Assembly: GCF_036588685.1 (NCBI RefSeq)
Contig: NC_086379.1
Span: 83,018,001-83,082,000, forward strand
Direction of reading: 5' to 3'
Length of the DNA: 64,000 nucleotides
From: Mytilus trossulus
Lineage: Eukaryota
Shown: piece by piece, positions 1-64,000 of the stretch
Position numbering within the stretch: the first letter of the stretch is position 1
Layout: the number at the start of each line of letters is the position of its first letter
The notes under the pieces: generated by a model
Seen by the model: the letters and a program-made list of their open reading frames with translations, nothing else
What the model was told of the DNA's origin: nothing
Databases searched by the model: none
Position numbers and translations under genes: made by a program

Positions 1-1623
1 ATGTCCATGTATAATAGATAAATATTCTATACCTTTACATTCCTTGACCGAACACTTACAGGTGAAATCTAACTTGGGTTAGATGTAACATCATAATATA
101 TTGTCAGGTAGACGTGCAAACCAAAAGCCACCAGGTGACATTCAACATCCTGTCAGTGTGTATACATGTATTACCAGAGTTTAAATTTTGTGATATACAA
201 AAGTTTTCATAAATGTACAAATAAATATCTTCTTCCCGTGTCAAATCAGAAGAAGTATGGTTCATAATAAACTTTAGGAGAATATTAATATTATGAAAAT
301 TTCTTTAAAAAAAAATTTTTGCTTAAAAGGCATTCAAATATTTATATGTTTCTATAATTATTTCAAAGAAATATTCTAATTCAAATTTTAATTTAAATGA
401 ATTTCGATCATTGAATATGTTTTTATCGTTATTTATTTTTTAATTCAATATTTAAAGCTCAATCCAGGCAATGAATCGATATAAAGTTGAAATTGTGTAA
501 CAAAAAAAGAGTTATTGTATACATTCCAGCAGAGACGTATGATACGATTGATCTGGTTTTAACAATATTGTATACACTATAATATCTATCGACAGAGTTA
601 TCGGTCCTGAATAGGACTGATATAGTTGGGTATGCATTGAAAATGCATAAATTGAATATGATAATAAGTTGTGTTGGTTGTCCAGACTTAAACACGTTAT
701 CACCATTTGTATGCTATTACTGGACTTCACAAAGGTTCTGGTAAAAAAAAATGACATCATTATACAAAATATTGCATGCCACAATGGAAAAGTGATTGTT
801 GCTAGACCTCAAAAGTTTAAGAGACACAGATTCTACAGTCAACACAATAAGGTGTATCCAAACGGGGGAAGGGAATACCAAAGCACATACAAAAGATAAG
901 ACATTTCTTCTCATATCTGTATATAAATAACTAAAGTTTGAAACCTTTTATTTTGATTCTGTTTTTCAGGTGACAGTTGTAAAATTCTTACCCAAAAAAA
1001 TCGGAAAAAAACTGGAGTTTTCAAATCTTAAAGGTATTATTTCCCTGTATGATTTATGTTTAATGTCATGAGAGTTCTGTGTCTTATTCAAACCTTTCAT
1101 TCAATTGTTCAGCATCCCATTTGATTGCAGGAATCTATTTTTGTTTGTGTTTTTTTACAAATCTTGTGACTGCTTTCAGTTTCTGAATAAAGACTGGAAG
1201 AAACTCGAGGTATTCCGAGTAAATAAAATAATTTATGTCCAGATGAAACGATCTGGTAAGAATGTTCACCGTAAGAACAACTGTGGTATTTTAAAAGATA
1301 CCAGAACGTACCAAAACATCATTTCAAACCATTTTTCAATTGATTACACCAGAAAGTACCAAAACATTTTCGCCTCACACATTTTTATCTAAATTGATTT
1401 GTTATGTTACAAAAAGATGCAGAAGACAAACGGTAAGAAAACGTAACAAAACGTAAATTTTATTCAACCACAAAATAAGTGAATGCGCTTAAAAATTTAC
1501 AAGTTTTGAAGTTTACGTCTCAGTCAACTCAGCTTATTAAAACAAAAACAAACAAAACAAAACTAATTACAAAAATAAAAAAAATAAAAAAAATACAAAT
1601 AAAAAAAATAAATAAAAAAATTG

Positions 1624-1759
1624 NNNNNNNNNNNNNNNNNNNNNNNNNNNNNNNNNNNNNNNNNNNNNNNNNNNNNNNNNNNNNNNNNNNNNNNNNNNNN
1701 NNNNNNNNNNNNNNNNNNNNNNNNNNNNNNNNNNNNNNNNNNNNNNNNNNNNNNNNNNN
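1624..1759. other. Assembly gap (run of N)
   Basis: 136 N bases, preceded by an A-rich low-complexity tract. Confidence 0.99.
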
Positions 1760-2299
1760 ATCTAAAATCTGCTTGAAAAGCAAAAAGGAAATTTTGTACG
1801 GATTGCATTGGGAACATCCATCCTTATATACTATCTGAAGAAAAGAAGACAAGAGGGCAACGCTTCAAACGTAGGCCACAGGATACGAATGATATCTTCA
1901 GTCACTAACTCCAGTCCAGTATTGTGGTCAATCATCTGAATACCAGTTGAGAAAATATATCTGCAGTCGAGGGGACTCTTTATCTGCCCCTATTAATGAA
2001 ATTTTACAAAAATTCTTGGCATCAAGAACTATTTAGCGTTGAGGGAAAATAACAACATGAACAGCGAAAATTCGAATAGTGACTCAAAAAATTCAGATAA
2101 CGGGAATAACTATAAACTTCATAAAAAGGTTATGGGACGAAGTGGATTAAGTCAAGTAAGTTTTAAAAAAGGTACTAGTACTTCGATTCAAATACTGAGT
2201 ATTCTTCAATTGCCGCCTTAGAATCCTTTTTTACCATTTGAAATAAAAAAAAAAATAGATATACCAGGAAAAACAACAAATCTTACCCCCGAAGAGCGT

Positions 2300-2617
2300 G
2301 CTGCAATGAAAAAAAATAACGACCAGATAAATTTACCTATACAGAAATGATCTCAAATGGCTGAACGTCAACTTGGCTATACAAGATACTGCCGAAACTG
2401 ATCTTGCAACAACATTTTTTTGCAAAGAAATATACATAACTGCTAGTTTGGTAGAAATGCACATAAACCGTTTCATCAAATATCTAGAATATTATATCAG
2501 ATTTATTTGGGTCCCAAATTCACAGTGAAGGTTATTGTCGGTTATAAAAGCTCAGAGAGCTTATGTTTATTTGTTATGCAACATGCCGACTATAAATAAA
2601 GCTTTGAATTGAATTGA
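2300..2617 (+). mobile_element. Degenerate non-LTR retrotransposon 3' end (possibly L1/Tx1-like)
   Basis: Remnant peptide FAKKYIHNC near 2420-2445, then AATAAA followed by a (TTGAA)n tail at ~2596-2617. Confidence 0.3.
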
Positions 2618-2663
2618 ACGTTGACAGTTCAGCTAACGGTCATTTATAACTCATGCCAACATC

Positions 2664-3356
2664 CAATCTAATTAAAATATAGATCTCCTAATTAAAATAT
2701 AGATCTCCGATTTCGTTATACTACGTTACTACATAAAAGTGTGGAGCAAAAGCTTAAAGATCAGTTCACACAATTATGTTTGTCACAGATAGAAACCTTA
2801 CCTAAATGCCTATGTTACAGAATTTTTAAAAATAATTTGAAATTTGAGAATTATCTCAACAAATTGTCTAATAGTTTATTATTTGTATACTGCAAATTTA
2901 GATGTGGTAGTCATCGTTTACCAATTGAGACCGGCAGATGGCGAGGCTTGTCACGAAACGACAGACTTTGCCATCTATGCAACGCAAACGAAATTGGTGA
3001 CGAATATCATTATATAATGACTTGTAAATCTTTAGATTTAGAGAGAAAGAAATTTTTACCTGAATATTGCTGTAAAAATCCAAGTACATACAAATTTAAT
3101 AGTTAATTTAATTCAGACAATACTATTATTTTAGAAAAATTATGTAAGTTTATAAAAACAATACAGGTGAAAGTCAGTCCTCCAAGTTAAGTTACGTTAT
3201 TTGTTCACACATGTGCATGCTTATATATACATATATGTAATTGTAAATATATATTTTCTCTGTAACTATGACATGTAGTTTTGTGAGAATAAAGTTCATT
3301 CACATATGTAGTAACGTAGTATAACGAAATCGGAGATCTATATTTTAATTAGATTG
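2664..3356. mobile_element. Palindromic MITE-like element with 9-bp target-site duplication, split by a LINE fragment
   Basis: Inverted arms caatctaattaaaatatagatctccgatttcgttatactacgttactacata (2664-2735, with an internal 20-bp duplication) and the reverse complement at 3305-3356. gccaacatc flanks both sides (2655-2663, 3357-3365). Confidence 0.8.
2736..3301 (+). mobile_element. 5'-truncated LINE 3' fragment (ORF2 C-terminal zinc-finger region)
   Basis: ORF 2741-3106 contains KFRCGSHRLPIETGRW and CHLC...EIGDEYHYIMTC, typical of non-LTR ORF2 C-termini. AATAAA and a TTCA-repeat tail follow at ~3288-3301. Confidence 0.8.
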
Positions 3357-5205
3357 GCCAACATCATGGGATATCTAAATCCAAACCACCCTGCTCGATA
3401 TTTCTTGCTCCTACGAATGACATGATATCAACAGACCGGAATTCTATTTGAATGATTGTATGAGTCACATCTAAACTTACGGGCTCGATAAACAACATCA
3501 ATATGAAAATTATGATGAAATACCTATTTGTAAAAAGTGGTTTATAGGAACAGTCAAAATTCTAAACAAATTATTTGAATTCATAATTAAAAGGATTTTT
3601 ACATTCTTTGTATCATTTTAAAGAAGCAAATGTCATTTTCATTGATAAGGCAAAAATAAAAAAAGTCAATTTTTACCAAAAAAAATCGAACTGCCGATTT
3701 GGTGAGTATGTTATGTGAATATTTCATATCTAAATTTTGTTTTACTATTTTTATGTTCATTTGGAGGTGAAGAACAGAATGTTGAACCGAGTGACCACGT
3801 TTAAATTAAGGATCGTTAATTGAAACTTAAAATTTAGTCATTTAACTTTTTTAAATGTCGGTTGTGCAACACAGTTCAGGAAAATAATAATGACAATTAT
3901 CTATGGTCACAGTTGCAGGTAACTTACTTCCTATTTAACATATTGATTTAATTTAGACTTTACCATTGTTAAATGTTTATAATAAGACTAAGGAATGGGT
4001 TCAAATTGCTAACCTTGAACGGATCAATGATATAACTAACAAGCAGTATAAATTCTATACCTATTCTTTGTAATACTTTAGTAATATCTTCAGTAATATC
4101 TATATGTCTTCATGTTAAGTTTTCAACTAACACGGTAAGGCTTTCCTTCAAACAAGAAATGTGTCTTATAATTTAAGTGTAAAATATTAACATTTAGTAA
4201 TTTAGTTAAAGTAGCTAACAATTTTGATAACTCTCGGTTGATTAACGGCTTTCCTTGTTTCACATAGTTTACACATGGCGTTGCACAAGTTCGTCATATT
4301 TTCTGCATAATTCATTGGTGGAGGGTTGAAGGAACCCATACACACGTATCTTGTTAATATAAAATAGTCAGCTATAAAAGGCCCCGAAATGTCAAATGTA
4401 AAACAATTCAAACGAGAAAACTAACGGCATAATTTAGGTTAAAAAAATGAACGAAAAACAAATATGTAACTCATCAACAAACGATACTGAAATACAGGCT
4501 TCTGACTTGGGACAGGCACATACATACAGAATTTTATAAGTTCACTAAATGCTAAGATGACTCCATATTCTGAATCCTCATCACTGGTTATCTTTTTTGC
4601 TTAGTTTGCATAAACTATAAAAGATAGATAGAGAGAACATGTAAGTTTAAAAAAATTAAATGTTCAGATATAATAGATTATACAAAAAATGTCACAATAT
4701 GGCCATAATTGGTAATTGATCCCTAATAGGAGTTATTAACCATGAAAGATGATTTTATTATATTTTTTTTGCTTATTTTGCTGTTACAGAAAATGAAATA
4801 AGATCTTCAAAAAGGTCAACATGGCAGTAATCGACTGTCTCTTTATAAGATTTATTGCCCTTGAATGAAACGTTTTGCTAATTTGCATAATTTTTCAATT
4901 ATCTCTAAAAGTTTTATTAATAAAGTAGAAACTTTAAACAGTAAACCATCAATGCAAATTCTATAAAAATACTCATAAAGAAAATTTACACATAAGCAAA
5001 CAAAACTGATTGCATTAAAGGTAAAACAAATATCCAATTTATACCAGGTGAGCCTCTTGTTTTATAGAAGGACTGAGTTGCGCTTAAATGAAAAATTATT
5101 TATCATTCATATGTATTAACCAATATAGTGAGTGAAACGAGAGAGAGAGAACACTGTTTGCGAGTAGAATTTCATTGAAATATACATTTTTTAGACAGCG
5201 GTGCT

Positions 5206-8200
5206 ATGATTCGGACCGTTGTTTGTTTTCTGATACTTTGCTTACACTGTGAAGGTAAGTCTGTAACATAAAGGTAAGTAGGATATATGTTATTCGCTTC
5301 TCAAAACAAATATGATTATTACTTTACATGCACAAATGTAATTGCCTTCTATAGACACAGAGGAGATTTGCCGAATTTAGATGTGGTCTTGCCCCACTAA
5401 GGATTGATACTCGGAGAAATGAACATATAGTTTTAGAAAGCAGAGTGTTTCATATATGTGGTTTTATTAACTTTAATTTTTTGTTTCATTAAGAATTCCT
5501 CTTTATGACGATTTACGTTGCTGAAACATTTAATTAAAATTTTGATACCTGATAACCAAACTTTATATTTTTATTCTCAGATGTAAAAATGATACGTGTG
5601 TGTACGAAAACTTGTTATTCAATGTTAAAAAGACCTCAAATTTTAGTACTTAATTTCATATTGTTTAATGTAATGTATCTTCTATGCATATTAACAGTAT
5701 CTTATAACTATGTATAGAAGGTTTTCATTTCATGTAGTATTGTTTTACAATTTATAAATACCGATTGTACTTGTTGACGATGAGAGTTTAATAGAATATT
5801 GAATTGAAATGCACAACCGTCTAGAAATAACTGAATATACTTTGCTCGAAATTAACAAACAATTAACTTACATATTAAAATTCAGTATTTTATTAGTGTC
5901 TCACCACTTGTTAAACATACAATACAATCATCACAATATATACATTGAATAAAACAGTATTTGTATGCCCCTTTATGGGCATTTTGTTTTCTGGACTGTG
6001 CGTCCGTCCGTCCGTCCGTTCGTTCGTCCGTCTGTCCCGCATCATGTTAAAGTTTTTGGTTAAGGTAGTTTTTGATGAAGGTGAATTCAACTTGAAACTT
6101 AGTACATATGATCCCTATGATGTTATCTTTCTAATTTTAATGCCAAATTAGAGAATCCACCCCTTTTCTCCCTTTTTCACGGTCCACTGAACATAGAAAA
6201 TTATAGTGCGAATGGAGCATCCGTGTACTGGGGACACATTCTTGTTATATATATTAATGTAAAAAAGTAAAATAACAAATATTACCGAAAATATCAATGT
6301 AATGACTTGATTCCTTTGACAGTTATTTCTAGTTACAAGAGAGTCTGCTTCTTTACGAACTGGTCACAATATCGGCCCGGTATTGGAAAATATACGGCGG
6401 ATAAAATTGATCCATTTTTATGTACCCATGTAATTTATGCATTTGGCAAAGTGTCCGGGAATACTATCCAGCCATATGAAGAGAATGACATCACACAATC
6501 CAGTAAGTTAGTAATGATTTTATCACTGTTATAACTAGTGCTGTAACTTGTATTGCTATTCAGAACAAGAAATGAAAATTAAAATATTTGAAAAAACGAA
6601 ATAGAACAATAGAAGTACGAACGATTGTGTCAAGGTTGTCAAGGTGGGAATCATGTGGTTGGTTCGTGTCAGTTGTGAAGATTTTTTTGATTTGTGTTTG
6701 AACATCACAGCTTCAATTGTTATTGGTTGATAGATATATCTAAACGTTCAGCGACTCTGTCACAAATTGACCTTCCTATGAAAGGTTTTCCTATCTGTTA
6801 TCATGACATTTTATTCAGACTGCGAGATGACCAGTATGTTCTTACTCCTATACATACTGCTTTCATTTTGGCGTAGTAAAGTTGTGATCACATTTAAAGT
6901 CTCTAGGTGAGGGAGATTACTTAAAATCGCCCAAAAGAAAATAAAGCCAAAAGAGAAAACTACAGACAACAAAACAACAAAACACCGAAAAAAGATACCA
7001 GGTGGACATTCAAACTCATAAATCGAAAATAAACTGACAAAGCAATGGCTAAAAAAAAAGACAAACAGAAAAATAATAGTACACAAGACACAACAAAGAA
7101 AACTAAAGAATAAGCAACACGAACCCCACCAAAAACTGGGGTGATCATATGTGCTCCGGAAGGTAAGTAGACCCTGCTCCACATGTGGTATACCCGTCGT
7201 GTTGCTCATGTTATTATACAAACCCGTTAAATAGTCAAATTAGGTAGGTCAAATTCGTGAGAAGGGAAGGGGTTGTAGTTACGACAATCATAAGGAACAT
7301 AGCCGATATCATCTGTGCATGAAACATAAGTTACATTTTGTACTTGATACATCTTTTTGAAGGTAAAGGTCAGTATGAAATGGCTAATGAACTAAAATTA
7401 ATAAATCCGGAATTAAAAGTTCTCTTAGCTATTGGCGGATGGAATCATGGAAGCGGACCATTTTCTACATTAGTTTCCAACCAGTCAAACATGGATGCAT
7501 TCTCAGAGAACTCATTGAATTATCTCAGAACACATGGTTTTGACGGCCTTGACATTGACTGGGAGTATCCTGGTAGCAGAGGTAGCCCTCCAAATGACAA
7601 ATATAGATTTACAACATTAGTTAAGGTGAGTAATGCTTTATTTTGATGGATCACATATAAGATTAAGGTGTTCATTCATACATTATATACTACTGTTACC
7701 TATATTTTTCACCCCTTATTTTATTGATTTTGTATATAAATTGTGTCATGTATAAAAGTTTTTCGTTAAATATATCTTTTGATTGAGTTAAGCCATTTCA
7801 TATTGAGTCTTTCTATGTTGTTATGTTACACTATTGTTTAGATTAGGATGAAGGTTGGTACCCATTAAAACATTTAAACCCGTTGCATTTGTTTGCACAT
7901 GACATATGTCAGAAATCTGATGTTCAGTAGTTTAATGTGATTCATACATGTTTCTTATTTCTCTTTTTTATATAGACTAGACCGTTGTATTTCGCGTTTA
8001 AATGGTTTTACGCTAGTCATTTTGGGGCCCTTATTATAGCGGCTTGCTGTTTGGTGTGAGCCAATAATCCGTGTTCAATATAGAAAAAAAGATGTGGTAT
8101 GATTGCCAACGAGACTACTTTCTACAAGAGACCAAATGACACAGACGAGAAACGAGAAAACTGACCGCCAAATGTAATATGTACAACAAATTAACTAAAA

Positions 8201-11200
8201 ACAAAAATGTAAACATAAACAAACGAAAATCACTGGCTGAATAACAAGCTCCTGACTTGAGACCGTACTATATGGCCTATGTAATGGTTTACTTTTACAA
8301 ATTTTGACTTGAATGGAGTGTTGTCTTGTTTCCACTCATACCACATCTTCTTATATCTAATTAATAATTCAAATGGACTAAACATCGTATATTAAAGGAT
8401 AGCTGTATAATACATCATGATTTTTTTGCAGACATTACGTTTAAAGTATGACAATGAAGAGTTGACATCCGGGAGGTCACAACTGTTATTAACAGCTGCT
8501 GTTTCAGCAGGCAGAGGAACAGTAGAATCTGCTTATGAAATCGACAAAATATCACTGTAAGTTAACAACTTAGTTATGTCTATTGTAGAACAAGGAGTAA
8601 AATAAAACATTATTTAAAATCCACTATAGTTGTAACCGTTAATATTTGCAATATCAAATATAATCTTTTTTTTTATATCACAATTTTTGTGTAAAATATT
8701 CTGACTAAGTAGTATCTGAAACTGTCTTTCCTTGACAAAATATATTAAAATGGGAATAAACTATCCAAGAAAGCACCGTATTTAAATTGCGTATAAATAT
8801 TTTACTACTTCAAATATAAAAATATACTCCTACGATTGTCATATATATTTTCATTTAACCGTAGTTCGCTATAAATTGCAATACGCATTGAGCAGACAAT
8901 ACTGAGTCATTGACAAATTTACACAAACAACAACTTTGTTTGGAAGTTGCATCATTTGCAATCATACCACATCTCCATAATTTTACAAAAAAATAGATTA
9001 AATAAGATGGCAGTTAATTTGTAAATCAATTGTTTCCACAAATAAATCTGTACCTATAATATACAGGGAATGAAACTTATAATCTCTTTATTGGCCTTAA
9101 TGTTTTCAAAGTATTGTCAAGTTTGGCTCTAAAACAGTATCTTTTTCAAAAGAGAAAAACGCGTCTGTTTAGAACAGTAATAACTATTTAGAAATAAGTT
9201 ATCATATAAACGTTTAAAAGATTTTTATGAATACAGTTATATAAATGTTTAATATTTATTTTCAGGTATTTGGATCTTATAAATTTAATGACATACGATT
9301 TTGTTGAAGATTATAACACAGTAACAAGCCACCACAGTCCATATAATGACTCAGCAATTGTTGACTTCAACGTTGTAAGTGTAGATACAAATTATCAGAA
9401 GATCCTTTTTCCAGGGGATGTTAACATTATGTTCTTAAATTGTACATATACACCACTCTCCCGTGTAAGACCCATGCAGAATGTTTTATCCCATGTTTTT
9501 GTATATGCCTGTCTAAAACCAGAATTTCAGTGTAACATTATATATTATTTTTGGATGTTCCTTTGATTTTAGTTTAGAGTTATTGATCTAAATAACGTCG
9601 TTGATTTTCTGTTATGAAGTGGTATTTGTACACTTTAATGTTGCAATTTAGTTTTTTTAGTAACATCGAAATGTTGATAACTTCTATATCCATGCAAACA
9701 TACACCTTCTATCACTTTTTACAAAAATGTACTTTATGCAGGATTATGCAGTTAAAATGTGGTTAGATGGAGGAGCACCGAAAGAAAAACTGATCATGGG
9801 GTTTCCTACATACGGAAGGTCTTTCACATTGAGTAATACCATGAACACAGGTTTAGGGGCGCCATCTATTGGTCGCGGTACAGCTGGACCTTATACAAGA
9901 GAGAGCAGTGTGTTGGCTTATTATGAGGTAAGATTTTGCATGCAGTTATACCAAACGTTACCGTAACTAACGAATCATGCTTATGATTGCCATTGGTTTG
10001 ACTATATTGATCATCACGTCTTAAAGTCTTGATCATTCTGTTTGGGTTTACGCTTTCCTCTCAAAGCTTAATCATCAAAAGTGCGTAATAGTGTTTTACG
10101 TTTACTATAGAACAGATAAAAGCACAAAAGAGTGGCAAACAGATGAGCATTAGCCTGAATCAGTTGAAATCTCAAGATTTTAGTGAAATGAAATTATTTC
10201 TCTACTGGAATATCAAAACCAAAATATACCATTTCGGACATTCCATTAAAAAAACACCTTCTACTATTATTAAAATTGAACCCTGAAGTTCACTATCAAA
10301 GTTATCTAAAGCAAATCACACCATCCTAAGTGGTAATTGAAAAAAACCCACATGAAAAGACATTATATTCAGAGAAGATAATGGAATTGAAAAAATGTCA
10401 TTTTTTTTTTATTTCTAAGATATGTTCCAAAATACAAACAGAGAACTGGACAGAGGTGTGGCTTGAAAAACAACAAGTACCATATGCATATCATGGAAAC
10501 CAGTGGGTTGGATTTGATAATCTTAGAAGTATCGAAATAAAGGTTAGAGTTTAGATTAAGATCATCAAAATTTAATATCTTTTACAATATCTAGGATTAG
10601 TGTTACGAAATGATATTCATGGATAACTAATATTACTATTGGAACATTCACTGTGATGTTTAATTCATGTTGGAAATCTTGGACTGCAGTCAGTATTTAT
10701 CTTTTTTATAATCTTTTCACTACAGTTGCTTTACTTTGTATTTTACTATCATATCAGGTCAAATTCTAACAATCTTAAACGGCATTAAACGCATATGTCT
10801 TGTCAAACAATCCGATCATATTTATTTTGTTTATCGTTTATTATTCAACGACTTTCTTATATAAAAAAGTATAAACACAAATACTTTGAAGGTAAATTTA
10901 AAAATTGAAAGTGATAAACCTGACAAAATCAAATGCTTTTCTCAACACATATGGAAATATTTCTTTGAAATAAAGGCAACAATAGTATTCAACTGTTCAA
11001 TCGACTAAGCGAAAACAAATCCAGGTCAAAAACCAAAACCGAGAGAAACACATCAACTATAAGCAGAAACAACTAAACAACTAAACACTGAACTGCAACA
11101 AAAACAAACGTCAATAATCACAACAACAGACTACGTTATAACCAGTGCCGTATTCCTGACTTGGTGCAGGACACATTAAAAAAATAATGGTGGATTGAAC

Positions 11201-14200
11201 CTGGTTTTATGGCTAGCCAAAACCTCCTGCTATTATGAAAATGTATAAAATGATATTGTATTAGATAAGGTATTGGTTATATGTATTTACAGGTAAACTA
11301 CATAATAGCAAACGATTTAGGAGGGGCTATGGTATGGGCTATTGATCTTGATGATTTTAATGGGATCTGTGGAAATGGTGCCTACCCATTGACTAGTAAA
11401 ATGAAAAATATGTTCAACGCTTCTTCTCATGATTATATTTCAACACCAATATCATCAACTGCAGGTATAACTACTCTTATAACATCTGATGACACTCTTA
11501 CAGAAACCATATATACATCTACAGAAAGATTTTCCAATGACATATTCTCAACTAAAGATACTACAACAACTCCAGTATCTAGTAAAACTGATAAACCAAC
11601 CAGTCATTCAACTCAAGATATTATCTTCACGAGAGAATCAACAGCTCATGATGTCCCTACTGATAGCCCTACTCAAATAAAAACTGATAAACCAACCAGT
11701 CATTCAACTCAAGATATTATCTTCACGAGAGAATCAACAGCTCATCATGTCCCTACTGATAGCCCTACTCAAATAAAAACTGATAAACCAACCAGTCATT
11801 CAACTCAAGATATTATCTTCACGAGAGAATCAACAGCTCATCATGTCCCTACTGATAGCCCTACTCAAATAAAAACTGAACGAACAACCAGCTATACATC
11901 AGATACAAATATGGAATCAACAAACAAAGCAACAAATCAATCCAGTGAAATGCAAAACACATCGACAGAGAGGCTGAATTCAACAGTCACAGAATTAACC
12001 ACAAAGTCAGAACAATTTGATTGGACAAATAAAATGTCGACAGAAGTATCGCCATCTACCACCGAATTGTTGACAACATTCAATAACTCTTTATTACCAA
12101 CAGTTATAGCTAACATTTCATCTGCTGAAACAACCGAATCAGTAACGACAGATTCAGAATCAACCTCGGTGACAGAAACAGACAATACAGATGTTACTGT
12201 ATCAAAAAGTTCCTCAACAACTTCTAAGTTAAAGTCACCAGATTCACAAGAATATTCTAGAGGTATATATACATTATTATGATAAAATAAGAAAGAAATT
12301 CTTTAAATCCATGTGTCTAAAAGAACTAAGGACATTTTAACCACGTGTGATTTATTTGTTTTGCAGTTTGATTTAGCAAAAAATACCGACACTACAGTGT
12401 TTCGTTGTTTTCCTCTTATAGTTGATGGGTTTTTCTCGGTTTTACTTTGTTAATTGAATTTATCTTTGTCTCAATCGATTTCTGACTTTTGAACAGCTGT
12501 ATACTACTGTTGTCATATTTTAAACACACACAAGGGAGTTATGTGATCATTTTAAAAAAAAATCCTGTTTACAAAACTTTGAATTTTTCGAAAAACTAAG
12601 GATTACCTTAGCCGTGTTTGGCACAACTTTTTGGAATTTTGAATCATAATGCTCTTCATCTTTGCACTTGTTTGGCTTTATAAATATTTTGATATGAGCG
12701 TCACTGATAAGTCTTATGAAGACAAAACGCTCGTCTGGCGTACTAAATTATAATCCTGGTACCTTTGATAACTATTTACACCACTGGGTCGATACCACTG
12801 CTGGTGGACGTCTCGTCCCCGAGGGTATCACCAGCCCAGTAGTCAACACTTCGGTGTTGACATGAATATCAATAACGTGGTCATTTTTATAAATTTCCTG
12901 TTTACAAAACTTTGAATTTTTCGAAAAACTAAGGATTTTCTTATCCCAGACACCTTAGCCGTATTTGGCTCAACATTTTGGAATTTTGGATCATAATGCT
13001 CTTTAACTTTGTACTTGTTTGGCTTTATAAAAATTTTAATATGAGCGTCACTGATGAGCCTTTTTTGAGGTTAACTTGGACGCTTTTTTGTATTTTTGTC
13101 ATACATTTTTGTTGTACACGTGTCTTTTTCCATCCGAATTAGAATGTAATTTTTAAACGTATCAAATGTGAATAAATAATTTGTTTGAATTTAGAATGGA
13201 GGGCAATAATGTCAATTTCAAATGACTTAAAAAAAATGTGGACACTGTCTGAGTTTTAACTTAAAGATTTATCTTATTTCAATCCTTTCGGAAGAAAGTT
13301 CGTACACGAAACAAAGGTTTTGTATACATGTCTATATCTTGAAAGTGGTTATTTGTTTATCTTTATTTGAAATTATTTGATTAATTCACGAGAACATTTA
13401 ACATTTATGTTTATAATGATCTTCGACAAGATCTTTTTTCTGAATCTCTTAAAATTGATGAGTATTTTAATAGTTTTACAGATTGTCAGAAAATGATATT
13501 ATATTTTTATTTCGGAATCAAGACAATATAAGATTATTTGCCAAAACTTGTAATTATATTCTGAAAAATTGAAAACAACACGTTTAAAAATTTCTTGCGT
13601 CCGAAGCGCTTTTCTGGATTTACCTTCATCAGGAACGCCCAAAGCCAAACATTTGAAATCCGAAGATGGATAAGTACCGAAAACGTTGAAGAGCTATATG
13701 TAAAAAATACCTAAAATAAATAGCAAAATTCATCTTAAGCCAACTTTGCCTGAGGGAGTTGAAACCTAAGTTTCTTAATAATTTCAAAATTTATAAACGG
13801 ACATTTTTAGTAAATAAAATTTAAAAGGAAATGGGGAATGTGTCAAAAGTAAAAAAACAAAAATACTGAACTCCGAGGAAAATTCAAAAAGGAAAGTCCT
13901 AAATCTAATGGCAAATTCAAAAGTTCAAACACATCAAACGAATGGATAACAACTGTCATATTCCTGACATGGTACAGGTATTTTCTTGTGTAGAAAATGG
14001 TGGATGTTCAAAGCGACAACAACCCGACCATAGAGCAGACAACAATTAAAGTTTGATAAATCATGTCAGCACCGAAGTACGGACTACTAAGTTGATGATA
14101 GCACCTGGGACTGATGACCAGCAGAGGTATCGACACAGTGATGTAAAAAAAAATGAAAACAACACGTTTAATAATTTCTTGCGTCCGAAGACGCCGAGAA

Positions 14201-14631
14201 GTTTTATATTGTAAATAATAGTAGAATAATTATGTTGTATACTTTTACTCTTCATATTTCATATTCATAATGTACATACATTTTGTTTTAGTTGTAATCG
14301 TCTCTCTTAATATGTGCAGATTGGTTTATTTATACAAAATGTATCTTTTATAGATTTATTGTGTTATGTTATACATAAGGCGAGACGTAAATAAAATATT
14401 GAATTGATTTAACAAACTTAAAAAACATTGTATTTTTGATTTTTTTTTTAAATTTCAGATTTAGTGAAAGATTTGGACAACAAATATATTATTTTTGGTT
14501 TGGCAGGACTGCTGTTTTTATCTATGCTATGTAATATTGGTCAATGTTTGCTTTCGCGAAAAGAAGACGGTGACGAGAACTGTTCTTGTATCCGAAAACA
14601 CAAACAGACTTTACATCTGACTCAGTTATGA
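5206..14631 (+). CDS. GH18 chitinase (CHIA/CHIT1-like) with signal peptide, mucin-like Ser/Thr stalk, transmembrane helix and short cytoplasmic tail; 9 coding exons, ~725 aa
   Basis: Exons 5206-5254, 6323-6502, 7363-7625, 8432-8556, 9266-9374, 9742-9927, 10420-10542, 11293-12262, 14459-14631; all GT-AG and phase-compatible. Motifs: [28 protein letters not shown], intact catalytic [34 protein letters not shown]. The last exon encodes [23 protein letters not shown] then ...HLTQL*. The terminal exon is less certain than the catalytic exons. Confidence 0.9.
5960..6246. mobile_element. Short non-autonomous Helentron/HINE-like element
   Basis: T-rich start, small hairpin atgccc-ctttat-gggcat, (GTCC/GTTC)n microsatellite, ending cacattcttgtt; same architecture as the 35826 and 55421 elements. 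Confidence 0.5.
6960..7315 (-). mobile_element. Penelope-like element 3' region fragment
   Basis: Reverse-strand homology to the sequence at ~15840-16165, which follows the KFYGRHHELV Penelope-type coding remnant. Confidence 0.55.
11584..11871 (+). repeat. Coding tandem repeat, 3 x 96 bp (32 aa [32 protein letters not shown])
   Basis: Units start at 11584, 11680 and 11776; nearly identical, differing by one D/H codon. Confidence 0.97.
12560..13058 (+). mobile_element. Hammerhead-bearing ~347-nt repeat (retrozyme-like family A), ~1.5 tandem monomers with degenerate cores
   Basis: gagcgtcactgat recurs at 12696 and 13043 (period 347). The first core reads CTGATAA...AAAA (mutated); the second is truncated after CTGATGAG. 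Confidence 0.75.
13597..13638 (-). ncRNA. Minimal type I hammerhead ribozyme, family B, intact core
   Basis: Reverse complement reads gcgttc CTGATGA a-gg-taaat-cc-a GAAA agcgct TC ggacgc: stem I gcgttc/ggacgc, palindromic stem III, UUC cleavage triplet. Lies in a repeat spanning ~13565-14190. Confidence 0.7.
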
Positions 14632-14833
14632 CCAAAGATATCCATACGATGTATTTGATAAGGGATTTTTCGTTTTGAATTTTCCTCGGAGTTTCTTATT
14701 TTTGTGATTTTCTTTTTCAATATCATTTGGATCAATTCTATACCTATTCTTCATTAAACTATAATTGATTTACAGCTGCACTTTGTGAGATTTTATGTTT
14801 AGTTTAAAGAGGCAGTGGACATATTGAATGTTG

Positions 14834-14839
14834 AATAAA
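14834..14839 (+). promoter_or_regulatory. Candidate polyadenylation signal of chitinase 1
   Basis: AATAAA about 200 nt after the stop at 14631. Confidence 0.5.
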
Positions 14840-14847
14840 CGGAAAAT

Positions 14848-15097
14848 AGAAGGAACACGTCTTCGTTAGTCTTCCCAAAGAAGGAATACGTCTTCGTTAG
14901 TCTTCCCATAGAAGGAACACGTCTTCGTTAGTCTTCCCATAGAAGGAATACGTCTTCGTTAGTCTTCCCATAGAAGGAACACGTATTCGTTAGTCTTCCC
15001 ATAGAAGGAATACGTCTTCGTTAGTCTTCGCATAGAAGGAACACGTCTTCGTTAGTCTTCCCATAGAAGGAACACGTCTTCGTTAGTCTTCCCATAG
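14848..15097. repeat. Minisatellite, 8 x 31 bp (agaaggaaYacgtcttcgttagtcttcccat)
   Basis: Units at 14848, 14879, 14910, 14941, 14972, 15003, 15034 and 15065, contiguous with no spacers. Confidence 0.97.
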
Positions 15098-15275
15098 CCC
15101 TGACATCGCTAATAGATGTCGTTATACAATAACATTGTCGTGTACAGATGAACAATTTTCTAAATGTTTTAATTAAACAGTTTGGTCATTATAATTTTTG
15201 TTTTTTTCTGTTTACATCTTATTAAAAATTATTTATCTTAATTAGTTATCAAAGGTACCAGGATTATAATTTAGT

Positions 15276-15319
15276 ACGCCAGACGCGCGTTTCGTCTACA
15301 CAAGACTCATCAGTGACGC
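15276..15319 (-). ncRNA. Minimal type I hammerhead ribozyme, family A, fully intact
   Basis: Reverse complement reads gcgtca CTGATGA gtct-tgtgt-agac GAAA cgcgcg TC tggcgt: stems I and II pair, stem III is palindromic, GUC triplet. Lies in a repeat at ~15243-15457. Confidence 0.85.
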
Positions 15320-15704
15320 TCATATCAAAATATCTTAAAAGCCAAACCAGTACAAGGTTGAAGAGCATTGAGGATCCAAAATTTCTAAAAGTTGTGCCAA
15401 ATACGGCTAAGGTGATCTATGCCTGGGTTAGGTATCCTTAGTTTTTCAAAAAATTCATATCATTAACAAAATATTAAGGTCCGATTTATATCATACATTT
15501 AACGCAGGAGTAGTGAATGCTTTATTTTCTCTTATAAAAAAAGAAGATCGAGAGAAATAAATCCGGGTTACAAACTAAAACTGAGGGAAACACACAAACT
15601 ATAAAAGGAAACAAAAGAACAACATGATCTTTGGAATGCAACAAAAGCAAACGCCAACATACATGGAGACTCATACAACAAATTACAACTAGAAATCAAT
15701 ATTT

Positions 15705-16166
15705 AGAGGTTGCGGCTTACAAGGAGGCTATCAGATAAAAAGGTCCTAATGGTGAAGTTGAAATCATTCCTTCGTAAATTTTACGGACGCCATCATGAGC
15801 TGGTTGACAGTTATGGAATAACCGTTTCACACATGATTTCGGATATGTTCCTTATGTCGTATTTACAATTCCCGTCCTTTTTCGCGAATTTGACCTACCG
15901 AATTAGACTATTTACCGGTTTTTGAATAACATTAGCAACATCACGGGTAAAACATGTGGAGCAAGATCTTTTTACCCTTCCAGAGCACCTGAGATCTCTC
16001 CCAGGTTTGGGTGGGGTTCTTGTTGCTTTGTGTTTGGTCTTTGTATGTTGTGCGTTGTTGTTCTATTATCTGTCTGTGTGTTTTTTTCTTTTTAATCCAT
16101 TTCGTTTTCAGTTTATTTACGATCTATAAGTTTGACTGTCCCTCTGGTATCTTTCGCCTCTCTTTT
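15705..16166 (+). mobile_element. Penelope-like element 3' fragment
   Basis: ORF 15710-15925 has LTRRL...KLKSFLRKFYGRHHELV, homologous to the RT-linked remnant at 56500-56700. Confidence 0.6.
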
Positions 16167-16979
16167 ACTGACGTTCAAATCTCGTAACTAGATTATTGAG
16201 AAAAAAATAGAAAATAAAACCCAAAAACGGAGGAAATTACATTAAATTTAAAGAGAGCGATACCTTGTGTCTCAACAGGGTAACCGTCTTTTGCCATACA
16301 TGCACCATCCACAATTTGAATTAACACTCAGTCAAAATTTTACAATCGGTAATAGGAAAAATAACAGTAGTGTAACATCAAAGGTAAACACCAGGTTGAT
16401 TCAATTATTTAGAGTCGTTTATCGCTAACCATCAAGCCAACACATACTGCAAATCACATAACCAAACACTCCACACTATTTCTAACTTATAATTCAAAAT
16501 ATCGTAATTTTCAATGACATGAAGTTGAAACTATATCTGAAGAAGAACCAAAAATCCCGACATATTTTCCTGACGTTGTGGAGTATCTGTGGTCATCCCC
16601 ATATTTGAAAGGTTTTCGATGTAGCACCTGTGGTCGTCCCCATATTTGTAAGGTGTTCTATGTAGCATTGTTATACTTTCTGTAAGAATGTCCTTCTATA
16701 GTTTAATTACTCTATTTTTGCATAGTTTTTAAAAGAAATATATAGCGTTAACTGCACTATGCGAAAATAGTATGTCTTGCTGTTGCAATAGACTATTGAT
16801 TTTAACGTCAATCATTGTTTGATTTCACGAGAGAAGGTGGAGCTTAGTCGGATTGATAGACAAGTGGGCTGGGCTTATTAGCCTGATCATATGTGCGCTT
16901 AAAATAACGATGTTTTAAACCACTAATTAAAGTCGCTTAATGACTATACTGTCGTCTGCAAAAAAACAAAACAAACAAG

Positions 16980-19900
16980 ATGTCGCGGTTTGGTCAAGAC
17001 GACCCTACAACATTTAGAAAAGAGAACTTTAAGTCCAAGAAAACTGGTCAACACACACATTTTGCTGTTAAAGTTTTGTCAGATTTCAACATCAACTTAC
17101 TCGAAGATAATAGAGATTATAATTAAAGGAAGGGAAAATAATAAGATTTTGGAACATCAAAACCCACTACAAAAAGGTTTTACGGCAAAATCCACTCCAT
17201 TGCTTTGTGAACTGTTCATTGAGGAATTTGAAAGAGAAAATAAAGATCTCAAGTTACCAACCTATGTTGCATTACTGGATGGAAAATCTGCTTTTGATGT
17301 TGTAGTTCATAAAAACCTGATACGACGTGTTTTTCAAATTGGATTCTAAAAGCAATCTATTTTACTGATCAGCAATTTATATGAAAATGCAACATCCTGT
17401 GTAAAATGGGGCAATACAATGTCAAATCGATTGTTTAATATTGAACAAGGTGTAAGGCAGGGTTGAGCCATTAGTGCTGACCTCTAAAAAGTTTATATCA
17501 ACCCCTACTACAAATTCTCAGCAACTCTGGACTGGGAGCCAAAATTGGAAATATAAATTGTTGTGCGCCAACTTGTGCTGACGATATTGCCTTGATATCC
17601 AACAATCCTTTTGACTCCAAAATATGATAAATTTAGCAGTTGATTTCAGCCAAAGAGAGGGATATCTACTACAGCCTCAAAAAAGCGTAGTCTTGCCAAT
17701 CAAAACATGTAATAAAATGCTAGATGTTGAACAAGGTTTTTGGAAACTTACAAATATAGATATGCCCATTGTCCAAGACTCCTCTCATATTGGAATAAAA
17801 AAATCTCAAAAAGATTCTACTAATGCAACCATCACTGAAAATATAAAAAAGGCCAGAAGATCTATGTACAGTCTTATGGGTGCTGGATTACATGGGGAAA
17901 ATGGATTAGACCCGGAAACAGTAGTCTCCTTATTTAGAACATACATCTAGCCAGTTTTGACCTACGGCCTAGAAGTCTTGATACCAACAGGCAAAAATTT
18001 AGATCTTATACAACAGCAACATAAAAGGTGGATTAAACAGATTTTATCTCTCAAACTAAATGTGGCTGACCCGGCTGTCTATATGTTATCAGGTTTGCTC
18101 CCACTTGAAGCAGAGATCCATATTAAAATTATTACACTATTTGGGAATATAACCAGATCTGAAAGATCGTCCTTAGGATGGAGAATAGCTGAATGACAAC
18201 TTCAAATTAAAACCTACTCAAGCAATAGCTGGTTTATTGATCTAAAAAAGATATGTGGCAAATATGACATCATAGAGATAGAACAGTATCTTGATAAGCC
18301 ATAAACAAAAATTGAATGGAAGAGATTTATAACCAAAAAGATTCACAAGTACTGGGAGGGTGACATAAAGACCAAAATGAAGGGGTACTCAACTCTAAAA
18401 TATCTTAATTGTGAATATGACATTGGCAGAATTCATCCTTTACTTAAAACAACAAGTGCAAATATAACGGAGATCAAGAAACTGTCAATCTGCACTAAAT
18501 TTGTTACGGGAACCTACATACTACAATCTAATAAAGCGGAGTATTCAAACTATGCAACAAATCCGATGTGTAGACTCTGTAATAAAGCTGACGAAACCAT
18601 TGAACATTTTATCTTATTGTGTGAAACAACTTCACAAATAAGGTCATCCCTTATCGTCAAAATTCTACACGAAGGCAGTCTGGTCTTAGCAAGAGAGAGC
18701 CTGCAAACTCCTATTGATTTAATAACATTAATCATTAATCCTTATCATTACCTAACAAAGAAGATGTGCAAGGATGTTGAAGATAGAGTCGGTAATCACT
18801 TGGTACCGCTATGTCGCCAACTGTTATATACACTTCATTCCAAGCGCTATGATGTGTTGACAAAAACTGATACAAAAGCAAACAGAAAATGAAGAACTGT
18901 GAAATCATTTTAGCTGTAATATATACATGTCGGGGTACACATGGATCTCCCTCTTTTAGTAGTTTTAAAGTCTATTAAATTTTTTACGGATTGCACTTAT
19001 AAACTTTCCTATTTTTTTCTTTTTAACAGTGTTAAATTTTTTTTTTATATATAATTGTACTTATTGTCTCTATTGTAACTTATTTTTAACTTATTTTAAA
19101 ATTAGTTTTTACCATTTTAATTGCATTTGTAATATTTTTAACACTGTCGTGGCGTAAACATGTATGTTAAATAAGATAACCTTGTGTATGACTATTGTGA
19201 ACTGTGAATTTACCTGTGTACATATATTGGTGGAGGAATTTCATTGACGGAACTACTTTCCTCTATAAGGAGGTGTGCCTTGATTGGCAGAAATTCGTTT
19301 ACAGATTACAGATTACAGATTGTTGAAAGAGGTATGGAAATTGACATTTTGGAAGCCACAAAAGATGAAATCGCAAATTTATTGCAAGATTTTTATGCCA
19401 ACATCCGAAATAAAAGTCAAGAATATTACAAGAAAAATACTCTTCTAGCCATACGACAGAGCATAAATAGATATCTGAAGGAGAACGACAGTTTTTTTGA
19501 CATCATAACCGACCCCGAATTTACCCGAGCAAACGACAACTTTACTTCCCTACTCAGGAAAACGAGAGAAGAGGGAAAAGGAACTGTCACCCACCATGAG
19601 GCTATCTCACTAGAGGATTTGAGAATGCTTTATGAACACCCACTAGTTTTTAACACGTCAACTCCTCAGGGCCTCCTAAATAAAACTATATTTGAGACAA
19701 TCTTATATTCTGCAGAAGGGGTCAAGAAAATCTCTCACAATTGAAGGTTGATGAAATTAAAGTTGACTCGGATCAAAAAGGGTAGATGTATGTCCGTAAA
19801 CTTACAACAGAACTAACAAAAAACCACCAAGGTACTACAAATGAGCCAGAGAGTTCAGGGGGAATGATGTATGCTACTGGCACAGATAGATGTCCTGTTA

Positions 19901-21931
19901 AGTCTGTTGTTAAATATCTAAAGAAACACAATATTGCAAGCAATAGATTATTCTTGCATCCAAAGAATTCATTCAGTGAACAAGATGATATGTGGTTCAG
20001 AAATGAACCAATTGGACAGAACACCATGAAAGTGTTTATGAAGAATTTGTCGAAGTCCGCAAAATTATCTAGAGAATACACCAACCACTGTATCCGGTCA
20101 ACATGCATAAGACTATCAGTGGACACAGAAATGAGGCATCTTTATCAAGCTATTGTTATGATACTTCAGGTAAATGCTATACACAAATATTTAATATTCA
20201 TTGTGCAATTGCTAAAATTTTAATACAGTTATCTAAGGAATGACTGTAATATTTTTTCTATCTATGAAGAAATAACATAAAAATGTGGTATATTACAGTC
20301 ATTTCTTATAATTTAATTCTAAATTTCATTTCAAACCGTAGAAAACCATGTAAAAAGGTTGATGACGTCACGGTGACATGACTATATTATGTCTATGGGC
20401 TGAAAACAAAATAACGTCAGCCAATCAGAAGACACGTTCCATCGGAAATATCTATATATCTTATGCAGTACATCATTTGTACATATAATAACAAAAATAT
20501 ACATTGAATTACACCAATATTGTAAGAATATTTCTGCTTTTAATATCATAATTGAGTTTATCCAAATTTTTTATGTAAAATCTCAAAAAGGTATTGGGTC
20601 TTATTTATGTGTGAAATGACTGAGTACAATATTAATATATTCTTTATTCTAATGACTTTACTTGTACATTTCTTTATTTCATTGTGCATGATTATAAATT
20701 AATTTTATTGTCTGTCAATCATTTTCTGAACTCATATATAAAATGCTTTCATTGTTTTTTTATAAATACATTTCAGATAAACAGAAACAGAGTATGTCTG
20801 ATGCATTAAGTAAATGTACCTATGGAACATTACAACAGACAGAAAGTAGGAGTGTAACTAGTAAGTATAATCATGTAAACTATCAAATTAAACAAAATAA
20901 TCAAAGAAATGCAAAGAAAAAATAACCTAGGAGAAATGCATGTATTTATCGTCTTGTCGGTACCATGAAATATAGCACACTACATTGTTGCATTGACTCC
21001 CCTCAAATATTATAGCACAATAAAATCACATCGATAATTGTATTCTAATATTTGCCACTAAACTTGGGTTGTACTGTTTAAAGATACTGATAAGACAACT
21101 GTTCATATATGGCTCCTAAGTCCTTTTGTACATATAGTCTATATAATATATAAATAGTTTTCCTTACATGCAAGATAGTGTAAAAACAAACTTAATTCTT
21201 TTTATTACAGTTAGCTTGTCCCAGGAAAAGACTGTTTCTACCTTCACGTCGGATGAGAATGAACAGCCAATACCTCTACCAGTAATAGAGACTGTTTCTG
21301 CTGTTAGAAATAGTAAGAGACAAGGTATGTTTTCTTTTTGTATTCAGGTACTATTGAAATAGTATAAACTATTCAACATATATTTTGGGTCAAAACATGA
21401 AATAAATGACAAAAGGTTTGTCACATAGTCTTCAACAATGAGATCTTCCTTAAAGTCACTGTCCTACATGTCCCGTTACATATAATGGAGTTCATGAACA
21501 AAATGGCATTCAGGTGAATTAATTGCATATTTAACACATGTAAATACATTTATGTCTCAACATTCTTCAATACATTTTAAAAATGAAAGTACGCTTTTAC
21601 TTGTTTTTGATAGTACAAATGATGTACTGCTATATGGCCAGGAACTATTTGTGCAACTTTGTTATGTTCAACTAGAATAATTTGTTACCTAATAGTATCG
21701 GTACTTTGTTCACACTCAAAAGCTGATTTTATTTAAATTATTTTAGTTGAAACTGCACCATATGATCCAGATATCATTGACTTTTTGGGACTACCTGATG
21801 ATGTTTTGGTGGACTATTGCCAATCAGTCGAGAATTCTGACCACCAAATTAGTGCCCCAAAGCAAATGAAGATGATGCCATTGATGAGTATTTCAAATTG
21901 TACTGTTAATATCAACTATTACAATAATTGA
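16980..21931 (+). pseudogene. Tyrosine recombinase pseudogene (Crypton / DUF3504-like)
   Basis: Segments 16980-17088 (MSRFGQ...AVKVLSDF), 19320-20169 (YYKKNTLLAIRQSINRYL, FCRRGQENL, TKNHQG, RCPV, YTNHCIRST, SGHRNEASLSSY), 20777-20845, 21211-21324 and 21747-21931 (...ISNCTVNINYYNN*). The catalytic R, K, HxxR, H and Y are present. Disabled by a frameshift near 19700, TAG at 19783, a deletion/frameshift near 20110 and the LINE insertion. Confidence 0.8.
17089..19319 (+). mobile_element. 5'-truncated, decayed non-LTR retrotransposon (RT plus C-terminal zinc finger; RTE-X/CR1/L2-type, clade not resolved)
   Basis: RT motifs QKGF, LLDGKSAFDVV, GVRQG, APTCADDI and zinc finger CRLC...ETIEHFILLC. Several in-frame stops (e.g. 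17347, 17948, 18194). 3' tail (TTACAGA)3 at 19299-19319. Confidence 0.9.
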
Positions 21932-22598
21932 ATTTGAACAATGATGGAAAATACATTGTAGTAGATATTATTTGAATTATAAGGACATTTAAGAGACTTA
22001 GTTTCTGTTAAAACTTTATTTTATATGTGTTAACATATGTTCACTGCTATTGAAACAAAAATAGTCATTTGTTACAGATAAATTGTAATAAATGACATTT
22101 ACTGTTACTATAACTTGTTTTTTTTTAAGTTATAGAGTACTGTGAAGAAGGTTAATAAATGATATGGAAGAGGTTTGGAGTACACCTTCTTGAGAAAAAT
22201 CCAAAATAATACACAATAATAGACAAATCTAGGACATAATGCTTTAATTGTACTTCTTCATCTTGAAGTGAACATGAGTTTAAGCTTTCAACAATGAGCA
22301 AACCGCTGGAACCTTATAGCAAGTTTAACACAACTTCTAGCACCAGGCCAACCAGTATTCTATTGTATGTCAGTAATGATTTATATTCAGATACAGAGTA
22401 AAAAACAATCATTTCACCTCAAAACATACTATTGAATTCATCCCTTTGATAATCTTTCTTGCAGGTATAAAGACAAAGTCAAAGTCTTTTTAAGAGAGCA
22501 AATATATGTTGATAAGATTACATAAAAAGCATTTTTTTACATTGAAATACACTATTGTCACTATTCAAAATAGTACACAGTCAGTATAATAATAATAT

Positions 22599-22734
22599 TA
22601 ATGTTGTGTTTAACATTGACTATGGAAAATAGTAGCCAGGGTTTGAGACAATAGTGCACTCCCCTTCGGGTCGTGCACTATTGTCTCTCACCCTGGCTAC
22701 TATTTTCCCATAGTCAATGTTAAACACAACATTA
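22599..22734. repeat. Long near-perfect inverted repeat (hairpin, ~60-bp arms, cTTCGg apex)
   Basis: taatgttgtgtttaacattgactatggaaaatagtagccaggg...gagacaatagtgcac pairs with gtgcactattgtctc...ccctggctactattttcccatagtcaatgttaaacacaacatta. Confidence 0.95.
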
Positions 22735-23550
22735 TTATATAATTAGCGTTAATTTTGTATATTGTTGCTTTTATTTCTAAAATCTGTCCTTTTGAGTAAG
22801 TAATTGTCTTTTTATCATAGTGTTATTTTGCTATGGTAATGTATTTTGTCTTTGCTACGTGCATTCTGGCTTTGTATTGCAGTCACCAAAATCTTATTTA
22901 TCAATTTATCAATTACAAACTAAGATCCTTCTTTGATTTATTGATTTATAGTATTTAATATATACAATGTGTCACATTCACGATATGTATCTCCCTCGTA
23001 TTAATAATATCACGTCTACAATAAAGAAAAAAAAAGTCAAATATAATTACTATAACAGGTTTATATTTTTGTATAACACTTAATGGTATGTTCAATATAG
23101 TAATGTTTAAATTATAAAAAGATACTATGCTTAAAAGATGCAGGAACATTTTTAAATGAAGAGAAAGAGTGATTAACGTTTGAATAACACATTGTCAAAT
23201 AAAGGCAACAGTAGTATACAGGTGTTCAAAAGTCATAAATCGATTGAGAAAAAAACAGTAAAAACATTTATAACAGAGAAACGCACACACAAATACCATA
23301 ATAGTCGACACAACATGCAAACTGCGAAACAACAACGAACATATTTCATTAACAATACACACCATAGGATATAAAAAACAGTGACGTGTTCTATTTTGAA
23401 ATAGTTAGAGTGGTTTGGATGAACATGTAAAATAAATTATAGATCGAGTTACAAAAAGGCTTTTAAATACGCTAAAGCAATCTATATTGGTGGACTTTTG
23501 ATGTTTCACTGCTGTAAAACTTAAGATATACAGCTAATTACCTGATGATA

Positions 23551-26500
23551 TTACCCAACAACTACAGGTAGTGCAGTCGATACAAAATCAAGTCCTGGTT
23601 TACCACTGAAAACATCCTTCATTGTTTTCATTAAAGGGTTTTTGCCTTGGCCACACACACCGTGGAAATCATCTAAATCTAATGCCCACATCATACCTCC
23701 TCCTAAACCATTGTCCATAATGTATTTTGTCTGTTAGGGAAAAAAAAACCATTATAAAGTTTAAATTTTAAGTACTCCTTGTTAAACGACTATACTGGAT
23801 AAAGTCTTCTAGAATATAACTGTCAGAATTTGATTAAAGTTATTGAATTGTCAGTTTCTGTTCTAAGTAAAACAGTCTTAATTTGTTGAATTTATTAAAG
23901 ACGTCTTTACACTAAATCCATTGAACGTTGGATGTGCACTGATTGCTTTCCTCTTCTTAGTTAAAAAAAACCATGGATATGGGGAATGTGTCAAAGAGAC
24001 ACCAACCCGACAAAAGAATAAAAACATGATTACATAATTACTTTATGCGTTGTTATTTGCTTTGAACTCAATTTAAGTAACTGAGATAACACAGCGTATG
24101 TGCTAAGTGTATTTCGTATTTTGTATCTATATTTTTTCCAGATTAAGGGAGGTTTTGGTGCCTGTAAACGTTTTTCACCACATTCAGTCTGCTACTGTAA
24201 TTCAGAAGTTGTCGTTTGTTGGTGTATATCATATTTGTTTTTAGCTGATTGTTTTATCAGATCGTTAGCTTTCTTATTTGAATTGCAATACATTTGCCAT
24301 TTCGGGGCCTTTTATAACTGGCTATACTATGCGGTTTCGGGTTTATGCATCGTTGAAGGTCGTACGATGACCTATATTTTCTAATTTCTACGTCATTTGG
24401 TATCTGATGGAGATTGATCTCATTGGCAATCATACAAATGTTTGTACATGTATATAAAACATATTCAACTGTCTAATTGATTGTAATACTGTACACATGA
24501 AAGTCACTGACAGATGTGAATGATGACTATGACCAAGTTTGGTTCAAATTTGCCAAATAGTTTCAGAGACGATTATCGTTAATGTAAAGGGAGTGTTCAA
24601 AAATGTATTTCAGACCTTCTGAGCCTTATTATCTTATATCAATTTCAATATTTAATAGAAAGTTTATAATTATTGTTGGAATATAAAAGTTATCTTTTCC
24701 TGACATAAGTACTTACTTTAATGGCAATACTTTTCGGAGTTTCGAATGAGATCCACTGGTTATCATGATAGGCGAATGGTACTTTCTGTTCATCTAGCCA
24801 AATCTCTGTCCAATTCTGATACATAATGTCATAACAGATCTAGTTGTCAAAGAATGATAATAAATAATTATTGATTGCCTTTGAATGTTGATTAGATTGA
24901 AACAATATCTGAAGTCATAATAAATTATCCACAGAATACTTTATCACCCTAGGGCATTGATCCTTTATGTTGTAAGTAATACATTAAGAATCAATCGCAC
25001 ATTAGACCATACAAACCAATTCTCCCTACTGTAAAGATACTACAAAGATACATAGGCAAAACCGTGACACAACAGGCATATAGACTATAGATATAAGGAT
25101 TAGCGTTATCAGTTCATTACATTGACCTCAACAGGAATATGGGAAGAAAAAAGGTTAGAATTCATATGTAAATAAACTCACCATAGAAACCAGGATTGAA
25201 ATTTTGCATTTGCGCCAGACTCGCATTTAAAAAAAGTAAGAAAAAACAACAAACAAAGTACGAAGTTTAAGAGCATTTCGGACAAAAAATTCCTAAACAT
25301 TTTGCAAAATACATTTTAGGTTATATATCACTGAGGTTAAAAAGTCTTAGTAGTTCAAAATGTCAAGTGTTATTAACTGTTAATTTAGAATTATAACCAT
25401 ATCGAGGATAATTCATGTCAACACAGAGGTGCTGACTACTGGGCTGGTGATAAACCACCATAAATTAAGAATAATTTACATGAAACCCGAGATAAAATAC
25501 ATGACAATGACAATGACAAAAAAATTATATCTTTTATCTCTTTATCATATCAAACTTACCTCATAGTATGACAAGAACCCCTTTTCTTTAGTGGTTGAAC
25601 CCGCAGTACCCTGACCGGAAGTAGGAGCACCCAATCCTGTCTCAGATGTATTATTCAATATGAAAGACCTTCCATATGATGCCATACCCATTATAAGTTT
25701 CTCTTTTGGAGTGCCGCCATTCAACCACATTTTAACAGCAAAATCCTTAAAAAAACCAGTGTCATCCTTAATACGTTGTAAAATCAGGTATAGAGTTTTA
25801 AATAAATGGAGCAATGAAAACACTACAAACAATAGTAAAACACATGCCGTATATTAAGTAAACCAAAAATCTGATTTATGAATAAACAATACAATATAAA
25901 CAATATGACAGACAGCAAACCATGTCTTCCACTCCAGGCTTCTGGTTTGAGAGAAGCAAACAAACAATTGGCAGTTAAAAAATGCATCATGCTTTTTAGA
26001 CTAAATATCAAATAGTATTTGAGAAAAGCATGAACTTGCGCTTTCTAAACTGTATTGCAATATATTTTGTAATGTTGAACTGCTGATAATAATATTAATG
26101 TAAGGGCCAAAAAGCCGATATTCAATTATTTAACTATAGTGTCAAACGGATAACTTTTAATAATACGTTTAATAAAAGGTCCAAGAAGTAAACTTGCATC
26201 GTATATATATTTTCGACCTCCATAGACACAATTATCATATAAATTCGATTATAATATCCGCTTTGTTATCCGGTTTACCAATAAACATGACATAACTATT
26301 ATCATGGTTGAGAGTCAGAGTTGTATTTCTTTAACTTCTAAAACATTATTGATTAATTAGGTAAACACTGTTTTGTACATGTTTGTATCAAGTCAGGAGT
26401 ATAAATAAAGGCAACAGTGGTATACCGCTGTTCAAAAATCACAAATCGATTGAGAGGAAATAAATCCGGGCTACAAACTTAAACCGAGTGAAACATATCA

Positions 26501-29500
26501 ACTATTAGAGGGAAAACACACTCAAGTGCAACAGGAATTAGGAGTATGACAGTTGTTTTCCATTCGTTTGATGTGTGTGAGCTTTTGATTTTGCCATTTG
26601 ATAAGGAATTTTCGGTTTTGAATTTTCGTTTCAGTTCATTATTCTACTTTGTACTATTTATTATTACTTTGTGTACTATTTATTATTACTTTGTACTATT
26701 TATTATTACTTTATGTACTATTTATTATTAATTTGTACTATTTATTATTACTTTGTACTTTGTACTATTTATTATTACTTTGTACTATTTATTATTACTT
26801 TGAACTATTTATTATTACTTTGTACTATTTATTATTACTTACAACATTATTAGCCTCGTATGGAGTTAGTGATTTGTAAAGTGGAGTATTACATTGTGTA
26901 CCATTATAAAAATCACTATTCATATCAAACGCCATTAGATTTATAAAGTCCAAATTCCTGAAGAAGAAAAAAATTGATAGGGCAATTGTTACGTGTGAAA
27001 TTTAATTTTATTCAGGAGATACACATTTGTGATCTGTATGTTGAAAAAGATAACAATAAAATCCATTATGACACAAAAGAAATTTCTTAAATATTTGCAA
27101 ACTTTGAAATTCTGTTGATTTATATTGATCTTCGAAGAAAACCTTCTGTTACCCTTTTCCCGATATTTTGCAAACAAAATATGTGTTAACTAAAAACGTC
27201 TTCAGTCTATAAATAAAACCATTACTTCAGGTATATCCATAAAATATAATTTACCAATAATATATAATAGATAATATTGTCTTAAAATTGAAAAAAATTA
27301 TATAAAAAATTTAATTCAACAGTAAAAGACATGAATCTTCATCATAAATAATTAAAACAAATTAAAACTTTACTCTGCTATTTTGCTGATTTCGTACGCA
27401 CTCTCTATTTCTGGTTTACTGGCTGCCACAGCTGCTGTTAGCAACAGACGAGAACTACCAGTTCTCAAATCTTCATTGTCATATTTTGTTCGTAATGTCT
27501 GTCAAAAAATATTTTCTTTCATTAATAGAGATTGGTACAAGATTAAGCTACTCACATTTACTTATTTGAAAGTCTACTATCAATTTATTTTGAAATAAAG
27601 AAACATGTTTAGTTAAATTAAAAAAAAAAACCCAATGAATCCTTTTTTTCATTCTTCAAATTGAACTTTTCTACTTGTAAATATTGAACAGAAGATGCAT
27701 TTTCTTTGTGCTTTATTTATTATTTGTACCTTAACAAGGGAAGTGAATCTCTTTTTGTCCTCAGGAGGGCTTCCTCTATTGGCAGGATATTCCCAATCTA
27801 AGTCAAGACCATCAAAACCGTTCTGTCTAAGGAATTTGATTGAATTTGTAGCAAATGCATCCATGTTTGATTGGTTAGCCACGATTCTTGTAAATGGTTT
27901 AGTCCCATGATTCCACCCTCCAACAGCTAACAGTAGTTTTAAGTCAGGATTTTTACTTCTTACATCATGCATCATATCAAACTGACCTTGTCCTGAAATG
28001 GATATGTATGAATAATCACCGTTTTCAACTTAGTGTGTGTTCTAAAAGTTTTCAAGACAAACTTTTAAAAACAAATGAATAAGAAAAGGTTAATTGTTTG
28101 ATTGACTGTAAGATAACGACTGGTTTTGATAAACAATAGATATAGGAAGATGTGGTGTGAGTGCCAATGAGACAACTCTCCATCCAAGTAACAATTTAAG
28201 AAGTAAACCATTATAGGTTAAAGTACGGCCTTCAACACGGAGCCTTGGCTCACACCGAACAACAAGCTATAAAGAGCCCCAAAATTACTAGTGTAAAACC
28301 ATTCAAACGGGAAAACCAACGGTCTAATCTATATAAACAAAACGAGAAACGAGAAACACGTATATATTACATAAACAAACGACAACTACTGTAATCAGAT
28401 TCCTGACTTAGGACAGGTGCAAACATTTGCAGCGGGATTAAACGTTTTAATGGATCCAAACCTTCTCCCTTTTTCTGCTTCTGAAACAATAGCATAACAT
28501 CACAACATAGAAAAACACGTTCTTTTAATATAGAAAAAACCCGACAACATCTAATTCTATAAAAGAAGTAATGGACATACCAAACGTTTTACCAAACAAA
28601 ACTTTTTTTATCCAATATATATAAATATATGCAATGCAATAAGTTATATATATATAAATGTTCTGAGAACACATGTTCGTAATCAAGTACTTAATTCGTT
28701 AACTGATGGAATTACCCCATATACGAATGAATTTTGCCATATGCACTATTGACTCTACCTTATAAACTTACCCCATACACTGATATCATTCCATTCATAT
28801 GGTTTGATGTAATTTGATTCCAACTTGGCAAAGGCATAAATCACATGCGTGCATAGAAACGGATCTACATTATTGGCCTTGTACTTTCCGATTCTACTAC
28901 GGTATTGGGCCCAGTTTGTAAAATAACAAACCCTTTTATAACTTGCAGCGGCTGAAAAAGTATTTATGTGATTAATAACAGCAAATTGTAGAGTAAATCT
29001 ATGAAATATAAAGTACCAAAAACACATGTCCATATATGGATATCTAGCCATTAGATATCAGAAAGCTGTAATCTGTATTATAATAGCCATGAAAGAGAAG
29101 CTAAATGACAAACAACAACTCCGAGGAAAATAAAAAGCACCTTTAATATCAAATGGCAATATCAAAAGCTCAAACACATCAATCGAGTGGAAAACTACAT
29201 TCATAACCCTGACTTCGTAATGTAGAACATGGTTGATTAAACCTGGTTTTGTAGATTGCCTGACTTCTAAATTGTATAACAGTCGCATACAATCTCATTA
29301 ATTGACAAGAATGTATGAACAAAACAAACAGACATCAAATGTAAAATAGTCAAAGTTAGTTACAGAAGTCATCATATTATTTTTCAATCTTAATCACTAT
29401 AAAAATTAAACAATTACTAAAAAGTTTGTAAAGTTCTGTTGTTAGAACAGCTAAGCAAACTTTTACCCTCCTCTTTGTTTTTGTAAAATGCAAAATTGTT

Positions 29501-30178
29501 ATTTGTGATAATGCTAAAGTAGTTATCAAAATTACCAGGATAATAGTAGGATTTAACACATTTTGGTTAATTGTCTCATTGCTTTTCGAGTATTTAATTT
29601 TGGATTTCAATAAGTATTGCGTCTCTGTTGGGCAATGTGTAAACGAAACGCCACGTCTTAGGTACCTGATTAAAAGCTAATGTATATCTTTTGTTTACTC
29701 TTATTCTATTAAAGAAATGGATTCTAGTGAGCGTTCAGAACAAGCGCACCACCAATATTGATTTCAAAATAAGTGAGATTCTTTTATTTGCTCTATATTA
29801 AAAGTATTCTTTTCAATGTTATTATTGTGGTGCGTAGAAATCTCATAAAAGGTACTAATCTTTTGATTTAAATGAAAACACCAGACACGAACTCTTATAT
29901 GTCTCAGCAAACAAAAAACACATGTTTACAGAATAATTTCCACTTACCCAACGTCTGCACACGAAAATTATTTTTTAAGAATATGGTTTTTGTTTCAAAA
30001 ACTTGACTTTTAAGCGAAAGGGACCGTTTGCCATGATAACTTACCGCCTAACTTAAAGGGTAGGGATAATTACTTTTAAGCAACAATCATATAAATATTA
30101 AAGAGGATTTGATGGATATAATTAGTGTGTCTTACCTTCAGATAAAAGAAGAATCAGAACAATATAGCTGAACATCAT
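23551..30178 (-). CDS. GH18 chitinase paralog, secreted, catalytic domain only; 8 coding exons, ~404 aa
   Basis: Minus-strand exons 30178-30136, 28951-28772, 27992-27730, 27498-27374, 26957-26843, 25745-25560, 24839-24717 and 23730-23551; all GT-AG, with internal exon sizes 180/263/125/186/123 identical to chitinase 1. Signal peptide MMFSYIVLILLLSE; motifs KRVCYFTNWAQYR, EWND, LAVGGWN, FDGLDLDWEYPA, GGGMMWALDLDDF; ends PVVVG*. Confidence 0.92.
26645..26840. repeat. AT-rich minisatellite, ~20-22 bp unit tttgtactatttattattac, about 9 copies
   Basis: Visible directly; it abuts the exon 5 splice donor of the minus-strand chitinase. Confidence 0.95.
28138..28520. repeat. High-copy dispersed repeat (SINE-like, family unassigned)
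   Basis: The block gaagatgtgg..tgccaatgagacaactc...ggccttcaacacggagccttggctcacaccgaac recurs at ~7850-8350, 49975-50170 and 61480-61660, with a related family at 4365-4530, 48880-49190 and 62430-63000. Confidence 0.75.
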
Positions 30179-33100
30179 CCTCTGAAAAATAATAGAATTA
30201 TATTCATACAGTAAAATCTTGGATAGCAAGAAAGACATCCACAGTGGCGAGTGTCACATATCCCGGAATGCGACTTAACTTGTAAGACTTATCAATTAGT
30301 TTGTACCTTCATGAGCAACTGAATGGGGACTAAATGATGAACACCTTATTTCACCCCGATTATTGGTAGGGTTCGTGTTGCTTAGTATTGCTTAGTATTT
30401 AGTTTTCTATTTTTTTTGTCTTTTTTTGCCACGATATTGTCAGTTTGTAAAATATTTTAAAGTTTGAACCTCTTTCGGCTCTCTTTTACTATTATAATTG
30501 AATAATTTGTATTCCAACCATCGCTGGCCTTTTAAATAAATACTGATGATAATTAAATGATACATTTAGAAATTATTAATTATTTCCATGAAGGTTAAAT
30601 TTACTCGATAGATTTTACCATGAAATTATCTTCTGCAGCAACAAGGATGTCTTTTTTTTTTATGATTGGTTAATTCAGGTCCGATAACTACTCCCTGCAA
30701 ACACAAAAAATAGTGGGTTGTAAGTTAAATAACTCTATTGAATTTTCTTGATTCTTTTTTGTCACAAAATCATAAAGTAGGAATTTATTCGAATTATTTT
30801 AGGCCAACAAGCTTAATCTTAAATCAAGTAACCAGGACTTTATCTTCAATAGTAAATTCCGTCCGGTAGTAACAATTGTTCCTTAAACTTATTTCTTTGA
30901 TAATCTTGTCAATTAACATTTTTTTCTAGGAAAGAAATCCATAGCTAATAAAATAATATTTCTCGTCCAGATAGAATGAAGACATGATCCGTAAAATGGA
31001 TAAGACGACAATTCTTGTATTCAATAATCTAATACCGCAAACATTAAAAATCCAGTACTAAGTCAGGAAAACGTCCATTGTTATGTTATAGTCCGTTTCT
31101 GTGTGTTTTACATATTAATGTTTTGTTTTTTGTGTGTCGAATGTCTTCTTTTATATTTGATGCGTTTCCCTCAGTTTTAGTTTGTGACCCGGATTTGTTT
31201 TTTTTCTCAATCGATTTATGAATTTGAAACAGCGGTATACTACGGTTGCCTTTATCTATTCATGATGTTGTTATAAAACGTACTTATCATCGATTTCAGT
31301 CTTCTTTCTTATGACTGTGTTGGAACAGTGTTATAACAATAACAAGAATACAGAAATAATACGACAGTGAAAAATAATACATGTACATTGACATAATAAT
31401 GTAAATATTTCAAAATCTTACACAAAACCACAACTATTCGTGTGTGAATGATTGAACAGTTTTACAGGTACACAAATAACTTCAAATAATATAAAATCCT
31501 GACCTGCTATGGTCAAAAGATGGTCCACTGCTAATCAGAAAAGTAGACGACAAAGTAAACTTGTGAAATATATTCGTACTTCAAAAGGAAGAAACGGTTT
31601 CATTGGTCATTACCAACCTTTAGCTTGTAAGATCCTTCTAGTCCTTTTCTGATTAGGAACACGAGATTATACACACGCTTACATATATTACATATACCTT
31701 GAATTTGGTGTATACATTGTCATTATGTTATCAGTGTAAAAGTCTTTATCTAACAGAATGATTTGAAACCTCAACAATAAGAACCAAATGTTTCAAGAAA
31801 CGTAACAATAGAAAAGATTGACAACTACGCAATAAATGCGTACTACTTCAAACTATATTTCTAATATATACATATCTTCTCTTTATCAATTTCAAAATAA
31901 GTGCAAGGGACTATGAGTTACACACTGAGGTCAATCAGTAATTTGAAAACACATACTGATATTTTCCTAACACTACTGTTGGAAATATACATAATGGAAG
32001 AGGAAGACATATATTGATCTTGGTGTTCTCTTTTAAAACCAACAACAAAACACAAACTTTTCAAAACAACCAAGTTTTACCCGGCCGAATGTTCATCTCC
32101 ATGCCCCAAGTTTGAAACCTCTTTAGTGAGTATTGTACATGTTTATTTTGTTTAATACGTGGTATGAGTGCCAATGCGACAACTCCCCACCCAAGTTGCA
32201 ATGTGTAAAAACAGTCAGGATCCTACTTCGTCAAAATTATCTCCCCATTACGCCAGTTCATTTTCACAATCGTAGAAACGGCAGCCATTGAAGGGATGAC
32301 GCGCTACCAATTTTGCTCTTGGAAACCGATATATTTATCCACATTGCAACATTACGATCCTTATATGTCAGTTGTATTTAAAAAAAAACCAAATGTATTA
32401 CCTAGATAATGAGCATCAGTTAATAATCTTGTCTGCATTGATTCAACTTAAAACTTTTGTCTGATCGGTTGTCAGGTTGAATTTTCGAAAAATCATAAAC
32501 ATTTAAAAAAATTCTAATTAAATATTTCGTGGAAGGGCAGACTAGATTTTGTTAGTGTATGAAGACTCTAAACTCTAGTTATCACACACAAAAAATTAGA
32601 ATTTTTCGAAGATATGCATTTTCATCATCCAACTTGAAAGACTGTCGTCAAGTACTTTCAGTAAAAAAAATAGCTATTCGAACACACCTTCTCTGTTTTT
32701 GTGACTCATTAAATAGGTATTTCACTTGACCCATATATTTCATCTTTTATAACTGTGATTTTTTTGTGTTATAACGTCAACCTGTAGCTTTAATATATAA
32801 AAATGATAGAATCTGAAGCGAGACGATGTATGAAATATTCTTACTTTGTACGATATCAAGACAAAATAATCAACTCAAACACGCCCTAACATAAAAAGGT
32901 GCACTCGATTTTCTCTTTTCGATACGATTTTTACCCATTTTTTGGATTTTTTTCTTCAGTCACATAATGGAAGGGCAGACACTAAAATTACCGAACTAAT
33001 AGATTGATATGTTTTCCGTCCGTGGTAATTTTTTCAAAAAAATCGGAGGTTATGCATTTTTGTCATCCAACTTGAAAGATACCCATGTCGTCGACTTGAT

Positions 33101-33753
33101 ATCTAATTGTTCTGCTTAACTATGAACTAGATAAATTGAAAACTTATGCAAATGGTGTTTTTAAAATAAAACACTTCGTAATTGAGAAGAAAAATGCAAT
33201 TTTGTTTGTTTCTATTAACTTTAAAAAATTTGTCACTATAGTAAACAATACTGTAAACGTTTATCGCCTTCTCTAATAAAGAGCTTCGATTCTTTTGTTC
33301 TATTTCAACCTGGTTTCCGACTGAAAAGTAAACAATTATATGTAAAGTACGACCTTCAACACGTAACCTTAGCTCACACCGAACAACATACGATCAGGAC
33401 CATTGCTATTTTCTACACTAATTTGAAGAATTCCAGTTAGTGTTTATTAATAGCGATGACACTCGCACTTATATCTGTCTTGTCTATCAAAACTACGAAA
33501 TTGCATGTGTATATTGTAGTGATCGAGCTGCATTTCGTACTTTGATTAAACTCAATAAACTTAACAAAATAAGCATTTGTTTATATGTCAAGAAAAACAG
33601 CAATTATTCATCGGAAAAGACTCGCGAAAATACTTAACAATACAACTATACCAAAACACAAACATGAACAAATACGACGCACAAGCAAGATGTTTTTAAT
33701 GAGCAATAAAAAAACAGTCGACAAGCAAAACATTGACAAAACCAATTACTGAG

Positions 33754-33902
33754 CAGTGGCGGATCCAGAGGGGGGGGGTTCCGGGGGTGCGCACCCCCCT
33801 TTATTTTTGCCGATCAATGCATTTGTATAGGGACATATGTTTTGCACCCCCCTTTGTCCTGGGTTAGCACCCCCCTTTCGAAAATTCCTGCATCCGCCCC
33901 TG
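33754..33902. mobile_element. GC-rich MITE with CAG...CTG TIRs and 5-bp target-site duplication
   Basis: cagtggcggatccag ... cctgcatccgcccctg, flanked by ctgag at 33749-33753 and 33903-33907. Confidence 0.8.
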
Positions 33903-34288
33903 CTGAGCGACACGAAAGCAACCATATAAAGGCAAACAAATCTCAATAAGAAAATTGCCCGGAATTATATAGAGGGTAAGCATTTAACTTGTATTCAGTA
34001 TCTGTTTTGAGATTTTGTTTTGATTGCTATTTATTGTACATTTGATTTTTGCAAATTAAAAAAAAAGGTGTTCTACTTATTTAAACAGATACATTTTAAA
34101 ACATAACACATTTTGTCGTCTCATATTACGGTAAAATCAAATTTCTTTTTAATGACTACGACATGTGCAAATAAACTGTATTATATGTAATCACTCGTAC
34201 CTTTCACAGATCATACAAACATCTTTAAGTGATAAGGTAAGTTTAAATAATAATTCATAATTATGAAAATGTATGTAATTGCTGTGTA

Positions 34289-34708
34289 CACAGCTGCTTT
34301 TGCATTGGTACTATTTCTGTAGTAAAAATTTGTAGTACTAGAAATCTGCTTTTAATATTCAGTACTATTTTGTTATTCTAAAACTATTGTAATACTTAGG
34401 TACCTGTACTTTACAGTACTTTATTTGTACTTGAAATTTAGGTACTACAGATTTTAGGATACTACCGTTACATTTTCAGCATTTTGAAAGTTTTTTTTTA
34501 TCTCAAATCTCTTGAAGATATCATTTTCAAACATGGAATATTGTATTATTTCTGTACCAAAATATTTAGTACAAATCAAGTACTGTAAAATACAAGTACC
34601 TAAATATAACAATAGTTTTAAAGTAAAGAAATAGTACTAAATATTGAAAGTAAATTTCCAGAACTGCATTTTGTTAACAGAAATAGTACCTATGCAAAGG
34701 TAGCTGTG
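34289..34708. mobile_element. MITE with long imperfect TIRs, CAC...GTG ends and TA flanks
   Basis: ta|cacagctgcttttgcattggtactatttctgt... pairs with ...acagaaatagtacctatgcaaaggtagctgtg|ta; arms ~160 bp. Confidence 0.8.
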
Positions 34709-35441
34709 TAGAAAACTCAAAATTGACACTCTTTTGAATATTGAAATTGAAATTGGTGTGGATGTAAGCAACTGTAGGTCGCTGTACGACATTCAACAAT
34801 TCGCAAAACTCATTCATATAAAACAATAAATGAAAAACAAATATGACAGACAGCAGTCAATGACTAAATATACACATCAAAAAAAAATATTGCATTGATT
34901 TTTTAAAACTTGAAAAATCAGCCTCTTATTTTAGATGATTAAATATTTGTAAAATAATATTGAAACATAGTTTTTGATAACATTAGCCTTAAAGCGAACA
35001 AAAAATGTTTGATGCAAAATAATTATCTAACCAAAAATTTAATAACAAAATGAAGTGTTTTGTGTACAAAAAAATGCATTTTACAACTTTTACTCTAGTG
35101 GAACTTTACAATGTCGGACATTTCAAAATTAATCTTAATATGATTGTTGACATCATGATTGATCTTTTACGCCAAAGAAATAGAACTTTGTGCGCAGCCT
35201 TCATTCAAACGGATAACCGTTTTGCTGTTTACGGGTACGGTAGCTGCATTTGCAGATAAGGACTTATCGAGTCGATATTTATTGATTAAACTCGGGTGAT
35301 ATTTAAATAATGTTTAACAAGTTCTATTTTAAAAATTATATCACAAAAAAATAAAGAGTGTGTTTTTAATTTCAATTTCAAGTTGGTGTTGCAATACTTA
35401 TTTTACATGTGTATATAATGATCGTATTTGTTTTTGTAAGA

Positions 35442-38400
35442 ATGAAGCTGTTTATTTTGTTGGTGTTTGTAATGGCAGCGGATGCTCTTGATTCGTGTTA
35501 CACAAACCAAGAACGTAAAAACATTGCAGAACTACAAAATCACATCCTGGCTTTCACAAAATCTGTCGACTCTTTGAAAACTGGACTTAAATGTGAGTAC
35601 TACTCAGGTTCTTTTGCAATTTTATATAAAAGTAAACTTTTTATACGAGGGGTTTTATATTGAATTAGAAATTAGATATTTTAAACATCAGCAATCCTTC
35701 GTTATCAATTCAATTCTACATATCTGTGTATTTTCCAAAAAATGAACTTCGTCAAGTAAGTCAACTTATATGTTTTAGAATAACTCTTAATGTTTATTTG
35801 ATTGAAAAGTACAAGAGTTAAACAAACAAGAGGCTCTTAAGAGTCTGAATCGCTCACCTTAATTCTTTTGGTTAAATCTCTCATCAATGATTATTTTGGC
35901 TTTTCAATTTATTTAAATGTTTTTGGATCAACCTATTTTCTTCAAAAGCAAAAAAAAAAATCATTTTCTCCTATGTTCTATTTTAGCCATAGAAGCTATG
36001 TTTCTTGACATACAAGGAAATAAAATATAAAATTTATACTAGATACTATGAAACTCATTTAGCCTAAGTTTGGCTGAAATTGATACAGCAGTTTCAAGGG
36101 AGAAGATTTTTTAAAGTAAGTCAACAAGATGAACAAATTGTGAAAAAGTCTTTAAAGGGCAATAACTCCTTAAGGGGTCAATTGACAACTTTGGTCAGAT
36201 AGACTTATTTGTAGATCTTACTTTGCTGAACATTACTGCTCACTTTACAGTTTATCTCTATCTATAATAATATTCAAGATAATAACCAAAAACAGCAAAA
36301 TTTCCTTAAGATTATCAATTCAGGGGCAGCAACCCAACAACGGGTTGTCTGATTCATCTGAAAATTTCAGGGCAGATAGATCTTGACCTGATAAACAATA
36401 TTACCCCATGTCAGATTTGCTCTAAATGCTTTGGTTTTTGAGTTATAAGCCAAAAACTGCATTTGACCCCTATGTTCTATTTTTAGCAATGGCGACCATG
36501 TTTGTTGATAAATCAAAACCTCGGATACAATTTATAAACTAGATACCCTAAGGAACATTCAGTTGAAGTTTGGAAGTATTTGTCCCAGTAGTTTCAGAGG
36601 AGAAGATTCTTGAAATAGTTTACGACAACAGACGACGACGACAGACGACAGACGACGGACGACGGACGACGACGGACGCCAAGTGATGGCATAAGCTCAC
36701 TTGGCCCTTCGGGCCAGGTGAGCTAAAAAGGTATCATATTTTTTAAAGATCGTTATCACAATCTTATTAATCATCATGAAACCAGGTTATATAAAAAAAA
36801 ACGGCCATACAGGTTGCATTAATACAAACTATAAATCAATGTATATTTTATTTGATACAAATGAGGTACAATCTAAACAAGTTAACTTTATAATTCACTT
36901 TGACTATCAAAACGTTCATTCTAGTCATCGTCAAGCTTAACAAACTTCAAGGTCGTCCTGGTTCATACATCTCAGTCGTTCAGAATATATCATATGATCA
37001 ATAAGGTTTATCATGTATATTTATATAGTCAATACATGTTCGTTTTTTACATAAATAATAATGACATGTGCATAGGTCATCTTTGAAAATAAATAAAGGT
37101 ACAACATTACATAGCTAAAAGTAAGATCAAATTGAATACAAAACTACGTCTTGTTTACTATTTATATATAGCGAAATTTACTGTTTGGAATGGTGGATGT
37201 AAAAATGGTTGGAAGCCTTTCCGGGATCATTGTTATCATTTAGTTCAAGACAAGAAAACATGGTTTGAATCAGAGGTATGCTCTTCATGAATCTTAACGT
37301 CTATTTTTTTTTTAATGTTTTTGCCTTTAGATTAGGGACTCTCCGTTTTTTAATTTTCCTCGGAGTCCAGTTTTTTTGTGACTTTTTGTTTTTACATTTT
37401 GAATGATTTTCATTCATGAGCCGAAACAAGTATAAACATGGTCTTATTTAGTCATTTGATTTTAAAATTACATTGATTATCAGGGTTATGTATGTTTCAT
37501 TTATATGTATATTGATGCCTTTAAACTTATTAGTTTTATGAATATTTAAAAACAAATTCACATTTCTTTCCGTTTGTTTTTATATATTTCAAGCATTGTG
37601 TGTACACAAAGGAAGGAAAACTAAATTTAATGTTTTTGTCATAATAAAACATATATATAAAACAATGTACATTTCTTTAGTCACATCTATATATATATAT
37701 AGGGCTTGATAATGCGAATAGTATGTATATTTTTTTGATATTAGTTATTCGTTTCAAATTAAGGAATATCCCTCTAACCCTTAACTACTCCTGTTCAAAG
37801 ACGTGCGCATACATAGTTACATTTCTTAAACCTTGGATCCTTAATATTTTAATTGAATAGTTTATTTTTATACATAATTTGTAGACGTGCACATAGGATT
37901 TTGAATTATTCAATTTACGATTACATATAATTGATTCAATCCACGTTATTAGGACTCCTTATGTTATATACGTTAAGTCTCACTGTTGTTGTGCAGTTGC
38001 ATAAAACTTATCTGTTATCTTATCCTTAGAGATTTTGCAAGAAAGAAGGCTCGTCTTTGGTTAACGTTAATGATATAGACGAAAATAACTGGTTACAGTC
38101 ACAGTTCAAAGGTGAATATTTGAAAAAAGTGATTGCTCAATAAATAGTAAATAATCAAAGCAAAAATATTTTTCATTACAATCACAGCCAAAAGAAAAAA
38201 AATATAAATGATACAATTGAGAATGAAAATTGGAAATTTATCATAAAGACAACAACCGGGTTACCCGACCAAAGAGCAACTCAGCTGGTCACTAATTAGA
38301 AAAGTGTACTAGTTAAAATGGATGTCAAACTATACTCTAAAACATACAAATGATCTAGAATTAAAAAAAAAAAATACAATACTAGCAAGGGAATTTACTA

Positions 38401-40060
38401 CACTACACTAGTTATGTTCGGGTCCTTTATTGCTGTTCGATGTGAGTACAGTACAGATATTTTTGTTAAGAAAACATATATTATAGACACAGATAAAATG
38501 CTAAGTATAGATAGTTACAGTCAAACGGTTAAATACACATGGTTAAAAATGTATGTACAACCAAAACCAAACAACATAAAGGATAACAGATAACATAGAT
38601 GCAACTTAAAAGAAAAAAAACCAAAAGACACAGATTTAAACAGAAAATCCTTTATACAGTGCTCGAAAGAAAAAAAGTATTGAAGTCATTGTTCAGACAA
38701 AGAATTATGCGGCAAAGAGTATTTTTTTAAGAGAAGACAGTAAGGTATTTGTATAAGTTGAACTCTTTAAAATGAATTTAGAATGTTTATTCTCCAGGCG
38801 CGTCAAACTTTTGGCTTGGTATTACTGATGGAGACTTGAAACATTGGATCAATACAGTTGATTATGCTCCGACTAAATATTTCCACTGGGCATCTGGCGA
38901 GCCAGGAAATGTAAATGAAAATTGTGCTATGCTCATAACAGCCGATGGTAAATGGCACGACTTCCCATGCGGCACACAACTTTGTCCTTTTGTGTGCAAG
39001 AAAAATGTTAGGTGTGTACTTTTTCCATTTCAAGAATATCAGCTGCGCTACTTTAAAATTCCTTATTTGATTTGATGAAATGAAATGCAAAGAATTAATT
39101 TGATTAACATTTGATTTTTTTTTCAAATGTTTTAAGATTAAGAAAATACTCGTTTTTGTTTTAATTTTCGGTATGACAATACATGAACTTTTTTTTATGC
39201 TACATGCCATCAGATCTTTATTGACAGTAAAATAGATGAAACAATATAATATTATATGACGTACAGTACATAAACATTTTTATTTGAGATAGAGAAAAAC
39301 TGTACATATATATTTAACAAATATATGGTCTATAGATGTTTGATATTTAATTTTCTAACCTGTACCAATGCAGGAATATGAAAGTTGTTTTCTATTTGTT
39401 TGATGTGTTTAAGCTTTGATTTTGTCTTTAATAATGGTCTTTACGTTTTTAATTTTCCTCGGAGTAGTTCGGTATTTTTGTGATTTTCCTTTTTCGTAAT
39501 TGTATAAGGCTGTTTTTGTGTACTGTACTAAATTAATTTAAATTATCCGTTGCTATTCCGTGTTCAACGTGTCAAAATGTACGAGTAACTTATATTTTTA
39601 GGTATATATTTCTCTGTCTTGAGTGTTCTTGTATATACTTGTACTGTATTTATTTCATGACAATAAACGTCACACTAAACTCCAAAAATATAGATAAACT
39701 AAAATTAAAAATCATACAATACTAACAAAGACACAAAATAACGGCGGGTTAAAACAAGTTTTTGTGATCTTAACCAACTATCCCCCTATACCCCTATCCA
39801 AAACACATACCAATACACACAGTAAAACTTAGTAATAAGCCGTAAAACAAAAAGTCCATAATCAATTGCCAAAATCAAATGATTAAACATATCAAACGGA
39901 GAACAAAAACTGTAATATTCCTGAAATGTAGAAAATAGTGGATAGAACCTGGTTTTATAGCGCTAAACCTATCATTTGTATGACATTTGTATAGATGTTT
40001 GATATTTAATTTTCTAAACTGTATATTTCTATTTTTTTTTAGATAAAAGATGTGTTTTAA
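35442..40060 (+). CDS. Secreted C-type lectin (perlucin-like) with short helical neck; 5 coding exons, ~187 aa
   Basis: Exons 35442-35592, 37172-37275, 38030-38111, 38798-39006 and 40043-40060; GT-AG and in frame. Signal peptide MKLFILLVFVMAADA; CTLD motifs CKNGW...HCY, TWFESERFC, FWLGITD, WASGEPGN, ENCA, WHDFPC, FVCK. AATAAA at 40094. A probable 5' UTR exon ends at 34236. Confidence 0.9.
35826..36728. mobile_element. Non-autonomous Helentron-associated (HINE-like) element
   Basis: Starts aacaagaggctc, contains internal repeats and a (GAC/GACG)n microsatellite, ends in hairpin gctcac-ttggccc-ttc-gggccag-gtgagc followed by an A-run. Confidence 0.65.
39359..39989 (+). repeat. Local segmental copy of 42444-42925 plus 43045-43179, flanked by 28-bp direct repeats
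   Basis: Near-identical copies by eye. Flanks tatagatgtttgatatttaattttctaa at 39331-39358 and 39990-40017. Confidence 0.92.
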
Positions 40061-40373
40061 AAAGAAATCGTAAAGCAGTCAATGAATAACACGAATAAAA
40101 CATATAATGCAAAACAGTAGAGTTATTTATAGATTTTTATAGAGTTGATTTTGACTTTTTGCTTTTACGATATATGAAAAAAAGAATATGTAGGGTAAAC
40201 AGTGTCTTACAAATGTCATTATGTGGTTCTTTATTGCTTTTTGGTGTGAACCAAGACTACATAATACAGGCCGTACTTTGACCAATAGATGTAAACCTTT
40301 TTATATTGTGACATACAGCTCTTCAACGGTTTCGGTACTTATACATCTTCGGATTTCACATGTTTGGCTTTGA

Positions 40374-40415
40374 GCGTTCCTGATGAAGGTAAATCCAGAA
40401 AAGCGCTTCGGACGC
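40374..40415 (+). ncRNA. Minimal type I hammerhead ribozyme, family B, intact core
   Basis: gcgttc CTGATGA a-gg-taaat-cc-a GAAA agcgct TC ggacgc, identical in motif to the 13597-13638 copy; lies in a fragment at ~40315-40445. Confidence 0.7.
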
Positions 40416-41574
40416 ACGAAATTAATAACGTGTTGTTTTCAATATTTTATATTGTGATGTGGATGGATAGTTGTCTAATTGGCACTCGTACAACGTCTTC
40501 TTATTTTCATATAGATAAATGGACAGATTACTGCAATAAGAGATCAATTGTTTTACCACGCAAACAATTAGGATTGCTAATATTTCAAGCATGACCCATC
40601 ACATCAAAATTGAAAGTTCAATACTATAATATAACTTTATCAACTGATCTGGTCTTTTGCTTCTGTGATCGGAGTATATAGTAATAATGCATCAATAGGG
40701 TATTGTTCTATGGACAGCAAACTAACTACAAAATGAACTAAAGGCAATCGACATACAAGAGATAAATAATATCTCTCTGTCTATACCGTCCACGGTCAAC
40801 ACTAAATAATTTTAACTTACTATTAGAATATTTTCTTTTACAACTGTAAGAAAGGTCAAGAAACAACCTTAACATAATATTTAATACAGGTTTTGATCGA
40901 TTTATGAGTTTTGGCTTTGAACAGAAAAATTCGAGTGAAATATAACCTTAGGCGATTTATCAACAGCATTTTACTACCTTAAGGAAAACGATTTGTGACA
41001 CGTGTTAGCAGGAATTGTCCACAATGTGTCCTCTGTGTAATGCTTATAATTATACCTCCAGTTTTCGTCTATTCATCCGTCTATTCCAATATGAATATTT
41101 TTCCTCACATCTTTGTTAGAAACTACATTATAAGCAATTCTTAATTTGGTTTTAGCGTTTATATAAGTCAGCTATACAATAAGATGCGTTTTACTCAACA
41201 ACTTCCTCAAATATTTTGGCTGCGGCATCATCAACTTGTTGTTGTCTTTTCCTGATTTTTTATTTATTTTAGCCATGTTTTGTTGGAAAACGTCTACGAA
41301 TATTTGGTCCTCTATTCTCTACAACTTCTTACTTTATTTGACCTGTTTAACCTTTTTTATAAGCGTGTCACTAGTGATATTTTTGTACACGAAAGGCGCG
41401 TCTAGCGCAAATACAAAATTTAAATTATGGTATCTTTGATGAAAGCCAACGGCAATTTAACGCTGTTCGAAAGTCACAAATCGGGCGAGCGAAAGCAAAA
41501 CCGGGTTACAAACTAAAACCGAAGAAAAAATATCAACTATAAGAGGAAAACAACGGAACTACAAAAAAATTAAT

Positions 41575-42100
41575 CTGTGTCGGAGTTCCTTCAGAGACTT
41601 GTCAAAAACAGGAAGATCAAAGAAACCAGGTTATTAAATTTAACATACAAATATATTGATGATGTCCTTTCCATTAACAATCCAAAACCTTTCTGATTGG
41701 GTTTTAAAAAGTAAAATCACAAAAATACTGAACTCCGAGGAAAATTCAAAACTATAAGTTCTTAAGCAAATCAAAAAAAATCAAATGACAAAACACAAAC
41801 GAATGGACAACAACTAGATCTTTTAGAACAAGAAATTAAAGAAACAACAGACACGACTTCATCTGCCTCATTTTTATACTGATATCTCGAACTTTACATA
41901 CACGGTCATCTCAGTACCAGAATCTGACAAAAGATACGATTTTAATTAAGAAATTATCAACTTCCTCCACCTTAGTAGCTTTATACCAACTTCACCTGTA
42001 CATGGGATGTATATTTTCCATTTTTTTTGCTTTTCAAGATCTTACATGTGTCACTAAGACTTCACCAGTTTCTGAGTTGAAAGATTAGGAGCTAGAGGTA
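41575..42100 (+). mobile_element. Decayed Penelope-like reverse transcriptase fragment
   Basis: Remnants LTYKYIDDVLSINN, EIKETTDTTSSASFL and EIINFLHLSS..PTSPVHGMYI, interrupted by a repeat at ~41707-41815. Confidence 0.7.
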
Positions 42101-44015
42101 TAATTTGTCGTGGTTTTTGTTACATAGAACTTGGCTCTGTACTTATACATTCCCTAATTGTGTTTTTGTGCTATCGTAAATTCTTGTACTCTTGGTAATG
42201 TGCTTTGTCTATGTGCCGTTTTGTGTTTCTTTGTTACATATTTGTTTGTTTTCATAATGATTAAGATTATAACACAAAATTGACTGCTGTACCTCAATTT
42301 TGACATTTTTACCTATTTTGTCTATTTGTTTTGTTCCCTCGTCGTTTTCAATATTACGGAATTTTGTACGACTGTCATACAAGTGAGAGGTTTAGCTAGC
42401 TATAACACCAGGTATTGTCCACCATTTTCTACATACGAAAATGCCTGTACCAATGCAGGAATATGAAAGTTGTTTTCTATTTGTTTGATGTGTTTAAGCT
42501 TTGATTTTGTCTTTAATAATGGTCTTTACGTTTTTAATTTTCCTCGGAGTAGTTCGGTATTTTTGTGATTTTCCTTTTTTCGTAATTGTATAAGGCTGTT
42601 CTTGTGTACTGTACTAAATTAATTTAAATTATCCGTTGCTATTCCATGTTCAACGTGTCAAAATGTACGAGTAACTTAAATTTTTAGGTATATATTTCTC
42701 TGTCTTGAGTGTTCTTGTATATACTTGTACTGTATTTATTTCATGACAATAAACGTCACACTAAACTCCAAAAATATAGATAAACTAAAATTAAAAATCA
42801 TTCAATACTAACAAAGACACAAAATAACGGCGGGTTAAAACAAGTTTTTGTGATCTCAACCAACTATCCCCCTATACCCCTAGCCAAAACACATACCAAT
42901 ACACACAGTAAAACTTAGTAATAAGAAGTTTGAGTCCGATGTCAGAATATGCAACGACATTAACGTAGCAAAATGACAATGATACATAAATTAACAAAAA
43001 AGTAAAATCTCAACAATACTGAACTGCAAGGAAAATTAAAACGGAAAGTCCATAATCAATTGCCAAAATCAAATGATTAAACATATCAAACGGAGAACAA
43101 AAACTGTAATATTCCTGAAATGTAGAAAATAGTGGATAGAACCTGGTTTTATAGCGCTAAACCTATCATTTGTATGACAGTCACATCAAATTTTGTGATA
43201 TTTAACTTTTTAACTTTTTTTGGATTCGAACGTTACTGATGATTCTTTTGTACACAAAACGCGCGTCTGGTGTATATACAAAATCAAGTCCTGGTATCTA
43301 TGATGAGTTTATTTACAACGATATGTGAACAAAAAAAGACATAATAGGTAAAATAGTCAAAATATAGTTACATTTACAAAAAGCACAAAAAGGATCGACC
43401 AAATTAAAAAAGCTCATTCACTGCTTCGCATGTTTGACGTCAAATAGGAAGAAATTTTATCGTTCAATGTGTATTCAAATAATATACAACTTCACATTTG
43501 CAATGATAGTCTACAGGGTTAAAAAATCAAAATTTATGTTAGAATTAATTTCCGAAACAGACAAAGATTTAGAATTACCCAGAACTAAGTTCTTTAGAAA
43601 TTTTAAGAATCCACATATGGTAAATACCACTACGCGAGTATACTAATTTTGTCGTTGGTCGTTCAAAGTATTTTAGAATTTATAATAGAACAATATCATA
43701 ATGATTTATAAAAGAACAATAACATAAAGACGGGATATATTAAAGTACATAGTCACGTTTTGAGAACCAAATCTCGCATATACAAAAAACACGAGTAAAA
43801 ATGAAAGATAAAACAAACACATCGACGAGATGTATAAGTACCGAGCCACGTCAACTGGATATTACATTAAGAGATCAAACAGTAAAATTTATATTAATGA
43901 ATGAATGAATCTTTATTGCAAAGCATAGACATGTTATGGCAAACTTAACGACATATATTACATAATAGAAAACATAAATAGACAGCAGAGAACAATAGTA
44001 TAATACAATCTATAT

Positions 44016-44163
44016 GTGGTACGAAATGGCATAAATCTGAAACAGTTATAAATCTTCCATGAGGTACGAAATGACATATATGTAAATCTTCCGTGAGGTA
44101 CGAAATGGTTAAGGTACGAAATGGTCAGGGTACGAAATGGTTTTTGCCAAGGTACGAAATGAC
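44016..44163. repeat. Short degenerate tandem array of ggtacgaaatg
   Basis: The motif recurs six times with variable spacing. Confidence 0.85.
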
Positions 44164-44569
44164 TTTAATTAATAATTGAAAACAAGAAACACAAATAAAA
44201 GAACAATATAACACGCTGTTAAGATGATAAGCAACGTCAGTAAGCAGAATCTATGCATCAAGACCATCATGTATTATTTATGCAGCTGATACGATTTTTA
44301 AAACATTTTTGGATTCTCATAAATTCTATGTACATGTATAACTTTGGACTAGTTTGAATCTCGGTCTATTTCTGTGATTTATTCTTACATACTTTTGATT
44401 TTTTAACCCTGTATGCGTACATTGCCTATGTACATTTTAAAATTGTTTGTATGCACATTTAACGAAAAATTTATGTGACGTATATAATTTTTCTAACGTC
44501 AGACACTCATATCAATTCATGTGTTCGTAGATAGTAGATGTTTTTGTGTCCTGTTAAATTGTTCTTTTT

Positions 44570-44880
44570 AAAATTGTTATACGATGATGACTGATGTATC
44601 CATATTTTGACTATTTTATTAATTGTGACTGTTTATTTAACGCATCATGTAAATGTAGCGGGATTAGATGAGACTGTTATTAAAGTGAGGGGGTTAGCGC
44701 TATAGAACCAGGTTTAATCCACCATTTTCTACATTTGAAAATGCCTGTACCAAGTCAGGAATTTGACAGTTCTTGTCCATTCGTTTTTGATGCGTTTTGT
44801 TATTTGATTTTGCTATGTGATTATGGACTTTCCAAATTGATTTTCCTCTGAGTTCAGAATTTTTGTGATTTTACTTTTTA
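44570..44880. repeat. High-copy dispersed repeat (family unassigned)
   Basis: The block aaaagtaaaatcacaaaaatactgaactccgaggaaaattc...cctgacttggtacaggcattttc recurs in either orientation at ~13845, 29115, 41707, 43000, 50535 and 51570. Confidence 0.75.
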
Positions 44881-44892
44881 TCAACAAGGTCT

Positions 44893-45175
44893 AACTTCGG
44901 TGTTGACATGAATATCAATAATGTGGTCATTTTCATAAATTTCCGGTTTACAAAACTTAGAATTTTTCGAAAACTAAGGATTTTCTTATCCCAGGCATAG
45001 GTTACCTTAGCCGTATTTGGCACAACTTTTTGGAATTTTGGTTCCTCGATGCTCTTCAACTTTGTACTCATTTGGCTTTATAAATATTTTGTTATGAGCG
45101 TCACTGATGAGTCTTATGAAGACAAAACGCGCGTCTCGCGTACTAACTAATAATCCTGGTACCTTTGATAACTAT
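44893..45175 (+). mobile_element. Retrozyme-like family A copy with mutated core
   Basis: gagcgtca CTGATGA gtcttatgaagac AAAA cgcgcgtc at ~45096-45135; GAAA has become AAAA. Confidence 0.75.
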
Positions 45176-45659
45176 CTAAGTACCTTCTGATGAATCTTTT
45201 TGGAAAAATTGGGGAAAATTTATAATTTCAAAATTAAAATCGTCTCGTTTGTTATAGATTCTGGTACTGAGATGACTGTGTATGTCAAACATGAGGCAGA
45301 GGAAGCCGTGTTTGTTTTTCCTTTAATTTCTTGTGCTGGGGGATATATTACTGGAACTCAATTAGAAAATTTCGGTTTGTTAATGAAAAGAACATCATCA
45401 GTATATCTGAAAGTGAAATTAAATAATCTGGCTTATTTGATATTCTTGTTTCTGCAAGTGTCTGACGAGACTCCGATTCAAACGACTACAAGCAGTAACT
45501 GACATGCCAACTAAAGACCTAAGTTAAACCGATTGAAAGATAATGTCTTCATCATATGAAAATTAAGCACAGTCCCTGCTGTCAGGGGTTTAGAATCATA
45601 TCGTGATTAAATATACGAGAAGAACATAACCCGTATCATGCCAATAAACAAACTAATCA

Positions 45660-46420
45660 TATATACCAGGATTAAAATTTAGATTTACGCCATACGCACG
45701 ATTCGTCTACAAAAGACCCTATGAGTGAATCAATATTAAAATCAAAATCTGTCATATTTATTTACCGAACAACTGTATCGTTACTATATTTCCTTCTTCA
45801 TAAGTCTCTTTAAAGGTTTGGTTAGCTTTTTGAGGTGAATGTCGACATGTTTATGCTTTGTTAAGAATAATAACTTTAAAAGATTGGATGTGAAATAGCT
45901 GAGCGTATAAGATGTCTACATATTGAATTATATTTAAGAATGTTGACTTGTACCGATGATAAAATTTAGTAATTATTTCGACTAGTTTGTGATATCGAAA
46001 ACCCTGGTGTAATAATTTTTCAGTAATATGCAAATTTCTTTCTTTAAAATCAAATACGTTGTTACATAAAAGAGCGCATTGAACAAGTTGATATATATAT
46101 AAAAATCATAAGATGGTGACAAGGGAACGTCACCATCTAAAATAGATAATTAACAATAGGAAATGAAAAATCATATCTTTATCATAAATGTAGGTATAAA
46201 AGATATATATATCAAGATCCAGGAAAGGGCAGTGTTTATTGTTAGTATTAGCTTTCTTTAAAGTTAGTTCAACAGGCTGAACGACCTCTTTAGTGTACAT
46301 ATTAAAGTCAACATTAGTCATACCAATGTAGAAACAGATCCGCAATAAGTAGTGCACAGTTAGACCCTTTTGGAATTCCGATAACTTGACGATATACGGA
46401 ATTTCCAAAGCAAACAAAAA
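45660..46420 (-). mobile_element. Decayed Penelope-like RT C-terminal region followed by a degenerate hammerhead-type terminus
   Basis: Minus-strand peptides ELTLKKANTNNKHCPFLDLDI and ITEKLLHQGFRYHKLV...KFYHRY. Downstream on the same strand is gtcttttgtagacgaatcgtgcgtatggcgt (~45685-45716), resembling the family A hammerhead. Confidence 0.7.
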
Positions 46421-46502
46421 GTGAATCATATACCAATTCAGGGGCTTTTATACTATAAAAGCTGGTCCAGTTGACACAATTCTTTTGTTTTTTTTATAAC
46501 TT

Positions 46503-46966
46503 ATAGTTATCAAAGGTACCAGGATTATAATTCAATACGCCAGACGCCTGTTTCGAAAAAAGTTTCAGTTTGTAGACAAAATGTGCGTCTGGCATATTCA
46601 ATTATAATCCTGGTACCTTTGATAACTATTTACACAACTGCGTCGATGCCACTGATGGTAGACTGTTCGTCCCCGAGGGTATCACCAGACCAGTAGTCAG
46701 CACTTCGCTGTTGACATAAATATCTATTATATGGTCATTTTTATAAATTTCCTGTAACAAATCTTTGAATATTTCTAAAAGAATGTTCTTATCCAAGGAA
46801 TAGATGACATTAGCCGTATTTGGCACAATATTTTAGAACTTTGGGTCCTCTATGCTCTTCAAATTTGTACTTGTTTGGCTTTTTAACTGTTTTGATCTGA
46901 GCTTCACTGATAATTCTTATGTAGAGGAAATGCGCGTCTAGCGTATTTAATTATAAAGCTGGTACC
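46503..46966 (+). mobile_element. Retrozyme-like family A: full degenerate monomer (period ~349) with an inverted 5' piece
   Basis: gtagac/gtagag at 46572 and 46921. 46503-46550 is an inverted copy of the tagttatcaaaggtaccagg end. Confidence 0.7.
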
Positions 46967-47014
46967 GATTAATATTTATTGTTTGGCGTTTAACAGTTTC
47001 GGCGAATAAAAAAT

Positions 47015-47220
47015 ATCGGACACGTTTTTGGGTTATGAAATCGAACACGTTTGGGCAAACTTGAGTATTACGGATACGTTTGTGTAAATAGGACACGTTT
47101 TGGGGAATCGGACACGTTTTGGGGGAAGCGGATACGTTTGAGGAATCGGACACGTTTTGGGGAATAGGATACGTTTGTGGGAATCGGATACGTTTGAATG
47201 AATCAGACACGTTTTGGAGT
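47015..47220. repeat. Minisatellite, ~20-21 bp unit ggaYacgttttggggaatc, about 10 copies
   Basis: Visible directly. Confidence 0.9.
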
Positions 47221-50200
47221 GTTACAAATTATCAACGAACATAACGCTTGTTGCCGCCTATCTTTATATTTCGGAATTAATTATACAATTCAATTCCCTT
47301 ATTTAATCTACACATCAATCTCATTTTAAAAAAGCCAAAGCAAAAACAAAAATACCCTCCACCCCCAAAAAAGAGAAAAAAAAAACACCAATACAATAGC
47401 CTGCAGTATCAAAGTGATTGTGAGGAAAAGAAATATATACATGACAGGTTTTTCTGACCGATAGTAAAAACTTTGCTTAATATTTAAATATAAAAAACGT
47501 GAAAACACCTTCCACTTAACCAATAAGAGTAATTGCACACTAAACTAGAAAAACAAGGTAAAAGGCATGTGGTTTATTCTAGGCCAAACTACCGTTTCCA
47601 TTTTTAAAATTGTCTCTCCATGCACGCAAGCAAACTTGAACAACAATATATTATAAAATTATCAATAATTATACAACTTACACGTTAAAGAAATGACTGT
47701 AAAACACGGAAGTAACACTGAAAAAGTGTATCCAATTCAAAACCTTCCAACTGTTGCTGTCAAAATAGTTTTTACTTCACGCTATAGTATTCATTTCCTG
47801 ATATTTGTTTTCCAATACATTTAAATCATTCTCGGGTGACATTATCTCTTTCAATTACACATTTTTAATGGCCCGAAATGTGTTTTTTAATCTAAATTAA
47901 ACCAATAATGATTACCAAACAAATTTAAACTATATAGGTATAAGAAGACGCAACACTATGACCAAGGCAACTTCCAAAGAGTTTAAATAGCTATAGACCA
48001 CTGTTTTCAACAATGAACAAACACCATAACTGGTATAAAATTAAACAGGCCCCGGCATGCCAAAACAAAACTACCCAGTTAGAGAAAACATATCAAGTAA
48101 CTTCAAAGTTATGTTCTTTACTAGAATAATACAAGTTATTGGTGATGTTTTTCCATTGATTTTAGTTTGTAACAAGGATTTTTTTTTTCAATCGATTTAT
48201 GACTTTTGAACAGCCGTATGCTACTGTTGCTTGTATTTGATTTTAAAAATTGTGACTTGGATAGAGAGTTGTCTCATTGGAAATCAGGCCATCTGTTCTT
48301 AACCGCTGTGGTTGGGTATAATTGTCATGAGTTATTTCATGTAATAGCAAGCAAGGTGTATTTAAACGAGAACATTGATAAATTGAATAAAGGAAACACA
48401 AATGCACGATTTATCATTTGTAGATGTACACCTTCTTTAAATATCATGTAGCAAATTCAGTGGAATGCCATTGAGATGAATTTAATTGTTTGTTACGCCA
48501 AAATCACATATAAGTCAACGATACTGCTATATTTTAAAATATCAATGCGATATTTGTCTTATATCATAGCGATGATTTTTTAATATTAAAAAATTAGGAA
48601 TGCGACACTTTTCTAATATTACTGCTATAGTTTTCTAGTATACATTGAATACGTTGACACGTCACAATGCATGTCAAGAAACTGCCAACATCATTCACAA
48701 ACTTAGATCATGACCGGTTTAATGTTTTAGGATTAATATTACTAAAATTTCGTAACTGTAACAAAATTAACACTTACATGAACTTATCATTTCAAAAAAT
48801 TTTCTTGACCCTATTGATAGTTGAAAGTGTTAATAATATGTTCAGTCTAATGTTTTAAATCACATGCTTTAACCGACTAACTAACATGTTTAACCCCGCC
48901 ACATTATTTATGTGTGTGCCTGTCCGAAGTCAGGAGCCTGTAATTCAGTTTTTATCGTTTGTTTATGTGTTACATATTTGTTTTTCGTTCATTTTTTTAA
49001 AATAAATAAGGCCGTTAGTTTTCTCGTTTGAATTGCTTAACATTGTCTTATCGGGCCTTTTATAGCTGACTATGTGGTATGGACTTTGCTCATTGTTGAA
49101 GGCCGTACGGTGACCTATAGTTGTTAATTTCTGTGTTATTTTGGTCTCTTGTGGACAGTTGTCTCATTGGCAATCATACTACATCTTATTTTTTATAATT
49201 CTATTTGAAGTTATGATGCAATGGCGGAATTTGAATTCGATTGCAAATACGTCTACGGACCTATTACATTATAATATACTAGTCACACTGCTATAGCCTT
49301 TCCACTTTGGTAATATCGAAATAGACAAAAATATCATTTCTTAAAAGGAACATTCATTCAAACAATCCAATCCAATACAGCTCCAAATTACAATAAATAG
49401 TCAAATGGTATAATCAATAATCCAAACAAATTAAAATGTACAAATGCTGATGTCCCGAACTTTGAAGATACCAACTGAGTAGCCTAAGACTATAAATTAG
49501 ACAACTTCAGATAAAACGAAAATCAAAAATCTTGTCAAACAGAAAATGTATTTATTATTAACATAGAAAAAGATATTGAGAAGAAAAACAGTTCTTTTTG
49601 GATATCAAAGACTTTTCCCGTTGGTTAATCGACATCTCTATGAACATAATCGTGTTTACATTGCGATGACCGTGAGGGCATACCGATGTATTGTTGCCAC
49701 AGAGATTTGCCACAGAGTTTTGGCTAGTAACCGACCGTATAAATACGCGAACATTTCTTAGTGCAAAATAACAATCCGTATCACTGGTTATACATTCATT
49801 TCTTCAATGAGTATTTAAAAAAAAATGTTTAGAACACAAATAAATAAGATGTAAATGTCTTTTGACGTTAGAAATGTGTATATATCTTTTCTATATTCAT
49901 ACATTTAGATCGTTCAATTGGAGGACTGGAAAGCAGTTATTTAGAAGGGGACATTTTAAAGATTTATATATAGATATAAGAAGATGGTGCATGAGTTCGA
50001 ATGAGACAACTTTCCATCAAAGTAATAATTTGTTTAAAGTAAACCAATTATAGATCAAAGTAAGTCTTTAAACACGGAGCCTTGGCTCACAGCGAACACC
50101 ACGTTATATAGGAACAAGAACATTGCTAGTGTTAAACCATTCAAACAGAAAACCAACGTTCTAATTTGTAAAAAAAAAGGAGATTCAAAAGTACAGGACA

Positions 50201-52179
50201 GATTTTGTCTAATCAATCTGAACGAGGACAGTATGATTTATCTAAGTCACAAGTTCGTTTCATTGTTATCCAATAAAAGTCTTCCATGCGAGCGTTGCGG
50301 GCATATCGGATATATATTATTTCTGTGCGTTCATTATAAAATTTGCGAAATGTTATATATGTGAACATTCATTTTGATACTCAGCTATTTGATTACGGCA
50401 TGGTTTATTAAACCCTTATTTGATTAGTTTTGCTTCCAAAAATAATTGAGAAATTTGTAAGATGTTACCAAAAACAATTTGAATTGAAGGAATGGTCTTA
50501 AAACTGCTTATTTACATACATTACTACTAAGAATTAAAATCACAAAAATACTGAACTCCGAGGAAATTCCAAACAGAAAGTCCCTTATTAATTGGTAAAA
50601 TCAAATGATAAAACACACCAAACGAATAGATAACAACTGTCATATATCTGACTCAGTACTGGTATTTGCAAGTTTTGAAAATGGTGGATTGAACCTGGTT
50701 TTATAGCGCTTAACCTCTCACGTGTATGACAGTCTCATCAAATTCTGTCATATTTACAACGATGGGTGAACAAAACAGACACAATAGGTAAAATTGTCAA
50801 AATATGGGTACAACAGTCTAATATTAATACTAATCGGTACTAATATTGATATCAGAAAAACACTGCTATGATATTTTAAAAGTATCGCATTGATATTTTA
50901 AAATCATCGCATTGTTTATTTATGTATATTAGAAAAACATAGCACTTCGAATTTAAAACGGACATAAACTTTAGGTTCTAACTAACTTCTCAATGTATAT
51001 TTAGACTCAATTGTTGTTTATATTTGAACAATAAGTTTTAAAGATAGTATTTTCTTAAGTTTTCGTTGCCGAAAACAACATTTTCCGCATGAAATGTCTG
51101 CATATTTACAATTGATATTAGACAACATCGCTTTGTGATATAAGAACATTTTTTATCGATACGCTTCTTCCATAGACTGATATATATTTCATTACAATAT
51201 TTAGATTAATTTATCAATCTGCTTGGCACTGGAAATGACATACATTAAGGTGAACGACCTACATGCATCGGTGATTTCATGTTCCTGGTATAACCAAAAG
51301 CGATAACTACCTATTAACTATCTAGTTAAAACAAGTTACTTATTCGATTACTTCGATGTTTATGCTTGAAGCTATAGAAATAGTCCTCAATCTTAAAAGT
51401 GTCCATTAGGAAATTAATAACTTTATCTATATATAACGTTGATCGAAATTTTGAAAGTTTAAATTTGAATGGCAACTCAATTTCCTTACTATGATTTTCT
51501 ACTCTGAAGTCAAAATTTAAACAATTAACAATTTTTCGTTTTTGAGTCTTATTAACATTTTGATACTCAGGTTGAATCCATCATTTTCTATATTCGAAAA
51601 TGCTTGCACCAAGTCGGGAATATGACAGTTGTTGTCCATTCGTTTGATGTGTTTTATCATTTGATTTTGCCATTTAATGCTACTAGGGACTTTCTGTTTC
51701 TAATTTCCCTGAGAGCTCAGTATGTTTGTGATTTTTAAAAATGTTCTTATCAATTGTCTATTTAGGATTCGGAAATTTTACATTTTTGTAAATTTAACCC
51801 CCGTCTTTCAAGAAACGTCACTGAGTCCCTTTTGAAGTACCAACGACTCGTCAAATACCCAGTATTGACACGAAAAATTAGGAATATTGTTAAGTATACA
51901 CGACATTGGACTTTTGAAGCAATGAAATTTTCAAACTGATCTGTGAAGAAACACGCTGGAAAGAAAAGAATGTTTCAGAGAAATTGGCTGATTTAATATG
52001 ACGGGCTTGTATAATCCCCTTCAAAAGAAAGAATTATTGTATGTATTATACTATTATATAATAGTATACTATATATCTATCACATTGATGAGTCCTTGTA
52101 GGCACCCATTTGTTCAGTAGCTGAAGTATAGTGCCTCGTTTCTATTTCAAGAATCAGCACTTATGCATTGTAAAATAAC

Positions 52180-52530
52180 ATGGAAAATGGAAAAGGGGAA
52201 TGTGTCAAAGAGAAAACAACCCGACCATAGAAAAAAACAACAGCAGAAGGTCACCAACAGGTCTTCGATGTAGCGAAAAAATCCCGCACCCGGAGGCGTC
52301 CTTCAGCTGATCACTAACCAATATATACTAGTTTAGTGATAATGAACGCCATACCAATTTCCAAATTGTACACAAGAAACTAAAATTAAAATAATACAAG
52401 TCTAACAAAGGCCAGAGGCTCCTGACTTGGGACAGGGGCAAACATGCGGCGTGCTTGAACATGTTTATGAGATCTCACCCTTCCCCCTATTCCTCTGGCC
52501 ATTGTAGAAAAGTAAACGCAAAACAATACG
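52180..52530. repeat. High-copy dispersed repeat (family unassigned)
   Basis: ggggaatgtgtcaaagaga.aacaacccgacc...gctcctgacttgggacagg; related pieces at ~13830, 23978 and 58920-59160. Confidence 0.7.
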
Positions 52531-54117
52531 GATAATTCATAAAAATCCTTTTTGTATATCATCAGGAATCATCATATGACTACAAAATGTATGTTTTTTC
52601 ATTGACTAAAAGTATAGGAAATCATCATTGATAAAAAGCATCGCTGGTAAATAATCACGTTTTAATTGGTTTAAAACTGTCACGTGATGACCACCTGTGT
52701 ATCAATGATGGTTAGAACATTTTGTTTGGGGTTCACGAAGTTGCGTCTACTGCAGAAAAGTTTAGCATGCAATACATTCGTTATACGGACCTTAGAAGGA
52801 AAATAAAATCCACAAGGCATTTCGCCTCTGGACTCACCCTCTAACCTTCCATGGATCCATAGGGGATCAGTAGCAAACTATATAAATTGTAATACTCACT
52901 GCAGTAAAAAATAGGTAAATACAAAATTTGGAAAAGCGTCCGTGTACCTAAATATAGATACTTCAATGACGTAGGTTTACGACGTCAAGTAAATTCCCGT
53001 TTTTTTTTCTTTTTCAATTGTTTTTGGTCCTTCTTTTTTTGTGTAAATTTGTTTTGAGTGAAAGTTATTGGATATTTCAACTTATATTAATTAGCAACTG
53101 CAAAACAATATGATATATTTAATATAAATCAGGGAGAAGTTTTATAAGTAAAAAAAAGTATCTTGAACAAATACTAGAAAAATGGAGAATGATAAAAAGT
53201 CATATCGTAAAACAATTGTTGACATTTGATTTCAATTGATTTCATTTATCAACGCAAGAGTTATGACATTCACCCTTGGCCTTCATATTTCGGGGTTGAT
53301 AAATCATTGTATTAACCTCATCCGATGTCAATAATTGTTTATTGTTACAATTCATTTCCGGAATGGCTGTAATATGTTTTCTGTCTATGAATAAATAGCA
53401 TAAAATGTGTGGTTCACAATGAATTACCCGCGTAGTCTGTAGAGAAATGCTAACATAAAAAAATTGTTGTGCACACTAAATAACCCGCGTATGTGATTTA
53501 TTTTTACATTTTATATTTCATTATAATATTTTGATATTTATCAATTTGTCTTTCACCGGCAATACCTCACATTAAGGTGAATGACTTACGTGCATCTTGA
53601 CATCTTAATCAGTGATTACATGTTCTATTAGCAACTTCTCGATTACCTCAAGGTATATACAAGACACTGAAGAGATGTTCTGTTGGTAAATAATATTTTT
53701 ATTAATTATATAATTTTATAACTTTGATCAAATTTTTAAAAATTAAAATTTGTATGGCAACTTAACTTCCTTCCTACGTTTTCTACTGTGATGCCAAAAT
53801 TCAAAGTATTATTTTCTTTCGTTTTTTAGTCTTATTAACATTCTTATCAATTGTCTATTAAGGTTTTGGGCATTTTATATTTTTTTGGTAATTTTGACTC
53901 TGTCCTTATTTTCTTTTTGAAGGTTCAGAATGAATTCTTGTTTGAACGAATACAAGAAAAATCGGCAAGTTGATTTTTTATTCTGATAGAATGTGGATTT
54001 TCATAGAATAAGAATTATTATATCCCAAAGCAAGAAATGTCTACGATTATACGAATGTTTTTCTTTTTTTTCTTTCAGACATGCTATGACGACCGTTCAT
54101 CTCGACTCAACGACAAC

Positions 54118-57100
54118 ATGGAACATTCTTGGCGATTAATTCATCGATGTAATACCATGATAAGAATTCTAATAGCTTATATACTTGTTATTTTGACTGT
54201 GTGTGTCTTAAATAAACTAAGATTTGTTTTAGAATTCAACGTATATGACAAAAGACATACAAACAGACCCATTGGATTTAACAGCTGGAAGTATCAAGAG
54301 AAGTACTGCCAACACAAAAGACAAAATACAAGTGGTGATGACATTCTGTGCATGGTTTGTATTTTAGTCAATTCTTATGTGAAATCTGATATCAATGTTT
54401 ATCGGAGATCTTTGTTATTGTCAAAAATAATCACATGTATTATAGACCCATATTGGTTAAGTATACTTTCTAGACACCCATCTGTTGTCGACGATATTTT
54501 TAATCATTGAGTTGCTCCGTGTATCCTTTATGACATTATAAATTTAGGATATGTGGAATAATTGCCAATGAGACAAATATCTAACCTGTTCAATGACATA
54601 GATTACATAGACTAAAGGTCATAGTTCGACCTTCCACAATGTGACAAAATGTTCAACAAAAAAAATTAAAAATATCATCAAATCGATTAAAGACAAATAA
54701 TAAACGGAACGCAAATGAAACTAACAGCCATGAACAGCATTAATGATATTCTGGAAAACAAACACATATACAATTTGGCAGGGTTAAACATGTTTGCCAG
54801 TAAACAATCCTTCCGTCCTCGTTCTCAATGAAGTAGTTTGCCGCTTTCTCTTCTTTCAAATCTGTAAAATGCAACGATTTGTTCATGAACTCTACACAAG
54901 ACACATTTTTTTAGAAACCATTTCAGTATTTGCCAAATTTTAAAAACCCTTGTTGGAGGGATGTGAGCCATACCATTAAATGTCTTCCATACTTTATGTT
55001 AATTGGGATAGACAAATCTGGAACAACGGATCTTTTCTCTAGAATAACCAAACATCCTGAAATAAAGGGGAACACTGGGAACCAAGAAAAAGAAACAAAA
55101 TGGTGGAGCTGGTTGAGATATGGTAAGTATTCCAAGTTACAGTTAATGCTAAGATCGAGTACGAACGCGCAAGCGCAGACGACGATTGACAGTTTTGAAA
55201 TGTATTTGTCAACGTGGTTTTCTATTTGTTCATTAGAATGAAGATAACATTTGGTACGTCCAGCTAACGCGTCGATAGTAAAGTTAATTTGCAACCTTCA
55301 TACCACCAATTGATGCCTTCGGAGCTTAAAATACAATACAGTTATCCCCTAATCACTTGTAATCCTAAGTCGTAGAATAAACACAGATTCGACTTGAATT
55401 GATTTTTTCAAGTAAATCTGGTTATTGATTTGGGGATGTACGGCGGGCGGTCGGTAAGGCGGCCGGGCGGGCGGCAATCAAATGTTGTCCGTGCATTAAC
55501 TCATGAACCGTTCAACCAAAGCTTTTAAAATTTCAATGTGTTGTTACTGATAACTAAATGAAGGTCAAGTTCAATAATGGCGATTTTGACTTTTACTGTT
55601 CAGGAGTTATAATTCTTGAAAGATTTAAAATGGAGTTTCCGTGAATTTACGCCAGAACGGTTCTACCAAAGCTTCCCAAATTTAAACATGTTGTCACTGA
55701 AGTAAAAATAGAGGTCAAGTTCAATAATGACGATTTTGACTTTTACCGTTCAAGAGTTATGGTTCTTGCAAGATTGAAAAATGGAGTTTCCAGTCGTGTC
55801 CGTGCATTTACACCAGAACTGTTCTACCAAAGCTTCCAAAATTTTAATAAAATCGTAAAATGCGTTTCCATTCACGTTGTTGCATTTACTCATGAATCAT
55901 TCAATCTAAGCTTTTTCAAATTTGAATATGTAGATACTGATGACAAAATGGAGGTCAAATTTGATATTGACGATTTTCACTTTCACCATTCATCAGTAAT
56001 GGTTCTTGTGATATTGCCAGGACACAAATAAATGTTGATAAATCCGGTTTGCTGTCGTTGTGACAGCCTCTTGTTATTCATTCAAATAGTGTGAATAATT
56101 ATGATTCAACTTTTCATTTTAAGTGTATTGAAAGACTTCAATCAGGAACTTATGAGGTTAGATAAGAAGTTGAAAATAACCTTTTACTTTACCTTCCGTT
56201 ATATAGACCATGTTCAAAATTTGATGTCTATGTTGAATCCATCTATCCCATGGAACTATAGATAAAGGGTACAACATATACAGCTATGTCTGCCTCATTT
56301 ATTGTCTTACATTGACAATGGAGTCGGTTGAAAACAAAACTAAAGAACCAAAAGAGATGATTTCAGCTTTCCAATTGTGAACTTCCCATTTCTATGTAGC
56401 AACATTCCATCAGCACATGCATACGGAGTATATATTTATCTTTCAATTGATACGATATTCCCGTCCTTGTATCTCCTATCATGATTTCCTTGATGGAGGG
56501 TTACTGCTCACAAGGAAGCTGTTAATCTAAGAGTTCGAAATCATGAAGTTGACATCATCCCTTCGTAAATTTCACGGATGCTGCTATGAATTAACCGTTT
56601 CACAGATAATATCCGACATGTTCTTTATGTCGTCGAATTAGACAATTTACCAGGTTTGTCTTAACATTAGCAACACGACGGTTGCCACATGTAGAACAGG
56701 ATCTGTTCACTCTTCCGGATCACCTAAGACAAGATATATTACTTGACAGAGAGTTTCTGCTTACAAGGAACCGGTTGAATCAAAGAGTTTTAAAACAGTG
56801 AATTTTGTTTGGACACCATAATGAGTTGATATACCGTTATGGATATTATTTCACAGAAGACAACGGATATGTTCCATTTATCATAATCACAACTCTGTCC
56901 TCTTTTTCGAATGTGACCTTCTAAATCGAGGTATGACCGTTTTTGTATTTACATGAGCAACACGATATCTGACGGAGCACGTGCGAACACTCATAGTTTT
57001 GTTTTGAGGGATTCATGTGCTATCTAAAATTTTTAAGGGTTGTATTTTTCGGTTTTCAATTTGTAATGGCTGTGATGTTTATACCGTTAACATTCTTGTT

Positions 57101-57620
57101 TATCCTTTGTCATGTAAAACGTGTTTCTATTTTGAATTTTCTCAGTCGGTCAAGTTTCAGGAATATATTATTGACTTGATCGATGGTTTATCAATTTGGC
57201 GATGTCTTAGGGTTTAACAGGATCCATTTACTAATCCGCTTTATAATAATCAAATGATGTATTCAACTGTAATATGACATTGATATTCATCAACCATGAA
57301 TGTCAGATTTATATCAAGAGTTTTGCTCTCGTTTGTTTTTACGGAAATAACATTTATATTGTAGTGCCAGAAACAACGTCATAGAGCTTTTATATCACTA
57401 CCAAGTTGCGTTAGTTGATGCGCATAAACAATAGGCTGTTTGGTATTTAAAGTTGTCCTTATAGTTCCAATTGTTTTTTTAGGTTTCTGGTTAAGACAGA
57501 ACGCAAAAAGACGACGACAAACCTTCTATGAGTACATATCATACTTTGATTCGTCAGCAGCACATATACGCAACACTGTAAATGATCAAGGATATCATAA
57601 CTTGATAACAGGTTAGTAAT

Positions 57621-57677
<57 letters not shown>

Positions 57678-60600
57678 TTCGTATAATTTATAACAAAAAC
57701 CCAGAGTGTTCTAATACCAAATAAGTATATCACTACAATATAATAGTTATTACGTTGACGTTGAATCACTTTCATTTTTTAATCACCCACACAGAATAAA
57801 ATATATCTATGCACCTTAACCAAACTTTCAGGTATATAAATATGATGTTTTTTTCTGAGACAAGTGCTCGTCACATACTACCAGAACTTGCGGTCATCCG
57901 ATGTTCAGTTCTTTAGTTCAACTTTAACGTTGTGATATCATGGCTTCTATGTACGTTTGTTCAAAAAGCATGTGTTCAGCTAAGGAAATTCGGAATTTTC
58001 GAGTTTAGTCTGACTGTATAAATTTGTGTTAAAATGAAATACTTACATTTTATATTTGATCGGAATAAATCGGTTCAACGAGTCTTTAATTTTAAGTATA
58101 CTGAATTTATGAACGTAGAGCTCGTAATAAAGCAGCTGATAGTAAGAAAATGAAATCGGATGCAATGAGATCCAAATATTTACTTACAAAATTGCAAACA
58201 TTTGCAAACCATATTAATATTTCACTTTTTCACTTTCATTAATGATTGAAAAAAAGTGCACCTTTAATAAAATAAAACCGAATTCATTTTGAAGTATTAA
58301 TCAATTAAACATATTATATTTGCTTAGATATGCAAAAGGTTTGAAGCACAAGTTAATCAAACTTAGATAGTCTTCTCCCTTGAACTATGCATGTATAAAT
58401 AAACCCTGCCACAGTTGCTAAAAGTGTGTTTCTTTTCAGGTGATGGCACTCCAATGGATATGTGGGATTATAGAGGATGGCCACAGATACCACAAAATCT
58501 ACATAAACCTGATCCAGAAATTCTTACTCCACATCTAATAAGACATATTAATCCAGACATGAAATTTATAATTATTTTACGAAATCCAATAGACAGGTAC
58601 TTGGATTTTAAAATGTTGGTCATTTGATAATTTAACAACAAAAAAATACTTTAGTGATTGCACAGAACTAACAATTTCCATCCGACTTGGATCTTCTAGC
58701 TTTGATTTGATGTTCATACTTCAAACGTTACTGTTATTGTTCATTGTGTCATTACTATATTTTAACATAAATTCTTATATAGGTGTAAAATTGTGTATAT
58801 GTATCATAAAAGCTGTATCGCTTTCGGAATAAAGTATTATTATTATTACTACGGTTCATAGGTCAACTATGTGTTGTTAATTGTGTAACTTATCGAATGC
58901 ATGAACTATAGCTTGCCCATCAACAAATATATTATTATATGCAAGAAACTAAAACTAAAAGTAATGCAAGACTAACAAAGGCTCGAGACTCCTGACTTGG
59001 GACAGGCGCAAATATGCGGCGGGGTTAAAGATGTTTTTTGAGATCTCAACCCTCCCCCTATACCTCTAGCCAATGCAAAAAAAAACAACAATCGAACGCA
59101 CGACAATACTCATAGTAAAACTCAGTTGAAGAAAATTCAGAGTCCGATGTCCGGATAGGTTATCTATATATTAACATAAAATGCAACATATTACGTTAAA
59201 CCTTATTTTTGATTATTTCCAGTGTATTACAAATATTTTTAGGTTTTTAATTGGATTGCTCTAGCTCACTATTTCACTGTAGATTATACTCGAACTACTT
59301 TTTTCATATGCCTTTCAAAATGTGTAATTATTTGTAGATTATACTCGGACTACTTTTTCCTAAAACGTGGTGTTCCAACAAGTGCTGCATTTGATGTTGC
59401 TGTCAATTCATCTATTCAGATCCTTAATGAATGTACTCGTGTAAACAGTCTCCGAAGATGCCTTTATGATGCAAATCATATATATAAATGGGTCGAAAAG
59501 GTACTTCTTTGAATATTTACTGATTTGTGTAATATATTGGAATTCGAAGGGTGTCATTTAAAAAAAGAGTTTTCTAGTTATATCCTTTTATAGCGTTAAT
59601 CCAATCGAGGCATCATGTGTTTCTATATTCCTCCATTTATCAATATTGAAATATTTTCCCTCAATTTAAGAGAATACGGTGACAGTAAATTATTGATATC
59701 TATTGCAAAAGAAATGACATTTTCCCTCAGAATTCTTTGGTGCGTTCCTGTTCATTTTATTTTTTTGCAAGTTTTTTTGCCAATTGTAAAATAAAGAGAT
59801 AAATAGAAATAAAAACATGTTTTAAATTTGATATAGAATGACAAACCAGGTAAACTTAAAAGAAATATGTTATTAAAAAGGGGATTTTTATATGCTTGAT
59901 ATGGAAAGTCACATTGAATCACCTAAAGCATCATGGATATATAGGTTGAATCTTGAATAAAAATATTGTCAGATGGCCATTTATAACTTTAAGATATTTA
60001 CATGGCTAAGAAGACATGCCTAGTTGTTAATATGAATATGGACTAGAATAAAATTGATCAATGTTTACCAAATATAACATAGTTATATAAAAATGTATCA
60101 AAAAGCTAGATGAAAGACGAAAAAGGAGGACAGACAGACAAATCAAAAACCTTATACGAAATTAGAAAACAATTTATTTGAGGAAATAACTACAATTTTG
60201 TGTAGATTAATTTTATTACAAAAGTGTATGTTTAAAACGGTAATTTTATTCTGATTTGAATTTTCGAAAAACTAAGGATTTTCTTATCCCAAGCATAGAT
60301 TATCCTAGCCGTATTTGGCACAACTTTTGGAGTTTTGAATCCTCAATGCTCTTCAAATTTGTACTTGTTTGGCTTTATGAATATTTTGATATGGGCGTCA
60401 CTGATGAGTCTTATGTAGACGAAACGCGCGTCTAGCGTACTACATTATAATCCTGGTACCTATATTGATAACTATTATTTATATAAATGATATTTTAAAA
60501 ATGGAGAAAATTCACAAAGTGAAATTTTCTATAAAAAAAAATTGACGATTAAAGCAAATAGATGAGTCAACACTCTTAAAAGCGCAATCCCAAAGGGATG

Positions 60601-63600
60601 GATACACTGTCTGAGTTTAAGGAATTCCACGAGAAGACGAATCAATGTAAAAAGTAGTAATTCTATTAACATCTAATTCAATGAACTCAGTGGCATTTTG
60701 CCTTATCATTATAAACCAATAATAAACTGATATAATTTATTCGCAATATGCACAAATTATTACTAATTTGTGTAAAGACTCTCATAATATTTTTATATAA
60801 ATATAAATAATAACATGGATTATAAACATAACAAAATGTAATTTCTAAAACAAAACTTTGCTATGTATTCCAGTTTTCTTTTTTCCCAATAAAACTTAAA
60901 AATGAGAATGTTTATAATAAGTTCCCAATATCGAACAGCGGTATACTACTATTGCCTTTATTTAACCATCTATGACAAACGCGTCGATATCAATTTGGAA
61001 ATTATCAATTTCCTCCGCCCTGAAAGCAATATACAAAATCACCAGTATATGGGATTTGATTTGGTTTTTGTTGTTTAACGCCACTTTTAAGAACAGCATT
61101 TAGGCTTTTTCGTGGCGACCAGTTTTTATTGATAGAGGAAGAAGTCGGAGTGCCCGGAGACAACCACCGACCTTCGATAGGAAAACCAGCATATTGGATA
61201 AACATTACCCAACTCATTCGGTATTGAAAAGCTTGCAGCTGCTATTCATAAAAGACTTTTCAAAATGAGAACCATTCTTTTGATAATGCTTAATTTTTTT
61301 TCCAGGCTCGAATAAATGTTGGATTCTATAGTGTATATTTATCAGAATGGTTTAAAGTTTTCCCCAGAGATCAGTTCTTAATTTTAAGGACAGAAGATTA
61401 TACCAAAGATATGTTCAATCACATGTCGAAACTATTTAAATTCCTTAAAGCAGGTAAGCTAACACATTGTAAAGATTAGATTGTTCGTTTTCCTGTTTAA
61501 ATGGTTTTACACTAGTCATTTTTGGGACATTTTATCATGTTTATAGCTTGCTGTTCGGTGTGAGCCAAGTTTCCGGTTGCAGGCCGTACTTTGACATAAT
61601 ATGGTTTACTTTTACAAATTGTGACTTGGATGAAGAGTTGTCTCATTGGCACCGTATCTTCTTTATATATATATATATATAAGATAACACTTTAGGAATG
61701 ACATTTTATTACATATATAATACGTTGCCTAAACTTTAAATCTGCGTCCTAGTGTTTGGAAGAGTGGTCTGAGAAAATAAATTTAGACATGCATGCCTTA
61801 TATTATATTGATCATGCTCAAAATCTATAATCGTTCCAATTTAACATTTTATGTTAGGTATGAAAAGAAAAAGATGTGGTATGATTGCTATTGTTCCTCC
61901 TGAAACCAAATGAGGTAAAAGTTTTCTACTAAAGGTCACGTGACCATACGACCTGTAACGATGAGCAAATTCATACAACAACGTAAGCTATAAAAGGTCC
62001 CGCTATGACAAATGTGAAATAAGTCAAAATACATAAATAAAGGCCTACTTTTTGTACAAAACTATAACGAAAAACAAATATGATACACAAAAAACAAAAC
62101 CCAACTACTGAATAAACAGCTTCTAACTCGAGGCAGCTACATACAGAATGTGCTTTGGCTCTAAACCCGCTTCTAAGCTCATATATTATCAACTATATTA
62201 ATCCGTATTCTATTCGTCGTTAGCAACAATTTTCAGTAAATGCTGTACTCAAAATTATAAGTGTTCATAATAACTAGAATCAATATAAATCTGCTTTGCT
62301 TTATCGAAAGTATTCTTTAAACTTATTTGCATTTTCATTATCGTATGGTTTGTCATCTTTTTTTTTTAAATGATCTTTCCAAAACTCTTGGAATTTCTCA
62401 AAATTTCTCAAGATAAGAAAAAGTGTATATAAAAAAGAAGATGTGGTATGATTGCCAATGAGACAACTATCAACAAAAGACCAAAATGACACAGACATTA
62501 ACAATTATAGGTCACCGTACGACCTTCAACAATGAGCGAAGCCCATACCGCATAGTCAGCTATAAAAGGCCCCGATAAGACAATGTAAAACAATTCAAAC
62601 GAGAAAACTAACGGCCTCATTTATGTAAAAAAAAATGAACGAAAATCAAGTATGTAACACATAAACAAACGACAACCACTGAATTACAGGCTCCTGGCTT
62701 GGGACAGGCACATACATAAATAATGTGGCGGGGTTAGACATTTTAGCGGGATCCGAACCCTCCCCCTAACCTGGGACAGTGCTATATAAACAGTACAACA
62801 TACGAACGAACTATAAAAATCAGTTGAAAAAGGCTTAACTCATCAGATGGACAAAATTACAAGTTGACGTGGCCGGGTACTTTTACATCCTGACACAAAA
62901 AGACACAATGAAAAGGTCTGAGAGTACTCGCAGTTATCTGACAGCTAGTTCAAAGCCACTAACAACTAATAAATAAAATCATGCATCTAAGACTAAAGTA
63001 TGTTCAGTATAAAAAAATAAAAAAACAGCGCCTTTCAACATTTCACAATCAACAGTAGAAATTTGAAGGTAGTGAAACATGGACACTACTACAATCATTG
63101 TGTGTCCCCGGGTAGAAAGGTGGACATGCTCTACTATTGACCAGACACCACTAAAGATCCGTTAAACGCGATTGATTTATATATATATGTGTGTCCCCGG
63201 GTATAAAAGTGGACATGCTCTACTATTAACCAGACACCACTAAAGATTCGTTAAACGCGATTGATTTATATATATATGTGTGTCCCCGGGTAGAAAGGTG
63301 GACATGCTCTACTATTGACACTACTAAAGATTCGTTAAACACGATTGATTTATTCATTTCTTATACGGAAAAATATAACACAACCGATTGTACAAACCAT
63401 GTGTGCTAATATTTGTCTTGCAAGAGTTTTTTTCTAAAAATCTATATATATATGATAGATAAAATTACAATTAGAATTATTGTCTTAAATATAATGTTTG
63501 TAGTAGTCTATAGATTTGATCTCTAATGAGTTTTATCTTTACTTCTAGGAGAATTAAATATAAAGCAAATGAATGATTTGGGAATTTTGTCAAAGAATCG

Positions 63601-63742
63601 TAAACATGTAACAAAAGTAAAACAGAAAGTTGCACCAATGTCACATGTAACCAGAAAAAAATTATTAGAATTATATACGCCATTTAATAAGGAGCTTTCA
63701 GCTATGCTAAATGATTCACGTTTTCTGTGGAAAGACATTTAA
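54118..63742 (+). CDS. CHST15: Carbohydrate sulfotransferase 15-like (GalNAc4S-6-O-sulfotransferase family), type II membrane protein; 7 coding exons, ~411 aa
   Basis: Exons 54118-54354, 54915-55122, 57483-57611, 58440-58596, 59338-59500, 61306-61453 and 63549-63742; GT-AG and in frame. N-terminal TM helix IRILIAYILVILTVCVL; family motifs LPNFKNPCW and CLPYF; 5'-PSB IGIDKSGTTDL; KETKWW; 3'-PB LRNPIDRLYSDY; GFYSVYLSEWFKVFPRDQFLILRTEDY; YTPFNKELSAML...FLW. The start could lie in an upstream exon (acceptor at 54078). The symbol denotes the family, not proven orthology. Confidence 0.92.
55421..56075. mobile_element. Non-autonomous Helentron-associated (HINE-like) element with ~160-bp internal repeats
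   Basis: (GGCG)n microsatellite at 55441-55475, three to four related aggtcaagttcaataat...gattttgacttt units, ending gcctcttgtt. Confidence 0.65.
56185..56960 (+). mobile_element. Decayed Penelope-like RT/3' fragment
   Basis: Remnants FRYID, KRDDFSFPIVNFPFLCSNIPSAHAYGVYI and SSLRKFHG. Confidence 0.7.
57624..57675. repeat. (GA)26 microsatellite
   Basis: Perfect dinucleotide run 12 nt inside the intron after the exon ending at 57611. Confidence 0.98.
60395..60438 (+). ncRNA. Minimal type I hammerhead ribozyme, family A, intact core with one stem I mismatch
   Basis: gcgtca CTGATGA gtct-tatgt-agac GAAA cgcgcg TC tagcgt, within a repeat at ~60255-60475. Confidence 0.75.
62430..63000. repeat. 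High-copy dispersed repeat, long copy
   Basis: Homologous to 4365-4530 and to 48880-49190 (reverse). Confidence 0.8.
63099..63353. repeat. Tandem repeat, about 3 x 89 bp
   Basis: Units start at 63099, 63188 and 63277 (tgtgtgtccccgggta...gattgatttat). Confidence 0.95.
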
Positions 63743-64000
63743 CAGAAAAAAACCTTGAAAAATAATTATTTATAATGGACACCAAAGATCTCGTTAATTT
63801 CATAGACATATGGCAACAGTTATGAAATGCAACGCAGCTGAGTTATGGGAAATAATTCAAGGTTGTTTATGATGTGGAGTTAAGGGGAAACCGATGGAAT
63901 TGTGTTTTTGTTTGATCTATACTGAGATTGTTGCTTTTTCTGTAGAAAGGTATGGTTACTGTATTTAATGTATTGAATGTCATTGTATTTGTCGGTTATG

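Follow-up and report, generated by a model that had tools for sequence, protein, structure and literature searches.

Within the 64,000-nucleotide stretch of Mytilus trossulus DNA analyzed here (the window), a chitinase gene on the forward strand (gene A) raises the question of whether its product is held at a membrane and, if so, whether it serves there as an enzyme or as a receptor. Chitinases of the CHIA/CHIT1 type are secreted and usually carry a CBM14 module at their end. A preliminary description of the locus had proposed a receptor-like chitinase, anchored through a terminal exon that was said to be missing from the ORF track. The features of the window that bear on the question are as follows.

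5206..5254, + strand: gene A coding exon 1, start codon ATG and aa 1-16, which make up the greater part of a predicted signal peptide; donor G/gtaagt
6323..6502, + strand: exon 2, where GH18 begins; W30 (= AMCase W31), and E70 in place of AMCase W71
7363..7625, + strand: exon 3, GH18 core; W103 (= AMCase W99) and catalytic D140-x-D142-x-E144 (7551-7565); PF00704 E 1.2e-21
8432..8556, + strand: exon 4, GH18
9266..9374, + strand: exon 5, GH18; M214, Y216 and D217 kept; Y222 and N212 in place of AMCase W218 and H208; loop shortened
9742..9927, + strand: exon 6, GH18; R268 at the AMCase H269 position
10420..10542, + strand: exon 7, GH18
11293..12262, + strand: exon 8, where GH18 ends (W360) and the Ser/Thr stalk follows from 11422; closes at a phase-1 donor
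11584..11879, + strand: tandem repeat in the stalk, 96 bp (32 aa), 3.1 copies, 99% matches
12263..14458, + strand: intron 8, 2196 nt, GT..AG; dispersed repeats abundant
14459..14631, + strand: exon 9 (coding portion), with a juxtamembrane segment, a predicted TM helix (14485-14550), a 26-aa tail (14551-14628), T-Q-L, stop
14632..14839, + strand: 3′ UTR, within spliced contigs; candidate poly(A) signal AATAAA at 14834
23551..30178, - strand: gene B, convergent paralogue with 8 exons and 404 aa, = P0275 (XP_063446436.1)

Exon structure and splicing of gene A

Gene A (5206-14631, +) comprises nine coding exons with GT-AG borders at 8/8 introns and an open frame of 725 aa. Intron 8 runs from a phase-1 donor at 12262 (AG/gtatat) to an acceptor at 14458/14459 (tttcag/AT), and joining these sites in frame yields exactly the 57 residues that had been claimed for the C-terminus. 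The full model is identical at 725/725 residues to RefSeq protein XP_063446433.1 of Mytilus trossulus (record P0001), and the terminal exon used as a query likewise returns the 725-aa RefSeq protein at 100%. The exon is therefore already annotated; its description as missing holds for the start-codon ORF track, from which it is absent, but not for the stop-to-stop list or for RefSeq, both of which contain it.

The RNA-seq check that had been suggested for this junction gave a positive outcome, with contigs spliced at 12262/14459 (joint 12260->14457, GT..AG, cut +2) in 4/4 runs examined, these being 4 of the 24 runs listed, drawn from 4 studies and 3 organisms and presumed to be RNA. The short side of the junction is bridged by 255 and 231 letters in two of the runs and by 28 and 21 in the others. 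The run contigs were compared over 11885-14840 only, and the evidence for the other seven junctions of gene A is their identity to RefSeq together with homology. The letters of the window are in themselves no proof of the terminal exon, as 7/340 acceptor-like sites (14458 included) in this AT-rich DNA look equally good, each opening an ORF of at least 45 aa in which some stretch reaches a hydropathy of KD >=1.9; it is the RefSeq identity and the spliced contigs that settle the matter. Gene A is a real, spliced gene that is conserved across Mytilus, and its sequence had been annotated previously.

The GH18 domain and its predicted catalysis

A Pfam scan of the gene A protein gave PF00704 as the sole match (aa 23-365, profile 2-317/317, E 2.1e-92), with both CBM14 (PF01607) and signalling domains absent. 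The nearest solved structures are mouse AMCase 8fg5 (E 9.4e-123) and CHIT1 (E 2e-114). In the alignment to 8fg5, D136/D138/E140 of AMCase correspond to D140/D142/E144 of gene A, the wider DxxDxDxE motif being formed by D137/D140/D142/E144 with Y216, D217 and W360 in support, and AMCase residues Y141, M210, Y212, D213, W31, W99 and W360 are all kept. The intact DxDxE domain of the preliminary description is thus borne out by D140/D142/E144, and the catalytic motif is intact across every gene-A record examined.

The same alignment reveals several departures from AMCase. Specifically, W71 is replaced by Glu, or by Gln in the M. californianus and M. coruscus proteins, W218 is replaced by Tyr, H208 and H269 give way to N212 and R268, and the loop after Y216-D217 is shorter. 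In AMCase, W31, W360, W99 and W218 have been assigned to subsites -3, -1, +1 and +2, respectively, and R145/H208/H269 have been linked to pH specificity (PMC11182645). N212 and R268 accordingly point away from an AMCase-like acid optimum, and with CBM14 lacking and both W71->E and W218->Y present, the enzyme would probably favour oligomers and chitin in soluble or amorphous form over crystalline fibres. We infer from these residues that gene A encodes an active GH18 enzyme that grips long chains less well and whose optimum is not strongly acid.

With respect to its relatives, gene A resembles AMCase and CHIT1 in the catalytic triad and in the stacking residues W31/W99/W360, but differs from them in the stalk, helix and tail that it carries without a CBM14, in W71->E and W218->Y, and in the lack of H208/H269; moreover, the vertebrate AMCase/CHIT1 rows group apart from the gene A clade in our tree. 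Membership of CHIA/CHIT1 was rejected on the strength of the missing CBM14, the helix and tail in its place, the separate clade and N212/R268, and the name 'acidic mammalian chitinase-like' given to it in RefSeq reflects similarity only. An inactive chi-lectin of the CHI3L1/OVGP1 type was rejected as well because DxDxE is intact, even though RefSeq calls orthologues 'chitinase-3-like protein 1'. Gene A does share with OVGP1 a GH18 domain followed by a Ser/Thr mucin-like region of variable length, but OVGP1 is a secreted protein whose catalytic centre is substituted (PMC6904773), whereas in gene A DxDxE is retained and an anchor is predicted. PMC6705186, PMC3039611, PMC8382897, PMC6904773, PMC1945033 and PMC5297725 left this reading of gene A unchanged.

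Stalk, predicted helix and tail

The N-terminus of gene A is hydrophobic (KD19 1.95 at aa 1-19) and aligns with the signal region of AMCase. The Ser/Thr stalk spans about 280-286 aa (aa ~389-668) at 40% S+T, in agreement with the ~280 aa first proposed, and its 32-aa repeat is absent from the seven other records aligned. The hydrophobic helix was likewise recovered, at aa 678-699, and recurs in three other Mytilus species; its KD19 of 1.97 in the M. trossulus allele is the weakest, with orthologues at 2.4-2.9. Beyond it lies a polar tail of 26 aa that ends in T-Q-L and contains no Tyr motif. Two features speak against the predicted topology: a Ser and an Asn lie inside the helix itself, and close to the membrane the tail lacks a strongly basic character (RK, then EDGDE). 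The label 'Cys-rich' overstates this tail, which holds two cysteines (C710 and C712); the other two (C693 and C698) sit at the end of the helix, and C693 is not conserved, being Val in M. edulis and M. galloprovincialis.

Taken together, the splice, the orthologues and the hydropathy support the earlier proposal of a type I membrane chitinase on a stalk, with a topology that is a Kyte-Doolittle prediction. Chitinases of the fungal GPI type have their hydrophobic segment at the extreme C-terminus and no cytoplasmic tail. A GPI-anchored reading of gene A was rejected, as a polar 26-aa tail of kept length follows the helix. An AlphaFold2 model from an eight-sequence alignment had a mean pLDDT of 27, and its helix at 669-704 is not counted as evidence. 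Embedding feature searches gave scores that were all <0.9 and are treated as leads only; the neighbours of gene A aa 640-725 included neurexin/syndecan-type tails at 0.80-0.81.

The helix is found in 11/14 gene-A records that are long enough to be assessed, from M. trossulus, M. edulis, M. galloprovincialis and M. californianus. The M. coruscus record breaks off inside the helix, and the two helix-less records (2/14) are P0009 (VDI35461.1, M. galloprovincialis), which reads through the 12262 donor, and P0021 (M. edulis), which ends early. The M. trossulus and M. californianus proteins share 90% identity in the GH18 domain (331/369) but 50% in the stalk (103/206), and stalk length ranges from 230 to 286 aa across gene-A records, a pattern that indicates a conserved enzyme on a free spacer. 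The helix is 59% identical and the tail 54% (14/26), a value barely above that of the stalk, which argues that the tail is not strongly constrained. What gene-A tails do keep is their length, a Cys-Ser-Cys and the pattern at the end. The terminal exon as a single query identified 6 proteins among 19 candidates, all from Mytilus, which is weak evidence that the exon may be absent outside this genus. An HMM of the exon gave 0 matches against 1.84 billion representatives, a search that is uninformative because even the query's own kin were missed.

The end of the tail bears on whether gene A might act as a receptor. The class I PDZ ligand consensus is a free C-terminal [ST]-x-[VLI]. An [ST]-x-L end (TQL, TKL or SHL) is present in 9/11 helix-bearing gene-A records, with P0005 and P0006 shifting frame, as compared with an [ST]-x-[VLI] end in 2/210 GH18 proteins outside the clade. 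The PDZ ligand named in the preliminary description therefore fares well at its last residues and less so in the tail overall, which is not specially conserved, and there is modest support for the tail end as a putative class I ligand. A receptor or co-receptor, in which the domain would bind chitin or oligomers and signal via PDZ scaffolds or a membrane partner with hydrolysis secondary, would draw on this end being kept while adjacent residues vary, on its rarity among the non-clade GH18 proteins, on PDZ-type ends in 2/5 of the anchored subfamilies described below (P about 0.01, post hoc), on a Ser-x-x-x-Asn in the helix that could mediate pairing and, as a lead, on the neurexin/syndecan-type neighbours. 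We nonetheless consider such a role very unlikely. None of the gene-A records examined has lost a catalytic residue, the Pfam scan contains no signalling domain, and plain apical retention explains a PDZ ligand just as well. Moreover, with a tail this short, without a Tyr motif and barely more conserved than the stalk, the terms 'receptor-like' and 'sensing' are unsupported for gene A.

Probable site of action and the mussel clade

The architecture predicted for gene A has counterparts in oysters, and the source study of one of them, the C. gigas chitinase Cg-Chit, is reportedly Badariotti 2007. This earlier enzyme has a transmembrane domain (as cited in PMC4457423 and PMC1945033), and Ca-Chit of Crassostrea angulata (KJ438173), described in 2015, combines GH18 with a threonine-rich region and a membrane anchor (PMC4457423). 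Gene A is like Ca-Chit in being a bivalve GH18 protein with an intact active centre, a Thr-rich spacer and a predicted C-terminal anchor; Ca-Chit, however, has two GH18 domains in 1095 aa, as opposed to one domain in 725 aa and a 26-aa [ST]-x-L tail. Oyster GH18 domains fall outside the mussel clade in our tree, from which Ca-Chit itself is absent, so that the likeness is one of architecture. The novelty implied at the outset was consequently too high, given that the exon is in RefSeq and that an anchored GH18 protein with a Thr-rich spacer has been published for oysters. Gene A alone, annotated and with this precedent, carries little weight, although automatic names ('acidic mammalian chitinase-like', 'chitinase-3-like') mask a predicted membrane enzyme.

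Overall, gene A probably encodes an ectoenzyme with type I membrane topology, cleaving chitin at the cell surface, most likely that of the digestive epithelium. In the mechanism that we envisage, the N-terminal peptide would direct the protein to the secretory pathway and the helix at 678-699 would stop transfer, so that the enzyme would face outwards and the tail would stay within the cell. O-glycosylation would stiffen the stalk and could lift the enzyme some tens of nanometres above the membrane, a reach that follows a rule of thumb for mucins. The GH18 domain would then hydrolyse chitin by the usual substrate-assisted mechanism, probably favouring soluble or amorphous chitin and oligomers, and the tail may act as a retention or sorting handle, with possible Cys palmitoylation and possible class I PDZ binding, and would have no signalling role.

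As to tissue, gut or digestive gland would be slightly more likely than not within the ectoenzyme reading, mantle or shell matrix would be a clearly lesser candidate, and gill or haemocytes would come a little behind that. The digestive role is suggested by analogy with oyster Ca-Chit, whose mRNA is found in digestive lumens and increases with feeding (PMC4457423). A 'chitotriosidase', not known to correspond to gene A, is also among the 25 most expressed genes of the Mytilisepta digestive gland (PMC5549309). Counting against a digestive role, GH18 genes are expressed in Mytilus mantle too, in contigs that may include gene A (PMC6359903), shell-repair genes include chitinase annotations (PMC8194122), and oyster Cg-Chit is associated with granulocytes (PMC9024128).

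Instead of working at the membrane, the protein might merely be staged there by its anchor, the working form being a shed or secreted mucin-like chitinase of mucus, crystalline style or shell matrix, released by cleavage near the membrane or made by read-through of the 12262 donor. We regard this as unlikely, albeit with some evidence to recommend it: VDI35461.1 (P0009) uses the donor read-through and has no helix, RefSeq isoforms P0236, P0238 and P0262 of paralogue C lack a helix, and the M. edulis crystalline style has chitinase activity (cited in PMC4457423). The start of intron 8 shows low depth (0.8-1.6) in 3/4 runs, and on the basis of this depth and the helix-less records a soluble gene-A isoform may exist. 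Read-through past 12262 in the window meets a stop after 6 codons. Against a shed form as the working product, AATAAA and ATTAAA are absent from the 440 nt past the donor, depth just inside the intron is 0-1.6 versus 7-40 in the last exon-8 bin (contig depth being a poor measure), and both tail length and final residues are kept between species.

Least probable of all, in our view, is a chitinase that sits in endosomal or lysosomal membranes and acts in the vacuoles of digestive cells. Bivalve digestive cells do carry out intracellular digestion, and paralogues E and F have G-Y-x-x-hydrophobic motifs, which resemble lysosomal sorting signals, right after the helix; the tail of gene A, however, has no Tyr motif, and the acid-pH residues H208 and H269 of AMCase are absent. 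The cell-surface ectoenzyme accordingly remains our preferred reading.

The wider context of gene A is a group of six subfamilies (A-F). Gene B is GH18 only, without stalk, helix or CBM14; it is 58.5% identical to gene A, and its intron phases match those of gene A introns 1-7. Subfamilies A-F come together as a single clade (16 rows, SH-aLRT 100) in a quick maximum-likelihood tree built on 34 first domains; the enzymes of oyster, scallop, gastropods and vertebrates lie outside it, as do the remaining ones of Mytilus. An earlier quick tree of 72 domains had placed long second domains beside the clade and was redone with the 34 first domains from a reselected set; both trees sampled a minority of the 285 collected proteins. 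Clade members with a species name are all Mytilus, which holds for subfamilies other than D. That the clade paralogues form a single tandem cluster is suggested by accessions that nearly follow one another and by a longest contig that they have in common.

CBM14 was found in 0/24 clade records examined by pattern and in 0/7 scanned with Pfam, and a helix is predicted in 5/6 subfamilies (A, C, D, E and F, but not B), with tails of 26 to ~188 aa. Subfamilies C-F (example records XP_052068084.1, CAG2250400.1, XP_071131795.1 and P0158 from ENA) have spacers of ~25-135 aa where measured and tails of 42-188 aa. Their helix regions are mutually homologous (hhalign 95-99.8%), whereas the helix region of gene A scores 0.2-4.9% against them, as compared with 0.3-4.0% for an unrelated helix control. 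Either anchoring arose twice in the clade, or the gene A exon diverged past recognition, and alignments this short and shallow do not distinguish between these two histories. No account of gene A or of a Mytilus anchored-chitinase clade was found in the literature searched, which was mainly open-access; this applies equally to the pattern described here, a CBM14-less mussel clade in which 5/6 subfamilies have a predicted anchor and that of gene A is not detectably related to the other four.

Such a clade, with no chitin-binding module and with predicted anchors of which two are apparently unrelated, is more useful than the single gene, for its members form a natural gradation, from lack of an anchor through a short tail to a long one, in which to test tethering in a farmed bivalve, in relation to chitin digestion, shell-matrix remodelling and pathogen sensing. 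Paralogues with long tails, which lie outside the window, are better candidates for a receptor than gene A. A broader proposal, that mussels have a tandem membrane-chitinase family in which an anchor was gained at least twice and the tails couple chitin cutting to sorting or signalling, strikes us as quite unlikely; if true, its members would be enzymatically active chitin receptors and a candidate for molluscan chitin sensing. The tails at issue there comprise the PDZ-type end of gene A and, in the paralogues, Pro-rich, Tyr-motif and PDZ-type forms of up to ~185 aa.

A candidate exon near 21211 (+) was considered as another possible end of gene A but discounted, as it is not hydrophobic and lies just past a DUF3504/QRICH1 element. 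Fragments of LINE and DUF3504-type elements are present between genes A and B.

Gene B, the convergent paralogue

30178-23551, minus strand: gene B, secreted-type GH18 paralogue of the chitinase gene A, 404 aa

The DxDxE motif is kept in gene B, and no CBM14 was found in it. A Phe (LMAFD) replaces the conserved Tyr corresponding to AMCase Y212 in all 12 of the records that span this site. This Tyr has a role in the activity of GH18 enzymes, and because Phe stands in its place, the predicted activity of gene B may be lowered. With respect to ancestry, gene B falls within the anchored paralogues in the tree, a position suggesting that a predicted membrane anchor was lost in the gene B lineage.

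Predicted anchored chitinases outside the window

P0156, P0157, P0167, P0235, P0237, P0263-P0269: records of Mytilus subfamily C
P0159, P0161, P0163, P0255, P0260, P0261, P0268, P0284: records of Mytilus subfamilies E and F

Subfamily C comprises anchored GH18 proteins with a tail of ~185 aa that is Pro-rich over one stretch and carries a Tyr motif. In three named species this tail ends in T-N-V, which fits the class I PDZ pattern, and helix-less isoforms of the subfamily are also present in RefSeq. As a receptor candidate, subfamily C would be preferable to gene A. Members of subfamilies E and F display G-Y-(D/E)-V-hydrophobic a few residues past the helix, as well as a second Tyr motif; we presume these motifs to resemble lysosomal or endocytic sorting signals. 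Beyond Mytilus, a multi-domain GH18 protein of 1264 aa from the amphipod Trinorchestia (P0045) has a Thr-rich stretch, a hydrophobic segment and a 9-aa tail at its C-terminal end, and is apparently a further predicted anchored chitinase of separate origin.

Ends and flanks of gene A

1624-1759: run of 136 N (assembly gap), lying upstream of gene A
30178-30137 and 5194-5253: matches to P0010 (VDI83849.1)
14846-15097: tandem repeat, 31 bp, 8.1 copies

The M. galloprovincialis record P0010 joins a gene-B-like first exon to the first exon of gene A, and is probably either a chimeric gene model or a haplotype with a different arrangement. An acceptor lies at about 5194, just 5′ of the gene A ATG, and an upstream exon outside the present map is therefore implied. 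Read-through of the exon-8 donor (12263 onward) would yield a soluble stalked enzyme from gene A, a form annotated once, in M. galloprovincialis (P0009, VDI35461.1). The tandem repeat begins directly past the candidate poly(A) signal of gene A.

Other genes and elements in the window

16927-18892, plus strand: broken element of LINE type (Pfam: fragments of RVT_1 and zf-RVT)
19208-20223, perhaps to about 21900, plus strand: ORFs with QRICH1 and DUF3504 domains (Pfam)
about 35370-39075, plus strand: small C-type lectin gene (Lectin_C, E 1.2e-08)
about 54915-63742, plus strand: exons with carbohydrate sulfotransferase-type motifs

The QRICH1/DUF3504 ORFs likely represent a tyrosine-recombinase element, which we take to be Crypton-like, lying between genes A and B. 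Two stretches that look like exons, near 21211 and 21750, may be part of this element. The motifs at about 54915-63742 are presumably typical of a carbohydrate sulfotransferase, and four single exons scanned there gave no Pfam match to a sulfotransferase domain. In the C-type lectin gene, the Lectin_C match sits in an ORF at 38782-39075, with a signal-like exon near 35450.
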